DNA of 64,000 nucleotides, taken from NCBI GenBank assembly GCA_963738405.1, contig CAVTWJ010000022.1, positions 1 through 64,000 of the forward strand, written 5' to 3'. The stretch is from a candidate division FCPU426 bacterium (GTDB lineage Bacteria > Oederibacteriota > Muellerivitia > Muellerivitales > Muellerivitaceae). Under the pieces are notes generated by a model, which worked only from the letters and a program-made list of their open reading frames with translations, was not told the DNA's origin and did no database searches. Made by a program: the position numbers and the translations under genes. Positions 1 through 64,000 of this stretch are shown in pieces; within the stretch, counting starts at the first letter, position 1; each line of letters opens with the position of its first letter.

Positions 1-96
1 CACCACCTCGAACTGGCCAATTTCCCGGTCGCGCCCGGTGAGCTCGGGCGGTCGCTGCCCCGCGCCGGGGGCGTACGGATTGCGCACCGGATCCAT
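1..96 (-). CDS. N-terminus of an actinobacterial-type AAA family ATPase (runs off the window edge; one frameshift)
   Basis: Minus strand from ATG at 96 reads MDPVRNPYAPGAG, then after a 1-nt shift QRPPELTGRDREIGQFEVV. This matches the N-terminus I recall for a conserved actinobacterial ATP-binding protein. Confidence 0.6.
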   Translation of the reverse strand, partial: MDPVRNPYAPGAGQRPPELTGRDREIGQFEVV

Positions 97-151
97 GACA
101 TTGGACTCTATGGCCAGATCTAGCCCGGACCCTAGATTTGCTTAGAAAGCC

Positions 152-540
152 CTACCGGCGTGTCGCGGGCCGGGCCCGGGGCCGCCGGTCCTGGGGCTTG
201 TTGATGCGGGCCAGGAAGGCGTTGTAGGCGGCTAGGTGCTCGTCGGCGTCGACGCTCTCCCTATCGCTGGCCCTATCACTAACCCTATCGCTGGCCCGGT
301 CCATCGCCAGGGTCGCGGACGGCGGCCCGCCATGTCCGGCGGCCGCGTCCTGGTGCGCGCTGACCAGCGCGGCGAAGTTCGAGCGGCGCGCGGACTCGGG
401 CCAACCCCGGCCCCGTCGCCACGCTTCCCGGCTCCAGGCGAAGAACGCCGCCATCACGAGCGCGGCGACGTCGGCGCCGCCCACCGCCCCACCATCACCG
501 CGCCGCCGATATGCACGTCACTGATGGGGCTCGGCGCCAC
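152..540 (-). pseudogene. C-terminal fragment of an actinobacterial cytochrome c oxidase assembly (CtaG-like) protein
   Basis: PSPISDVHIGGAVM / VGGADVAALVMAAFFAWSR ... DADEHLAAYNAFLARIN resembles the family C-terminus (D-x-x-LAAYNAxLA). Very high GC, frameshift near 485, 5' part missing. Confidence 0.55.
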
Positions 541-1396
541 CGGTCCCCTTGGTAAATCGGGATAGGTTTTTCAAAACCTTTAAGGCCTTGTTTTTCAACG
601 GCAATCCCGACAAACCCCCGCTTGGGTAATCCCCCGGCGGCAGTCCTTCCCTGGAAAGGGTGGTGTTGGTCACCACCAGGCCCTTGCATCCCTGGCTCAA
701 GGCCGTTTCGGCAGCTCCCCTGTAGCCCTTCTCATCCATATCAGGGGAAAGTTTCAGCAAAACCGGCTTTTTTTTCGCTCCCTTCACCACCGCCCCCAGC
801 AGTTTTTTAAGGGGTTTGGTTTCTTGAAGCTTGCGCAGACCCGGGGTGTTGGGTGAACTGACATTGATGACCAAAAAATCGGCCAGAGATGCCAAAAGAG
901 ACACCGATTTTAAGTAATCCTCCTCCGCCTCTTCCAAGGGAGCCGCTTTGCTCTTGCCGATGTTGATTCCCACCGGAGCTTTTGGCCAATTTCCATTTTC
1001 TTTCAGGTTCTTCAGTCGAAGGGCGGCCGCTTCCGCCCCGCTATTGGGAAAACCCATGCTGTTGATCAGGGCCCTTTCAGAAACCAGTCGCTTGACCCTC
1101 GGTTTGGGATTGCCGGGTTGGGCCATGGCTGTAAAGGTGCCTATTTCGGCATGCCCGAACCCCAGGCACTCCCACATCTCCGTTAATTCCCCTTCTTTAT
1201 CCAGTCCCGCCGCCAAGCCGATGGGGTTTGGAAATTTCAAGCCGAAGAAGGTTCTTTCCAAACGGGGATCTTGGTACTGAAACAAATGTTTGAAAAGGGA
1301 CTTAAGGGGTTTGGCCGCGCCTAAAGCGGTAAAGGATAGGTGATGGGCCGATTCGGGATTGAGTTTGAAAAGCAGGGGCCTCAGGAGTGGGTACAA
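518..1396 (-). CDS. pyrD: Quinone-dependent dihydroorotate dehydrogenase (class 2), 3'-truncated at ~545
   Basis: Motifs NPIGLAAGLDK, GNPKPRV, INSMGFPN, NVSSPNTPGLR, LKLSPD, TNTT, GGLSG. TTG start at 1396 after GAAGGA. The expected C-terminal IGVGGI...GASLVQ segment is absent. Confidence 0.9.
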   Translation of the reverse strand: MYPLLRPLLFKLNPESAHHLSFTALGAAKPLKSLFKHLFQYQDPRLERTFFGLKFPNPIGLAAGLDKEGELTEMWECLGFGHAEIGTFTAMAQPGNPKPRVKRLVSERALINSMGFPNSGAEAAALRLKNLKENGNWPKAPVGINIGKSKAAPLEEAEEDYLKSVSLLASLADFLVINVSSPNTPGLRKLQETKPLKKLLGAVVKGAKKKPVLLKLSPDMDEKGYRGAAETALSQGCKGLVVTNTTLSREGLPPGDYPSGGLSGLPLKNKALKVLKNLSRFTKGTGGAEPHQ

Positions 1397-1482
1397 AAGA
1401 CGTCCTTCATGAAGGATTTTAAAAAGAATAGTGTTGGTTTCGGGTGGATGCAACCAAGAAAGCTTAAGGGGAAAAGTCTAGA

Positions 1483-4400
1483 TCAGCGTAAAACCAACAT
1501 CTTCAGGACGTATCTTTTATTAGGCGTAGTCACCACTATGTAATAGAGCCCGTTCGATAGCGGGTTGTTCGCCCTGTCCGTTGGAAGGATGACAATCCAT
1601 GGCACGGCGGATGAAGCGGTTTGGGTTTCTTCCTGAACCTTCCGGAAAGCCAGGGTAAAGACCTGCGCCTTGATTTGCGCGCTGGCCGTCAACCCGGGAA
1701 TAACGATGGTCACCGGTTGTCCATGGGTGGGATTGGGATAGAGCACCAGTGTCGTTCCAACCGGCACCGCCGTGACGGAAAGAGTCGCGGTCGCAGTGGC
1801 GGAGGGAATGGGCGTGGGTGAAGCGGTCCATGAAGGTGTGGTGGTAGGGGTTGGGGTCCAGGTGGGTGTTCCGGTCAAAGTGGACGTAGCCGTCCAGCTA
1901 CCGGTTGTTGTGGCCGTGGGGGTTGCGGTGGGAGTGCCTGTCGGGGTCGGACTATTGGTTTTCGTGGGCGTAAGGGTCGCCGTGGGCGAGGGGGTGGATG
2001 TCCCCGTAAGTGTCGGCGTGGGTGTCTGGCTTCCCGTCGGGGTCGGCGAAGGCGTCCAACTGGGCGTGTTTGACGCGGTGGGAGTCGGCGTTTTCGTTGC
2101 CGTGTAGGTCGAGCTGAATGTGGCGGTGGGAGTGGCCGTCAAAGTGGCGGTGAGGGTCGCGGTAGGCGTCGTGGTCGTTGTAAAGGTTAGGCTATGGGTT
2201 GCGGTGAAGGACATGGTGGATGTGGCAGTGAAAGCAGTTGTCTTTGTGAGTGAAGCTGAAGGCGTAACGGTGGGGGTCACCGTAGGGGAAAGTGTGACGG
2301 TAGAGGTAATCACACCGGTCGCCGTGGGGGTCCCGGTAATGGTTGGGGTCGCTGGTAAGGGTAGCGGTAGGTGTTTTGGTAGGGGTCGAGGTTGTGGAAG
2401 AGGTTAGCGTGGCGGTCAAGGTTGCGGTCAGCGTGGCCGTCAGGGTCGAGGTGGGGGTGAGGGTAGCCGTGGATGTTTTAGTGGGCGTAGCCGAAGGCGA
2501 AGCGGTAAGGGACGCCGTAGGCGTCATCGAAACGGTTGGGGTCGGACTCGGTACGGAGGTAGGACTTCGAGTCACCGTGGGAGATGGGGTAGAGGTGGCC
2601 GTACCCGCCGGGCTGGTGGGCGTGTTGGTGGGTGAGCAGGCGGCCTCGCTCGTAATCTCGATGGCGGTGAACTCGGCGTTATTCGCCGAGGCGGTGCCGA
2701 TGAGGGTGATGGCGCCCCCCGCCACCGCCACCGGGAAGGTATGGTCATCAATGGCGTTTTCCCCCACCTGGGAAAAAATATCCATGTTCGCCAGCACGGT
2801 TACCCCGTTGATCGTCACGTTGAAAACCCGGCATCCGGTGGTGGTACAGTAGAAATCCACGTTTTTCAGAGTGACCAGGTAGTTTCCGTTGGGGACCGTA
2901 AACTGATATTGCATCGTCGTGGCATAACGTTCGGTTTGATAGAGAACCTGCTGGACGCCCGAGTTGGCGATGGTGTTGGCGGTATTGCCCGTCGTACCGG
3001 CGGTCACATAGCCGAAGCCGCCCGCCGTATAGGCCTGGTCCGCCGACCAAGTGATCCCCCCGATCACCGTTTGCGGCCCTCCGCAATTGATAGCCTCATA
3101 TACATAGGCGCAGGGGTTGACGGTGGCCGTGGGGGATTGGGTGGCCGTTAGGGTCGGGGTCGCGGAAGGCACGCAGCCATAGGTCGGGGTCGGGTCGGGA
3201 GTGGCGGTGGGAATGGGCGTGCAGGCGACGCCCCCGCAGGGAGAGGTGACATCATAGGCGTGCTTGGCCCCCCAGATGGCGTTGGCCCTCATGTAATAGG
3301 GGGCGCGTATATTCCCGAGGTTGGAAGTCCAAGCCTCAGGGGTTCTAAACCACATCTGGCCCGTGTTCCAAATGGCGTTATAAAGACTGTTCCCAATGGA
3401 GACCGCCTGGGTGAACATGCCCTGTTGGATCATTCCCGACACCGCGCCCCAGGTCGTACCCACCCAGGCCTCCTGGCTCTGGGATGTGCCGGTGTCGATA
3501 TTTCCCGCCGAAGTCATCACATTGACCGCCCCGTAAGTTCCAGGGTTAAACTTGGCCCAGTTGTTGTCGTGCACCGCCTGCCAGGCGCTCACCGCGTGGG
3601 CCGTGGGCACGATGTCGGCCAGGCCGCAGGCCTTGGCGTACCATTGACCGCACAACTGATCGGTCATGATGCGGGCCACGCCCGTCACGCCGCCCGATCC
3701 GCTTCCGGTATCGATGTTGTAATAATTGCCGGTGGAGTTCCAAAGGTTAGTCTCAAAGTCGGCTTGGCCCAGGGTCAGCCAGGAATTGTAGGTGGTGGCC
3801 AAGGCCGCATTGCCCTGCTGCGTGGCTAGGGCCTGGGCTGCCTCGCAGGCGGCCAGGTAAAGGCTCCCGCAATAGGATGTCTCGCCCGTCAGCCCCAGAT
3901 CGTCATAGGTCTGGTCGATTCCGCTGGAAATGGGCAGGTGGTAGGTCACCCCTCCCGATACGCACTGGCTGTGCACCTTGGTCATGGCCGTCTGGATGGC
4001 GGGCCAGCAGTAATTGAGGAAGGTGCTGTCGGTTTTCCCTGTCAGTTCCCAGTCGCGGTAAACCATTAGCACCAGCTTGGAATTCAGGTCCTTCCAGGTG
4101 GTGGAATCCCGGTAGGTATAGTCGTTCCAGGCCGTGAAGACGTCGTTCAAACTGCCGATATCGTGGGCGCAGGTACCCAGGGCCGCGGGCCGGGGCATTG
4201 GCGGGGTCGCCCACCACTGTCACGCTGTCGCAGAATTGTTCCACTTCCTGCTTGTCGATGTTGGGCCAGTTCTGGGCCAAGGCCCAGGAGCTGTAAAAAC
4301 GCACGTCCGAGGTGCCGTAGAAGGGATAGATGTAGGATTCCAAACTGCTGAACATATCGGGTCCCGAATCGAACTGAGTGGAGCCGTATTGACCCGCCTC

Positions 4401-5519
4401 CCAGAGGGTTCCGCCGATGACGTAATAATAAAGCTCATTGAAGAGCATCTGCTTGAACCAGTCCGGATAGGGCCCACCCAGGATTCCTCCCTGCCAGCTG
4501 TCGATGGAAGCTTCCCAGGCGCTGTAGTTGTTCAGCGCGTCGTTAGCGACGGAAAAGGAGTTCAGCCCCGTCTTGCCGTAGGTGCGGGTATATTCCCTGT
4601 ACCACTGGACGCCCGAGCCCGGCTGGGCTAAGGGAATATCCCAAGCCACCACGATGGGAACCTTGATGGACTGGCCCGGGGCCAGGGTCACCTTGAAGGC
4701 GATGCCCCCGAGGGTATTGGCTCCCACGCCGTTGGTCAGGGTCCCGGCGGCGTCAAAGGCCGTTTCCAGGTTGGCCAGGCTGGCGGCCGATTCATAGGTT
4801 ACCGTCACCCCGGCGCTTGCGGCGCAACCGAGCGTGAATTCACCTTGGGTCTTGGAGGTGGCGTTCCCCGCGCGGGTTAACCGGATGCCGGTATTGCTTC
4901 CCGAAACGCTGACCGCCGCGCTCGACCCGCTGAAGGTGTTGTCCCAGGTCAGCATGATGGCCACGTCCGTGGAAACGCAGGTGTTGTTGGAAAGGTCCCA
5001 CTCGTAGATGGCTTCGGGGAAAGAGCTTCGTGTGTAGTCCCCAGGGATCAAAGGCGTGAACTGGGTCACCCGGGCCTTGCAGGGAAAATTGGTTCCGTAA
5101 TAATCCACCCACGATTTGGGGAAAAGGGAGTAGTAGGTGGCCTGGCCCGTTCCCAGCGCGGCGGCGTTCAACCGGTAAGTCACGGCGGCTGAGCCCGAGG
5201 GCTTCTGATACATATAGAAGTGACAGTTGGCGTCCGTGGTATAGGGGTTATTGGTGGTCCAGGTGGCGGGGCCGGCGGCGATGTTCAGGCGGCTTAAAAA
5301 GAAATTCCCCGAAAAGTCCCAGGTATAGCTCCCCGCGCCGAAACCGCCCGAAGGCGCCCCGTCCGTATAGCCGCCCGCGTTGATATCTCGGCTCCAGGCC
5401 TGCGGAGGGATATTGGTAAAGGCTCCAGCCTGGGAAACGGTTAAAAGGAAGAAGAAAAAAAGATGAGATCGTTTTAAGATCGATTTTATAAAAGCCGATG
5501 GGCGTCGATAAAAAAACAC
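1483..5519 (-). CDS. Secreted GH116 beta-glucosidase/glucosylceramidase-like protein with malectin domain, Thr/Pro stalk and T9SS-like CTD (~1340 aa; split by two frameshifts at ~4199 and ~2354)
   Basis: [65 protein letters not shown] and YMRA are GH116 motifs. AINCGG...LYQTERY...RVFNV is malectin. Three ORFs join into one frame if two single bases are removed. Confidence 0.85.
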
Positions 5520-5701
5520 TTCATACCTTTCAAGGCGAAGGGGGAAGAATCAAACAGGCCCATAAAATTTACCACATTTTCGTTCTCGGCCCATTGAATC
5601 TATGAACTATGGAAGCGGTTTTATTTCTCGGCGTTCAAACATGCGCCGAATGAATCCAAATCGGTTGGGGGAATTTGAAGGTGAAAACGCTTCAAAGAGT
5701 G

Positions 5702-5729
5702 TTGAGCTGATCCAAAAGAAGGTTAGAAT
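5702..5729 (+). promoter_or_regulatory. Putative sigma70 promoter for the GH3 gene (likely leaderless)
   Basis: TTGAGC-16 nt-TAGAAT ending 6 nt before ATG 5736; no clear SD. Confidence 0.4.
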
Positions 5730-5735
5730 CCATAT

Positions 5736-7181
5736 ATGATTTTGCGTCCCATCCTTTTTCTTCCCCTTCTTGCCATGCTGTATTTTGGTTTCACCCTTCT
5801 CCTTTCCGATGACCGGGATGATTTAGCCGTCATGGAGTTCGAGGCCGCCCGGGCCGCCTTCAGCCATCAGGATTATTATTCCTGCCTTCGCTTTTGCGGC
5901 CTGGCCGCCATCAACAATCCGAACGCCTCCGGCCCGCCCCTTTTACAAGGCAATTGCTTTTACGAGATGGGACAGGATTCCGCCGCGTTGGAACGCTACA
6001 GCCTGGCCCTTTCCCTCAACCCCCAGGCTGCCCCCCTGCCTCCTTTTTTGAACGAGCTTAAAGCAAACGGTTCCTCCGCCCAACAAACGGTCATGAACCC
6101 GTCGCAGTTGGATTCCCTCCAGCGAAAGATCGGCCAGATGATCATGGTGTCCGTTCCCGGCGTCCGCTTGACCGGTGCGAAGAGGATTTTCTTGAAGGAA
6201 GGCTGGATCGGCGGGGTCATTCTCTTCAACCAAAACATCGCCTCGAAAAAACAGGTCACCGCCTATGTGGAGGAACTGCAAGCCACCTCGCCCACGCCCC
6301 TCTTTATCGCGGTGGACCAGGAAGGCGGTGCGGTGCGCCGTTTACGGGAACCTCTGGGCTTTCAAACCCTTCCCTCGGAGGAGGCTCTGGGCCAAACCAA
6401 GAACCCGGACCTGGCCTATCGTTTCGGGCGCCTCAGCGGCTATCAGTTAAAGGAAATCGGGGCCAACCTGAACCTGGCGCCTGTGGTTGACCTGGACCAC
6501 GGCATCGACCAAGTCATCTCTAAAAATCACCGTTCCCTGGGGGCGGACCCTCAGTTGGTTTCAATGATGGCGCAAAAGATGATTCAAGGCATGAAGTCGG
6601 AAGGAATCCTCGCCACGGCCAAGCATTTCCCCACCCAGTCCCTCGCGGTCAACAACCCCCATTGGATGCTTTCGGAAGCGGACAGCGGCCTCGCCGAATT
6701 GGAAAAATCAGACCTAGTGCCCTATCAAGACCTGATCCAAAGCCGGGACCTGGACGCGGTCATGTTGTCCCACGTGCTTTACCCCAGCGTCGATCCCGTT
6801 TACCCCGCTTCCCTTTCGAAGGAATGGATTCAAAATATCCTCCGCCGCCAGATGGGCTTTCAGGGATTGGTCTTTTCGGACGATATGCGCATGGTGGCCA
6901 TCAAGCGCCGCTACCCGCTTGAAAAATCGGTGGTGCAGGCGGTGAACGCGGGGGTGGATGTGCTGTTGGTGACCGACAATTTGGAAAAACGCGTCATGGA
7001 CGCGCTGGTCAAGGCCGTGCGGTCGGGCAAGATCGACCGGGGTTCCATCGACCAGGCCTACGAGAGGATCATGGCCACGAAGAGAAAGTATGGGATTGTC
7101 CCGGACGAAAGACCCTTACCTAAGGCACTACCGCCAAGCCCCAACCGGGCCAGGGTCCCCACAAAAGATCGCATCCTGTGA
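5736..7181 (+). CDS. GH3 N-terminal domain (NagZ-like beta-N-acetylhexosaminidase) with N-terminal anchor and TPR
   Basis: IGQMIM, GGVILF, AVDQEGGAVRR, NLAPVVD, KHFP, VMLSHV, FSDDM, AGVDVLL; TPR-like segment at residues ~30-95. Confidence 0.85.
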   Translation: MILRPILFLPLLAMLYFGFTLLLSDDRDDLAVMEFEAARAAFSHQDYYSCLRFCGLAAINNPNASGPPLLQGNCFYEMGQDSAALERYSLALSLNPQAAPLPPFLNELKANGSSAQQTVMNPSQLDSLQRKIGQMIMVSVPGVRLTGAKRIFLKEGWIGGVILFNQNIASKKQVTAYVEELQATSPTPLFIAVDQEGGAVRRLREPLGFQTLPSEEALGQTKNPDLAYRFGRLSGYQLKEIGANLNLAPVVDLDHGIDQVISKNHRSLGADPQLVSMMAQKMIQGMKSEGILATAKHFPTQSLAVNNPHWMLSEADSGLAELEKSDLVPYQDLIQSRDLDAVMLSHVLYPSVDPVYPASLSKEWIQNILRRQMGFQGLVFSDDMRMVAIKRRYPLEKSVVQAVNAGVDVLLVTDNLEKRVMDALVKAVRSGKIDRGSIDQAYERIMATKRKYGIVPDERPLPKALPPSPNRARVPTKDRIL

Positions 7182-7231
7182 TGGCCCCAAAACGCCCTGA
7201 ATCGAATGGTAAAAATTTTCGAGATGCCCTC

Positions 7232-9043
7232 TTATTCCGAAGGGATACTGTTAAATAATTCGGCTTTCACTTCCTTCGTGTGTTTCAACCAACCGCCCGA
7301 GGCGTCCCGCGTCCCGACCATGAAAAAGCAGGTGCTTCGTTGTCCCCCGATGGACATGAGCAATTCGGGACGGAGGCCTTCCACATCCTTGAAACGCTCG
7401 TAGACCCCGTCCCCCGCCCAGCTGATGAACAGGGAATAACCGGCGGCGCTTCGATCTGGGTCCCAGTCCAGGTAAACCCTCCGGTGGGGCTGGGGGCTCG
7501 CGTTGATCCTCAGGGTCGCCGGGGCCGACAAGGCCTCCGTTTCCTGGGGCGAGGGGAACCAACAGTAGGCCCCCAGGGTCGTTTCCCGTTCGTTTGCCGA
7601 TACACCCGTTACATACCAGGTCCATCCCTCCACCCCCGAGGTGTCCATCACCCAAAGAGTGGTGTGATGCTTGAGCTCCTGGGTCACCTTTTCCACCCGG
7701 CCCGAGGGCGACTGCCGGTAAAGGTTATAACCGACGAAGACACAGCTCGAGGGAGTGTTCCAGTTCAGACGTAGTCCGATCCCGTCGACCTTCCCCGCGA
7801 GCCCCAGGGCGAGGGAGGACGCGGCTCCCCCTGAAACGTTGTCCGTGGTTTCCTGATCCGCGGTGCGGACATAGGCGGCCTTTGAGGGAAAACTGGGTGT
7901 CCCCCCATAGCCGATGGCACGAACTGAGACCTTATAGAGGGTATAGGGCTCGCAGTTATTGAACACATAGAAGGGGTTGGACAACCGGGGGGAAATCAAG
8001 ACTTCCCGTCCGTCCAGGGGTTGGATCAAGACCTCATATTTCTCGACTGGGCCGACCGATTTATCCCAGCGGATTTCCAGCCTCTTCCCTTTCGCCTGGA
8101 CCGTCACGTAGCGGGGGGCGTTCGGCTCACCGCCCGAGACCCAGGGCCCGTCCCATCGAAGGATGCCCGAAAAGCGGTGCACCGACCCCAGCTGGTTATA
8201 GGGTTCGAAAGCGTAATCGAGCTGGAAAAACTGGAATTGGAAACCAGCCCCGACCGAAAACCCCTCATCCTCCGAGTTGGCCAGGTACCCGGCCCGAAGG
8301 GCCACAAGGTTTTGGAACCAGTATTCCATCCCGAAACCGAAACGCTGGGTGTTGGCGACCGTGTTATAGGAAACGTCCGCCGCGAGGTTCAAGGTATGGT
8401 CGGGGTCCTCGATCGCGGTCCAAGCCAGGCCGCCGTTGGCGACGAGGGGCAGGGGTTCCAGGCTCGCGAACTGAATACCGGGGCCCATGTTCAAGACCGC
8501 GCCCGCCAGTGTCCATTGGGGCAGGAGGCGGACCCGGAACCCAAAATCGGCGGCAAAACCCGTGCCCTGAAGGGAAGTCACCTTTTCCGTAATGTATTTC
8601 ACCGAGGCTCCCAGATGAAAGTCATAGAAAGACTTTCCCCAGCCCCCGATCAGAGCCTGATCCATCACCGACACGGACGGCGCGTTCGGATCGGAGGTGC
8701 TGTTGAAAGGCGGAGTTCCCAGCCCCAGGTAGCCGAACCCGAAGACGCCGAAATCGCCGGCCGGGATCGCCGCCCCCAGGAAGTCGTAGGTGAGATCGGA
8801 GAAGAAAATCTCATGGCCGTATCCGATCTCGGGCAGGCGGATATTCCCCAGGCCCGCAGGGTTGAAGGACAGCGTGTTAATGTCGTCCGCCACGGCACTA
8901 AAGGCCTGCCCCATGCCGTCGGGCCGGGCGCCGGTGGTCATGAGGAGGAAATCCGCTCCCGTCGTCAGCGATTGGGCCCCCCGGGCGCTTCGGGGCAGCC
9001 CCCCCAACAGAAGGGCCAGGATCAGGAGGAGGGTCTTGTTCAT
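7232..9043 (-). CDS. PorV/PorQ-family outer-membrane beta-barrel with C-terminal fibronectin-III-like domains
   Basis: Signal peptide; GARPDGMGQAFSAVADDINTLSFNPAGL signature; GMEYW...ALRAGY...FSVGAG...QLDYAF...LGSVHRFS barrel end; then PNAP..V..LEIRW..YEV..YKVSVRA (FN3-like). Confidence 0.85.
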   Translation of the reverse strand: MNKTLLLILALLLGGLPRSARGAQSLTTGADFLLMTTGARPDGMGQAFSAVADDINTLSFNPAGLGNIRLPEIGYGHEIFFSDLTYDFLGAAIPAGDFGVFGFGYLGLGTPPFNSTSDPNAPSVSVMDQALIGGWGKSFYDFHLGASVKYITEKVTSLQGTGFAADFGFRVRLLPQWTLAGAVLNMGPGIQFASLEPLPLVANGGLAWTAIEDPDHTLNLAADVSYNTVANTQRFGFGMEYWFQNLVALRAGYLANSEDEGFSVGAGFQFQFFQLDYAFEPYNQLGSVHRFSGILRWDGPWVSGGEPNAPRYVTVQAKGKRLEIRWDKSVGPVEKYEVLIQPLDGREVLISPRLSNPFYVFNNCEPYTLYKVSVRAIGYGGTPSFPSKAAYVRTADQETTDNVSGGAASSLALGLAGKVDGIGLRLNWNTPSSCVFVGYNLYRQSPSGRVEKVTQELKHHTTLWVMDTSGVEGWTWYVTGVSANERETTLGAYCWFPSPQETEALSAPATLRINASPQPHRRVYLDWDPDRSAAGYSLFISWAGDGVYERFKDVEGLRPELLMSIGGQRSTCFFMVGTRDASGGWLKHTKEVKAELFNSIPSE

Positions 9044-12000
9044 TGCTTCAACACCGCGGCTTTTTTGATGTCCACCCGGCCCGGTTGGATGAGGGCGATG
9101 AGATACAGGCCTGTGGAGGCTTGTTGTCCGTTGTCGTCCAGCCCATTCCAGAAAAGGCTGTAACCGCCGGGGGCCTGCGCGCCCGAGGCCAGGTGGCGGA
9201 TGGTGGAACCGGCCGCATTGTAAATCCGCACCTGCACGTCACCGGCGTTGATTACCCAGTAATCTACCCGAAGAGGCGGGTCGGAAGCATCGTTGAAAAC
9301 GTTCGCGCTCAAGACCAGCGGATATCCAAAAACCGTTGTCGGGGTGGCCGTAGGCGAAAGGGTGATCGTGGGGGACAAGGTGATGGTGGCGGTCGGCGTG
9401 ATCGTGAAGGACGGGGTGGGCGTCGGTGTCCCGGTGTCCGAAGGGGTTATGGTTACTGTCGCCGTGAAAAGGGCTGTTTGGGTCGGTGTATCCGTGGGTG
9501 TGTTGGTGAGGGTCGAAGTCGGGGTCACGGAACTCGTCGCCGTGGGCGTCGCCGAAGAGGTAAAGGTCGGGCTAACCGTGGGGGTGTCCGTGACCGTCAA
9601 GGTAGCGGTAACCGTGGGTGTCTCGGTCGGGCTGGGGATGGTCGTGTAGGTCCCCGTTTCCGTGGGGCTGTCGGTAACCGTGTCGGTTGGGGTCACGGTC
9701 GGGGTTTGGGTTTCCGTCGGGGTCGCGGTAACAGTCGATGAATCGGTAGGCGTTGCCGTCGTCGTAAAGGTCAGGGTGACGGTGGGTGTGTCGGGGACGG
9801 TGGCGGTTTGAGTGACCGTCGAGGTTTGGGTTTCGGTCGTTGTCATGGTGACGGTAGGCGTATCCGTCGGCGTGGCAGTCGATGTGAAGGTCGGGCTGTC
9901 GGTAGGCGTATCCGTGACCGTAAAGGTGGAAGTGGAAGTTGGGCTGTATGTAGGCGTGGCGGTTTCAGTAAAGGTTGGGCTGTCGGTGGGCGTGTCCGTC
10001 ACGGTCGCGGTTTCGGTGTAAGTGGGGCTGTCAGTCGGGGTTTCGGTTTGGGTGAAAGTGGGTGTGGAAGTGGGAGTGTCGGTGGAGCTCGCGGTGGGTG
10101 TATCGGTCGAAGTTACCGTGGGCGTATTAGTGAGGACCGTCGGCGTGTGGGTCGGCGTATCGGTTTCCGTCGAGGTCTCGGTTGGGGTGGGACTGGGGGT
10201 AGCCGTATCCGTCGCGGTCAATGTATCGGTGGAGATGAGCGAATCGGTGGGTGTTTGGGTTTGGGTGAAGGTTGCGGTTGAGGTGGGACTATCGGTGACC
10301 GTTTCGGTTTGGGTCGCGGTCAAGGTTTGCGTTTCTGTCGGGGTATCCGTAACCGTCGGTGAATCGGTAGCCGTTGCCGTCATCGTGTCGCTCGGGGTCT
10401 CCGTGGACGTATTCGTGACGGTATGAGTGGCGGTGTTGGTCGGGGTGTCCGTTGCCGTATTCGTCATCGTGAACGTCTGTGTTTCGGTGGGGCTTTCGGT
10501 AACCGTGTCGGTTGGGGTCATGGTTGGGGTTTGGGTTTCCGTCGGGGTCGCCGTAACCGTCGGGGAATCGGTAAGCGTTGCCGTCGTCGTTTCGCTGGGG
10601 GTTTCCGTGGGCGTGTTCGTGATGGTCTCGGTGGGCGTGGCCGTTTCCGTGTCGGTCGGGGAGTAGGTCTCGGTGGATGTGGGTGTCTGGGTGGATGTGT
10701 TCGTGGCCGTGAAGGTTTGGGTTTCCGTTAGGGTATCGGTGGCGGTAGAGGTCGAAGTAAAGGACGGGGTTTCAGTCAGCGTAGCGGTCGGCGTAAAGGT
10801 CCCAGTGGATGTATAGCTGAACACCGGCGTGAGGGTGGGCGTGGGGGAATCGGTCGGGGTCGGTGTAGTACTAAATGTGGGAGTCTGCGTGCTTGAATCG
10901 GTCGGCGTTTCGGTGGGGGTGATCGTAGGGGTCTGGGTAGGCGAATCGGTTAGGGTCACGGTTGGCGTCTCCGTCAAGGTGGCCGTATCGGTCAAAGAGG
11001 GAGTACTCGTGGGCGTAGCTGTTGGAGTGGCGGTTAGAGTGTCCGTGGGCGTTTCGGTTTGTGTTTGGGTATCCGTTGATGTTGTGGTCAAGGTGGGAGA
11101 AGCGGTCGTGGTCTCAGTTTCGCTTGAAGTGGGAGTAGTGGTTTCCGTATTAGTCAGGGTTTCGGTGGAAGTGTCGGTCAAGGTGGCGGTGGGCGAAGGG
11201 GTTAAGGAGGGTGTCCAACTGGGGGTCGATGTGAAAGTCGGCAGGGGGGTGTCCTGGAAAATCAAAACGCGGGCGTTGAATTCGTCCGTCACGAACAACT
11301 TTTGGTTCCCGAAACAAATGCCCCAGGGATAGGCCAGGGTATTGGCGCCTACACAGCCCCCCTGATTGTAGGTATTGTTGGAAAAGCTCGTTTGTCCCAA
11401 AACCTGGTCGGCAGGGGCGTTATTGGTGACCGGAATACTGTTGTAGATCAAGACCCGTTGATTGGCCGTGTCTGAGATGAAAAGCCGGGTCCCATCGCAC
11501 CAGATCGCCGCGGGCGCGTACAGGGTATTGGCGGCCGGGCTCCCGCCCTGGTTGATGAGGGTCGTCGCCATGTCCGGCTGGCCGATCACCACATTGGCCG
11601 CCGCCCCATTGGAGGCGGGGATGCTGTTATAGATCAAGACCCGGCTGTTGTTCCCGTCCGAGATGAACAAGCGGGTGCCGTCACTGGCGACGCCCGTTGG
11701 AACATTCAAAGTCAGGGAGGAAGGCGCCCCGCCCTGATTGACCAACGTGGAAGCCATATCCGGCTGGCCGATCTCGACATCCGCCGGGGCGTTGAAGGTG
11801 GCGGGCACGCTGTTATAGATCAAGACCCGGTTGTTACCCGAGTCGGCGACGAACAATTGGCTCCCTTTTTTATAAACCCCATAGGGGTTTCGGAGGGTAT
11901 TGGCGGCGGGGGTCCCCCCCTGGTTCATGAGGGTCGTGGCCATGCTGTTCTGTCCGATGACTCCATCCGCATTGGCGGAGTTCGTGACGGGGATGCTGTT

Positions 12001-13539
12001 GAAGATCAGCACCCGGCTGTAGTTGTAATCCGCGATGAACAAACTCGTCCCGTCGCTAAACACCCCCTCGGCGTTCCCCAAGGCGCTGGCCGAGGGAGTG
12101 GTGCTTCCCGTACCCACGATCACATCCGGGGCCGCGAAATTGGTGGCTGGCGCGCTGTTGTAGATCTGGACAAAGCTTTGGGCGCAAACGAAAAACTTAT
12201 TCCCGTCGTAAACACTGCCGGATGGGATATTGAATCCCCGGCCGGTCCCGCCGTCTTGATTAAAGTCGCTCCCCGTGAAATCAACCTGTCCGATCTCCAC
12301 ATTGGCGGAAGGGTCGTCCCCGGCCGGGATGCCGTTGAAGACCAGGACCCGGTTGTTCACCGTATCGGCAATATAAAGATTGGAATTGTCGCAATAGATC
12401 CCATCCGGGTTGTTGAGACTTTGGGGCCCGATCCCGCCCGAGTTGACGGTCGCGCTCACAAAATCGGTTTGTCCCAGCACGAGGCTGGCGGGCGCGTTGT
12501 TGGTCACGGGGATGCCGTTGTAGATCAAGGCCCGGTGATTCGCCGAATCCGCGACATAGAGGTTCACGCCCTGGAAGCACATCTGGGCGGGGCTGGCCAG
12601 GCTGTTCGCCGTCGGGTTGGCTCCCCCCTGGTTGGCCGTGCCGATGGTCATACCGGCCTGGCCCAGGACGGTATCCGCCACCGGGTCGTTCCCGGAAGGG
12701 ATCGTGTTGAAAATGAGGATCCGGTTGTTTCCCCGGTCCCCCACCAGGAGGGTTGTCCCATTGCCATAGACATCCTGGGGACGGGTCATGGATTGGCTGG
12801 TGGGCGGGGAAGGGGCAAGCTTCACGGTCATGGTGCCCTGGCCCAGCACGAAATTGGCCGCGGTGTGATTGACCGTTGGAATGCTGGTGTACATGAGGAC
12901 CCGGTTGTTGGACGAATCCGCAACATAAAGCCGGGTCCCGTCGCTCCATACCCCGGTGGGGGTGTTCATGGTAAAGGAGGTCGGCGCGGGCGCGGTATTG
13001 GTGGTGAAATCGGCTTGGCCGATCTCCACGTCCGCGGGCGGGTTGTTGGTCGTGGGGATGGTGTTATAGATCAACACCCGATGGTTTCCCGAGTCGGCGA
13101 TGAACAAATGGGTCCCGTCGCTGAAAACATCCTGGGGGGATTGCAAGGTATAGGCGCTGGGATGCCCGCCCGCCGTAACCCCCTCATTGGGACCCCCGCC
13201 CGTATTGACGTCGCATTGGCCGATCACCACATCGGCGGATGCGTCGTCAGTCGTGGGGATGGTGTTGTAGATTAAGACTCGGGCATTGAAACGATCCGCC
13301 ACGTAAAGCCGTGTCCCGTCACTAAAGATGCGATAGGGTTGATAGTAGGTATTGCCCAGCGCGTCGGAAGCGAGGCCATTGTGTTGGGTGAAGGTCTTGA
13401 AACCGATCAGCCATTGAGCGGGCTGGTCCAGGGAAAAGGCCCAGAGATCTGCCCCAGGAATGAGAATAAGGAAGAGGAAATAGATCGCGGGGAGAAGGAT
13501 CGTTTTTCGAAAAGGGTTCATTCCATACCAGCGTCTCAT
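9040..13539 (-). CDS. Large secreted NHL-repeat beta-propeller protein with ~600-aa Thr-rich stalk and FlgD-Ig/T9SS-like CTD
   Basis: About a dozen ~60-aa repeats (LF/YxADxxNxRVLIYNxIPxxNxAxADVxIGQ); TPTDSPT repeats; C-terminus IYNAAG..IRHL..WNGLDDNG..ASTGLYL..KKAAVLKQ. Confidence 0.85.
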   Translation of the reverse strand: MRRWYGMNPFRKTILLPAIYFLFLILIPGADLWAFSLDQPAQWLIGFKTFTQHNGLASDALGNTYYQPYRIFSDGTRLYVADRFNARVLIYNTIPTTDDASADVVIGQCDVNTGGGPNEGVTAGGHPSAYTLQSPQDVFSDGTHLFIADSGNHRVLIYNTIPTTNNPPADVEIGQADFTTNTAPAPTSFTMNTPTGVWSDGTRLYVADSSNNRVLMYTSIPTVNHTAANFVLGQGTMTVKLAPSPPTSQSMTRPQDVYGNGTTLLVGDRGNNRILIFNTIPSGNDPVADTVLGQAGMTIGTANQGGANPTANSLASPAQMCFQGVNLYVADSANHRALIYNGIPVTNNAPASLVLGQTDFVSATVNSGGIGPQSLNNPDGIYCDNSNLYIADTVNNRVLVFNGIPAGDDPSANVEIGQVDFTGSDFNQDGGTGRGFNIPSGSVYDGNKFFVCAQSFVQIYNSAPATNFAAPDVIVGTGSTTPSASALGNAEGVFSDGTSLFIADYNYSRVLIFNSIPVTNSANADGVIGQNSMATTLMNQGGTPAANTLRNPYGVYKKGSQLFVADSGNNRVLIYNSVPATFNAPADVEIGQPDMASTLVNQGGAPSSLTLNVPTGVASDGTRLFISDGNNSRVLIYNSIPASNGAAANVVIGQPDMATTLINQGGSPAANTLYAPAAIWCDGTRLFISDTANQRVLIYNSIPVTNNAPADQVLGQTSFSNNTYNQGGCVGANTLAYPWGICFGNQKLFVTDEFNARVLIFQDTPLPTFTSTPSWTPSLTPSPTATLTDTSTETLTNTETTTPTSSETETTTASPTLTTTSTDTQTQTETPTDTLTATPTATPTSTPSLTDTATLTETPTVTLTDSPTQTPTITPTETPTDSSTQTPTFSTTPTPTDSPTPTLTPVFSYTSTGTFTPTATLTETPSFTSTSTATDTLTETQTFTATNTSTQTPTSTETYSPTDTETATPTETITNTPTETPSETTTATLTDSPTVTATPTETQTPTMTPTDTVTESPTETQTFTMTNTATDTPTNTATHTVTNTSTETPSDTMTATATDSPTVTDTPTETQTLTATQTETVTDSPTSTATFTQTQTPTDSLISTDTLTATDTATPSPTPTETSTETDTPTHTPTVLTNTPTVTSTDTPTASSTDTPTSTPTFTQTETPTDSPTYTETATVTDTPTDSPTFTETATPTYSPTSTSTFTVTDTPTDSPTFTSTATPTDTPTVTMTTTETQTSTVTQTATVPDTPTVTLTFTTTATPTDSSTVTATPTETQTPTVTPTDTVTDSPTETGTYTTIPSPTETPTVTATLTVTDTPTVSPTFTSSATPTATSSVTPTSTLTNTPTDTPTQTALFTATVTITPSDTGTPTPTPSFTITPTATITLSPTITLSPTATPTTVFGYPLVLSANVFNDASDPPLRVDYWVINAGDVQVRIYNAAGSTIRHLASGAQAPGGYSLFWNGLDDNGQQASTGLYLIALIQPGRVDIKKAAVLKQ

Positions 13540-13906
13540 GGTTTTATATATCGTCCCTTTCGGGATAGTTAGTTTACCCCAATCCCCTCCCTCTCAAACG
13601 CTTTAGAAAAGGCAAAACACTCAACAAATGCCCTTCAAACACCCCAAAAACGTCAAAAGCCCAAGGCTATTGGCTGAGGGGCTTTTTAGGTTCACCTAAT
13701 TTCTTGCTAGAACCCGAAACTCACTGCGTCGGCGCCGAGCCCTATAAATTTAAATGAAACGGTGTCGAAAAAACCTTGTCATAAATCCCGAGCCGTAAGA
13801 GCCTTTTCCCATTTCCTAAGTGCGCCCCACCCTCGATAATGAACCATCCGTAAGACTCTCTCCGTCGAAAAGTCTCCATCTCTTTGCTGAAAAATAGAAG
13901 GCTCCT

Positions 13907-15037
13907 ATGAAGAATAAAAAGTCCAAGCCGATACCTTTTAACGCGGGCTCCAAGGAATGGGCGATTCCCTTGGAGGAGGTCCTTCAGGATATTTCCTTTT
14001 ACGGCATCTATATCTGTGATCCCCAAGGAAAAATTCTTTTTTGGAACCGGGGTGCGGAAAGTTTGACTGGCTTTTCCCCCCAGGAAAGCGTCGGCCGTTC
14101 CGGAGGATGGCTCCAGTTCGCTGATTCCATGGGCGCGGAACTGATCGGTAAAAACGACCCCTTTCTCAAGTGCATGGAAAGCGGCAAGGAACGCCGTCAA
14201 AAAATTCAGATAAAAACCAAGGCCGGCCACCGCCTCTTGGCTCTGGTCCATTTCCATCCCATCAAGAACCGCCAAGGGAAGGTCCAAGCGGGCATGGTCG
14301 TCTTCCACGACATCAGCAAGGACGAGGACACGATTTGGACCCAAAAAATCGTGAACAACTCCCTCAAGCAGTACGTTTCCAACGCCACTTACCGCGAGGC
14401 CCTGTTCAAAGCCGTCTCCAACAAGCAAACCGAGCCGGAAGTGATTGAACGCACCATCCTCTTCATGGACATGGTCGGTTTCACGGCCTATGCCGAACAA
14501 ACCACGCCCTCCCGGGTGATCCGCACCCTCAACGACCTTTTGAGCCTGGCGGGGGAGGCGGTGCGGGAATGCAAAGGGGACATCGACAAGTTTATCGGCG
14601 ACTCCCTGGTGGCCGTTTTCGGAAATCCGGACAAAGCGGTCCAGGCGGCGCTTCAAATCCGAAATGGGCTCTTCGATCTGAATGACCATCGGGAAAAAAA
14701 GGGGAAGAAACCCATCCAGGTCCGCATCGGCATCAACACCGGCCCCCTCATCCGGGGCGAAATCGGCTCCCTTCACCGCAAGGAGCTCACCGTCATCGGG
14801 GATGTGGTCAACACGGCCGCCAGGGTCCAGACCGAGGCGGAACCGGGCGAAATCCTTATCACCCAAGCCGCCTACGACCTGATGAAGAACAAGAGGGATT
14901 GTTTTCCCGTAGGCCGGGTGGCCCTTAAGGGCAAGAAAAAGCTCGTCACCATCTACCGCATCGGCGGTTTGGCCCGGGTGGAATTGACCTGGATTCCCAA
15001 GTTCATGAACATGTTGTTAAACCGCGACGAGGATTAA
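13907..15037 (+). CDS. PAS domain-containing class III adenylate cyclase
   Basis: PAS (ILFWNRGAESLTGF..E..G); FMDMVGFT, DKFIGDS, RIGINTG, TVIGDVVNTAARVQ, ALKGK. Confidence 0.9.
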   Translation: MKNKKSKPIPFNAGSKEWAIPLEEVLQDISFYGIYICDPQGKILFWNRGAESLTGFSPQESVGRSGGWLQFADSMGAELIGKNDPFLKCMESGKERRQKIQIKTKAGHRLLALVHFHPIKNRQGKVQAGMVVFHDISKDEDTIWTQKIVNNSLKQYVSNATYREALFKAVSNKQTEPEVIERTILFMDMVGFTAYAEQTTPSRVIRTLNDLLSLAGEAVRECKGDIDKFIGDSLVAVFGNPDKAVQAALQIRNGLFDLNDHREKKGKKPIQVRIGINTGPLIRGEIGSLHRKELTVIGDVVNTAARVQTEAEPGEILITQAAYDLMKNKRDCFPVGRVALKGKKKLVTIYRIGGLARVELTWIPKFMNMLLNRDED

Positions 15038-15044
15038 AGGTCAT

Positions 15045-15090
15045 AAAAAAACCCCGGAAGGACCGAATCGCCTTCACGGGGTTTTAAATT
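15045..15090. terminator. Probable bidirectional intrinsic terminator
   Basis: AAAAAACCCCG-GAAGG...CCTTC-A-CGGGGTTTT stem flanked by A/T tracts between convergent genes. Confidence 0.65.
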
Positions 15091-15145
15091 TTTTCACTGC
15101 CCTTAGAACCCCTGGCTTCATACCCGGGGCACCAGCGCTTCATCC

Positions 15146-16102
15146 TTAATTGGTCTTTTTGAATTCCAGGATTTGATAAAGGCTATTGGACACATAAAGG
15201 TTTCCGGAGCCGTCCAGGGTGAGGCCGGAAGGGTAATCCAAGTAACTGGCGCTGCCCAAAATCACCCCGGCGGTATAAGAGTTTCCCGAGGGGTTAAATT
15301 CTTGGATAAAGCCAGGGTTCGCGTTTTGTGAGACCAGTACGTTCCCGGCGCCGTCTACCGCGATTCCAAGCGGTTTGGTCAAGAGGTCAGAACCAAAGGA
15401 GACCGGGCCCGTGCCGTCCGAATTGTAACGGATGATATTTCCAAGACCGTAATTGGCCACAAAAACATGGTTGTTGGAATCCAAGGCCATAAACCCGGGG
15501 CTCGACAGGGCCCCCACGCCCGAGCTGGTAGAGCCGAACATACCCTCGAAGGTGAAAGTTTTGGGGCTTGTGGAACTGTTGATCAAATAGAAGAGGATCG
15601 CCTTCGGACTGGCTTCGACCACATAGAGGGTAGTTCCGGCCGAATTGGTCGCCGCCGACTCCACGGTGGTCAAACCCGTGATTGATGTTTGGTAAGTTCC
15701 ACCAGGGGAAAAGACATAGACGCCAACGTTATAGTCTGAGGCATAAACGGTCCCGTCCGGCCCGACTTTTACGTCGGAAAGCTGGTTAAAACTTGTGGAA
15801 CCGTTGAAGGTGCTGATATAGGTCACTGAGGCGCCCGCCGTGGTGTATTCGTCCAAATACTCTTCAATCGCGTTCGCGAACCATAAGTTGCCGTTGGAGG
15901 GGCTATAGCCAATGCCAAAGGGACCAAACAAGCTCGTTCCGGCCACCACCGTCACCGCCGTGGTGGAATAGTTCGGTTCGGAGGAACCGGAGGAAGCGGG
16001 AGTAGAAGGGCTATTCGAGGAACCGCAGCCGCCCAAAAACCAACCCAACCCTAAAAGGATCAAACCATAGAAATAAGCGGATGATAAGCCATGATGTTTC
16101 AT
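15146..16102 (-). CDS. NHL-repeat beta-propeller lipoprotein
   Basis: Lipobox LGGC; repeats PxGIAVDGAGNV / PSGLTLDGSGNLYVS; GGAGG SD upstream. Confidence 0.8.
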   Translation of the reverse strand: MKHHGLSSAYFYGLILLGLGWFLGGCGSSNSPSTPASSGSSEPNYSTTAVTVVAGTSLFGPFGIGYSPSNGNLWFANAIEEYLDEYTTAGASVTYISTFNGSTSFNQLSDVKVGPDGTVYASDYNVGVYVFSPGGTYQTSITGLTTVESAATNSAGTTLYVVEASPKAILFYLINSSTSPKTFTFEGMFGSTSSGVGALSSPGFMALDSNNHVFVANYGLGNIIRYNSDGTGPVSFGSDLLTKPLGIAVDGAGNVLVSQNANPGFIQEFNPSGNSYTAGVILGSASYLDYPSGLTLDGSGNLYVSNSLYQILEFKKTN

Positions 16103-16291
16103 AGAAAGACCTCCGGTGGATACGCCCCTCCCCCGAGGATGCTTTCAATAAAAGCATGAACGTTCGACAAAAGTTATCAGGTATTGATTCCGCCAAATAT
16201 AAAACCTGCGTTACAAAGCGGCGATCCGGTCGGCTCGAGATCAAGGTTAAACGTTATTCATTTTCCGAATCAAATGTTGAAGGCGCGAATT

Positions 16292-19200
16292 TTAAAACCC
16301 AAAATTCACTCCCCCGCTTACGTTCCCCTCAGTGTAATTCGTCTGGCCAATCTTCCCCTGGTAAGAGGCATAGACATTGAACCCCTTGTCCAACTGGGCG
16401 TTCAGGCCCGCAGCGATAACCGCCGCGTCGGTTCCCATGACCGGGCCGTTGACCGTAAAGTTTCCGCCCGCTCCGATTCTGGCAGTCAAACTATCCTCGT
16501 TTCCCTGAAAGAGATGCTCCCAAGCCGCGCTCAAGGATGGCGTCAAAACCGCTCCCCCGCCTAGGTCCCACGCACGAGAAGCTGAAACCCCCAAGTCGCT
16601 GTTCATGCTATTCCCGCTTTGGGGATTGTAGGTCAGGGGCGCCAGCGAGCCCGTCTCGACAAAGTGGTCAATCGACGCGCTCGAATATTGCTCCGACAGA
16701 TAAGGCCCCACCTCGGCCTCGTCCACATTGAAATCGTAACCAAGACCAAGTTCCTCCGAAACCAACCAGCCCTGGGTGCTTCCGGACGCGGTTCCACCCA
16801 CCGTGGGGCGTTGGGTCGTGTAATTGTTGATGCCCGCCTCAGCCAGGGCGTTCATATGGAACCCTTCCTCCTCCAACCCACCGTAGAGGCCCAACTGCCC
16901 GCCGGTAGCGTTGACCGACGCGGTGGACTGGCTGTTACCGGAAGAGGAGTAGCCGAGCATCAACCCGCCCGCGAATTCTTTCGAGAAGCGGTAGTCCATC
17001 CCCGCCACCATGCCCCCGGTGGAATATTGATAGCCTGGCCCATTGCCGTCGGAAGTCACGGTACCGAAGTCGCCCAAGCCTGAAGCGAAAACGCCCCAGC
17101 GTTCCGGCGTTAAGTTTTTCGCCATGCCCGCCTCCTGCGAAGCTGGCAGGTTGCCCGCGAACCGGGGCCCTTCCCCATTCCAAGCTAGGTCGTTCGACCT
17201 ATTCTCATTCAACAGATTGGCAAGCCGTCCGCCGATCATTCCCGCCTCGGCCTCGGCCAAACTGAATTCCATATGGAACATGGGCGTCAAATTCGCCGGA
17301 GAGATTTGATCGTAATAGCCCGGCAGGGCGGAGTCGGTCTGCGAGTTCAGGTAAGCGAACAAGGTTGTAGTCCCCGCTGTGCCCACCAGCCCGTCCAGGA
17401 CGCCCGCGACCTGTTTTTGGTTATAAGTCAGGGCCAGCGAGGCGAAACTGGGACCCGTTACTTCCAAAAGAACACTGGCGGAATCGTAAACTAAAGTTGC
17501 CGGGTCGCCCGGAATGTTGTCCGTAAAGGTCCCGTAGGTTCCCGTCACGCTTCCCGCGTTCAAGAGGTCGATGGTTTCAGTGTCATGAATATGGAATTGG
17601 AAATTTCCGATAGGGTTCAAGGCCAAGGTCCCGTCCAAGGTGGCCGCCCCCGCGATATTCAGCGGGTTCACCGTTCCGGCGCCCAGGCTCAAATCCAGGG
17701 TACCGCCGGAATTTTGGGTGTAATTTCCCACAATGCTCAAGGGAGCGACCAGAGCCAGGGTCCCTCCGTTGACCGCCACGTTTCCCGCGCCTAAGGCGCT
17801 GAGGTTGTCCGTCATTAGGAGGCCCGCGTTAAGGGCCGTTCCGCCGGTGTAGCTGTTGGCCCCGGAAAGCTCCACCCCTCCTGCGCCGATACTGTTCGTG
17901 ACGGTGAGGCCCCCCGATCCGCTGATCAAGCCCGTCAGAAACGAATTTCCGCCCTTGCAATCGAAGGCCCCACCATTGGAGGTAAGGGTTACGTTTTCGG
18001 AAAGGTTCAGCCCGGTTCCTCTCGACTGCAGGGTCCCTCCGTCCAGCGCCAGGCCGTTGTTGCCAACGTTTCCATTGTTTTGGATTTGAAGGGTGCTGGC
18101 GGCGCTCACCGTAGTCCCGCCCGTGTAGTTATTGGCGCCGGTCAGGGTCAAAGCTCCGCCCGAAACCAAAAGGCTTTCATTACCTGAAATCAGACCGCTG
18201 AAATTGCCCGATGCCACCTGCAAAACGGGGTTCAAACCGCTCATGGTCACCGTGCCCGATCCGTTCAAACTGCCCACCGTGGCATAAGCCGACCCGGCGG
18301 GGCTGAAGGTTCCCACGCTGAGGGAAGATTGACCGCCCGTTCCGCCCTGAACCGACAGGGTGGAGCTGTTATCCAAGACCAAGGTTCCCAAAGAAACGCC
18401 AGCGTTGCCGCCGTCGCCGCCCGTAATGCTCACGGAGGAAAAACCCGCCGTGCCGATTCCGCCGTTGGTATTGATGTTCAAATTTCCGCCAGTCCCGCCC
18501 GAAACGGTCAGGTTGGAAGCGGCCAGCGTCACCGAGGAAGCGGTCACGGACGCGTTTCCGCCTGTTCCGCCCGTGACGGTCATGGGCCCAAAACTATAGA
18601 TGCCGTTGGCCCCGCTGTCGGCTTCAATGCTCACGCTCCCGCCCGTTCCGCCCGTGAGTGAAAAGTTAGAAGAAGAGAAGGAGACCGGCCCGGTGGTGAC
18701 GAGGGCGTTTCCGCCGTTCCCCCCCGAGACCCCCACGTCATTGCCCGCGGTCAGGTTCACGATGCCGTTTGCGGTGTTCACCGCGCCGATACTTACCGCC
18801 CCGCCCGTTCCGCCCGTAAGGCTTAACGAAGCGGTAGAAAGGGTCATGGTTCCCGCCGTCACAGCCGAGTTGCCGCCGGTTCCGCCCAGCACATTGACGG
18901 AGGAGACACAGGTAATGCCGTTATTGCCGTCCGCGAAAAGGCTCACCGCGCCCCCGGTTCCACCGGTCAGGGTCAAGGCGGAGTCCGTGCCCATCGAAAG
19001 GGTTCCAGCCACGGAAACCGAAGCGTCGCCTCCCGAAGCCCCCGAAGCGGAGTCCGTGTAGCCGTTGTTGTCGATGGTCACTCCCCCGCCGTTTCCGCCC
19101 AGGAGGGTGAGTTGAAGGCCCGAATTCTCCAATTGCAAGGAATGGGTTTCCGACAGGGTTACGCTCATGCCCGAGGTGGGGCTGAAAAAGGGGTTTACGG

Positions 19201-19513
19201 TGGTGCTGTCGATGGCGTTAACGACCGGCTGGGCGCCGGAGAGATAAGTGAATATCGCGGAGCCCGTCAGGGTGATGGAAGCTAGGCCGCCCCCAACCGA
19301 ACCCAAGGTGAGGGTTTGGGCCCCGCTGGTAAGCTGGAAATCAATCGTGTTAGTCCCTGAATTGTTGTTCATGGCAAATACCGCAGAGCCCCAATCCTCA
19401 CTCCCCAATAAAAGATCGTCGTTGATGGTCACGGGGGCCGTCACGGAGGCGTGAAGGGCCAGGGGTACGAGAGACAGAATCAGGAAGGCCAGGATAGGAC
19501 GGGATCTTTTCAC
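16292..19513 (-). CDS. Autotransporter (type Va) with glycine-rich and passenger-associated-transport repeats
   Basis: Signal peptide; LTLTGANNYTGGTTV and LSGANSYTGGTALNAG repeats; C-terminal barrel (WGVF..G, GMDYRF, W.H.F) ending GVNFGF. Confidence 0.9.
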   Translation of the reverse strand: MKRSRPILAFLILSLVPLALHASVTAPVTINDDLLLGSEDWGSAVFAMNNNSGTNTIDFQLTSGAQTLTLGSVGGGLASITLTGSAIFTYLSGAQPVVNAIDSTTVNPFFSPTSGMSVTLSETHSLQLENSGLQLTLLGGNGGGVTIDNNGYTDSASGASGGDASVSVAGTLSMGTDSALTLTGGTGGAVSLFADGNNGITCVSSVNVLGGTGGNSAVTAGTMTLSTASLSLTGGTGGAVSIGAVNTANGIVNLTAGNDVGVSGGNGGNALVTTGPVSFSSSNFSLTGGTGGSVSIEADSGANGIYSFGPMTVTGGTGGNASVTASSVTLAASNLTVSGGTGGNLNINTNGGIGTAGFSSVSITGGDGGNAGVSLGTLVLDNSSTLSVQGGTGGQSSLSVGTFSPAGSAYATVGSLNGSGTVTMSGLNPVLQVASGNFSGLISGNESLLVSGGALTLTGANNYTGGTTVSAASTLQIQNNGNVGNNGLALDGGTLQSRGTGLNLSENVTLTSNGGAFDCKGGNSFLTGLISGSGGLTVTNSIGAGGVELSGANSYTGGTALNAGLLMTDNLSALGAGNVAVNGGTLALVAPLSIVGNYTQNSGGTLDLSLGAGTVNPLNIAGAATLDGTLALNPIGNFQFHIHDTETIDLLNAGSVTGTYGTFTDNIPGDPATLVYDSASVLLEVTGPSFASLALTYNQKQVAGVLDGLVGTAGTTTLFAYLNSQTDSALPGYYDQISPANLTPMFHMEFSLAEAEAGMIGGRLANLLNENRSNDLAWNGEGPRFAGNLPASQEAGMAKNLTPERWGVFASGLGDFGTVTSDGNGPGYQYSTGGMVAGMDYRFSKEFAGGLMLGYSSSGNSQSTASVNATGGQLGLYGGLEEEGFHMNALAEAGINNYTTQRPTVGGTASGSTQGWLVSEELGLGYDFNVDEAEVGPYLSEQYSSASIDHFVETGSLAPLTYNPQSGNSMNSDLGVSASRAWDLGGGAVLTPSLSAAWEHLFQGNEDSLTARIGAGGNFTVNGPVMGTDAAVIAAGLNAQLDKGFNVYASYQGKIGQTNYTEGNVSGGVNFGF

Positions 19514-19628
19514 GGAACAACCTCCATAGGTATTTCGGAAATAGGGTGTAACGGAATCGAATTATACGGGGGGAAAAGCAAAATTCATCTATTCAGGCGT
19601 AAGGGACTCGCTGAAAAAGGGCTGATTC

Positions 19629-22600
19629 TTAACGCAACACGAGCAGTTTCGAGACCTGACGGCCCTGGGGCCAGTCCAAGACCAGGTAATAAAGTCCGTT
19701 CGCCAGGGTCCCGCCCCGGTCGTCCCGCAGATCCAAGGTGTAGCTCCAGAGGCCAACTGCAAGGTTTCCTAGATTGATGTCCCTGACTTTGCGGAACACC
19801 AAAGTAAAGACCTTCAAATGGGCTGACGTGAGGGCCGAATCGAGTTGCACGGTAACGGTCACCTGGCTTGCCTCCGCCGGGTTCGGGTAGGAAATAAGCT
19901 CAGGCGGCGCGAAGGGTGTCGGAATCGGCGTGGGGCTGTTCGTAGGAAGATTCGTAGGGGTTGGGGAAGGCGTCGGGGATTGTGTGGCGGTGGGGGTGGC
20001 CGAAGCCGTGCTTGAAACGGTTGGGGTGGCCGTAGAGGTGTTGGTGCGGGTCGTCGTGGCGGTCGCCGTCTGGCTGTTCGTGGGGGAGGAAGTTAGGGTC
20101 GCGGTAAGGGTGGCCGTGGGGGTAGAAGTGGGAGTGGCAGTGGGAGTGGCAGTGGTTGTCCGGGTGGCGGTCTGGGTGGGGCTGTTGGTGGTTGTGAAAG
20201 TCGCCGTAAAGGTGGGGGTTGCCGTCGGGGTTGCGGTGGTTGTGGCGGTTTGAGTAAAGGTCCCCGTGTTGGTCACAGTCGAAGTGGACGTGAAAGTTTG
20301 AGTTTGGGTCGGGGTATTCGTCACCGTAAAGGTAGAAGTCGAAGTTGGGCTGTCCGTGGGCGTGGCGGTTTCAGTAAAGGTCGGGCTGTCGGTAGGCGTA
20401 TCCGTCACCGTAAAGGTGGAAGTCGAAGTTGGGCTGTCGGTGGGAGTTGCGGTTTCAGTGAAGGTCGGGCTGTCGGTAGGCGTATCCGTCACGGTAAAGG
20501 TTTCTGTTTCAGTGGGGGTTTCGGTGGTTGTTTCGGTTTCGGTATAGGTCGGGCTGTCGGTGGGCGTATCCGTCACCGTGCTGGTTTCAGTCTCGGTAGG
20601 CGTTTCCGTAGACGTAGCGGTGGGGGAGGCCGTAGGCGTCGTCGAATCCGTTTCGGTTTCCGTCGGGGTTGAGGTGTTGGTGGGGCTGTCCGTAGGCGTA
20701 TCGGTCACGGTAAAGGTTTCTGTTTCAGTGGGGGTTTCGGTGGTTGTTTCCGTTTCGGTATAGGTCGGGCTGTCCGTCGGTGTTTCGGTTGCCGTAAAGG
20801 TTTCGGTTGAGGTGGGTGAATCGGTGGGACTGTCAGTGGGAGTATCCGTCGAGGTAACGGTTGGGCTATCCGTTGGGGTCTCGGTATCGGTAAAAGTTTC
20901 TGTTTCAGTGGGGGAATCGGTGGTTGTTTCGGTATCCGTCAGGGTCGGGCTGTCGGTGGGTGTATCCGTCACCGTTTCCGTCAAGGTTTCCGTCGGCGTG
21001 GCGGTTTCGGTATGGGTCGCGGTCGAAGTGGGGCTGTCGGTAGGGGTCGAAGTTTCGGTTTCCGTATCGGTAATAGTCGGGCTATCGGTTGGGGTGGGCG
21101 TTTCCGTGGGCGAAAGGGTTTGGGTATAACTGGGGGTGATGGTGAAGGTATCAGAAGAGGTGGCCGTGGGGGTGGGGGTCGCGGTGGGGGCGATATAAGC
21201 ATAGGCGCCGAAATCTGGGGGGCTGTTGAGGGTCGTGCCGAGGATATCGGCAGTGATGCCCGAAACCGCGATCCCATCGCCGATGGACTGGGAACTGGAT
21301 ATCAGCTCCAGGTTTTCGCTCCCCGCCGTGGAATTGGTAAATTCCACCGCCGCGGTGGAGATTTTATTATGGGTCCCCAAGGTCAGGCTTCCCGTAACGG
21401 TCGGCAGGGTCTTAAAGGTGCAGTAATCGAAATTGATGGGTCCGCCGCCGGTGGTGTAGCCGACTTCCGAGGCGCCGGTAGAGGTAAAAATACAATCGGT
21501 GACCCCGCAGGAATCGTTTCCGGTCGGGATGCTGATTCCGTTTTTGTTGTTCACGAAATCGTCGTAATAAAACAGGTTTTTGGTGTTGTTCCCGCCCCCG
21601 CTTTCGGTGATGGCCCAGCCGTTGCCGACATCCTTGATGACCGTATCCACTATATAAAGGTAATCATTGGCGGATTTTAAATTGATGCCCGAGGTGGAAT
21701 TGATGTTGCCGGTGATTTGGCACCCGACGAGGTTGTAGCCATAGCCTGAAACCGGCAGCACGTCGTCCGTTTGGGCAGAAGTGAATTGGCAATGGAGAAA
21801 GGTCACCGGCGCCGCCCCCCAGCTGTTCGTGAAGAGGGTGGTGACGGCCACCAGGTGGTTGAAGACAATGTTATTGAAAGTGATCGTGCCGCCCTGGGTA
21901 TCCTCCGTGATGTTGGCGTTGAGGTTGACTGTCTGGGGCAACCCGGCGCTTTGCACCGTGAAGGATTTTCCGGCCGCTCCGAAGGCGGTGGTTTCGGTCG
22001 TGGGGCCGTTGACCTGGATGGTTTGTCCCGTTAAGACCGCCGCCACGGCTAATTGCAAAGTCGCGTAGCTGTTGCCCGTTCCCAAAATCGTCACCGGGGG
22101 TCCGCTGGGGGTGTTGGTAACGGTGGGTGACAGGGTAATCGTCGGGGTAAGGGTGATGGTGTAGGTCGGGGTAGGGGTTGAGGTATAGGAAGAAGTCCAG
22201 GAGGGCGTAAAGGTGCAGGTGTTTCCCAACCCGTCGGTGCAGACCGTATTGGTGGGCGTGTCGGTGGGGGTATTGGTGGGGGTGGCGGAAGGGGTCGGCG
22301 TGTTGGTGGGCCCGGTGGAAACATATTCATAGGCGCCCGAGGCCCAATTGGAGGCCGGCGGGTTGGGGCGGGTCACATCGTCATGGTCGATGAGGCCGGC
22401 AGCGAAGATCCCGCTGGCGGGAACCGAGGCGAGGGTCTTTCCGAAATTGTAGGACATGGCGGTGGTGGAAGCTAAATGGAGGTCTTCCGACCCGACGGTG
22501 GAGTTGATGAATTCGGTCGGATAAAAGGACGGCGTATTGGTACTGCAGGCCGTGAAGGCCGGGGTGGCCGTCTGGGTAATGTTGGTATTGTAAAAAACAT

Positions 22601-23531
22601 CGTTTTGAAATTGGCTGAATTTGGTGTTGCTGTTGATATCGGTCGTGGCGTTATCAGCGAAAACCGAATTGACCACCGTGACCCCCGTGGTGGCCGCCAA
22701 AATGCCGGTTTTGCAGTTGAAAAAGGTGTCGTTGTTGAAAAGGGCGGTTCCCCACGCGTCGCTGTTGGTCAGGTTCACGCCCGCCGTCGTGAAGTCGTTG
22801 AATTGGCAGTTTTCAAAATAAAACGAGGGCTTGGCTTCCCCGCCCACCGAATCCCCGAAGGCATAGGTGGTATTGTTGCTCGTGCTATTGCCCGTGAAAT
22901 CACAGCGGATGAATTGGATGCCGTTGGTGCCGAGTTTTTGATTGCCGAAAAGAAACATCCCCCCGTTCCCGGCGGTCGAGGTGCTTCGTTTGAAACCGCA
23001 ATTGATGAAAACAAAGTTTCCGGTATTCGTCAGGTTCGACCAGGCCCCGTCGAACAGCAGTCCGCCCGAGGCCCCGGTGGTCTGGTTGTCAAAGGACACG
23101 TTGACGAAAGTCAGGGCCGCCGACCCCGAATTGATGCCCGCCGTTTGAAACAAGGCGCCAACGCCCGCGCCCGTGTAGGTAATGGTGTAGGCCCTCGCCG
23201 TTGAGGTCTGGGTGAAACCGGTGGTTCCGGAGGATTCGATGGTTAATTTCGTGCTCCAATTAGCCGGAAAAACCACCCCGCTGGTGTCGTTCTTGGTGAG
23301 GATGATGACTTGGTTGGTATTTCCGGCGCTTGCGGTAATGGCGGCGAGTAATGAAGTGTAGGTGACGGTGCCCGAAGCCACCGTGCCGACGTAGCAGGGG
23401 TTGGAGGCCGCGCCCTGGGCGGATTGGGGGATAAAACCCCAAACGAAAAAGAGCGGAAGCGCCCAAAAGAGTTTCAGCTTCCGCAGAACGCGAAAAACCT
23501 TGAGAATAAATTTTAAATCAAAAAAAGCCAT
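19629..23531 (-). CDS. Large secreted protein: two right-handed beta-helix/choice-of-anchor-Q-like modules, Thr-rich stalk, T9SS-like CTD
   Basis: Two modules from Y(T/A)(S/T)LxxA to EFxNSTxGSE(D/N)L...GAY(E/A)Y; CTD YPNP...[10 protein letters not shown]...LANGLYY...KLLVLR. Confidence 0.8.
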
Positions 23532-23624
23532 TCAAACCCTCAAAAGTAATTTGACTCGGGGGGATCAGTGCCGCGGTTTCAACCGGGACCAACACCTATT
23601 TAGGATGTATTTTGGAGATGGAGA

Positions 23625-23644
23625 GCCGAGACTTGCAGGTGGGG
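23625..23644 (-). promoter_or_regulatory. Conserved 20-nt leader motif, copy 1 (CCCCACCTGCAAGTCTCGGC)
   Basis: 19/20 identical to 60181-60200; both lie upstream of large secreted-protein genes in the same orientation. Confidence 0.55.
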
Positions 23645-23776
23645 GCTTTTGTTGTCCGCTTTACGATATGCCTTTATTTTGCGTCTAAAGGGCGGGTTGA
23701 ACCATGACCGCCGTCATCAACATCAATAGTTTAACAGGCAAAATTCCATATCGAAATGATACATCCCAAGGTTTAG

Positions 23777-24349
23777 CTAATCGAAGTAATGAAACACCGG
23801 CTTCTCAAACCCTCCCAATGCCAGGGCCACACGCCCCAAGCTTCCCCAAAAGCGGAAGATCTCCGCCCAAAAATCGGGCTGGTTCACAAAACTTTCTGTC
23901 ATATCAAAATAATAGGGCTCAACATGAATGGATGTCCCCATTAGGTAATAGCGGGTTAAAAAAAGGGCCCGGGGCATGTGGTACCAGCTGGTCACCAATA
24001 GGCCTTTTCGGTATCCCCCTTGTTTGAGAAACCGCACGGCATTGCGGGCGTTTTGATCGGTGGTTCGGGCGTAATGGTCCACGACTACCGAACCCCAAGA
24101 CACTCCTATCTTCTGTTCAAAATCCTTCGGGCCGCCGTAAGTGTCGGATACAAACAATGGCAAATGGTACCGATTGGCCAAGGCCAACCCCGCCTCGCTT
24201 CGGCCAAGCTTACCCCCATAAACTAAAACCACATCCCCAGAAGAAGGGTCAGTTGTTGATGTCCGATAGATGGTTTGGAAATAAAGCCATTCACCGCCGA
24301 AGGAAAACAAAACCAAAAGGCCGAAAAGTAGTAACCATTTCTTCTTCAT
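23777..24349 (-). CDS. YdcF/ElyC (DUF218) family protein
   Basis: DVVLVYGG, TTDQNA, LLVTSWYHMPRA; N-terminal TM. Confidence 0.85.
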   Translation of the reverse strand: MKKKWLLLFGLLVLFSFGGEWLYFQTIYRTSTTDPSSGDVVLVYGGKLGRSEAGLALANRYHLPLFVSDTYGGPKDFEQKIGVSWGSVVVDHYARTTDQNARNAVRFLKQGGYRKGLLVTSWYHMPRALFLTRYYLMGTSIHVEPYYFDMTESFVNQPDFWAEIFRFWGSLGRVALALGGFEKPVFHYFD

Positions 24350-24492
24350 TTCAAATCCATTCCCTTGGAAGACATATATAAGAGACTTTAGACCCCCGAT
24401 ACCCGCAAATTGAGACCGGCTATCAGGAATATGTTATACTTTTGCCCTTCGCAAGGGTTTATCGTGTCTCTTAGTAAATTCAAGAAGGAATC

Positions 24493-25278
24493 ATGACTTT
24501 CCAATCCTCCCGACACCGACACCTCATTCAATTGATGGCCCTTTTTCTTTCGGCCTTGATGATTGCCCCGGGCGCCTTCGCCCAAATCTCCGGGAATAGC
24601 CATAAAACCCATTCGCACACTAAAAAATCAGTCCCAACCGACCCTCCCGCCGATTCCTACCCACCCCTCCTCATCGGTCCCGGTGATCTTCTTACTATAG
24701 ATGTGGTCGGCTTCGACCGCAGTATCGGCGGAATGGTTTCAACCGGAAGTTCGGGCGGTTCCAGCGGGTCGGGATTACCTGATACCTACCTGGTGGATTC
24801 CAACGGCGAGATCTTTTACCCTTTCTTGGGCGAAGTGGATTTAAAGGGCCTCAGCCAAATCGACGCCAGCTTGCTCTTGATGAAGAAGCTGAAAGGCTAT
24901 CTCAAGTTCCCCCAGGTGACAGTCCTAATCCAATCTTCCAACACCTATAACGTCTCGGTGATTGGAAACGTTGGCAAACCGGGCCAATTCATGATCCGCG
25001 GCAAACCGGACCTGCTTTCCATTCTTTCTCAGGCGGGCGGTCCCGCCCCCAACTCGGATTTGGGGGGCGTTTTGTTGACGCGCGGTACTACAAAATTGCA
25101 TGTTGATTTGGGGAAATTATTGACCGACAAGGATTATCACGAAGCGGCGCCTACGGTTTATCCCGGAGATATCATTTACGTTCCACAAAACATCTGGCCC
25201 ACTATTACTGAGGTGGGTGCATTTCTGGGAATTCTCGTTACCGCGATCGTCGTCACGAACGATTTGTCTAAACATTAG
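24493..25278 (+). CDS. wza: Polysaccharide export protein (Wza/OPX family, SLBB domain)
   Basis: IGPGDLL, VDSNGEIFYPFLGEV, PQVTV, VIGNVGKPG, AGG, PGDIIYVP. Confidence 0.88.
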   Translation: MTFQSSRHRHLIQLMALFLSALMIAPGAFAQISGNSHKTHSHTKKSVPTDPPADSYPPLLIGPGDLLTIDVVGFDRSIGGMVSTGSSGGSSGSGLPDTYLVDSNGEIFYPFLGEVDLKGLSQIDASLLLMKKLKGYLKFPQVTVLIQSSNTYNVSVIGNVGKPGQFMIRGKPDLLSILSQAGGPAPNSDLGGVLLTRGTTKLHVDLGKLLTDKDYHEAAPTVYPGDIIYVPQNIWPTITEVGAFLGILVTAIVVTNDLSKH

Positions 25279-25326
25279 GCCGTTTTTAAACCATCCTATC
25301 GGCTTTGCCGATGTCAAAAATAAGTT

Positions 25327-25357
25327 TTTCTTGGTGTCTTAGTGGCTTGGTGGTGAA
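25327..25357 (-). repeat. Copy of the CACCACCAAG-N-CAAG short repeat family
   Basis: Minus strand TTCACCACCAAGCCACTAAGACACCAAGAA, similar to copies at 43102, 43716-43745 and 50777. Confidence 0.7.
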
Positions 25358-25392
25358 ATATTAGTTGTTTCCATTAATCAATCGGAGAGCCC

Positions 25393-27171
25393 TTGCAAAC
25401 AAACCCACCAACACCTGAAAGAAGGGAGGAATTTTCCCTCCTGCAGGACGACTTATACGATGCCGAAACCTGGGACATTAAGGATATCTTCAAGACTCTT
25501 GTCCACCACCGGTGGTTCATCTTTTGGTCGGTGTTCTTTTGCCTGGGTCTGGGCGGGTTTTATAACCATTACGCCCCCAAAACCTTTGTGTCCCATAGCA
25601 CGGTGGAACTGCCCACCAATAACGCCCAAACCACCAATTCGGCTATCCGTTCCCTGGCTTCCCTGCCCACCACTGGCGACCCCATCCAAACCTACGTTGA
25701 CATCGCCCAATCCGTTACCGTGGCTTCCTACGTCATTCAAAAACTAGATCTATTGAACAATGCGCATTTTGAGAATTATTCGTGGAAAAAACAAAAGTGG
25801 TCCAAACCTTCCGAACAGGGTTTGGAAAGTTATTTGATTGGAAAAGTCATCTTGATCGGGGGTACCAAAGCATCCGACATAATGCGCATCCAGGCCTCCA
25901 TTCCAAACGACCCCCAACTAGCCGCTGAAATTGCCAATGCCTGGGCGGATGCCTTTATCCAGGTTAACCTCGCCATTAGCCAGGACAGCGCCAAGAAAGA
26001 ATATGAATTCGTCCATAACCAGTTGGCGGTTATGAAGGACAAGCTGGAAAGGGACCGGCAGATCCGAAATAATTACCTGAACCCCTCCAATGAAGCCCAA
26101 TCGGATGAGGTCATTTATAGTATGCTTCTCCAACAGGATCAGCAGAGCCAAATCCAGGCCAATGCGGACACCTCAGGCATCGTGGTTATTGACCGTGCTC
26201 AGGTGCCCCAAGGCCATGTTTGGCCCAACCTGATCGTTTGCGCCATTTTGGGTTTGTTTTTGGGCCTAGCAGTCGGTATCCAAGGCGCCTTTTTCTTCGA
26301 TAAATTTCAGGACCGCATCAAGTCAGATGATGACATGAAAAGAGCGACCGGCCTTATCCAATTGGCCCAGGTTCCCAACTTCCGGCGTGAACGCGGCAAA
26401 CTTATTTTCGCCACATCCGACCTTTTCTCAAGAAAGCACCTCATCAGCGACGACCGTTTTCAATTCTCCTCCTACCGGGAGAGTTTCAAGGTTTTGCGGA
26501 CTAACCTCACTTTTTCCAATATCGACTTAAAAGCGAAAACCTTGGTGGTTTTATCCCCCAGTTCCAATGAGGGAAAAACCTTGGTGAATGCGGACTTGGC
26601 TCTAGCCCTGGCCGAAATGGGCAAAAAGGTTTTGCTAGTTGATGCGGACCTTAGAAAACCTACTGTCAATGTGCTTTTCGGAGCCGAGGTTAATGAGAAC
26701 ATCGGGCTTCCACTGCTACTCGCGGGGAAGGGTAAATTGGCGGATATGCTGGTTGAATCGGGTTTTGAAAACCTGACCCTCCTTCCTAACAGTACTGCCC
26801 CGCCAAACCCCGCCGAGCTTTTGGCTTCGGATTCCTTTAGGAAAATCGTGGATGAGATGAAAACCGAATTTGATTACGTTATTTTCGACGGGGCGCCCGT
26901 TTTACCGGTCACCGACTCGGTGGCCATGGCCGCTCAATTGGATGGCGTCATCCTGCTTGGCCGTTGGGACCAGACAAGACGATCCGAATTCCGCCGTGCC
27001 TACCAGCAATTGCGGTCAGTAAACGTAAAGATTCTGGGAAGTATCTTAAATTCCATTGAAGTACATCGTGGCATGTACGGTTACTATGGCTACAGCTATG
27101 GATATGGCTATGGTTACGGGAAAAAAAACAATGGTTCGAAATCAGACGTTAAAAACCCCAAAAAGGCATAA
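25393..27171 (+). CDS. wzc: Polysaccharide co-polymerase/tyrosine kinase
   Basis: Wzz-like N-terminus; ESFKVLRTNL, Walker A SSNEGKT, LLVDADLRKP, PPNPAELL, FDGAP; C-terminal YGYYGYSYGYGYGY cluster. Confidence 0.92.
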   Translation: MQTNPPTPERREEFSLLQDDLYDAETWDIKDIFKTLVHHRWFIFWSVFFCLGLGGFYNHYAPKTFVSHSTVELPTNNAQTTNSAIRSLASLPTTGDPIQTYVDIAQSVTVASYVIQKLDLLNNAHFENYSWKKQKWSKPSEQGLESYLIGKVILIGGTKASDIMRIQASIPNDPQLAAEIANAWADAFIQVNLAISQDSAKKEYEFVHNQLAVMKDKLERDRQIRNNYLNPSNEAQSDEVIYSMLLQQDQQSQIQANADTSGIVVIDRAQVPQGHVWPNLIVCAILGLFLGLAVGIQGAFFFDKFQDRIKSDDDMKRATGLIQLAQVPNFRRERGKLIFATSDLFSRKHLISDDRFQFSSYRESFKVLRTNLTFSNIDLKAKTLVVLSPSSNEGKTLVNADLALALAEMGKKVLLVDADLRKPTVNVLFGAEVNENIGLPLLLAGKGKLADMLVESGFENLTLLPNSTAPPNPAELLASDSFRKIVDEMKTEFDYVIFDGAPVLPVTDSVAMAAQLDGVILLGRWDQTRRSEFRRAYQQLRSVNVKILGSILNSIEVHRGMYGYYGYSYGYGYGYGKKNNGSKSDVKNPKKA

Positions 27172-27237
27172 GCTTTCCCAAGTATTCCGGGCATCAATCG
27201 AAAATCGGTAACTCAACCAACGTCCAGGGTCATTGAA

Positions 27238-28422
27238 TTGAGGCCTCCTTCAATGCAGAAAAAAAAACACCGTTCCAAAAATCCCTCCTTTGGTATTCCC
27301 GAATTAGATAAGGCTATTATCCCGGTTACCCGCCCTTTCCTTCCACCGTTGAAGGAATTCGTCCCCTACCTTCGTAAGATTTGGGAAACCCAATGGTTAA
27401 CAAACAACGGCCCATTCCATCAACAATTAGAAAAAGAATTGGCAACTTACTTGGGCGTTCAGCACATTTCCCTTTTCACAAACGGAACCATCGCTCTAGT
27501 TACAGCTCTGCAGGCCCTCGGCATCACGGGAGAAGTCATCACAACTCCCTATTCATTCGTCGCTACCGCCCATGCCCTCAAGTGGAACAACCTCACTCCT
27601 GTCTTTGCAGATATAGACCCCCAAACCATGAATCTTGATCCGGTAAAGGTTGAGGCCGCGATTACTCCAAAAACACAGGCCATCCTTCCCGTTCATTGTT
27701 ACGGAAGAGTTTGCGACATCGATCGATTCAAAAGAATAGCAAAAAAATATCATTTGAAATTAATTTACGACGCAGCTCATGCCTTTGGAGTGAACGATGG
27801 CGTGGGAAGCATCCTTCGACATGGCGACCTTTCAGTTCTCAGTTTTCATGCCACCAAGGTTTTCAATACGTTTGAAGGTGGAGCCATCGTAAGTCCAAAC
27901 GTCAAAACCAAACAAAAGATCGACTATCTCAAGAACTTCGGTTTTGAGAACGAGCTTAACGTCACTGAAGTTGGCATCAACGGGAAGATGAATGAGATTC
28001 AAGCGGCCTTCGGTTTGGTTCAACTCAAACATATGGGCGAAGTGATGTCAAAACGAATGGCCATCGATGCCCAATACCGTGCAGGTTTAAAAAACATAAA
28101 TGGCATTTGCATTCTTGAACCACAGCCCAATGTAACCACCAACATGGGCTACTTCCCCATTCTAATTAGCGGCGCCTACCCGATGAAAAGAGATGGGCTT
28201 TATGCCTTTTTGAAACATAAAAATATTTTTGTCCGCCGCTACTTTTACCCTCTGATTAGCAATATGGAAATGTACCGTTCCTTGGCATCATCCGCGCAAA
28301 ACAACTTACCGGTTGCGAATAAAATATCCAAACAAATTATCTGCTTGCCGATTTACCCAAAAATGAAAAACTCCGAGGTAAATCATGTAATCCATTCGAT
28401 CCTTAACGGCATAACCACTTAG
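27238..28422 (+). CDS. vioA: DegT/DnrJ/EryC1/StrS aminotransferase, VioA-like
   Basis: VTRPFLP, WLTNNGP, YDAAHAFG, SFHATKVFNTFEGG, NGKMNE, RRYFYP. Confidence 0.85.
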   Translation: MRPPSMQKKKHRSKNPSFGIPELDKAIIPVTRPFLPPLKEFVPYLRKIWETQWLTNNGPFHQQLEKELATYLGVQHISLFTNGTIALVTALQALGITGEVITTPYSFVATAHALKWNNLTPVFADIDPQTMNLDPVKVEAAITPKTQAILPVHCYGRVCDIDRFKRIAKKYHLKLIYDAAHAFGVNDGVGSILRHGDLSVLSFHATKVFNTFEGGAIVSPNVKTKQKIDYLKNFGFENELNVTEVGINGKMNEIQAAFGLVQLKHMGEVMSKRMAIDAQYRAGLKNINGICILEPQPNVTTNMGYFPILISGAYPMKRDGLYAFLKHKNIFVRRYFYPLISNMEMYRSLASSAQNNLPVANKISKQIICLPIYPKMKNSEVNHVIHSILNGITT

Positions 28423-28448
28423 TTTTATTTTTTCGGGAGAAGACAACG

Positions 28449-29159
28449 ATGCGTTTGGGATTTATGCAGCCATATTTTTTCCCCTATATTGGATATTTTG
28501 ATCTTATAAACTGTTCAGATCGGTGGATTGTTTTTGATACAGTCCAATTTATCAAGCAAGGCTGGATCAATCGAAACCGTATCCTTCACCCCAAAACCGG
28601 TTGGCAATATATTACGATTCCAATTAAAAACGGCCCCCACAACGTGCCTATACTCGAGGTTGAAACAAAAAACCCTGCTGAATGGCGTTCCTTGATTACA
28701 GGACAACTTGAGCATTATAGAAAAAGAGCCCCCCACTACGATGAAACAATCAATTTAGTTAAGAACTGCTTGGGCATTGAAGAAAATAACCTTTCAAAAC
28801 TGAACGTTCATATTCTCGATACTGTCTGTCATTACTTAGACATAACTTTCAATTATTCAATTTTCTCACAGATGAACCTATCATTAAAAAATATCGAAGA
28901 ATCCGGCGATTGGGCCCTTCGCCTTTGCGAAACTTTAGGCGCCAAGGAATACATTAATCCACCAAATGGAATAAATCTCTATGACCCGGAACGTTTTAAT
29001 TCCTGCGGGATCAAATTAATAATTCAAGAACAAGCCGATTTCGTTTATTCCTGCAAGGGATATGCTTTTGAACCAAACCTTTCCATAATTGACGCTTTAA
29101 TGTGGAATACCAAAGAAGAAATTAAAGATTACTTAAATTCGCGAAAAAAGAAACTTTAA
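28449..29159 (+). CDS. wbqC: WbqC family protein (putative glycyltransferase)
   Basis: MQPYFFPYIGYF, GWINRNRI, YINP..G, LSIIDALM. Confidence 0.9.
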   Translation: MRLGFMQPYFFPYIGYFDLINCSDRWIVFDTVQFIKQGWINRNRILHPKTGWQYITIPIKNGPHNVPILEVETKNPAEWRSLITGQLEHYRKRAPHYDETINLVKNCLGIEENNLSKLNVHILDTVCHYLDITFNYSIFSQMNLSLKNIEESGDWALRLCETLGAKEYINPPNGINLYDPERFNSCGIKLIIQEQADFVYSCKGYAFEPNLSIIDALMWNTKEEIKDYLNSRKKKL

Positions 29160-29161
29160 AA

Positions 29162-29641
29162 ATGCCTCTTGAGAAAAACCCCCAGAATCCGCCTCTTCGC
29201 CAGACCGACTTATCATTCAACGAGGTACTTTCGTTCATAACAGAAAATGACCTCAACTTCGAACCTCCCTTGTCAAGCCGCATTGGCAGTTTAGAAAAAT
29301 ACGTCGATAAACTTTTCCTCAACGCAACCTTTTTCCACAAACGGGAAAACGGCAATTTGGTAGCGATCGTTGCGACCTACTTAAATGATTTTAAAACTAA
29401 AGTGGCTTATATCTCTTATGTCTACGTCAAATCCGACTACAGGAAGAAAGGTATCGCAAAACGTTTATTATTAGACACGTTTAAAAAAGCAAAACAAGCC
29501 GGAATGCGCGAAATAAAATTAGAAGTCCTCAGCGCAAACACCGAAGCAAAAATTTTATACACGGGATTAGGTTTCACTGAAGTTGAAAAATCTTCCTTCA
29601 ATTCAGTTTACATGAAATTAAGTCTTGAGTTTTTCTCGTAA
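29162..29641 (+). CDS. GNAT N-acetyltransferase
   Basis: V..DYRKKGIAKRLL, LEV...N..A..LY..LGF. Confidence 0.85.
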   Translation: MPLEKNPQNPPLRQTDLSFNEVLSFITENDLNFEPPLSSRIGSLEKYVDKLFLNATFFHKRENGNLVAIVATYLNDFKTKVAYISYVYVKSDYRKKGIAKRLLLDTFKKAKQAGMREIKLEVLSANTEAKILYTGLGFTEVEKSSFNSVYMKLSLEFFS

Positions 29642-29741
29642 CCTAACACAAGCGAAATTGGGTTAAATTTTAAAAAGGCCTCAGGAATATCCAGACCTTA
29701 GTTGTAATAGATATATTCTTGATTTAAGAGAGAGCGCGAAA

Positions 29742-30395
29742 GTGAAAATTGGAATTAGAAGTGTTTTTTTAAAAATAACAAAAATAATTGTTTCTCCTGT
29801 TTGTTTATCAACTTATCGAAAAGTAAACAATGTTGTTAGAAAACCTTTTGTGAAAAGGAAGCTTTCTTCCCATACGAAACTTCATCTGGCTTGTGGCAAC
29901 CATATAATGGAAGGCTGGGCGAATATTGATCTTAATGGTATAAATCAAGTAGTCGAGTGGGATCTTACAAATCGTCTCCCAATACTTCCAGGTACAATCG
30001 AATTTATCTATTCCGAACATTTTATTGAGCATATAACTTTATCACAGGGAAGAAGGTTGTTAACTGAGTGTTACGAAGCCTTACGAATTGGAGGCGTAAT
30101 TAGAATAAGCACCCCTAACTTGCATATATTGATCGGTGACTATTTTTCTTTCAAAACCGGTAAATTTCTCGATGTAGGATGGAACCCAAAGACTCCATGT
30201 CAATTAATCAACGAAGGCATGAGACTTTGGGGCCACCAATTCGTTTACGATCTTCCGGAATTGAAACAAATGCTTACAAAAATTGGGTTTCGAAAAATAA
30301 TCGAACAAAAATGGCACGAAAGTTCTTATCAAGCACTTAAAGACCTGGAATGCCGACCATTTCACGGCGAAATTATCCTAGAAGCTATTAAATAA
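29742..30395 (+). CDS. SAM-dependent methyltransferase domain protein
   Basis: KLHLACG..GWANID, YSEHFIEH, L..GGVIRISTP. Confidence 0.8.
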   Translation: MKIGIRSVFLKITKIIVSPVCLSTYRKVNNVVRKPFVKRKLSSHTKLHLACGNHIMEGWANIDLNGINQVVEWDLTNRLPILPGTIEFIYSEHFIEHITLSQGRRLLTECYEALRIGGVIRISTPNLHILIGDYFSFKTGKFLDVGWNPKTPCQLINEGMRLWGHQFVYDLPELKQMLTKIGFRKIIEQKWHESSYQALKDLECRPFHGEIILEAIK

Positions 30396-30512
30396 ATTTC
30401 TAAGGAAATATTGTGACTCAAATGGCCTATAAGAATAATACAATAATTATTTCCGTTTTGTGTTTTTCCGAAAAGTTTCGATCGATTATTAATAAAATTT
30501 CGTTAAGTATTC

Positions 30513-31979
30513 ATGACACAAACGCTAAAAAATAAAGCGGTTAGTGCCTCAATATGGAGTGCAATAGATATCTTTGCCCGTCAGGGTGTCCAATTCATAA
30601 TCACGCTCATTTTGGCGCGTCTGCTGACCCCCACCGATTATGGTACCGTGGGACTTCTCTCCATTTTCATTGGCCTTGCGGGTGTTTTCATCAACGCGGG
30701 GTTTACCTCAGCTTTAATCCAACGCAAGGAAATAAACGATGTCGATCTTTCCTCCGTCTTTTACTTCAATATAGGCATATCCTTCTTCTTAAGTGTTCTT
30801 TTATGCGTTTTAGCTCCTTGGATTGCCGTTTTTTATGGGCTCCCTGTCCTGACCCCTCTCACCCGCCTATTAGCTCTTTCCCTTTTCATTGGGGCTTTTG
30901 GGACCGTACAAACCACCCTCATGACAAAGTCCCTTGATTTTCGAAAACAATGCATCGTGTCGCTCACGTCCGTAGTTTCATCCGGCACCATTGCCATTTA
31001 TTTAGCTTTTCATAATTACGGTGTATGGAGTTTAGTGTTATCCAATCTTTTCGCTACCTTTGCGACAACCTGTCTTCTTTGGTTTATCAATTCTTGGCGG
31101 CCGCATTTTGTCTTTTCGATAACAGCGATTCGTTCTCTATTTAAATTTGGTAGTTTCATCCTTGTGAGCAATTTGTCCGATATGCTCTATACCCGATTAA
31201 ACACATTGGTCATAGGTAAATTCTATTCCCCTAAAGATCTCGGATTTTACTCACGGGCCGACGGCACCCAACAACTTCCGGCAACCCTGTTGACAGGGGT
31301 CATTAACCGAGTGGCTTTTCCTATATTTTCTTCGATTCATCAGGAGAAGAATCATCTTCAGTCCGGCCTGCGAAAAGCCATTGGACTCGTAATGTTAGTC
31401 AATATCCCTGTCATGTTGGGTTTGGCTATCACCTCTAAATTGGTGGTCCTGGTCCTTTTTGGCGATAAATGGCTTCCATGCGTGCCTTACTTGCGTATCC
31501 TTTGCCTAGGCGGTCTCTTGTGGCCCATTCACGTCCTGAACCTTAACATTCTCGTCGCCCAAGGACATTCAAACCTTTTTTTCAAGTTGGAAGTAATTAA
31601 AAAAATAATCGGTATAACATTTCTTTGTATTGCGTGTTTTTTTGGCATCATTGCAATGGCATGGAGTATCGTTTTAACAAGCGTCATCGGTTTTGGCATC
31701 AATACCCATTACAGCGGTTTATTTCTCGGCTATGGTTCTCTTCGACAAATCACTGATTTGATTCCCTATTTTTTGGCGGGATTGGTAATGGCGGTATGTG
31801 TTTGGGGTGCAGGTTTGCTTTCCATTCATATTCCTTTTGTTCTCCTGACTATTCAGGTTTTTACAGGAGGGATTGTTTACTTTATTTTTTGTTATTTTCT
31901 TAAGCTTGCGGCCTTTACCGAGGCACTCAATATTTTAGGGTCCCGCTTTCAAGACAAATTTCCATTCGGTCCAAAATGA
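30513..31979 (+). CDS. wzx: Flippase (WzxC-like)
   Basis: LARLLTPTDYG, ALIQ, GVWSLV, LGFYSRA, LFGDKW; many TM segments. Confidence 0.9.
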   Translation: MTQTLKNKAVSASIWSAIDIFARQGVQFIITLILARLLTPTDYGTVGLLSIFIGLAGVFINAGFTSALIQRKEINDVDLSSVFYFNIGISFFLSVLLCVLAPWIAVFYGLPVLTPLTRLLALSLFIGAFGTVQTTLMTKSLDFRKQCIVSLTSVVSSGTIAIYLAFHNYGVWSLVLSNLFATFATTCLLWFINSWRPHFVFSITAIRSLFKFGSFILVSNLSDMLYTRLNTLVIGKFYSPKDLGFYSRADGTQQLPATLLTGVINRVAFPIFSSIHQEKNHLQSGLRKAIGLVMLVNIPVMLGLAITSKLVVLVLFGDKWLPCVPYLRILCLGGLLWPIHVLNLNILVAQGHSNLFFKLEVIKKIIGITFLCIACFFGIIAMAWSIVLTSVIGFGINTHYSGLFLGYGSLRQITDLIPYFLAGLVMAVCVWGAGLLSIHIPFVLLTIQVFTGGIVYFIFCYFLKLAAFTEALNILGSRFQDKFPFGPK

Positions 31980-32953
31980 TTAAGTCATCGCTAATACAAA
32001 ATGATTTTTCCAAAAAGCGCGCGCATGAAATCATGGTCAGTATTATCTGTTTCGCTTATAACCACGAAAAATATATCGTCCAAACCATTGAGGGTTTTTT
32101 ATCCCAAAAAACAGACTTTAAAATAGAAATCATCGTTCATGACGACGCGTCAGTCGATAGAACTGCCGAAATCATTCACGGTTATGAAAAAAGATATCCC
32201 GATATTTTCAGATGTATTTTCCAAAAGGAGAACCAATTTTCGAAATGCCCAAATTCAATGGTAGGCATAACCTTCAATAAAGCCCGTGGAAAATATGTCG
32301 CGTTATGCGAGGGGGATGATTTTTGGACGGATCCGCTTAAATTACATAAGCAAATCGCTTTTTTGGAAACAAATCCCGCTTATTCACTTTGTTTTCATCC
32401 TGCAAGTATTTTTTTCGAAGGAACCCCCGCAGTTCCCGAGGCCGGGCCTAAATTTCTTGGCCCTAAAATCATTAAAACGGCTTATACACTGAATGACCTT
32501 CTGCGTTACACAAATTTTATACCCACCAGCAGTGTTGTTTTTAGGACTTGGGAGGGTTTCAACAGTTTTCCAGAATGGTTTTATCAGGCTAAAATCGGTG
32601 ATTTTATCCTATCCTTGAGAATCGCGCAAAAAGGGAAACTGAAATTTTTAAACGAACCGATGTCAACTTACCGGATTCATTCCAATGGACTATGGTCAAG
32701 CACGAATACTTATGAACGATTAGTCATCTTTTCCGAATTATACCGATTATTCCGACCGCAAATCTCGTTGCAGCAATTCCCCTTTTATTCAATAGGCCTT
32801 TCCAATATATATTTCAACTTATACAACCAAGGGTTGAAAAGGGGCTTCCTATTCAAATCCTATTTAAATTTGTTAAAAGCATTTTATTTTTCATTCCCTT
32901 TTAATACCATTAACTTAATTTTTAGGTTAATCAGACAAATCTTCAAACATTAA
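31976..32953 (+). CDS. Glycosyltransferase family 2
   Basis: YNHEKYI, HDDASVD, ARGKYVALCEGDDFW, YRIH. Confidence 0.9.
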   Translation: MIKSSLIQNDFSKKRAHEIMVSIICFAYNHEKYIVQTIEGFLSQKTDFKIEIIVHDDASVDRTAEIIHGYEKRYPDIFRCIFQKENQFSKCPNSMVGITFNKARGKYVALCEGDDFWTDPLKLHKQIAFLETNPAYSLCFHPASIFFEGTPAVPEAGPKFLGPKIIKTAYTLNDLLRYTNFIPTSSVVFRTWEGFNSFPEWFYQAKIGDFILSLRIAQKGKLKFLNEPMSTYRIHSNGLWSSTNTYERLVIFSELYRLFRPQISLQQFPFYSIGLSNIYFNLYNQGLKRGFLFKSYLNLLKAFYFSFPFNTINLIFRLIRQIFKH

Positions 32954-33080
32954 GAGATTTATCTGCAAATTCATCACCCTTTTCAGAATATAATTTTAAT
33001 GAGTTTTTGTTTGTCTGACCGCTTTGTCGATCAATTAAAGATCCTCAAAATACCCATTTCATTCTATTTAGAATACTACT

Positions 33081-33350
33081 GTGAAAATAAAATCCACTTT
33101 CAAAGAAGAAGTTTCCATTGTCGTTCTAAATTGGAACAGCCGGGAGAAAACCATTGATTGTATTAAATCAATCGGAACGGAAACACTTTTTTACAGAGGG
33201 ATGATCCCCAAACCTATTGCCAAACCATTTTAGATCTGTTGTCAAACCCAACCTATTACGAAAGATTGTCTTTGTCTTCTTTCAACGAATACACCGAGCG
33301 ATTAAACTGATTCTCAGCAGGAAATGGGTTCGTGATTTAATCAAGGAATT
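33081..33350 (+). pseudogene. Fused remnant: GT2 N-terminus joined to GT4 C-terminus
   Basis: EVSIVVLNWNSREKTIDCIKSI, then in another frame NGNTF..DDPQTY...LSLSSFNEYTERLN*. Confidence 0.65.
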
Positions 33351-33408
33351 CAACCGCTGAGAATTAAGCTATGTATCCTCACTGGTTGCTTCAATTGCTT
33401 CACCGACA

Positions 33409-34401
33409 ATGTGTTTGATCGATCGGTTTAAAGGTTTCCCATTGAAGGAAAAGATCCGAATGAGTTTTCAAGACAAAATAATCGCCTATACCTCGCGGAC
33501 AGCCAAAAAAATGTCCTTCCAGGACCGGGCACTCAACTACGCCTGGTGGAAATGGAAGCATTTCAGGGATGGTTTGGATGACCAACTAGCCCCGGCCAAG
33601 GCCGGGTTTTCCAAAAATGGGATAAGGGCCTATTGGTATCGGGACATCAAAAATTTCGGGGACCTGTTAACTCCGTTCCTATTGAAGCATTACGGCTACG
33701 AACCCGTCTTCTCCTCGCCCTCAAAAGCATCGTTCGTATCAACCGGAAGCAACCTGGATATTTTCCCGAATGACTTTCAGGGCCTGATTTTAGGCTCAGG
33801 ATTTATTGACGAAAATTCCGACCGCTTATTTCCCCAGGCTTCCATCTTGGCTGTCCGGGGCTTGCTGACCCGAAAAAAATTGAAGCGGGGGAAAGAAGTC
33901 AAGCTGGGTGATCCGGGCTTGCTCATTTCCACCCTATTGCCGAAAAAAGAGGGGAAGATCTTCAAGGTGGGCATCCTTCCCCATTACGCTGAAAAAAAAG
34001 ATCCGAAATACCTGCGACTTTCCCAATCCCTTGAGAAACAAATAAAAATCATCGATGTTCAACAAGAGCCCCAACGGGTCCTGACGCTGATCGCTCAATG
34101 CCAAACCATCCTGTCCTCCTCCCTTCACGGGTTGATCGCGGCCGATTCCCTGCACATACCTTCCCGGTGGGTAGGCTCTCAAAATCTTTTGGGGGGGCGT
34201 TTTAAATTTGATGATTACTATTCCTCCCTTTCCCTGCGAGAAAAACCTTTAGTTCTAACCGGAAACGAGACCCTCCCGGAACTGACGGCTTTTTGCAAAA
34301 AAAAACCCGAGGGCAAAATCGAGAAGATGAAGGAAGAACTCGACCGTTTGTGGCGTTCCCTTTCCAGGGAACGAAACCGCCGCCCCAACCGAGGTTCCTG
34401 A
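33409..34401 (+). CDS. Polysaccharide pyruvyl transferase family protein
   Basis: NFGDLL, AVRG, LGDPGLL, GILPHY, SSSLHGLI.ADS, FKFDDYY. Confidence 0.85.
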   Translation: MCLIDRFKGFPLKEKIRMSFQDKIIAYTSRTAKKMSFQDRALNYAWWKWKHFRDGLDDQLAPAKAGFSKNGIRAYWYRDIKNFGDLLTPFLLKHYGYEPVFSSPSKASFVSTGSNLDIFPNDFQGLILGSGFIDENSDRLFPQASILAVRGLLTRKKLKRGKEVKLGDPGLLISTLLPKKEGKIFKVGILPHYAEKKDPKYLRLSQSLEKQIKIIDVQQEPQRVLTLIAQCQTILSSSLHGLIAADSLHIPSRWVGSQNLLGGRFKFDDYYSSLSLREKPLVLTGNETLPELTAFCKKKPEGKIEKMKEELDRLWRSLSRERNRRPNRGS

Positions 34402-34405
34402 ACCT

Positions 34406-35563
34406 ATGAAATTTCTATTCGTGGACAGGGTGGGAGCCAAATCCATTTGGTCGATCATCGGGCACATCGCCGTCCGACTGATTCAGGATGGCCATTCGGT
34501 CATTTACGTTAATTTCGACGATGGTAATCAGGCCTATACCCAAGAGGTCCCGGAAGGCGTTGATTTTTTTACGGTTAAAGTCCGGCCCAAAAAGTGGGTC
34601 GGCGACTTGATCCCCCAGCACTTGGCCTTTATTCGGGAGTTCCGCTCCCTGTTGCGAAGGTTAAAACCCGACTTTGTTCATACGAATTTCGCGGTACCGG
34701 CCATCGCGGCGCGGTGGGTTGCGGCAAAAGAAAAGGTGCCCTGGGTCGTCTCGACCCAGCACGAAACCTATGGTTCCATGAGTTTCCATTACCGTTGGGG
34801 TCTGCGGGCGACCGAACACCTCTGCTCCGCCATGGTCTACGTTTCCCACACGGTCGCGCGGAGTTTTGGGCGAAAAGCCGGGACAATGCAAAACACGGAT
34901 TTCAAAAGGCGCCCCATCCACGCGGTGATCCCCAACGGTATTGACGTAAAAGACCTTCGAAAAGCCGTCGCCGACGCCTCCCCCAGGATGAAGAGAAAGC
35001 TCGTTTGCGCGGGCCGGATGGTTCCCATCAAGGGGCAGGACGTGTTATTAAGGGCGATTCATCTGGTGGTGCCTGTTTTTCCCGACCTAAAGCTGTCGCT
35101 CATCGGCGGCGGGCCCGAGGAAAAACGCCTGCGGGAATTAGCCATGAAACTGGGTCTCGAAAGCCATGTTGAATTCACGGGCTGGCTCCCCCACTACGAC
35201 CAGGTGCTCCGTGAGATGGCATCGGCGGAATTGGTGGTCGTACCCAGCATGAACCTTCCCGGCATAACCCTTCACGAAGGCTTCGGTCTCGTGGTCGCCG
35301 AGGCGGTTCTTTGCGGAACCGCTTTTTTGGTGAGTGACATCCCCGTCTTCCACGAGGTTCTGGACCCATTTCAAGGGCGTGGACTTTTTTTCAAGGAAGG
35401 CGATCCGACGGCACTGGCCGGGGCCTTGAAAGAAATTTTTTCAGGAAAAAACCCGTTGGATTTCCCCCTAAAGCCCTTAACCGCGGAAGAGGAATCACGG
35501 CTTTCGTCCGAATCCATGGCGGAGGGTTATTTGCGCCTGTACCGTGAATTAGCCCCCAAGTGA
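34406..35563 (+). CDS. Glycosyltransferase family 4
   Basis: VIPNGID, GRMVPIKG, EGFGLVVAEA. Confidence 0.9.
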   Translation: MKFLFVDRVGAKSIWSIIGHIAVRLIQDGHSVIYVNFDDGNQAYTQEVPEGVDFFTVKVRPKKWVGDLIPQHLAFIREFRSLLRRLKPDFVHTNFAVPAIAARWVAAKEKVPWVVSTQHETYGSMSFHYRWGLRATEHLCSAMVYVSHTVARSFGRKAGTMQNTDFKRRPIHAVIPNGIDVKDLRKAVADASPRMKRKLVCAGRMVPIKGQDVLLRAIHLVVPVFPDLKLSLIGGGPEEKRLRELAMKLGLESHVEFTGWLPHYDQVLREMASAELVVVPSMNLPGITLHEGFGLVVAEAVLCGTAFLVSDIPVFHEVLDPFQGRGLFFKEGDPTALAGALKEIFSGKNPLDFPLKPLTAEEESRLSSESMAEGYLRLYRELAPK

Positions 35564-35605
35564 AGGTATGATCAACTCGAAAATGAATAGTCAAGGCCCC
35601 TCCCT

Positions 35606-36421
35606 ATGACGCATCCCAAAATCACCTCCATCATCACCGTTTACAACGGTGAAAAAACGATCAATAGGGCGGTCCAAAGCCTTTTAAGCCAGACCGAAAA
35701 GAACATTGAGGTTCTGGTGGTCAACGACGGCTCCACCGACGGAACCGGTAACATCCTTCAAGGTTTCACGGACCTCCGGCTGAGGGTCATGGGCCTTCCC
35801 CGAACCGGGCGGGCGGGCGCCCTGGCCCGCGCCTGCCGGGAAGCCAAGGGGCTTTATATCGCCAACCTCGACGCGGATGATTTCAGCCATCCCGAAAGGC
35901 TGGAAAAACAAACCGCCTTTCTCGACGCCCACCCGGATTATGCCTGGGTAGGAACCGGCGAAGAACAAGAGGATGACCGGCGGAATGAGCACCTTCGGCG
36001 CACTTACCCTTTGGAAAACGATGAAATCCGGCGTCAATCCGCCAAATGTATCCCCTATTGCCATAGTTCCATCATGTTTCGAAAGAGTCTCATAAGCGAA
36101 GGCATCAATTACGACCCTTCACAACCCTTCCTGATTGATTTTGAGTTTTTCCTGAGAGTCGCTTCACGGAATAAAGTGGCTAACCTTCCAGAAATACTGG
36201 TGAAACGCTACGTAAGCGGGGAAAGCTATTTCCAGCGCACCTTCAAGACCTCCCGCCAAAACAGAAGACTGGCATGGCTCTGCGCGACCTCCGTGGGCCG
36301 TTTACACCTGCCCATTCATTTCTATATCTACCCCCTGGCGCGTCTGTTATATCCCCTCATGTCAAACCGACTGAAGCGTTGGATCCGCAATCACCAAGGG
36401 TTAAGGGAATCCGGTGTTTAA
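35606..36421 (+). CDS. Glycosyltransferase family 2
   Basis: VYNGE, VNDGSTD, LDADD, RLEKQ. Confidence 0.9.
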   Translation: MTHPKITSIITVYNGEKTINRAVQSLLSQTEKNIEVLVVNDGSTDGTGNILQGFTDLRLRVMGLPRTGRAGALARACREAKGLYIANLDADDFSHPERLEKQTAFLDAHPDYAWVGTGEEQEDDRRNEHLRRTYPLENDEIRRQSAKCIPYCHSSIMFRKSLISEGINYDPSQPFLIDFEFFLRVASRNKVANLPEILVKRYVSGESYFQRTFKTSRQNRRLAWLCATSVGRLHLPIHFYIYPLARLLYPLMSNRLKRWIRNHQGLRESGV

Positions 36422-37796
36422 TATATTCCATGACAATATCGCTTGGGTGTTTCTGGCTGCTGGCCCTGTTTTATTATTATTGATCATTCAAATATTTAGC
36501 ATCCCCGAAAGGGGGCTCTACCTAACTTTTTTCGCCACGGGCATCCTGATTACACCCCACCTTCCCATCCTGCGGAATAAATTCACAGCAGTTGAAATCA
36601 TCATGGGCTTGACCTGGCTCGCATTATTGTCCCGTCCCCATGAAGCCCGCAAATCCCCGCCCCTCACAAAAGTCCAAACCAACGCTTTATTTTGGGGCGG
36701 CCTTTTCATTACTTGGACCATCCTTTCTTTTTCGATCAATGGCATTTACCATCCGGAAACATTTATCGGCAGTATTGTTGAAACCATCAATTTTGTTTAT
36801 GGATATTTGATGTTCGTAACCGTCATTTTGATGGCACGGGATTGGGGGCGTTGGGAAAACTGCCTGAAGGGTTGGCTTTGGGGAGCCGTGGTGGTTAGCT
36901 TTTTCGGCGTATTGGCCTTATCCGGCCACGGTCCGAAATGGTCCTATGATGAATTTTCACACAGAATTTGCTCAACCTTACGCACGGATAATCAAGTTCC
37001 TTCATTTCTTTTACCAACTTTTACAGTTCTGGTTTTCATGATTGTTGAAAGGGAAAGAAAACCTTTTGAAAAATGGTTCTTAACAGCACTTTTAATTTGT
37101 GTCTTTTTAACATCCATTGGTTCCGGAAGTCGAACCGCGTTCCTGATGCTTATCGTCACTATCATCGGGATTTTGTATGTCGCATTTCGCGATTCACAAT
37201 ACAAGGCTTTCTCCACAAAACGTTTTGTCAAAATCTCGTTTTTCCTTTTTATCGGATTCCTTTTTTACATCTTCCTCGCTTTGGTGAATTATCAGGACGA
37301 CTATGCCTTGGGGCGTACCCCGTCTTGGCAGAGGCCCGTCGTGACGCTATATGATTGGGTTCGCGGTAAAGCTGATTTGGACGATAACCGAACAGAACAA
37401 CTTAAGTTTGTTTCTGAAAACATCAATGACAACCTGGTATTAGGGTCAGGCCCTAAAAATTATGGTGAAGAATACGATGTCCAGGAAATCCATAACACCT
37501 ACGCGGGCGTTCTTTTTCAAATGGGCGTACCAGGCCTGTTTCTTTTTTTAACTTGGCTGTTCATCGTTGTCCATACCGGCTGGTTGGCCAGCAAAAGAAT
37601 CCAAATACCTCATCAACGCTTGATGGTTATATCCATGGTGGTGGGAATGATTCTTTTGTTGTTATACAGCATGACCATGTTTGGTTTGAGGCAAAGAAAT
37701 ATCTGGTTATTAGCAGGACTGTTGGTGGCAAGCGATAGTTTCATTCCAAGGCGAACGGGGCAAATGAACCAAAGGATAGGGTCCCGTGAATTATGA
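36414..37796 (+). CDS. wzy: O-antigen ligase/polymerase family membrane protein
   Basis: Multi-TM; SGSRTA, G.G and HNTY...G..G motifs of Wzy_C. Confidence 0.8.
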   Translation: MFNIFHDNIAWVFLAAGPVLLLLIIQIFSIPERGLYLTFFATGILITPHLPILRNKFTAVEIIMGLTWLALLSRPHEARKSPPLTKVQTNALFWGGLFITWTILSFSINGIYHPETFIGSIVETINFVYGYLMFVTVILMARDWGRWENCLKGWLWGAVVVSFFGVLALSGHGPKWSYDEFSHRICSTLRTDNQVPSFLLPTFTVLVFMIVERERKPFEKWFLTALLICVFLTSIGSGSRTAFLMLIVTIIGILYVAFRDSQYKAFSTKRFVKISFFLFIGFLFYIFLALVNYQDDYALGRTPSWQRPVVTLYDWVRGKADLDDNRTEQLKFVSENINDNLVLGSGPKNYGEEYDVQEIHNTYAGVLFQMGVPGLFLFLTWLFIVVHTGWLASKRIQIPHQRLMVISMVVGMILLLLYSMTMFGLRQRNIWLLAGLLVASDSFIPRRTGQMNQRIGSREL

Positions 37797-38859
37797 AAGT
37801 CTATTTCCTAATCCCTATAGAAGCGGCATGAAAACCAAACCTTCCCACAAAAGCAACTTTACCGTCGTGGTATTAAATTGGAACGCTTGGAAAACCACGA
37901 TCCGTTGCTTGGACTCTTTGACCCATTCCAGACAAACCCACTTCGATATCCTTGTGATCGATAACGGATCAACGGATCAGTCGGCGCCTCGGCTGAGAAG
38001 ATACCTCGCCCGTTTAAAATCGGCCCCTTCCGCTAAACCCGGCCCCATCCCATTTCAGTACCAATTCAAGGATGTCATCACCAAGGGGACCTTTGAAACC
38101 ATAGGCCGCAACACATTGATGTGTTGCGATTCCAATTATGGTTTCACGGGGGGGTGTAACGCCGGAATTCATTTCGCCCTCGAACAAAAAACCAAAACCT
38201 TGTTACTTTTAAACAACGACGCCACGATGGAGACCCCATCCGTCCTCTTGCTGAAGGACGTGATGAAAAATTCAGACTCTTCGATCGTGGGGGCCCAAAT
38301 CGCGGATTTAAAAACCAAAGCCATCACTTTTTCAAAGCGCCTCTGGCCGCAATTGTTATTTAAAAACATTCTTCATCAAGACCGGCCATCCCGCGCCGAT
38401 ACCGAGAACGAGTACTGGCGATCGGATTCTATCACGGGTTGCGCGATGCTCATCGATAGCGGACTTTTAAAACAACGCTTTATAGACGAGGGCTATTATC
38501 TGGACCCCTCTTTCTTTATGTATTGCGAGGATATTGATCTATGCCTATACGCCAAATCGGTGGATAAAACCTGCGTGGTCGCCCGGGATGTCGTGGTTCT
38601 TCACGAAACGCAAAAAAGCCCCCATGGCCAGCTGAGGGCCTTGTATTACTCCTATCGAAACGCCATACGGCTTTTTCGAAAATGGATGCCGGCGCCCCTA
38701 TACGCCCTTTATGTCATCTACCGTGTTCTGCTTCTCTCCCTCGTTTACACTCGCCGTTTTTTTCGAGAAGGGTTTAAAATGGCCCCGTTTCTCAAAATCG
38801 CCCTCACCGCCCACTTGGACGCCTTGAGAGGCAAGTTTGGAAAATGGAAGAATCACTAA
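37786..38859 (+). CDS. Glycosyltransferase family 2
   Basis: VVLNWN, IDNGSTD, NYGFTGGCN, LLNND, FFMYCEDID. Confidence 0.9.
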   Translation: MNYESLFPNPYRSGMKTKPSHKSNFTVVVLNWNAWKTTIRCLDSLTHSRQTHFDILVIDNGSTDQSAPRLRRYLARLKSAPSAKPGPIPFQYQFKDVITKGTFETIGRNTLMCCDSNYGFTGGCNAGIHFALEQKTKTLLLLNNDATMETPSVLLLKDVMKNSDSSIVGAQIADLKTKAITFSKRLWPQLLFKNILHQDRPSRADTENEYWRSDSITGCAMLIDSGLLKQRFIDEGYYLDPSFFMYCEDIDLCLYAKSVDKTCVVARDVVVLHETQKSPHGQLRALYYSYRNAIRLFRKWMPAPLYALYVIYRVLLLSLVYTRRFFREGFKMAPFLKIALTAHLDALRGKFGKWKNH

Positions 38860-38870
38860 TCAGGGGTTTT

Positions 38871-39953
38871 ATGAAATACACCGTCATCTTATTGACCGCG
38901 ATCGTGACATTAAGCGTCGGATTGTTCCGCCCTTTTTATAATCCCGATCTGATCCAATATGTCGCCGCCGCTTACCAGCGGTCCGGCGTCACCGATCCGC
39001 AAGAATTGAGCGAAAAGACTTTCGAAACCCTGAAAATCAACGTCCGTCCTAAACAATTCGACGAATTGACCGAATCAAGCGACATCCGAAAGAACGCGTT
39101 TCATGATCCTTCCTACCTAATAAAACTTATCCCCTTTTTCTCGGTGAAAATCGGCTATGTTTATTTAATCTATTGGTCCGGCCTCTTATTCAACTGCGAT
39201 TACATTCGAGCGGCCATTTTCATCAGCGCGATATTCGCGGGTCTCTCCGCCTACATTTTCGGCCTTTTGCTTATAAAAAACGGTATCAGCGCCTACCTCT
39301 TACCCCTCGGGGTTTTATTGATCGGTTACCTGGACTTGGCTTCCCTCGCCACGCCCGATTCCGCCGCATGCTTTTTTGCCCTCACAGGCACCTATTTCAT
39401 TGATAAAAACAAAAACATAGCCACCCTCTGTTCCATCGCGCAACCTTTATTCAGGCCGGATTTAATCGTCATCTCACTTATGCTGATGGCCTACCAATAC
39501 TCCAAGGGCAACAAATTTTCTTCGATTCTTGGCGCCGTTCTTTCCATGGGCGTTTATATGTGTGTCATAAAATTTTCCGGGAATTACGGTTGGGCCACAC
39601 TGATCGACTTCGCCTTCGTTTCGCACAACATTAACCCGGCGGAGAGCTTGTTGGACCCGGGTCATTTTCTCTCGTTTTTGAGGGCCTACGCGATCCAGTA
39701 CTACAACATCGCCAGCCAGGGAAGCCTTCTTATCTATATCCTTGTTTTCTATCTCCACCTTAAACACAAGGCTCACAAAATAATCACGGGTGATGATTAT
39801 GTTTACCTATGGATTCCCCTTTGCTACATCGCGGTTCACCTGCTTTATTTCCCAAAATTTGAATTCCGTTATTTCACTTTTTCAACGACTCTTTTATTCA
39901 TCTGGTTTTTCACTACCATCCGCTCTTTAACGGCAGTTCGGCGCAAACCATGA
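38871..39953 (+). CDS. Integral membrane protein, possible GT-C-type polysaccharide modifier
   Basis: ~10 hydrophobic segments; N-terminal loop D..Y, TPD, RPD, C-terminal RYF pattern. Family not firmly recognised. Confidence 0.5.
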   Translation: MKYTVILLTAIVTLSVGLFRPFYNPDLIQYVAAAYQRSGVTDPQELSEKTFETLKINVRPKQFDELTESSDIRKNAFHDPSYLIKLIPFFSVKIGYVYLIYWSGLLFNCDYIRAAIFISAIFAGLSAYIFGLLLIKNGISAYLLPLGVLLIGYLDLASLATPDSAACFFALTGTYFIDKNKNIATLCSIAQPLFRPDLIVISLMLMAYQYSKGNKFSSILGAVLSMGVYMCVIKFSGNYGWATLIDFAFVSHNINPAESLLDPGHFLSFLRAYAIQYYNIASQGSLLIYILVFYLHLKHKAHKIITGDDYVYLWIPLCYIAVHLLYFPKFEFRYFTFSTTLLFIWFFTTIRSLTAVRRKP

Positions 39954-40037
39954 AAATTCACGAGCCGTCATTCCCATCCCGACCCGTGAAACAGGCCCTT
40001 CGACCGTTCACACCAGTTCTTTCATCGAGATAACCCC

Positions 40038-41180
40038 GTGAAAATCGCCTATGTGACAGATTCCGACGTCTCCGACATTCACTCCTGGTCCGGTTCAATC
40101 CATCACATCTATAAATCCCTCAAAGAATCCGGCTTTCATGTGACCCCCGTTGATAAGCTCAAAACCCTCAGTAAAAAAAATCCCTATTTTTATGGTAAAA
40201 GGATCGCCTACAAATATCTTTTGGGTAAAACCTATTCATCCAGCCGTGATCCCAGGGTATTGAAATCATACGCTCGACAAATCGAATCCCGGATCAGCCA
40301 TTCTAACTTTGACGTGATTTTCAGTCCCAACACGGGACTCGTCGCGTACTTAAATACGAAAATTCCCATTGTGATCTGGAACGACGCGACTTTTGCCGGT
40401 TTGGCCGAATATCATCCTTTCTTGCGAAATTTATGCCGGGAAACCTGCCAGGACAATCACATAACCGAACAAATGGCTTTTGATAAAGCCCGGCTGATCT
40501 TTTTAACTTCCGAGTGGGCCGTCAATTCGGCGTTGGATAACTATCATGTGGACAAAAACAAACTGGTTAAGGTTCCTTTCGGGGCGAACATGGACAGCAG
40601 GCTTGATTTGCGAAAGATAACCGCCAACCAGGGACGCAAAAACAAAAAATTGATGAGGCTCCTGTTTATCGGCACCTATTGGACCGAAAAGGGCGGGAAT
40701 ATCGCTTATGAGGCCTCAAGACTCATTCAAAAAAGAAATATCCAGGTGGAATTGCACGTGGTGGGGTGCCGCCCCCCGGTTCCTTTGCCGGACTGGGTCA
40801 AGGTTCATGGTTTCATCTCCAAAAGAACACCGGATGGCCGAAAAACATTGGATAATCTTTATCTCGCTTCCCATTTTTTAATCGTTCCTACCCGCGCGGA
40901 CGCCTTCGGGCTCGTTTTCGCCGAAGCTTGCGCCTATGGCCTGCCGTCTATCGGCACAAATACAGGCGGTGTATCCGAAATCATTAAAAACAATAGGAAT
41001 GGTTTCTTATTTGGGATGCAGGATCCCCCTGAAAGATACGCGGAATACATGCTGAAAATTTGGTCTTCTGAAAAAAAGCTTCTTTCTATGTCTCTACATG
41101 CCTTCGAAGAATATAAACGGCGGTTGAATTGGGCCGTCGCCAGCAGAACGGTAAAACGTCATCTGATGAGAAAACTTTAA
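40038..41180 (+). CDS. Glycosyltransferase family 4
   Basis: WSG, VPFGAN, KGG, PTRADAFGLVFAEA, GGV. Confidence 0.9.
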   Translation: MKIAYVTDSDVSDIHSWSGSIHHIYKSLKESGFHVTPVDKLKTLSKKNPYFYGKRIAYKYLLGKTYSSSRDPRVLKSYARQIESRISHSNFDVIFSPNTGLVAYLNTKIPIVIWNDATFAGLAEYHPFLRNLCRETCQDNHITEQMAFDKARLIFLTSEWAVNSALDNYHVDKNKLVKVPFGANMDSRLDLRKITANQGRKNKKLMRLLFIGTYWTEKGGNIAYEASRLIQKRNIQVELHVVGCRPPVPLPDWVKVHGFISKRTPDGRKTLDNLYLASHFLIVPTRADAFGLVFAEACAYGLPSIGTNTGGVSEIIKNNRNGFLFGMQDPPERYAEYMLKIWSSEKKLLSMSLHAFEEYKRRLNWAVASRTVKRHLMRKL

Positions 41181-41516
41181 CATCATCCCGGGCTGAAACT
41201 AACACGGTTGGGCTTGATCTAAAAAATCCTTGGGCCATGGCCTTCAAATCCAAGGTGATCCCCGTGAATGATGGTTCATCATATAATTTAATGAACAAAT
41301 GCGTCGCTTTCTGTTGCAGGGTGCTAGCGTAGCCGTGCTGATTTTGCACCAAAATTGCTTTATACCCTGTCTAACAGCCACGGGTTTGGAGCGAATCGAA
41401 CTGAACCCCCTTGTTTTCCAAGGGGTGATTCGCGGCCTAGATACAAAAAATTCGTTCTTCGGAATTTTTTTCACATTCTGTTAAAAAGGGGTATCTCAAG
41501 GGGATATACTTCTTCA

Positions 41517-43091
41517 ATGCCTAGAACTGCCATCATCATCGGCGCCGGTCCCGCGGGACTCACGGCCGCCTATGAACTCCTCACACGTACCGACATCAAG
41601 CCCATTATTCTTGAAAAAAGCCCCTATATTGGCGGTTTAGCCCGCACCATGAACCACAAGGGCAACCGCATGGATATCGGGCCCCATCGTTTCTTTTCCA
41701 AATCCGACCGGGTGATGGACCGCTGGGCTGAGATGCTTCCCCTGCAATCGAGCGGTGATGGCGGAACCGCCACGGTGGCTTATCACCAACAGACACGGGA
41801 AGTAAAAGCCGGGGCCCAGGCCGCCGACCCCGAAAAGACCGACAAGGTGCTTTTAATCCGCCCCCGCAAGACCCGTATTTATTTTTTGAGAAAACTTTTC
41901 GATTACCCCATTCAAATGACCAAGAATACCCTTTTGAAACTGGGCCTCATGCGGGTGTTTCGAATCGGCGTGAGTTACCTTCGAAGCCTCATCTTTCCCA
42001 TACGAAACGAAAAGAATCTGGAACAGTTTTTCATCAACCGTTTCGGGCGGGAGCTTTATTTGACTTTCTTCAAGTCCTACACCGAAAAGGTCTGGGGGGT
42101 TCCCTGCCATGACATCGACGCCTCCTGGGGCGCCCAGCGCATCAAGGGCCTTTCGATCATCAAGACACTCCAGCATTTCTTCTCCAAGTTCAAACAGACC
42201 CCTGGGGATCTGAGCCAGAAGGGGACGGAAACCTCGCTGGTGGAACAGTTTCTCTACCCCAAGCTGGGGGCAGGCCAAATGTGGGACGAGGTAGCCTCCA
42301 AGGTCACCGCCTTGGGGGGTGAAATCCGAACCCAATGGGAAGTGGCGGGTCTTATACCCGAGGAAGCAGGCATCAAGAGCCTAACTGCCCGAGATGGCCA
42401 AACCGGTAAAGTTCAAACCTTCGAAGGTGACTATTTCTTTTCCACCATGCCTATCCAAGAACTGATCGCCAAACTGGACGGCCCCGTCCCCGATAACGTC
42501 AAAGAAGTAAGCCAGGGCCTCCAATACCGGGACATGATCATGGTTTCCCTACTCTTGAAACATTTCCGCCTGCATGACGACCAAGGCATCAAGGGCCTGG
42601 TGGAAGACAATTGGATCTATATCCAGGAACACGACGTGATGATGGGCCGTCTTCAGATCGCCAACAATATGAGCCCCTATATGGTGAAGGACAAGGAAAC
42701 GGTGTGGGTAGGCCTGGAATATTACTGTTACAAAACCGATCCCCTCTGGCAAAAGACAGATGAGGAAACCGCCAAGCTGGGAATCCGGGAGATGGTGAAG
42801 CTGGGATTAATCGAGGAAGGCGACGTTTTGGAACACATGGTGGTTCGGGTGGAAAAAACCTACCCCGCCTATTTCGGATCCTACCACCGTTTCCAGGAAA
42901 TCATCGACTATCTGGAAACCTTCCCGAACCTCTTCCCTATCGGCCGCAACGGCATGCATAAGTACAACAACCAGGACCATTCCATGCTTACTGCCATGGT
43001 GGCGGTGGATAATATCGTTGCGGGTTTGAAGGAAAAAACTAATTTATGGGCGGTCAACACCGAAGAGACCTACCACGAGTCGAAGGAATAA
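41517..43091 (+). CDS. NAD(P)/FAD-dependent oxidoreductase (UDP-galactopyranose mutase/protoporphyrinogen oxidase-like)
   Basis: [50 protein letters not shown] 41517 lies 6 nt after TATACT. Confidence 0.88.
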
Positions 43092-43745
43092 GTACCCCTT
43101 CCACCACCAAGACTCCAAGACACCAAGAACGACAAAGCAAAGATTGGGGTTTAAAACAATAAAACCGAAGGAATAAACACCCAGTCCACCACAAAGACTC
43201 AAAGACGCTAAGAACACCTCAAAAAAGTTTGGGATAAACAGCCCGCCGAAGAAAAGCCCTCAAAGAAAAACCACGAGTCGAAGGAATAAAAGGATTCACC
43301 GCGAAGAAACACTGCCGGTTCCTCTATGGAACCGGCACAACCAAACCACAGCCCTCAGCTTGTGGCTTCGGGCCAGGTGCAAGACACCAAAAAAAGCCAA
43401 ACAAATATTGGGGTTTAAAGCAAAAAAACCGAAGGAATAAACACCCCATCCACCACTCCCCGAAGGGGATATTTTGATCCCCGTCTTTTTAGGGGAGAAG
43501 ACTCAAATCCCCAGGGGGATCCCGCGATACCAAGTTAAATACGAATGAGGCGGGAGACACTAAGAACACCTTTTGGGGGTAAAACAAAAATCAACACTAA
43601 AGATTCACCGCCCCTTCGACTGACTCAGTGCCATGAGTTTATCGAATGGCAAGACACGAAGAACTACATTAGAAAAGATTTGAAAAACGATATAAATCCG
43701 AATCTCTTTTAGCTTTTCTTGGCGGCTTAGTGTCTTGGTGGTGAA
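43071..43745. repeat. Array of degenerate short repeats with nested hairpin elements
   Basis: CGAAGGAATAA x4; (T/C)CACC(A/G)C...AGAC(A/G)C(C/T/G)AA x5 plus one inverted copy; TTGGGGTTTAAA; internal hairpins. Confidence 0.8.
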
Positions 43746-43776
43746 AATTGCCTTAGCTTTGGGGTTTAGGCGAAGC

Positions 43777-44103
43777 CTATTTGTGACGACGGGCGAAAGC
43801 GGAAAACTGATAAAAATACTTCCTGAGGTCGGGGGAGGGGGGGGCACCCTCCAGGAGGCGGCAGGCTTCCTCCCTTAATCGGGCTATTTCCTTGAGGCGG
43901 TGTTTCCACCTCGGGTCCGCGAGGGTCAAGTCCAAAAGCTCCAACATCCGGTCAAAGGCCTTTTGCGATTGTTCCGGATTTTTTTTATTTTTCCAGTTCA
44001 AGGCCCGTTCATACTCGCTTCCCACATTGCCCAACTGCTCCGGAAGGGTGAGGGTGGACCAACGGCCCGAGGATAAGCCGGGATGGGAGGTTTCGGGGGT
44101 CAT
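43777..44103 (-). CDS. Conserved hypothetical helical protein, coupled to the DUF5674 gene
   Basis: RW..L.L.EQLGNVGSE.ERA...LELLDLT.ADPRW..RLKEI.R.RE; ATGA overlap with the upstream gene. Confidence 0.7.
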   Translation of the reverse strand: MTPETSHPGLSSGRWSTLTLPEQLGNVGSEYERALNWKNKKNPEQSQKAFDRMLELLDLTLADPRWKHRLKEIARLREEACRLLEGAPPSPDLRKYFYQFSAFARRHK

Positions 44104-44447
44104 GGCACCAGTTTCCGGATGATCGATTCAATTTTGAGGCGGATCGCGTGGTCTTCCACTCCGCGGGACCGGTTGTTTTGGCTGGGCCGGATATTGATCA
44201 TGGAATCGAACTCAAGGAAATCAGTCCCTCCCAACTCCGGATAAAGATTGATGCCCCAGAGATTCCGCTGTTGAGAGCCGTTTTCCAATAAAAAGGCCTC
44301 TTCGTCGGCGTGCAATTCCCCGCCCAGGGCCATGATTTCTTTTTCAACATCCACCACGCCTTTGACCATATCGCCAAAACGCTTTTCGGCGATTTCTTTC
44401 AAGCGTTGGATTGTGATAGGGGCGGTGATCAGTTCAATGGGGTCCAT
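44100..44447 (-). CDS. DUF5674 family protein
   Basis: MVKGVVDV, GGELHAD.E..LL..GS.Q.NLWGINLYP, FDSMINIRP.Q.NRSR. Confidence 0.75.
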   Translation of the reverse strand: MDPIELITAPITIQRLKEIAEKRFGDMVKGVVDVEKEIMALGGELHADEEAFLLENGSQQRNLWGINLYPELGGTDFLEFDSMINIRPSQNNRSRGVEDHAIRLKIESIIRKLVP

Positions 44448-44583
44448 GAGTTCCGAATTATAACATCCTTTTCTAATAAATCAGATCGAGGATCCCATCC
44501 TTTTTCTTGTCCGATGCGGGTCCCCTTCGTGGATAAGAAAAAATGAATCAAATCCCGTTTTCGAGTTTCCAGCACCAAACAGT

Positions 44584-45198
44584 TTAGCGATTCGGGAATT
44601 TCCCTTGGATGGTCTTGATCGCCAGAAATAGCGTTTGGGGTTTGTTTGACAAGGGATGGAAACCGTATTTTTGATAAAACCGGACAGCCTGGTCATCCTT
44701 GGCGTCCACGACAACTCCGTAAATTCCAACTTCGTTTGATAAACGCTCAGCTCTCTGTAGGGCATCCACCAAGAGCGCGACACCGATTCCCCGGCCTTGG
44801 TGCCGCTTGTCCACCGCCAATCTCCCGACCCTAACGGCGGGAGCGGGATAACGGGGGAGGCCTTTTGAATGGGGGTGCGGCAACATTTGAGAGTCGATTT
44901 CTGAAGACACGGCGGTGTAAAAGCCCAAAACCTTCCCAGCCGCCCGTACCGAGGCCCCAAACCGGCCTGTCCCCGAAAGGGGAGGCACCCGCTTGGGTTG
45001 TGCCGGTTCCATGGGGGAACCGGCGTCACTCTTCATCTGCGCAACAAATGTTTTGCCGATGTTTCGTTCATGGTTTTGCCGGGCGTATTTCCGCAAATAT
45101 TCATTGAGCTCGAATACCCCGCAATCAAAGGAATCCAAATCCAAATGGCGGGTAATGGCATGAATCTCAAATGCTAAAGGATTCCCCGCGGGGTTCAA
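44584..45198 (-). CDS. GNAT toxin of a TacAT/AtaRT-type type II TA system, with ~30-aa in-frame insertion
   Basis: FDCG..ELNEYL, GFYT, PRYP.PAV.VGRLAVD..HQG.GIG, VVDAKDDQA..FY.KYGF. Confidence 0.9.
   Translation of the reverse strand: MNPAGNPLAFEIHAITRHLDLDSFDCGVFELNEYLRKYARQNHERNIGKTFVAQMKSDAGSPMEPAQPKRVPPLSGTGRFGASVRAAGKVLGFYTAVSSEIDSQMLPHPHSKGLPRYPAPAVRVGRLAVDKRHQGRGIGVALLVDALQRAERLSNEVGIYGVVVDAKDDQAVRFYQKYGFHPLSNKPQTLFLAIKTIQGKFPNR
44996..45024 (-). repeat. GCCGGTTCC-N5-GGAACCGGC-ACAACC palindromic element inside the toxin CDS
   Basis: 27/29 identical to 43314-43342. Confidence 0.8.
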
Positions 45199-45470
45199 GG
45201 GCGGCTATATTTCTTGATTGCCGCTGACAAAGCCTTATTGGGACGGGGCGGATTTTCCAGGACTTTCATAAATGAATTCCACTCACTTTCGGAAAGGGTG
45301 ATGCGGCTTTGGGTCGTAAGCCCCTCCTGGGCGGCCTTCAAGGAATTTGAAAGCATGAAAGCACTGAGGCTAAGGCCAAAAATCGAGGCGGCCTTTTCAA
45401 GCATGGCCTTGTCTTTCGGGCGGATTCGAATTTCGATTCGTTGTTCCCTAGATTGTGTCGCCGTTGGCAT
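45195..45470 (-). CDS. DUF1778 (RHH) antitoxin
   Basis: RIEIRI...K..LEKAA...GLSLSAFM...LS..EW..F...LENPP.PN.AL; overlaps the toxin start. Confidence 0.9.
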   Translation of the reverse strand: MPTATQSREQRIEIRIRPKDKAMLEKAASIFGLSLSAFMLSNSLKAAQEGLTTQSRITLSESEWNSFMKVLENPPRPNKALSAAIKKYSRP

Positions 45471-45596
45471 AAAGCCCTCCTGATTCCTATAAAAGAAGCA
45501 TACCTCATCGTACGGATGATGTCCACACGCATGGTGATCCCATCCCCCGGCCAAGACTTCGCGGCCGTCTCTTCAGTCTAGGCCCTAAGGTTTAAG

Positions 45597-46823
45597 GTGC
45601 TTAGGGTTTGGCCTGCCTGTAAAATCAGTATCCTATTCATACTTACAAATCACCACCGGGTGGAACCATTGAAAAAAATCCTCTTCGTCGAGAGCTATCC
45701 CCAGGTGATGTTCGGCCAACAACGGATACTTTTGTCCCTTTTAGGGTACTGTCCTAAAGCCGGAATAGAACCTGTTGTAGCAGTTACAGGGGATGGCCCT
45801 TTTGTGGACGAAGTGAAGAAGCGTTCTATTCCAGTGATTCCATTCCCCTACCCTGAACTCTTATCCTCCTACGGCGGCGCCATCTATAAGATAAAGGGCT
45901 TTCGGTTTTTGAAGATGTTTTCGCAATTATTGGGTTATGTGTTGAAAATTCGCTCCCAATTGAAACCCCTGGGGTTGGACGGAGTTTATTGCAATGATAT
46001 GCGCGGTTTATTAACGGCGGGTATCGCCGCCCGTTCCCTGGGTTTGCCCCTATTAATCTGGGACAAATTAGATAAACCCCACGGTTGGATGGACTGGTTC
46101 CAATTACCGCTGGTCCAAAAAAACCTCATCATTTCAAACGCAGTCACTCAAAAGTATCCCTCTTGGCAAAAAGCCATTATGAAAAACAAAATCGAACTGG
46201 TTTACGAAGGCGCCAATATAGAAATATTCGACCAAGCCAAATCCATTCGCCCACTTTTGGGTTATACGGATAAGGACATCGTATTGGCCATAGCGGGCTC
46301 GATCACTTTACGAAAAGGGCAAGACCGTATCCTATCCATTTGGCCGGAATTGGTCCAAAAGAACCCAAATCTTCATCTGGCAATCATCGGCTCAACTTCC
46401 GGGACAAAAGAGGATGAACGGTATATTGAGTCACTTCCCAACAAGAATGACGCGAAAATACAATTCTTAGGAATGCGCGAGGATATCCCGAATTTAATGC
46501 GATCGATTGATATATTGCTGGTGCCCTCCCGCCATGAGGGTTTTGGCCTCGTCATCGTCGAGGCGATGGCAGCTTCCCTTCCGGTTATCGGATCTAAAAC
46601 AGGGGGAATCCCCGAGGTGATCGTGGATGGGGAGACGGGGATATTGGTGGAAGGTGACGATTCGGGGGAATGGGCCTCCGCCATTGATCGGTTGGCTTGT
46701 TCGCGGGATTTACGAGAACACATGGGCAAGGCGGGCAAACAAAGGATCGAAAATAGATTCAACAGGCCCATTCAAATGGCAAAGGTTCTGCGGCACTGCG
46801 TGGAAATGATCCATGCCGAATAA
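45597..46823 (+). CDS. Glycosyltransferase family 4 (start may be TTG ~45669)
   Basis: KGQ, PSRHEGFGLVIVEAMA, GGIPE. Confidence 0.9.
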   Translation: MLRVWPACKISILFILTNHHRVEPLKKILFVESYPQVMFGQQRILLSLLGYCPKAGIEPVVAVTGDGPFVDEVKKRSIPVIPFPYPELLSSYGGAIYKIKGFRFLKMFSQLLGYVLKIRSQLKPLGLDGVYCNDMRGLLTAGIAARSLGLPLLIWDKLDKPHGWMDWFQLPLVQKNLIISNAVTQKYPSWQKAIMKNKIELVYEGANIEIFDQAKSIRPLLGYTDKDIVLAIAGSITLRKGQDRILSIWPELVQKNPNLHLAIIGSTSGTKEDERYIESLPNKNDAKIQFLGMREDIPNLMRSIDILLVPSRHEGFGLVIVEAMAASLPVIGSKTGGIPEVIVDGETGILVEGDDSGEWASAIDRLACSRDLREHMGKAGKQRIENRFNRPIQMAKVLRHCVEMIHAE

Positions 46824-47982
46824 AAAGAAGATAAAAATCGCCCATTTGCAATTGCTGCCACTTCTATCGGGCGTCCAGAGGGTCACCCTCGACGAGGTGA
46901 CCCATTTGAATCGATCCCTTTTTGACCTCTATGTCATCTGCAAGGAGGCGGGCCCCTTGACCCAAGCCCTTGAAAAGGCAGAAATTCCCTTTTTTTGCCT
47001 TCCCGAATTGGTTCGGGAAATATCGACTATTGAGGATTTTCAGGCCTTTTGGAAACTGGTTCGCCTTTTTCAAAAAGAAAAATTCGATATCCTTCATACC
47101 CACTCCTCCAAAACGGGAATTCTAGGCCGCATGGCGGGAAAGTTGGCCGGGGTTCCAGTAGTGATGCATACGGTTCATGGTTTCGCCTTTCCCGAGGCTA
47201 AGAACATTTTCCTAAAAGCGTTCTATTTCCTCATGGAATGGGTGGGTGCCCGCGTCACAGATAGGCTTATTCTTCTAAACCAGCACGATTATGAGATTGC
47301 CAAGAAATATCTAGGCCTTCCCGAAAGCAAATTGCGTTTGATCCCCAACGGTATCGACACCCTGCGTTATTCCCCGGCTTCCCGTGAAATAAGGAAGCGT
47401 ATTCGGCGAAAATACTTTGGAATCGGCGATAAGGAAATTGCCATTGGCATGGTGGGCCGGCTTTGGCCTCAAAAAAATCCGGAATGTTTTGTTAAAACCG
47501 CCATCCAACTTCTTCAAACCGGAAATAAAACATCGCGTTTCTTCCTTATTGGGGATGGTGAGGAAAGACAAAACCTTGAAAATTTAATAAAAAATAGTGG
47601 TTTTATGAAAGAAATCCAGATTTTGGGGTGGAAAAATAATATTAATGACTTGTTAAGAGGGTTGGATATCTTTGTGCTTCCATCCCGTTGGGAAGGAATG
47701 TCCCTGGCTGTTCTAGAGGCAATGGCAACGTCTGTTCCTGTTTTGGTCTCCGATATTCCAGGAAACCAGGATTTTGTGGAGGAAGACGTCACCGGATATC
47801 TTTTCAACATTAAAAAAGAGACCGTTTTCTTGAAAAAATTGAGCCTCCTTCTTGCCAAACCCTTCCTTAGGAAAAGAATGGGGAGGCAAGGCAGGGAAAA
47901 AATCAAAGAAGATCACTCACTGGCTTTGCGTCTGAATAAAATGGAGCCTCTCTACATAGAACTATTTAAGAACAAATCATGA
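46813..47982 (+). CDS. Glycosyltransferase family 4
   Basis: HTHSSKTG, HTVHG, IPNGID, PSRWEG...LEAMA. Confidence 0.9.
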   Translation: MPNKKKIKIAHLQLLPLLSGVQRVTLDEVTHLNRSLFDLYVICKEAGPLTQALEKAEIPFFCLPELVREISTIEDFQAFWKLVRLFQKEKFDILHTHSSKTGILGRMAGKLAGVPVVMHTVHGFAFPEAKNIFLKAFYFLMEWVGARVTDRLILLNQHDYEIAKKYLGLPESKLRLIPNGIDTLRYSPASREIRKRIRRKYFGIGDKEIAIGMVGRLWPQKNPECFVKTAIQLLQTGNKTSRFFLIGDGEERQNLENLIKNSGFMKEIQILGWKNNINDLLRGLDIFVLPSRWEGMSLAVLEAMATSVPVLVSDIPGNQDFVEEDVTGYLFNIKKETVFLKKLSLLLAKPFLRKRMGRQGREKIKEDHSLALRLNKMEPLYIELFKNKS

Positions 47983-48057
47983 TTTTCACTAACCATTTAT
48001 CGTCAATCCTTGCTGGCGGTTTTTCAAAATCTAAGTTCGTGAGTTTCGGAGGCGAAA

Positions 48058-48864
48058 TTGAGGAATCTTGTGATTTTCCTATTGTTAAGACTTCTCTCCC
48101 TTATCCCATTAAAATTTGTTTTTAAGATCACCCGTGGCCTGTTGGCGTCCAAAGGATTCGGTTCCGGCTCTTCACTATTTTTTAGTGGTGAAAATATTGG
48201 CCTCCGCGTCATTTTAGGGAATTGCAAAGATTCCCCGGTGGTTTTCGATGTCGGCGCCTATGTCGGCGAATATACCGAAGCGGTGTTTGAAACTCGAATG
48301 GATTGCAAAGCATTCATATTCGAGCCAGCGCGAAAAACCTTTGACCAATTGAAAAATAAATTAGCCGTTGGAAAATACGCCAACTGTCATTACAAAATTT
48401 TTAATTTCGCCCTGGGCCAACAAAAGGGAGTCGCTACCCTTCATTCCGACAGGGATTTATCGCCATTATCTTCTTTTTCAAAACGGCGTCTGGATCACTT
48501 TAAAATTGAAATGAAACTTCGGGAAAAGGTTCCAGTGAAGACTGTGGACATCGTCTTTTCGGAACAGAAACTCAAAAAAATCGATCTTCTCAAAATAGAT
48601 GTAGAAGGCCATGAGTTGGAGGTATTAAAGGGCGCGGCTAAATGTTTTCAAAAAGGGAAAATCAGAGCTGTTCAATTCGAGTTCGGCGGAAGCGCCATTG
48701 ATACCCGCACCTATTTCCAAGACTATTACTATTTTTTCAAAAAATTGGGATTCGATATTTTTGTCCTAGGCCCCGGCGGCTTGACTCCCATCAATCATTA
48801 TTCATTGGCCTATGAATACTTTTTCACTTCAAACTATTTAGCCATAAGCTCACGTCCAAGTTGA
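48058..48864 (+). CDS. FkbM family methyltransferase
   Basis: FDVGAYVG, FEP, LLKIDVEGHELEVLKGA, QFEFG. Confidence 0.9.
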   Translation: MRNLVIFLLLRLLSLIPLKFVFKITRGLLASKGFGSGSSLFFSGENIGLRVILGNCKDSPVVFDVGAYVGEYTEAVFETRMDCKAFIFEPARKTFDQLKNKLAVGKYANCHYKIFNFALGQQKGVATLHSDRDLSPLSSFSKRRLDHFKIEMKLREKVPVKTVDIVFSEQKLKKIDLLKIDVEGHELEVLKGAAKCFQKGKIRAVQFEFGGSAIDTRTYFQDYYYFFKKLGFDIFVLGPGGLTPINHYSLAYEYFFTSNYLAISSRPS

Positions 48865-49080
48865 TAAAACCTCCGGGAAATTTGTCTTTCCTAAAGATCA
48901 ATAAATATATTATGCACAAAGACTGTCCGTTTTAGCCTTTAACCTCCAGTTACCACTTTGTTAAATTTCATTTCCAACCTCCTAGTCGATTGCCAAAATT
49001 CCAATTTTAAATAAATTATTATTGGCGCCAAATTGAGCGTCTTTTTGCGAATCTATCAAGTTGAACTTATGGAGGTTCTT

Positions 49081-51501
49081 ATGGTTCCCGACGGCTTTCC
49101 CTATCCCCTTAATCAAATCGTAATGGTCCCTATTGATGACCTGGAAGATCCCGAATGGAACCCTCGGCCCATTGTGGAAGAGGCTCCCCTCCAAGATTTG
49201 GTGGATTACCTCCAAAGCGGCGGCAAAGTGCCCCCCATTGAGATTTGGGTAGGGGATGGGAAGAAACCCCACCTGGTAATTGCCGGTAAAAGGCGCCGAT
49301 TGGCCTATCGGCGGCTTGGCCGGACAGCCATCGAGGGGATATTCATAGATTGCAGCTTTGAGGAAGCTAGGCGCAGGGCCGTGGCGACCAACCAGGGCAA
49401 CAAACCCTATTGGCTCGGGGAATATGAAAGGGCTGAGTTTGAGAAAGATGCTCACACTGAAATAAAGAGTAATGCGGCGCTCGGGGTGTTTCTGGGCAAG
49501 TCCAAGACTTGGGGAAAACAGGCTATCTCCATGATGAAGCTATTGAGCAAGGAAACCCGAGCCCTGATTTACACCCATTTCGCCCAAAAAGGTCAGGCCC
49601 TGACCAATTCTGATGGAAGTGAAAAAAACACGCCTGAAATTGACGAAAACGGCACCGAAAATCCATCTAAGTCAGAAAAATCAGCCGACAACGAATGGTT
49701 TTTGACGGAATATCCGATGACTGGGATTTTGCCCCTTTTGAAGGGGCGGCCCCAAATCGCGGCCATGAGGCTAGCGGACCGGGCGGTTCCATTTATCATC
49801 CGCTATAAAATGGCCCTCCCCAAGGTTAAGCGGTTGGTGAAATTGCTGATTGAGGGGAAGAGTGACGATGAGATAACTGAGATCTTTGAGAAAAAGCCTC
49901 CCGGAGGGGGCTCCGGGTCCGGCCCAGGTTCGGGTTCATCGGACGAGGGCGGTTCGGATGATGGAGGAAATGGCGGCTCCGGAGGCTCTGGTGGGGGTGG
50001 CGGTTCTACCCCCTCTATAGATACACCAAAAAAGGCAGACGAAACCCCCGAAACGGTCGAAACCGCAAAAGAGCCGAAAGTTACTATTTGGGCCAACCTT
50101 AACCAAATCTGGCAGGGTTTTTTTCAGGCTGGGCTTAAAAGCCTATTGGGCAAACTGCCCAAGAACCCATTGCAAGCCGTCGGGTTTCTTCTCTGGACCA
50201 TCCCCTGGGGTATCCTGCGCATCCTTGGGAAGATATCCCTCAAAGCCTGCCAGATCATTTGGAACCGGGCCCTCAAGTATGTCCACCAAGCCTGTAAGGC
50301 TGTGGCAAATAGGTTTGCGCCCCTCAAGGGTTCTTCCAGTCATTCAAGCCACAGCGGTTCCCGAAGCGGGCAGGACCCCCTAGCCTTTTTAGCCCATTAC
50401 GCCGTCTATTGGCTTTTGACGTTGGTTTTCTATTCGCTGCTCCTTAGCTTCATCGGGTACCTGATCCCGCCCTCAAGGCCCTGGATCAACATCGCGGTCA
50501 AGTACCTGGGCCATTTCTTCGCCCAACTGCCCCTCTGGATTCTTTGGCAGATTTTGAAAAACGCATGGATCGCTTTTGCCTTGGGAGTAGTTTTGATGAT
50601 AGCGATCTTTAAAACCTACAAGCCCAAACCTTTGGAAATACTTCTTTACGCGGTTCTTTTAATCGCGGTTTGGTGGAGCAAGGTCCTTTGGATGCGCTTC
50701 CTGCCGGAAGAGCCTTCATTTTCAATACCAAGAACCGCTACCAAGACCCAAACTGAAACAAACCAAAACGAGATTTCACCACCAAGACTCCAAGACACCA
50801 AGAACGACCAAGGATTGGATAACAACAAACCCCAAAATTCCTCGGTTACAATGGCACAACTCACGGTAAACCCCGCCCCGCCAAGCCGCCCCGCCGGTTC
50901 CTCTATAGAACCGGCACAACCAAGTCACGGCCCTCAGCTTGTGGCTTCGGTCCAGATGCAAGACACCAAGAAAACGCAAAGAAGGTTAACTAAAAACTTG
51001 AAACTCAACACACAAACTTCTTCAACTCCCGCCTTAAATGTGGCCGCACCGAAACACGAGTCGGCCCAGGCAAATGCGGGTTCCGAAGTTCCCGCCCAAT
51101 ACCAAGAACGGGTTCAGCAAGAAAAGGTGTTCCTTAACGTTTTCGCTGGTGATCTTTTCGGCCCCAGCTATCACGATATCCAGGGCTGGATGGCAACCCT
51201 GAAGGGTGAAATCATGGAAGGGTATCAGGACCAGTTTTTCTACGAAAATTACCCGCCCGCCAAGATCCAGGAAATCCAGGACAAGAAGTGGAAAGCCTAT
51301 TTCAAACCCACCCAGCCACCCCAATGGCAAAGTACCGACAGCGTTTCGGATGAGTTCTTGGTGCAGGGGGTGGTGACCACCCAAAGCGATTTGCATTACC
51401 AGGGGGAGGTGGTTTCCACCCAACCGATCACCCTAAAGGTTAGGGTGTACCAGGGAGCCCAGGGCCCGCATGTGACCAAGGTGGAAAAAGCTGTGCCCTA
51501 A
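49081..51501 (+). CDS. ParB/Srx N-terminal domain + HTH + multi-pass membrane region + C-terminal soluble domain
   Basis: NPR, PPI.I, IAGKRRRLA (ParB Arg patch), A...N; HTH-like ALGVFLGKSKTW; Gly/Ser linker; 3-5 hydrophobic helices; GGAGG SD before ATG 49081. Confidence 0.75.
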   Translation: MVPDGFPYPLNQIVMVPIDDLEDPEWNPRPIVEEAPLQDLVDYLQSGGKVPPIEIWVGDGKKPHLVIAGKRRRLAYRRLGRTAIEGIFIDCSFEEARRRAVATNQGNKPYWLGEYERAEFEKDAHTEIKSNAALGVFLGKSKTWGKQAISMMKLLSKETRALIYTHFAQKGQALTNSDGSEKNTPEIDENGTENPSKSEKSADNEWFLTEYPMTGILPLLKGRPQIAAMRLADRAVPFIIRYKMALPKVKRLVKLLIEGKSDDEITEIFEKKPPGGGSGSGPGSGSSDEGGSDDGGNGGSGGSGGGGGSTPSIDTPKKADETPETVETAKEPKVTIWANLNQIWQGFFQAGLKSLLGKLPKNPLQAVGFLLWTIPWGILRILGKISLKACQIIWNRALKYVHQACKAVANRFAPLKGSSSHSSHSGSRSGQDPLAFLAHYAVYWLLTLVFYSLLLSFIGYLIPPSRPWINIAVKYLGHFFAQLPLWILWQILKNAWIAFALGVVLMIAIFKTYKPKPLEILLYAVLLIAVWWSKVLWMRFLPEEPSFSIPRTATKTQTETNQNEISPPRLQDTKNDQGLDNNKPQNSSVTMAQLTVNPAPPSRPAGSSIEPAQPSHGPQLVASVQMQDTKKTQRRLTKNLKLNTQTSSTPALNVAAPKHESAQANAGSEVPAQYQERVQQEKVFLNVFAGDLFGPSYHDIQGWMATLKGEIMEGYQDQFFYENYPPAKIQEIQDKKWKAYFKPTQPPQWQSTDSVSDEFLVQGVVTTQSDLHYQGEVVSTQPITLKVRVYQGAQGPHVTKVEKAVP
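50777..50969 (+). repeat. Two intergenic-type repeat copies embedded in-frame in the ParB-like CDS
   Basis: 50777-50808 is identical (32/32) to 43102-43133; 50893-50969 matches 43314-43390 at 71/77. Confidence 0.85.
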
Positions 51502-51528
51502 TTACCTTTAGGAATTGGGGCAACCTTA

Positions 51529-51565
51529 CCTAACCCGTTTGGGATGTGGATCCAAACGGGTTAGG
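51529..51565. repeat. Perfect 14-bp inverted repeat (possible terminator or REP)
   Basis: CCTAACCCGTTTGG-9 nt-CCAAACGGGTTAGG just after the ParB-like stop codon. Confidence 0.7.
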
Positions 51566-51587
51566 GACACGGGTTTAAAGCCGCCGG

Positions 51588-51696
51588 TTTGAAATCCCCG
51601 GCTTTAGCCGGGGATGAATGGCGATCGTGCCGAAGGCACGACAAGCGAAGCTTGGGCTTCGTGGAGCCCGGGGCGCTTGCCGGGGGGTTTTCCACC
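51588..51696. mobile_element. Non-autonomous IS200/IS605-like miniature element
   Basis: GAAATCCCCGGCTTTAGCCGGGGATG and GAGCCCGGGGCGCTTGCCGGGGGG..CCAC hairpins resemble IS200/IS605 ends; no transposase between them. Confidence 0.5.
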
Positions 51697-51743
51697 CTTT
51701 AAGGCGGGTTGGGGGATGCCATAGGCCGTGTTAAAATAGGAAC

Positions 51744-51962
51744 ATGATTCGAGACACCGACTATTGGAACCATTGGGAAGATGAACATCGGCGGCAAACG
51801 CCTGTCGACGTGGAACAAAACTTCCGCCTGATGGACGCTATGTACCGGGAAGCCGATCAATTGGGTTTGATTAAACGCATGAACCCCTTGGATGGGCTTG
51901 AAGCGGTTATTCTTTATGCCAAGGCCATCAATGTTCCAAGCCCTTCTCGCCCAGCTGTCTGA
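51744..51962 (+). CDS. Small protein paired with a nucleotidyltransferase (putative TA partner)
   Basis: 72 aa; extended -10 TGTTAAAAT 6 nt upstream; overlaps the next gene. Confidence 0.65.
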   Translation: MIRDTDYWNHWEDEHRRQTPVDVEQNFRLMDAMYREADQLGLIKRMNPLDGLEAVILYAKAINVPSPSRPAV

Positions 51963-52470
51963 GGCCTTAGACCAAAACAAAATTCCTTACATGGTGATTG
52001 GCGGCCAAGCCGTGCTGGTTTACGGCGAACCCCGTTTTACCAAAGACATCGACATCACTTTAGGAGCGGGAATCGAGCGCTTAGAAGACGTTCTCAAGAT
52101 CGTTGAATCCATCCATTGGAAGGTTCTGACACTAACGCCCGCCGATTTCGTCCAAAAAACCATGGTTCTCCCCTGCCAAGACCCCGCCAGCGGGGTGAGG
52201 CTTGATTTGGTTTTTTCCTTTTCCCCCTATGAACGCCAGGCCATGGATCGGGTTCGACGGATCAACTTCCTGGGCCGGGAAGTCCGATTTGCCTCGCCGG
52301 AGGATTTGATCATCCACAAGGTGGTCGCCGGCCGTCCCCGCGATTTGGAGGATGTAAGGGTGGTTCAATTGAAAAACCCGGGGATCGACCGGGCTTATAT
52401 CGAAAAGTGGCTTCGTGAATTTGAAACGGCTCTGGACAAACCCTTTGTGGAAACCTGGAAAAAGTTATAG
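51931..52470 (+). CDS. Nucleotidyltransferase (DUF6036/AbiEii-like)
   Basis: IPYMVIGGQAV..YGEPR.T.DID, SPEDLII.K..AGRPRDLEDV. Confidence 0.85.
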   Translation: MFQALLAQLSEALDQNKIPYMVIGGQAVLVYGEPRFTKDIDITLGAGIERLEDVLKIVESIHWKVLTLTPADFVQKTMVLPCQDPASGVRLDLVFSFSPYERQAMDRVRRINFLGREVRFASPEDLIIHKVVAGRPRDLEDVRVVQLKNPGIDRAYIEKWLREFETALDKPFVETWKKL

Positions 52471-52532
52471 CCGTTTGGCCCGGCGAAACCTTCCCCGCTT
52501 CGATGACGCTAGGCGCTTTTCGTTGGGCAGGA

Positions 52533-53273
52533 TCAAGTCTGAGGGTTGGAAAGCTTTTCCTTATGCTCTTGATACAAGCGGCTATAGGCGGCCCAATAGG
52601 GATGATTCATCGGTATGTATTTTGAGAATCCCGCGAAAAATAAATCCATGGCCTTGAGCCCCCGATGGCGAAGGGTTTCGTGGAAGTCAATTTCGGCATG
52701 AACAGGCCGGGCTGGATTCCGCAAGTCAAACTCCCCTGTGTCGGGATTTAGGTAATCTTTAAAAACCTTATTCCCTTCCACAACTGTTTTTGATTTTCCG
52801 GAGGTCATCCCTTTCAGGCTTTCATCCAAGGGGCTCCTGCGCCGGGCGGGGGCTTGGCTTCGGCGGCGGTATTCCTTTAACAGCCCTGATTTGGGGCAAA
52901 CATAAAGGTCGCCGTTCCAAAGTTCATATGCTCCCCAAGGCCGCCTCGCGTAAATCTTCCCGCCTTCAACGATCACATGCCGATCGACGTAATCGAAGAC
53001 ATGGCCGCGGACGTGCTTTTGAACTGCGTTATCCATTCGGATGTTTTCGCAAATCTCGCCGAAAACCTTGTCCCAAGGCCGGCCCGTGTGTTTACGGAGG
53101 TACCGTTTGAGGGGCGCTAGATTCTCATTGAGATCCTTGAGATCGGTGTGTCCACGTTTCATGGATTGTTTGGAAGGCAACTCGTCGAATTCCCTGGCTT
53201 GCCGCCTTTTCTGGTCGCGGCCGCCGCCCCGGCGGGGTCGTTCCACGATCACTTTGCACATGTCGCTGCGCAT
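52533..53273 (-). CDS. Conserved basic hypothetical protein (MRxDMxKVIVERPR family)
   Basis: MRSDMCKVIVERPR, LNENLAPL.RYL..GRPWDKV..EI, HV..H, LYV.P..GLL; AAGGA SD. Confidence 0.7.
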   Translation of the reverse strand: MRSDMCKVIVERPRRGGGRDQKRRQAREFDELPSKQSMKRGHTDLKDLNENLAPLKRYLRKHTGRPWDKVFGEICENIRMDNAVQKHVRGHVFDYVDRHVIVEGGKIYARRPWGAYELWNGDLYVCPKSGLLKEYRRRSQAPARRRSPLDESLKGMTSGKSKTVVEGNKVFKDYLNPDTGEFDLRNPARPVHAEIDFHETLRHRGLKAMDLFFAGFSKYIPMNHPYWAAYSRLYQEHKEKLSNPQT

Positions 53274-53529
53274 GATCTTTTCCTTTGAAATCGAATGGTT
53301 CGAAATTTCGCCGCTGCACAAATTTCTTAGTAGGTAAGGGATTTGCGCAAAGCCTTTTTTGACGAATGGGCAACCGAATAAGTTTCAAGATGATGAAGCC
53401 GGTTCCCTGTGACAGCCGTTCTCCACACGGAGACACTCCTTAACCCTTCAAAGGCTTGAATTCTCCTAAAATATATTGTACTAAATATTGTGCAATTTAT
53501 ATAAACAGGAAAGGGTCAGGGGTATTTTT

Positions 53530-53934
53530 ATGCGTACCATTAGTCTCTGGGAGATTGAAAATTTATTCGGAATGGTCGTGAGGGTGCCCACGGGCCTTCA
53601 CTGGTCTAATCAAACCGGCGGTGTGCTTTGCAGCCACCCTGTCGTGGAAGGGATTTTCGTGCCCCTTCCCCAATACTGGTTTGCGGAGAATTCAATTGAA
53701 GATGAGATGGGTCCTATGAAGGGTGACGGGGATGTAAAGGCTTACAACCGCCGGGTGGCTGAGATTTTCCTGAATGCGAACCCGGAACTTCAAAAGCGCT
53801 TTGAATTTGACGAGAACTTCGAAGAAGGTGCCATGGAGGCATGGGTTCCGCTTAAAGTTCTGACGCCGGACGATGAAATTTTAAAATCCTTTCACGGATT
53901 ACCCGCCGTCATCACGTACGAAAACTCGGATTAG
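53530..53934 (+). CDS. DUF6210-like protein
   Basis: TG..WSNQTGG..C.HP.VEG.FVPL, EAWV, terminal T.ENSD. Confidence 0.6.
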   Translation: MRTISLWEIENLFGMVVRVPTGLHWSNQTGGVLCSHPVVEGIFVPLPQYWFAENSIEDEMGPMKGDGDVKAYNRRVAEIFLNANPELQKRFEFDENFEEGAMEAWVPLKVLTPDDEILKSFHGLPAVITYENSD

Positions 53935-54013
53935 GCTTTGTGTTTTTGGAGAGGACGGATTACCCAAGAACTTATAAACCCGGTCAAAAGAATTCAAAGA
54001 ATGGAATGGGATT

Positions 54014-54844
54014 ATGAAAACCGCGAATACCCAATTTAATAAAATAAATGGGTTTATGGATTCGGACGCGGCCCAAGAACTCGAAGAAATCGTAAAGCGT
54101 GTGGTGGCCCGCTTTCATCCCGATAAAATCATCCTTTATGGCTCCTTTGCATATGGGATTCCCCACGCGGAAAGCGATTTTGACCTGCTCGTGATTTTGC
54201 CCGAACCGCCATCCAGCCAAGCGGGTTGGGAAACCGCCTATGAAATGCAGATCAAGCGCATGCTCCAATTAATCTTCATGAAACCTGCGGTATTCGAGGA
54301 AGAAAAGGATGTGGTAGGCGGACTAGCCTATCCCGCGCACCATTGGGGAAAAGAGCTCTATTCCTGTCCGCCGGAACCAACCCGGCAATTCCTGATGGAC
54401 ACCGCGCACCGGACAAGGGAACAAGTCATTTGGGATTTCATTCAAGGCTGGCTCAAGAGGGCGAAAAGCCGGTTGACGATGATAGGGATTTCCCTGAAAC
54501 AGGATTCCGAGGATTATTTCTACGCCGGGTTCTACGCGCAAATGACGGTGGAGAGCTATCTGAGGGCTTTCCTGGCTTGGCGGCAGGTTCCCAATACCAA
54601 AACGCGCGAGATCCAAAAGTACTTGGCCCTTTTGCCGGCGGAAGACGCTTCCCTGGCGGGGAAGCTTGCCGAAGCGGATTGGTTGAGCCCCTATGGGGAA
54701 GATTTTCCTGATCCAGCCGATCCCCCGATGGACCGGGAAACGGCCCTCAAGGCGGAAATTGAAGCCAAACGGGTTCAAGGCTTGATATTGGAACGATTGG
54801 GAAGTTACTTGGCCCAAGGGCGGCCTGGTTTTCAGGGTGGGTAA
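54014..54844 (+). CDS. Fused minimal nucleotidyltransferase (MNT)-HEPN protein
   Basis: IILYGSFAYG.P..ESDFDLLV, followed by W...A...F.AQ..VE.YL.AFL...KT (HEPN-like). Confidence 0.8.
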   Translation: MKTANTQFNKINGFMDSDAAQELEEIVKRVVARFHPDKIILYGSFAYGIPHAESDFDLLVILPEPPSSQAGWETAYEMQIKRMLQLIFMKPAVFEEEKDVVGGLAYPAHHWGKELYSCPPEPTRQFLMDTAHRTREQVIWDFIQGWLKRAKSRLTMIGISLKQDSEDYFYAGFYAQMTVESYLRAFLAWRQVPNTKTREIQKYLALLPAEDASLAGKLAEADWLSPYGEDFPDPADPPMDRETALKAEIEAKRVQGLILERLGSYLAQGRPGFQGG

Positions 54845-54943
54845 GCTTCGTGACAGGGCCCCAAGCGGGGGATTCGGTTTACTCGCCCCCGGGCTCTTTG
54901 TTAGAGGGTGATATAATCTTTTTAAATTTAAGGGAGGGACGCC

Positions 54944-55192
54944 ATGGAGCACCAGCATTACAAATTCGACCGGATTACCTTCGATCCGGAAAAATGTTTT
55001 GGGAAACCTTGTATCCGAGGCTTTCGCATGTCCGTGGCCTCTATTTTGGGGTATATGGGCGGGGGCATGACCATCCCTGAAATCCTGAAGGAATGGCCCG
55101 AACTTGAGAAGGAAGACATCCTGCAGGCCCTCTCCTACGCGGCGTTGGAAACCGAGGAGCGGTTTATTCCAGCACAACCCTTTCCAATATGA
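54944..55192 (+). CDS. DUF433 domain protein (antitoxin-like)
   Basis: RIT.DP....GKPCIRG.R..V..IL...G....EIL...P.LE.EDI..AL.YAA. Confidence 0.9.
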   Translation: MEHQHYKFDRITFDPEKCFGKPCIRGFRMSVASILGYMGGGMTIPEILKEWPELEKEDILQALSYAALETEERFIPAQPFPI

Positions 55193-55268
55193 TTCAGGGG
55201 ATCTCGAGCGTGAAATGAATGGATAAGGGCGTCTTGCCCGCCCAAAACTGTGATGATATATTTTAACT

Positions 55269-55451
55269 ATGACCCTTAAAAACATCGAAGGCGCTGTCCG
55301 AAAACTAAAGCTCGAAGATCAAAGAAAATTCCTGCGCGACCTGCCCGCACTCCTGGGAATATCCTCGGAAGACATGGCTCGGTTAAAGACCGCCGAGAAA
55401 GCCTTCGATTTTTGGGACAACCCCGAAGACGCGGAATATGACTCCCTATAA
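55269..55451 (+). CDS. Small antitoxin upstream of the MazF-like toxin
   Basis: Acidic C-terminus AFDFWDNPEDAEYDSL; overlaps the toxin start; TTGCCC-17 nt-TATATT promoter. Confidence 0.75.
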   Translation: MTLKNIEGAVRKLKLEDQRKFLRDLPALLGISSEDMARLKTAEKAFDFWDNPEDAEYDSL

Positions 55452-55959
55452 TCGCGGCGACGTTGTTCTTGTGGCATTTCCATTCACTGATCTAACCACC
55501 CAAAAGATGCGCCCTGCTCTTGTTTTATCCTCGAACTCATTCAATCGCGATGGATTGGATGTTATTCTGGCCGGTATCACCTCCCAAACCGGAAAATCAG
55601 CGCTCGGTTCGGATATTTTGTTGTCTCCCGAAGATCAAATCCACGCGGGCCTTCGAAAACCCTCCATCGTTCGACTCGGAAAGCTTGTGACCCTGGATCA
55701 TCGGTTGATTCGTGGGAATCTGGGTAAAATACCTGAATCCACCTTAGCCCAATTGACCCTTGTTTTACATAATCTATTGTCGTCTGACCAAAAGGGTGAG
55801 GGATTTTACGGTGCCCAAGAACCACCAGCCGTTTACGCTGCCCCTGCCTCGAGACATCAAGTTGAGAGGCGAGGTTTGGGTGTGCCGGGCCGTAAGTTAA
55901 ATGGGCCCGGCGATGGAAAAACTCGGAAGAAAAAAACAGGAACAAAGAAGAAAAAGTAG
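55438..55959 (+). CDS. mazF: PemK/MazF family endoribonuclease toxin with basic C-terminal tail
   Basis: RGDVVLV.FPFTD...K.RPALVLS, ITS, GL.KPS.VR. Confidence 0.88.
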   Translation: MTPYNRGDVVLVAFPFTDLTTQKMRPALVLSSNSFNRDGLDVILAGITSQTGKSALGSDILLSPEDQIHAGLRKPSIVRLGKLVTLDHRLIRGNLGKIPESTLAQLTLVLHNLLSSDQKGEGFYGAQEPPAVYAAPASRHQVERRGLGVPGRKLNGPGDGKTRKKKTGTKKKK

Positions 55960-56035
55960 TGTTGTAGATAATCTTCGTTTGAAGTTTGCTAGCTTTACCT
56001 GTCGACTGCCAACTGCCGACCGTGGACTGTCTTTG

Positions 56036-59000
56036 TCAGTGAATCACAACCACTTTCCCGCCGTACACCACAGCCCCCACATGGACCTGGTAGATATAGA
56101 GGCCCGAGGCCACTTGGGAACCGCTGGTATTCACCAAGTCCCATTCCACCTGGTTGAGACCCGCATTGCCCGATAGGTTGGCGGAATAGACCCTTTCCCC
56201 CAGGATGTTGTAGAGGTTGATCTGGATCGGGGCCGATTGCTGTAAATTGACTTTGAAGTTGACCGGCTCACCGCTCACCGAAATGTTCGGCGCGGCGATC
56301 ACCACCCGGCCATTCCAATTTGTCACTGTTCCGGTGGGTGTCGCTTGATCCCCTTCCCTTGCCTGGCCGCCCGTGTTGGGTGTGGGCGTACTCGTTGGAG
56401 TGTTGGTCGGGATCGGCGTGACCGTCGGCAGGAAACTACCAGACACCTGTACCAGGTTGAAACAAGCCAGGGCACAATTGGCGCTTCGCCCAGCCCAGGT
56501 CACCACGTAATTCCCCGCGTTCAGGTTCCAATAACGGGTCGAGATTCCCCCGATATGGCCGTTGACGTCCTCGGTGTGCAGGGCCGTTCCCAACGACTGC
56601 ACTACGGTGTACTGATTCGCGTAATTGTATGTATCAAGCGCTCCCTGGATCTGGACATTCCAGGTGTTGGAGGAAACGTTCGGCGCCGACACCGAGGCCG
56701 AAATCTTGTAGGCCCCGCTGGAGGGCACGTTTACTGAGTAACTCTGTGACCCGGCCCCGGTCGTTGAGTAAATATAGGTCGTACCATCCGAAGCCGTCGC
56801 CACCGCCAGGGGAGACGAAACTCCGCTTCCGTCCGCCAAGTACCCGCAGGTGTCCGACAAACTCGGGGTAAATGTCGAAGTCGGGGTCAGGGTGGAGGTC
56901 GGCGTCCGAGTGTTGGTAGCCGTCCGAGTCAGAGTCGCTGTCTTGGTCGGTGTGGTTGTTGGCGTTGAAGTTATAGTTTGGGTAGGTGACAGGGTATTGG
57001 TGGCCGTGTACCAGGTTCCGGTAGGTGTGGTCGTAGCTGTTGGTGTTATTGTTTTCGTTGCCGTGGGTGTGGCCGTGGACATGAAGCTGGTGGAGGTCTG
57101 CACCATGGTGAAACATGCCAGGGCGCAGTTGGCGGCTCGCCCACCCCAGATCACCATGTAAGTTCCCGCGTTCAGGTTCCAATAACGGGTCGAGATTCCC
57201 CCAATATGTCCGTTGACATCCTCCGTGTGAAGAACCGTCCCTAACGATTGCACCACCGTGTATTGATTGGCGTAATCTTCGATGTCGAGGGCCCCAAGGA
57301 TTTGCACATTCCAGCTGTTAGAGGCGGCGTTCGGCGCCGAAACGGATGCTGTCATCTTATAAGTTCCGCTGGAGGGGATATTCACCGCGTAGGTCACCGC
57401 CCCTGTTCCGCTTGTGGAGTAGACATAGGTCGTTCCAGACGACGCCTCCACAGCCCAAGTCAAGGGTGCCGACACTCCCGAGCCATCCGCCAGATACCCG
57501 CAAGCGCCGGACGGGTTGGGCGTAAGCGTGCTGGTGGCTGTTGGGGTCGCTGTCGCCAAGGCCGGTACCACAAAATACTGCGTCGCGTAATTATTGGTGT
57601 CTGAAACACCCTGAATCGTCACATACCAGGCGTTATGCAAATCGGTGCCAGGCGTGGGGTTGGGCGTGGCCGTTGCGGCAGGTTGGGTGCCAATCGGTGT
57701 CGCCGTGCTGGTTGGAATGGGCGTGGCGGTTGGCATGAAACTGTCTGAGACTTTCACCAGGTTGAAGCAGGACAAATCGCAATTGGTGTACCGGCCTGTC
57801 CAGCTCCACCACGTATTCGCCCGCGTTCAGGTTCCAGTAGCGGGTCGATGTTCCACCCACATGACCTGTCACATCCATGGAATAGAGGGGAGACCCGGCC
57901 GTGGCCGTCATCTTATAGGCACCACTCGAAGGCACGATTACCGTGAAATCCGCTTCGCCCGCGTTTAAAACAGTCGCGTAGATATAGGTCGTTCCGTTTC
58001 CATCCACTCCGCTCGCCAAGGGCGGCACGACCCCGCCACCATCCGCCAAATACCCGCAAGAACCTTGCGGGTTCGGCGTCAGGGTGGAAGTGGAAGTCAC
58101 CGTCGGAGAATCGGTCGGGCTGGGTGTATAGGTGGGCGTATCCGTTGTAGCGGGAGTGTTGGTGGGCGAATCCGTGGGTGTGTCTGTGATGGTTGGGGTA
58201 TCGGTCGGAGTGTCTGTGGTCGTGTCCGTTGGCGTGTCGGTGAGGGTATTCGTGGACGAATCGGTAGGCGTTTGGGTTTGAGTAAAGGTCAGCGTGGCCG
58301 TCTGGGTGAAAGTCAACGTGGCGGTGCGTGTGACCGTCGGGGTCGGTGTTTGGGAGTTGATGGCGTTTTGGGTCGCCGTCGCGTTGGCGTTAGCCGTGGC
58401 AGTGCCATTTGCATTAGCAGTGGCGGTCGCGTAAACGCTATTAAAGGCATAAGCGCCAATATCCCAACTGGATCTTGTGGCCCCCGTGTAATCATCCGTG
58501 AAAGTTCCACTCAAATTAGCCCCCCTGCCCACACAGGTGGCTCCGGCGTTTATATTTAAATTCTCGCTGCCGGATAAGGAGTTAAAGAATTCTTTGGCCG
58601 CCGTGGAAATATAACTGCTGGTTATGGTCTTGATATAGCTCGCGGAGGGGGTCGAGGCATAAACGCAATTCACAAGGGTCCAGGATGTGCTGACGCTTCC
58701 CACAAAGTCGGCTCCTGAATCAAAAAACGCGCAGTTAGTAATGGCCGCGGCCCCGTTTGAACCCGTCGCGGTGATACCGGCCGTATTGTTCACAAAATCG
58801 CAATTAGCAAAAATCGGCAGGGTCCCGCCGTTATCTTGTTCTTCCCACCACCCGTAATTAAGACAATCCACAAAAAGACAATTGTGGAATGTCGGAGAAT
58901 AGTTCCCGTTATTGGAAAGAACTCCCGAGGCGGTTCCGTGTCCGATAAAGGCGCAACGATCAAAATAAAGTTTGTCGGTAGAGGCGCTGTCCACAAAAAG

Positions 59001-60119
59001 ATTATCTGAAGCCGCAGACTCGAAAGTACAACCAACGAATGTCACCGGGTCATTTGTAAAATTGGCAAAGAACTGGCTTGTAATCGCTTTCGGCGTTCCC
59101 ACAACACCGTGATAAAAATTGACATTATAAAAGGTTAGGAAATAAGAATTATTCCCCGGTCCATAGACATCCCATGTCGCGGAGTTTAAAAACATGGTTA
59201 CTGGTGACGCGGCTGTTACACAATCACCAGTTGCCAGTGTGACCGGAAGAGTCTCCGTTGTATTAGAGAAAATTTGAAACGTCACAGTTCCTGAGGCTGC
59301 TGCTGCAGCAGCTTGCAAAGTAGAATAAAAAACAGAAGTTTTTAGATTTTCAACCGCATTGCTGGGAGTGTTGGTTATAGTCGGCGAATTCGTGACTGTC
59401 GGGGTATTCGTTTTTGTCGGCGTGTTAGTAATGGTAAATGTGGGTGTAAAAGTATATGTAGGCCCACCGGGCGTCCAAGTTGGAGTTAGACTCGGGGTTG
59501 GGGTCGAAGTATTAGGAGAAGCAACAGTAAAAGAAGCATGCGCGTAACCTGGACCGTTTGTCCCAGTACAAGTTTGCATATAATTCTCACCGACTACCGC
59601 CACTAAATTGTAAGTCCCTGGGGTAAACGTGCTAGGAATCGTCACATTGAAAACCTGGGTAACGGGAGTTGCTGTCGTGAATGAATAACTCGTATTCCAA
59701 CCGTTGGCCGATGTATCAGCTTGGGTGCAATTTGTTGGGCCGAAAGGAGTTCCTGAACCAGAATTAGTGTCCACGAGTAAATATTGATTAGTTGAACCAC
59801 AGGCTTGTGCAGTCGTGGTGCCAATCGGCTCCGTCATAATTTCTAAATACTGTCCTTGGTAATAATTCGAATCGTTGTATATAAGAGTGACACCTGCTAA
59901 TTGGCTACCAGCTGTTCCCGTGGTGTTGGCAAGATTTAATGTGACAGTAGGCGTAGCCAACAACAATCCCGGGATCAATGCAAGAACTACTGCCAAGACA
60001 ATCACCATCGAATAACCTAACTTTTCGGAAATTAAGGTGCTTTTTCCCAAGTTCGGCTTAACCTTCAAGCCAACCGCCAAAAAACGTGCAAAAATAAATT
60101 GTGGAATTTTTCCGATCAC
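56036..60119 (-). CDS. Large secreted protein: beta-helix module, Thr stalk, three copies of a CGYLADG domain, T9SS-like CTD (~1360 aa; one frameshift at ~57806)
   Basis: ORFs 57633-60119 and 56036-57775 join if one G is removed (the paralog reads [12 protein letters not shown]). CTD AAPNIS...LYNILGE...VASGLYIY...GKVVVIH. Confidence 0.82.
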
Positions 60120-60180
60120 GGGAACCTCGGTTTATTCGTTTTTCAGGAGACTGTTTCTACATCTTGTAGGTGTGGTTGAG

Positions 60181-60200
60181 GCCGACACTTGCAGGTGGGG
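60181..60200 (-). promoter_or_regulatory. Conserved 20-nt leader motif, copy 2 (CCCCACCTGCAAGTGTCGGC)
   Basis: 19/20 identical to 23625-23644. Confidence 0.55.
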
Positions 60201-60401
60201 CGGTAGGTGTGACCGATTGCCTATTTAAACTTTACATCTTTGTAATAGGGGTAAATATGACCCATATCACTCAAAGGTAACTGTTTAACTAAATTATACA
60301 ACTTTTGGAGAAAATTGAGACCAAAATACTTTTTTAGTAATTTGGTGATCTGAATTGCTTGTAATTACCATCAAAAAGAACTTCTAACTTCTTCCAAATT
60401 G

Positions 60402-63400
60402 TTAGTGGATAACAACGACTTTCCCGCTGTAGGCCATTACCCCTACTCGAACTTGGTAGATATAGAGGCCCGAGGCTACTTGGGTTCCACTGGCATTTGC
60501 CAAGTCCCATTCGATCTGGTTCAACCCCATTTGGCCTTGAAGGGTTGCGGTATAAACCTGCTCCCCGAGGATGCTATAGAGAATCAGGTGAACCTCTGTG
60601 GATTGCTTCAAGTTGACCCTGAATTGAATAGGCGTTCCATTTGAGGAAATGTTCGGCGCGGCTACTACCTCCGGACCCGTCCAAGGCGTTCCGGTCGAAG
60701 TTGCAGAAACGGTAGGCGTTTCATCCGTCACATCACCATTCAACGAAGAATGCCCTTGGTTTGGAGAGGGTGTGAATGTCGGGGTTGTAGTCGGCGTTAA
60801 TGTTTTCGTCGTGGTGAAGGTAGGCGTGGGAAAGAAGCCGGTAGATGTCCGCACCAGGCTAAAACAGGCTAAAGCGCAATTGGCGCTACGACCTCCCCAT
60901 GTCACTACGTAATTTCCCGCATTCAGGTTCCAATACCGCGTTGAGGTTCCCCCAATGTGGCCATTCACGTCTTCCGTGTGCAGAGCGGTTTTCAGGGTTT
61001 GCACCACGAAATATTGATTCCCGTAATTGGTGTTGTCCATCACACCTTGGATCTGGACATTCCAGCTGTTGGAAGAAGCGCTTGGCGCCGACACAGAGGC
61101 CGACATCTTGTAGGTCCCGCTGACGGGGATGTTTACCGTGTAATTCTGTGACCCAGCCCCGGTGGTTGAGTAAATATAGGTCGTACCGTCTCCCGCAACC
61201 CCTACCGCCAGGGGTGAGGCCACCCCGCTCCCATCCGCCAAATAACCGCAGGCCCCGGTTGGGTTCGGTGTAAGGGTACTTGTAGCAGTCGGGGTCGCCG
61301 TCGCTAGAGGCAGAACCACAAAATACTGAGTCGGATAATTGTTCGTATCTGAAACACCCTGGATCGTGACATACCAGGCATCATGCAAATCGGTGCCCGG
61401 CGTGGGGTTGGGGTTGGGCGTGGACGTAGCCGCAGGTAGAGTTCCCACCGGTGTCGCCGTGCCGGTTGGAATGGGCGTGGCGGTTGGCATGAAGCTGTCC
61501 GAGACTTTCACCAGGTTGAAGCAGGACAAATCGCAATGGGTGTACCGGCCTGTCCAGCTCACTACATATTCGCCCGCGTTCAGGTTCCAGTAGCGGGTTG
61601 ATGTTCCACCCACATGGCCCGTGACATCCATGGAATAGAGAGGAGACCCCGCTGTAGCCGTCATCTTGTAGGCTCCGCTCGAAGGCACCACCACTGTGAA
61701 ATCCGCCTCACCAGATCCAAGAACGGTCGTGTAGATATAGGTCGTTCCGTTTCCATCCACTCCAGTCGCCAGGGGCGCTGAGACCCCGCCGCCATCCGCC
61801 AAATATCCGCACCCCGCAACGGACGGGTTCGGTGTCAGGGTGGAAGTACTGGTCACTGTCGGGGAATTGGTGGATGTAAAGGTGTCTGTGATCGTAAAGG
61901 TCGGCGTGTCCGTAACAGTCAGTGTATTCGTCGATGTGACGGTGCTGGTAGGCGTGTCAGTGACCGTGGGAAAGTTGGTAACCGTATAGGTGCTCGTGGA
62001 TGTGGATGTAACCGTGGGGGAATCCGTAACGGTAAAGGTAGCGGTGGAAGTAGGGGTAATAGTAGGCGAATCCGTAACCGTATTGGTTGAGGTGAAGGTT
62101 TGAGTGTCGGTCGAGGTCGAAGTGGACGTGGAGGTTTGGGTAAAGGTCGGGGTATTGGTGACCGTATCGGTCAGGGTGGAAGTCTGCGTGGCTGTCGGGC
62201 TGTCGGTGGGCGTGGTGGTTTGAGTGGAAGTGGCAGTCACGGTCGGGGAATCCGTTGGAGTAGCCGTCTGAGTATGGGTTGAAGTCGCGGTTTGTGTATT
62301 CGTCGTAGTGTCCGTTTGGGTGTTGGAAGAAGTAGCAGTCTGGCTATTGGTAGGCGTAGCCGTCTGGGTGCTCGTCGAAGTCGACGTTTGGGTATTCGTT
62401 AAAGTCGCCGTTGGGGTGTAGGTGGTGGTATAGGTCGGCGTGGCGGTGGGGGTAGGCGTCGGGGTTTTGGTGTTGGTAGGCGTTCCCGTGAAGGTGCTCA
62501 AGGGCGTCAGGGCGCAGTTGCCCATGTTGAATTTGTAGACCAGGCTGTTGTTGTTATCCACGGCGAACCAATTGCCGTTGCTGTCGGCGGCGACGCCTTC
62601 CGCGTCGGTAAAGGCCCCGGAAGTGCCTTGGGTCGTGATACCGATGACCCCTCCGGTGATATTGTTGTAAAGTCCCACTTCCCCGGCCCCGTCGGAAACG
62701 TAAATATCGGTCACGCCGCCGGTGGAACCCAGAGATAGAAACTCGATGCCCGACAGGCCGTTGCTGGTGTCGATTTGAAGTTGAAGCGCTGTTCCCTTGC
62801 CGTTGAAACGGTAGACCTGCTGGGTCGAATCATCTCCCACATAAATATCACCACCAGCGTCCAGGGCCAAACCCGTGGGGCTGGTAAAGGTCACGGGGCT
62901 ATGATCGGTCGGCCCCCCGAATTGTTTATTCAAGGCTCCGGTGTTATCCAGAAGGACAACCCGTGAATTGTTGTTATCGGCCACATAAACCGTGGTTCCC
63001 GCCGAATTGACCGCGATGCCGTAGGGGTTGTTGAACCCCAAGGTTCCCCCCCATTGAACGTTGCTGGAACCCGCCGCGTGGCTGGTGCCATAGCCCCAGC
63101 TGACATCCACCAGGTTGTTGTTGGAGTCGGTCACATAAACCTTTTCCGACCCATCGACGGCGATGCCGAAGGGACTGCTGGCACCGTTGGACCCGCCCGG
63201 CACCGACCAGCTAGTGACCGCGGAACCGGAGGCCACGCTGAACACATCCACCGTGCTATTAGCCCCATCCGCCACATATAGGTAGGTTCCCGCCGAATCC
63301 TCAGCAGCTCCCCAGGGGTCGGTATCGCCCGATTCCCACAAACTCAGGCAATTCCATGCGGCCGGCGGGGTTTTGGTGGGGGTGAAGGTAACCGTAGGAG

Positions 63401-64000
63401 TGGCCGTAGGTGTTGAAGTGACGGTTGGGCTAAGGGTTGGGGTGTAGGTGGGCGTCGAGGTCATGGTTGAGGTCTTGGTGGAGGTGGGGCTGTTGGTGAC
63501 GGTAAAGGTGGAAGTCGGCGGGCAGTTGGCCGGAACGATTTCCAGCAAGGCCATATCGGCCAGGGCCGCCGTGCCCAAAATATAGTTGGAGGTATAGACC
63601 CCGGGCGCTCCATTCGGGTTGTTGTCATCCCCCTCGGCGGAATAGACCGCCCCTGGATTTTGGATCCAGTGCTGGGTCTGGTTGGCGCCGCTGGCGGAAA
63701 TGGTGTCGCCTGTTGTAGTCACCGCCGCGCAGAAACCCAGCAGATGGCTGTTTTGGTTGAGGGTGGTGATATTAATGCTCTGGTTTTTATTGCTGACAGG
63801 TCCGAGGGAGGTGGAGTAGTTCCAAGAGGAGACGGACGGAAGGGCGCCGGTGTAAAGAAAGGCGCCCACATTGAGGCTTCGGCTTAAGGACTGGGCGATG
63901 GAAACCGCCACGTTGGCCGAGCCCGTGGGGGGATTTTCCATATAGTATTCTTCCAAGGTGGCGTGGTTGGTGTTGTCTTGAACATCAAATATCTGCGTCA
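60402..64000 (-). CDS. Large secreted protein (5' end outside window): NHL propeller, Thr stalk, two CGYLADG domains, T9SS-like CTD
   Basis: Frame open to the window edge; PxGIAVD/N NHL repeats; C-terminal part paralogous to 56036-58080. Confidence 0.85.

Follow-up and report, generated by a model that had tools for sequence, protein, structure and literature searches.

A putative non-circular permutation of a CBM6/CBM35-like module, with its inner strand pair behind a linker, in two paralogous genes of a candidate division FCPU426 bacterium

Two paralogous genes of a candidate division FCPU426 bacterium encode jelly-roll modules in two forms, a standard one and one in which the two inner strands are absent from the module and a homologous strand pair lies downstream, beyond a Thr/Pro-rich linker. 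Both genes lie in the window, that is, the whole stretch of 64,000 nucleotides that was analysed (contig CAVTWJ010000022.1). The segment order in the short copies is N-C-linker-H as opposed to N-H-C in the standard module (alignments A5 and A8; tblastn), which at the sequence level is a non-circular permutation, as the initial annotation had proposed. The history that we favor is a tandem duplication followed by complementary deletions, with the relocated strand pair (the orphan hairpin) completing the short module in cis, and we consider that this has about an even chance of being correct.

Gene A (60402..64000, minus strand, continuing past the window end; P0001) encodes a full protein of 1560 aa with a signal peptide, two N-terminal repeats, an NHL propeller, a long Thr/Pro linker, the short module, the orphan hairpin, an intact module and a C-terminal sorting-type domain. 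Gene B (56036-60119, minus strand) is split into two ORFs by a 1-nt insertion at about 57803-57805, within its short module. The upstream ORF (57633..60119, minus strand, 828 aa; P0006) covers the N-terminal region and Thr/Pro linker and then enters the short module, its tail past the frameshift being an out-of-frame reading, and the downstream ORF (56036..57775, minus strand) takes in the last part of the short module, then the orphan and two intact modules, and finally the C-terminal sorting-type domain (56039-56257). If real, the frameshift would end translation ahead of gene B's orphan. Across the module-bearing part the DNA of the two genes is about 90% identical, and the short-plus-orphan arrangement in both therefore goes back to a single ancestral event rather than two. 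Their products are secreted, probably surface-retained, multi-domain proteins. The tail of gene B scores 23.0 bits at a cut-off of 23 for T9SS type A sorting (NCBIfam TIGR04183 / PF18962) and 28.7 against 27 for FlgD_ig (Pfam); the Por_Secre_tail / FlgD_ig-like tail of gene A (60405..60656, minus strand) scores 19.7 bits, under the curated sorting-domain cut-off. Sorting-type domains of this kind are widespread at C termini in this phylum.

Three modules are intact, one in gene A (60849..61250, 134 aa) and two in gene B (57098..57502 and 56447..56848), all on the minus strand, 134-135 aa long and running from CGYLADG to CALACF; the three full-length copies of a domain of about 130 aa that had been noticed at the outset were thus confirmed. 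The first module copy of each gene is short (61509..61811 in A and 57755..58058, including the inserted base, in B, minus strand). Both short modules, of 101 aa, read [19 protein letters not shown] and are without intact residues 57-89, a gap of 33 aa that corresponds to the inner D/E strands of the jelly roll. Behind the short module of gene A come a Thr/Pro-rich linker of 39 aa (61392..61508), which ends in TPNP and is modelled by AF2 with pLDDT below 50, the orphan hairpin of 27 aa ([27 protein letters not shown]; 61311..61391) and a second linker of 20 aa (61251..61310), all on the minus strand. The corresponding first linker in gene B has 37 aa, likewise rich in Thr and Pro, and the orphan (57563..57643, minus strand) again has 27 aa, with a second linker of 20 aa behind it as in gene A; the linkers on both sides of the orphan are of the Thr/Pro kind. 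The initial annotation was right that a homologue of the missing segment follows in each gene behind such a linker, and had underestimated the linker at about 30 aa.

The orphan aligns with intact residues 58-84, that is, with 27 of the 33 deleted residues. When the short-plus-orphan region was compared by tblastn with the whole 3.18-Mb genome, it matched the internal hairpin of an intact copy at 63% identity over 27 aa (E 8.1e-4), and the likeness of orphan to internal hairpin, as a matter of sequence, is beyond chance. In a ten-row alignment (A8), the residues W, V, I, G and D vary little or not at all, and the orphan retains the core-facing residues of both D/E strands (W, V, I; Y, F, V, V). 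By hand count, the short and intact copies of gene A are about 68% identical in strands b8 to b11, the neighbors of D/E in the jelly roll, a value that fits an unchanged packing environment. The TPNP motif that ends the linker before the orphan is common to linkers ahead of whole modules; its position here is what is predicted if the N-terminal part of a former module copy was deleted.

The initial suggestion of a CBM-like beta-sandwich was upheld by structure prediction. The AF2 model of the intact module has pLDDT 94.7 and pTM 0.88, and the 13 PDB chains that it matched in Foldseek at E <= 0.001 are all CBM6, CBM35 or CBM6/35-like (TM about 0.62-0.75). The best match is the CBM6 chain 2cdp_B (E 7e-5, TM 0.69/0.72), with CBM35 2w1w also at the top, both at TM about 0.7. 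The remaining strands of the predicted short module superpose on full CBM6/35 chains with Z 7.2-8.4 and rmsd 1.8-2.4 A over about 90 residues, most closely on 2cdp_C (Z 8.4, rmsd 1.8 A, 90 residues, model range 2-102). On these models the module is a diverged CBM6/CBM35-like jelly roll (galactose-binding-domain-like), and it is a putative carbohydrate binder; CAZy CBM6/CBM35 modules are those with demonstrated binding at site A or cleft B, which carries an aromatic and Asn signature. The modelled intact copy is the same eleven-strand sandwich as in 2cdp, 2w1w and 7zvo (BT0996-C), at Foldseek TM of about 0.66-0.72 and with only 9-26% sequence identity to these structures. As in known CBM6/CBM35 proteins, the modules of A and B are tandem accessory modules behind Thr/Pro linkers in secreted proteins, and their relatives adjoin beta-helix regions.

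Pfam CBM_35 (PF16990) was matched only by the downstream ORF of gene B, at 26.1 bits (E 1.2e-5) and under the 28-bit gathering cut-off; no CBM_35 match was listed for gene A in the Pfam scan. Distant family matches of the GH115_C type (PF17829), with the pattern FEAE...G.Y...AP...DSFFV, align along the whole module. In domain scans GH115_C was reached in two of the ten relatives scanned (P0022, 6.6e-8; P0017, 6.5e-14) and not in the window's own modules. In the EAE...D columns of alignment A4 the window's modules have L, D and A where distant relatives have E, E and D. Published work on BT0996-C (PMC9843283) places a structural calcium site of Glu, Glu and Asp near b1/b11, and this site may have been lost from the modules of A and B, the link to the published residues being made by alignment pattern only. 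The modules carry three conserved cysteines instead and form part of a small cysteine-bearing subgroup.

The same arrangement is found in a second organism. There, one ORF (P0014) encodes an NHL region and a short module with the identical deletion, another (P0005) an orphan hairpin between two linkers and then the beginning of an intact module, and a third (P0038) two intact modules and a C-terminal domain. Each is on one 9558-nt contig, and the common contig size and overlapping frames suggest that they are parts of one gene. These ORF fragments have 55-60% protein identity to A and B, and the orphan is flanked in all three genes by the common motifs D(L/T)H(D/N)xW and QYFVV(P/L)(A/P)LAT. 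The short-plus-orphan arrangement, judged from these alignments, is conserved.

Under the favored reading, an ancestor common to genes A and B and to the second organism's gene would have carried two tandem module copies that suffered complementary deletions. The first would have been left without its inner D/E strands (33 residues) and the second with nothing but that pair, so that duplication and deletion would leave N-C-linker-H in place of N-H-C. The tethered strand pair would then fold back in cis on the short module, completing both sheets, and the permuted unit would act as one CBM-like module next to ordinary intact copies. Both the duplication-deletion history and the docking in cis are what we infer from the arrangement.

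Two kinds of prediction bear on the docking. In an AF2 monomer model that spans the short module, its linker and the orphan, pLDDT is about 80-90 in the short module and only 68.6 in the overall mean. The second strand of the orphan (residues 162-168) takes beta-strand form in the model, with pLDDT 75 for the block 161-170, and the first (residues 146-152) falls below 50 and is not placed. With the short module and a 37-aa orphan peptide supplied as separate chains, the median complex score was 0.45 (runs 0.44, 0.52 and 0.45) compared with 0.02 for the best of three controls, with at least 67% contact agreement and a partner pLDDT of at least 51, and the tool returned a verdict of "weak support". 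Among 157 solved complexes 116 reach the mark for this test, and among 215 mismatches 2 do, and scores at or below 0.60 account for only 18 of the 157 as well as both passing mismatches; the value of 0.45 falls in the weak range, described as [quoted passage not shown]. Because the short module and hairpin resemble solved CBM6/35 structures, the pass may reflect memory of intact folds and not the chemistry of this copy. The confidence of the short-module model is itself partly inherited from the intact geometry, since the underlying alignment consists mostly of intact homologues. Docking of the orphan hairpin on the short module is, in sum, weakly supported by modelling. The initial annotation's docking proposal was not contradicted: the short module is confidently predicted, yet the peptide is not wholly undocked.

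The confident prediction of the short module on its own residues also speaks for an unlikely alternative, which makes this module a slimmed jelly roll that stands by itself, with the orphan conserved for another reason. The loss of one inner strand per sheet could be healed by the outer F and G strands shifting inward into the D/E positions, giving a slimmer sandwich that needs no complement. The orphan could then be an edge strand pair on the free G/F edge of the neighboring intact module, or a structured spacer or linker recognition element. The CBM strand order (PMC9843283) leads to D-G and E-F as the probable native pairs, and on that pairing the free edge of any intact module would be a native-like partner. 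The placement of just one orphan strand by AF2 agrees with this alternative, as does the fact that the orphan is nearer to the following intact module (20 aa) than to the short one (37-39 aa). Against it, the intact modules of other proteins (P0003, P0004, P0007, P0008, G094 and G012) have no upstream hairpin, and among the sequences compared an orphan occurs only alongside a short module. The near-exact match between what was deleted and what was retained would have to be a coincidence (under a uniform model, 27 aa would fall inside a 33-aa gap about 6% of the time), and the complex score with the short module lies 0.43 above the controls.

If the hairpin does complete a short module, the module need not be its own. 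The linker of 37-39 residues is much longer than closure in cis should require, a few residues being enough by jelly-roll geometry, and it is probably stiff. The D/E pair might be a built-in donor that enters the short module of a neighboring molecule or paralogue, so that surface proteins are chained or cross-linked by jelly-roll strand complementation, in the manner of donor-strand complementation or runaway domain swapping. The C-terminal sorting-type domain implies that the proteins are probably crowded at the cell surface, matching parts are present in two paralogues, and the hairpin was scored against the short module as separate chains. On the other side, entropy strongly favors the tethered partner; swapped and closed forms are indistinguishable to prediction tools. 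We give this trans reading a rather small chance.

A further reading takes the orphan for a relic with no function, left by a module copy that decayed, and the short module for a damaged copy in the course of being lost. The frameshift in the short module of gene B speaks for such decay, as do the several frames over which the second organism's gene is spread and the great rarity of the family, for which 1.84 billion representatives yielded 37 proteins at E <= 0.001. The pattern of substitution argues otherwise. Over the 27 codons of the orphan, A and B differ by 9.0 synonymous and 3.0 non-synonymous changes (dN 0.049, dS 0.868, dN/dS about 0.06; Fisher p 1.7e-5), and the short module gives dN 0.056, dS 0.456 and dN/dS about 0.12. 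By this codon comparison, with dS at 0.46-0.87, the orphan is under purifying selection with no decay. The signal is also present downstream of the gene B frameshift, which implies that the break is recent or an assembly error, and the indels in the second organism, one every 100-150 codons or so, have the look of sequencing noise. Between the organisms the orphan is 54-64% identical, about as conserved as the folded modules (55-59%). A relic accordingly seems improbable. Least probable by far is that mis-joined repeats in a metagenome-assembled genome made the arrangement, for although the region is repetitive (five module copies and Thr/Pro linkers) and a contig from a public soil run ends exactly at 57806, the arrangement is present twice in the genome, in copies with many synonymous differences, and a further time, at 55-60% protein identity, in a contig that is unrelated.

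Natural non-circular permutations have been reported, among them that of the HK97-like capsid fold in Bordetella phage BPP-1 (PMC3863775) and the non-cyclic permutations found by topology-independent alignment (PMC2096629). A and B share with them homologous elements in a changed linear order that joining of the termini does not explain, and differ in having standard and permuted forms side by side in one polypeptide and in carrying the moved element on some 40 residues of disordered linker, a sign that the origin is recent and can still be read. We know of no CBM6/35 module with its D/E strands relocated behind a linker, and among the papers listed by a full-text literature search none concerns a permuted CBM by title. 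In permutation by duplication, a tandem duplication is followed by loss of redundant parts, and intermediates remain functional through the parts that complement one another; the classic form removes both outer ends and yields a circular permutant. The route proposed here likewise involves duplication and then redundant loss, with complementing parts, but it needs three internal or flanking deletions and its outcome is non-circular.

Completion of a strand-lacking beta-sandwich by an outside strand is familiar from donor-strand complementation and exchange in chaperone-usher pili and from strand exchange in type V pili. There, one edge strand of an Ig-like fold is missing, the donor is another subunit, and a chaperone or protease step is involved. 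A and B similarly combine a strand-deficient sandwich with a putative donor from outside the domain core, but what they lack is two inner strands of a jelly roll, and their donor hangs on the same chain. Should the trans reading prove true, a little-studied phylum would have an analogue of donor-strand exchange that needs no chaperone and uses a carbohydrate-binding fold, and with it a new kind of linkage between bacterial surface proteins.

As a rule, rearranged folds come to light only when distant structures are compared, and by then the route from one to the other can no longer be seen. Here one polypeptide still displays both forms, standard and rearranged, together with the scars that deletion left in the linkers, with the moved piece under selection, and the first module copies of A and B look like a fold caught midway through the reordering of its parts. 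If the hairpin completes the short module, these genes would provide a natural worked example of how duplication and complementary loss re-order the strands of a beta-sandwich, and a naturally split jelly roll whose parts could be separated and recombined in the laboratory.

Gene A reaches 60402 on the minus strand and extends beyond the end of the window, the full protein in the genome being 1560 aa. It begins with a signal peptide, which is followed by two repeats of unknown kind, by a propeller that matches Pfam NHL (E 2.5e-16) and by a long Thr/Pro linker; then come a short module, the orphan hairpin, one intact module and, at the C-terminus, a Por_Secre_tail / FlgD_ig-like domain. Gene B (56036-60119, minus strand) has an N-terminal part that differs from that of gene A and that gave no Pfam match and, among solved structures, no PDB sequence match at E <= 1; this part is followed by a Thr/Pro linker and the short module with its orphan, and then by two intact modules and a C-terminal domain of the kind seen in gene A (in gene B, FlgD_ig 28.7 bits, cut-off 27; TIGR04183 23.0 bits, cut-off 23). 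The coordinates of every piece in both genes were verified by translation, and a tblastn search of the whole 3.18-Mb assembly found the module confined to these two genes. Directly downstream of gene B lie small genes (54014-55959) which by eye have a toxin-antitoxin- or defence-type look. One encodes a nucleotidyltransferase-like protein whose C-terminal half is helical, another a protein of 82 aa, and a third a MazF/PemK-like protein of 173 aa. Elsewhere in the window, the low-GC stretch (38-47%, vs 55-62% elsewhere) corresponds to a polysaccharide biosynthesis cluster at 25393-38859, some 20 kb from the module genes, with Wzz / tyrosine-kinase-like, DegT aminotransferase, WbqC, flippase, pyruvyl transferase and Wzy_C genes and several glycosyltransferases.

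The three intact copies of the module are 72-81% identical to one another. In the first copy of each gene, 33 residues (intact positions 57-89) are missing, and the segment before the gap runs straight into LYSMDVTGH. The 27-residue orphan aligns to intact positions 58-84, retains the W, V, I, G and D residues and the QYFVV strand, and matches the intact hairpin in a genome-wide tblastn search with 63% identity over 27 aa (E 8.1e-4). The alignment and this search confirm the view of the initial annotation that a copy lacking the segment is followed downstream by a homologous segment; the intervening linker, put there at about 30 aa, measures 39 aa in gene A and 37 aa in gene B. Because the DNA of the two genes is about 90% identical across the module part, the arrangement in both is taken to record one event.

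The simplest history would begin with two tandem copies, N-H-C-L-N-H-C, in which N, H and C are the N-part, hairpin and C-part of the module and L the linker. The first copy would have lost H and the second N and C, leaving N-C-L-H-L and then the next intact copy. The linker that precedes the orphan ends in the ...TPNP... motif found before every whole module, and the 20-aa linker behind it is an ordinary pre-module linker. Furthermore, the deleted and the retained pieces agree within 1 residue at one side and 5 at the other, a coincidence close enough to argue for complementary losses rather than independent decay. A non-circular permutation, as originally proposed, is supported at the level of sequence, fold and evolution. 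Non-circular permutations are already known as such (e.g. PMC3863775, PMC2096629); among the matches listed in a full-text literature search, none had a title that indicated a permuted CBM jelly roll.

The orphan has evidently been maintained as protein sequence. When substitutions between genes A and B were analyzed by Nei-Gojobori counts and a Fisher test, the 27 codons of the orphan had 9.0 synonymous and 3.0 non-synonymous changes (dS 0.868, dN 0.049, p 1.7e-5), and the short module had 25.8 and 12.2 (dS 0.456, dN 0.056, p 1.9e-9). A matching layout was found in a second organism, in three ORF fragments that are each placed on a single 9558-nt contig. In P0014, NHL repeats precede a short module that lacks the same segment (YIMTANAGVNGAPLHPVTV); P0005 carries a module end, a linker, the orphan (TWFVQIQGIPDTDNVVNQYFVV), a 17-aa linker and the start of an intact module; and P0038 carries a pair of intact modules with the C-terminal domain behind them. 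The three fragments presumably belong to one gene, although the frame of their contig changes several times. The second organism's orphan shares 54% identity with the gene A orphan and 64% with the gene B orphan, the flanks are in common as well, and its conservation between the organisms is about that of the folded modules (55-59%).

Gene B is itself interrupted: compared with gene A, its short module contains a single additional base, at about 57803-57805 (GTGGTGGAGC vs GTAGT-GAGC), which splits the gene into overlapping ORFs at 57633-60119 and 56036-57775. Gene B and P0014 each shift frame within about 5 codons past YWNLNAG, as a programmed frameshift might have it, but P0014 shifts frame at least 3 times in 318 aa, and programmed frameshifting was rejected in favor of sequencing noise as the simpler reading of these repeated changes. 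Purifying selection is strong in gene B downstream of the frameshift too, which argues that the break is either recent or an assembly error. One soil-metagenome run contained 28% of the sampled words, and its short public contigs cover 57711-57806 (stopping exactly at 57806) and 57918-58096, neither of them crossing the insertion; two more runs of that soil study contained nothing matching.

The initial annotation had described the module as CBM-like, and the structural models agree. An AlphaFold2 model of the intact module, built from a 35-row alignment, has eleven strands, a pLDDT of 94.7 and a pTM of 0.88, and a Foldseek search against the PDB returned 13 chains at E <= 0.001, all of them CBM6, CBM35 or CBM6/35-like (top chain 2cdp_B, E 7e-5, TM 0.69/0.72). 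The Pfam CBM_35 match falls below its cut-off (26.1 vs 28 bits). The eleven strands follow the same succession as those of the CBM6/35-like BT0996-C, in which sheet A is formed by strands 1, 3, 4, 11, 6 and 9 and sheet B by strands 2, 5, 10, 7 and 8 (PMC9843283). If that numbering transfers, the strand count would make the deleted strands b6 and b7, which in jelly-roll terms are D and E. Both would lie in the interior of their respective sheets, b6 between b11 and b9 and b7 between b10 and b8, so that their loss would either open a slot in each sheet or allow b8 and b9 to shift inward and form a slimmer sandwich.

Modeling offers a weak indication that the hairpin docks on the short module. 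In an AlphaFold2 monomer of the 176 aa that comprise short module, linker and orphan (mean pLDDT 68.6; 20-row alignment, with the orphan covered by gene B alone), pLDDT was about 80-90 across the short module and fell under 50 in the linker; the second strand of the orphan, QYFVVLP (162-168), was modeled as a beta strand, with pLDDT 75 for block 161-170. The short-module strands can be superimposed on CBM6/35 chains of full length, with 2cdp_C giving a Z of 8.4 and an rmsd of 1.8 A over 90 residues; the model relies on intact homologs, and the sequential aligner covers its residues 1-104. A complex test with ESMFold2 and custom alignments paired the short module (33 rows) with a 37-aa orphan peptide (10 rows) and gave scores of 0.44, 0.52 and 0.45 (median 0.45), against 0.02 for the best of three controls, with at least 67% contact agreement between runs, a partner pLDDT of at least 51 and a verdict of "weak support". 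In this test 116 of 157 solved complexes reach the mark, as do 2 of 215 mismatches, whereas at 0.60 or under just 18 of the solved complexes and both passing mismatches do so; the pass may reflect the likeness of module plus hairpin to solved intact CBM6/35 folds. Docking of the orphan on the short module is plausible in these models. The proposal that the tethered hairpin completes the fold receives weak support from the placed second strand and the complex score; the first strand had a pLDDT below 50 in the monomer. Completion in trans would be a hypothetical variant of this proposal.

The permuted arrangement was searched for well beyond this genome. With the 176-aa short-plus-orphan query, a word-index homolog search gave 5 matches among longer proteins, namely the window's three ORFs and P0003 and P0004, which have intact modules only, and none among 965 candidates of near length. 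Metagenome contig scans confirmed no relative among 107 (single-protein) and 88 (alignment A3) pattern matches, and a genome contig scan gave four loci, all from Bacteroidales MAGs, where query residues 10-73 align with no more than 22-23% identity (E 6e-4 to 9e-4). In a search of relatives with a 321-aa query, 2 of 41 genomes matched: that of the window itself and G012, the latter with an intact module only. A phylum search with the A3 profile matched 89 of 99 genomes, a tally that reflects the C-terminal sorting domain, which two rows of that alignment also contain; among the 150 matches listed, the module part was matched in G000, G012 and G094 only. In G094, a 967-aa protein (L013, 361-3264) starts with a large region that has no annotation and continues through a Thr/Pro linker to one intact module, behind which lie a second sandwich-like region and a C-terminal domain as in genes A and B; it has neither short copy nor orphan hairpin. 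The G012 protein (L002, 562-2520; 652 aa, hydrophobic N-terminus) has its intact module mid-protein, and the adjacent gene has a prepilin-type look. The sorting-type domain (...GLYIYQV...GKVVVIH; 60405-60656 and 56039-56257 in the window, and loci L014-L030) is itself very common in the phylum, often many times per genome and mostly ending very long open frames.

The module family is very rare: a search of 1.84 billion cluster representatives gave 37 proteins at E <= 0.001, of which 15 reach E <= 1e-10. Three cysteines are conserved in the window's subgroup, one as the first residue and two in a C..LxC motif near the end. At the acidic calcium-site positions distant relatives have E, E and D; in the cysteine-bearing subgroup (e.g. 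60849-61250) a disulfide may have taken the place of the structural calcium site. More distant members also have a FEAE...DSFFV pattern. The modules of relatives adjoin right-handed beta-helix regions, PA14 domains, propellers and pilin-like N-termini, and Pfam GH115_C was matched by 2 of 10 relatives scanned. The relative P0018 carries an N_methyl motif, so pilus-associated proteins make use of the module as well. The rarity of the family, its CBM6/35-like fold and the domain contexts of its members fit an accessory module of secreted proteins, with a predicted role in binding.
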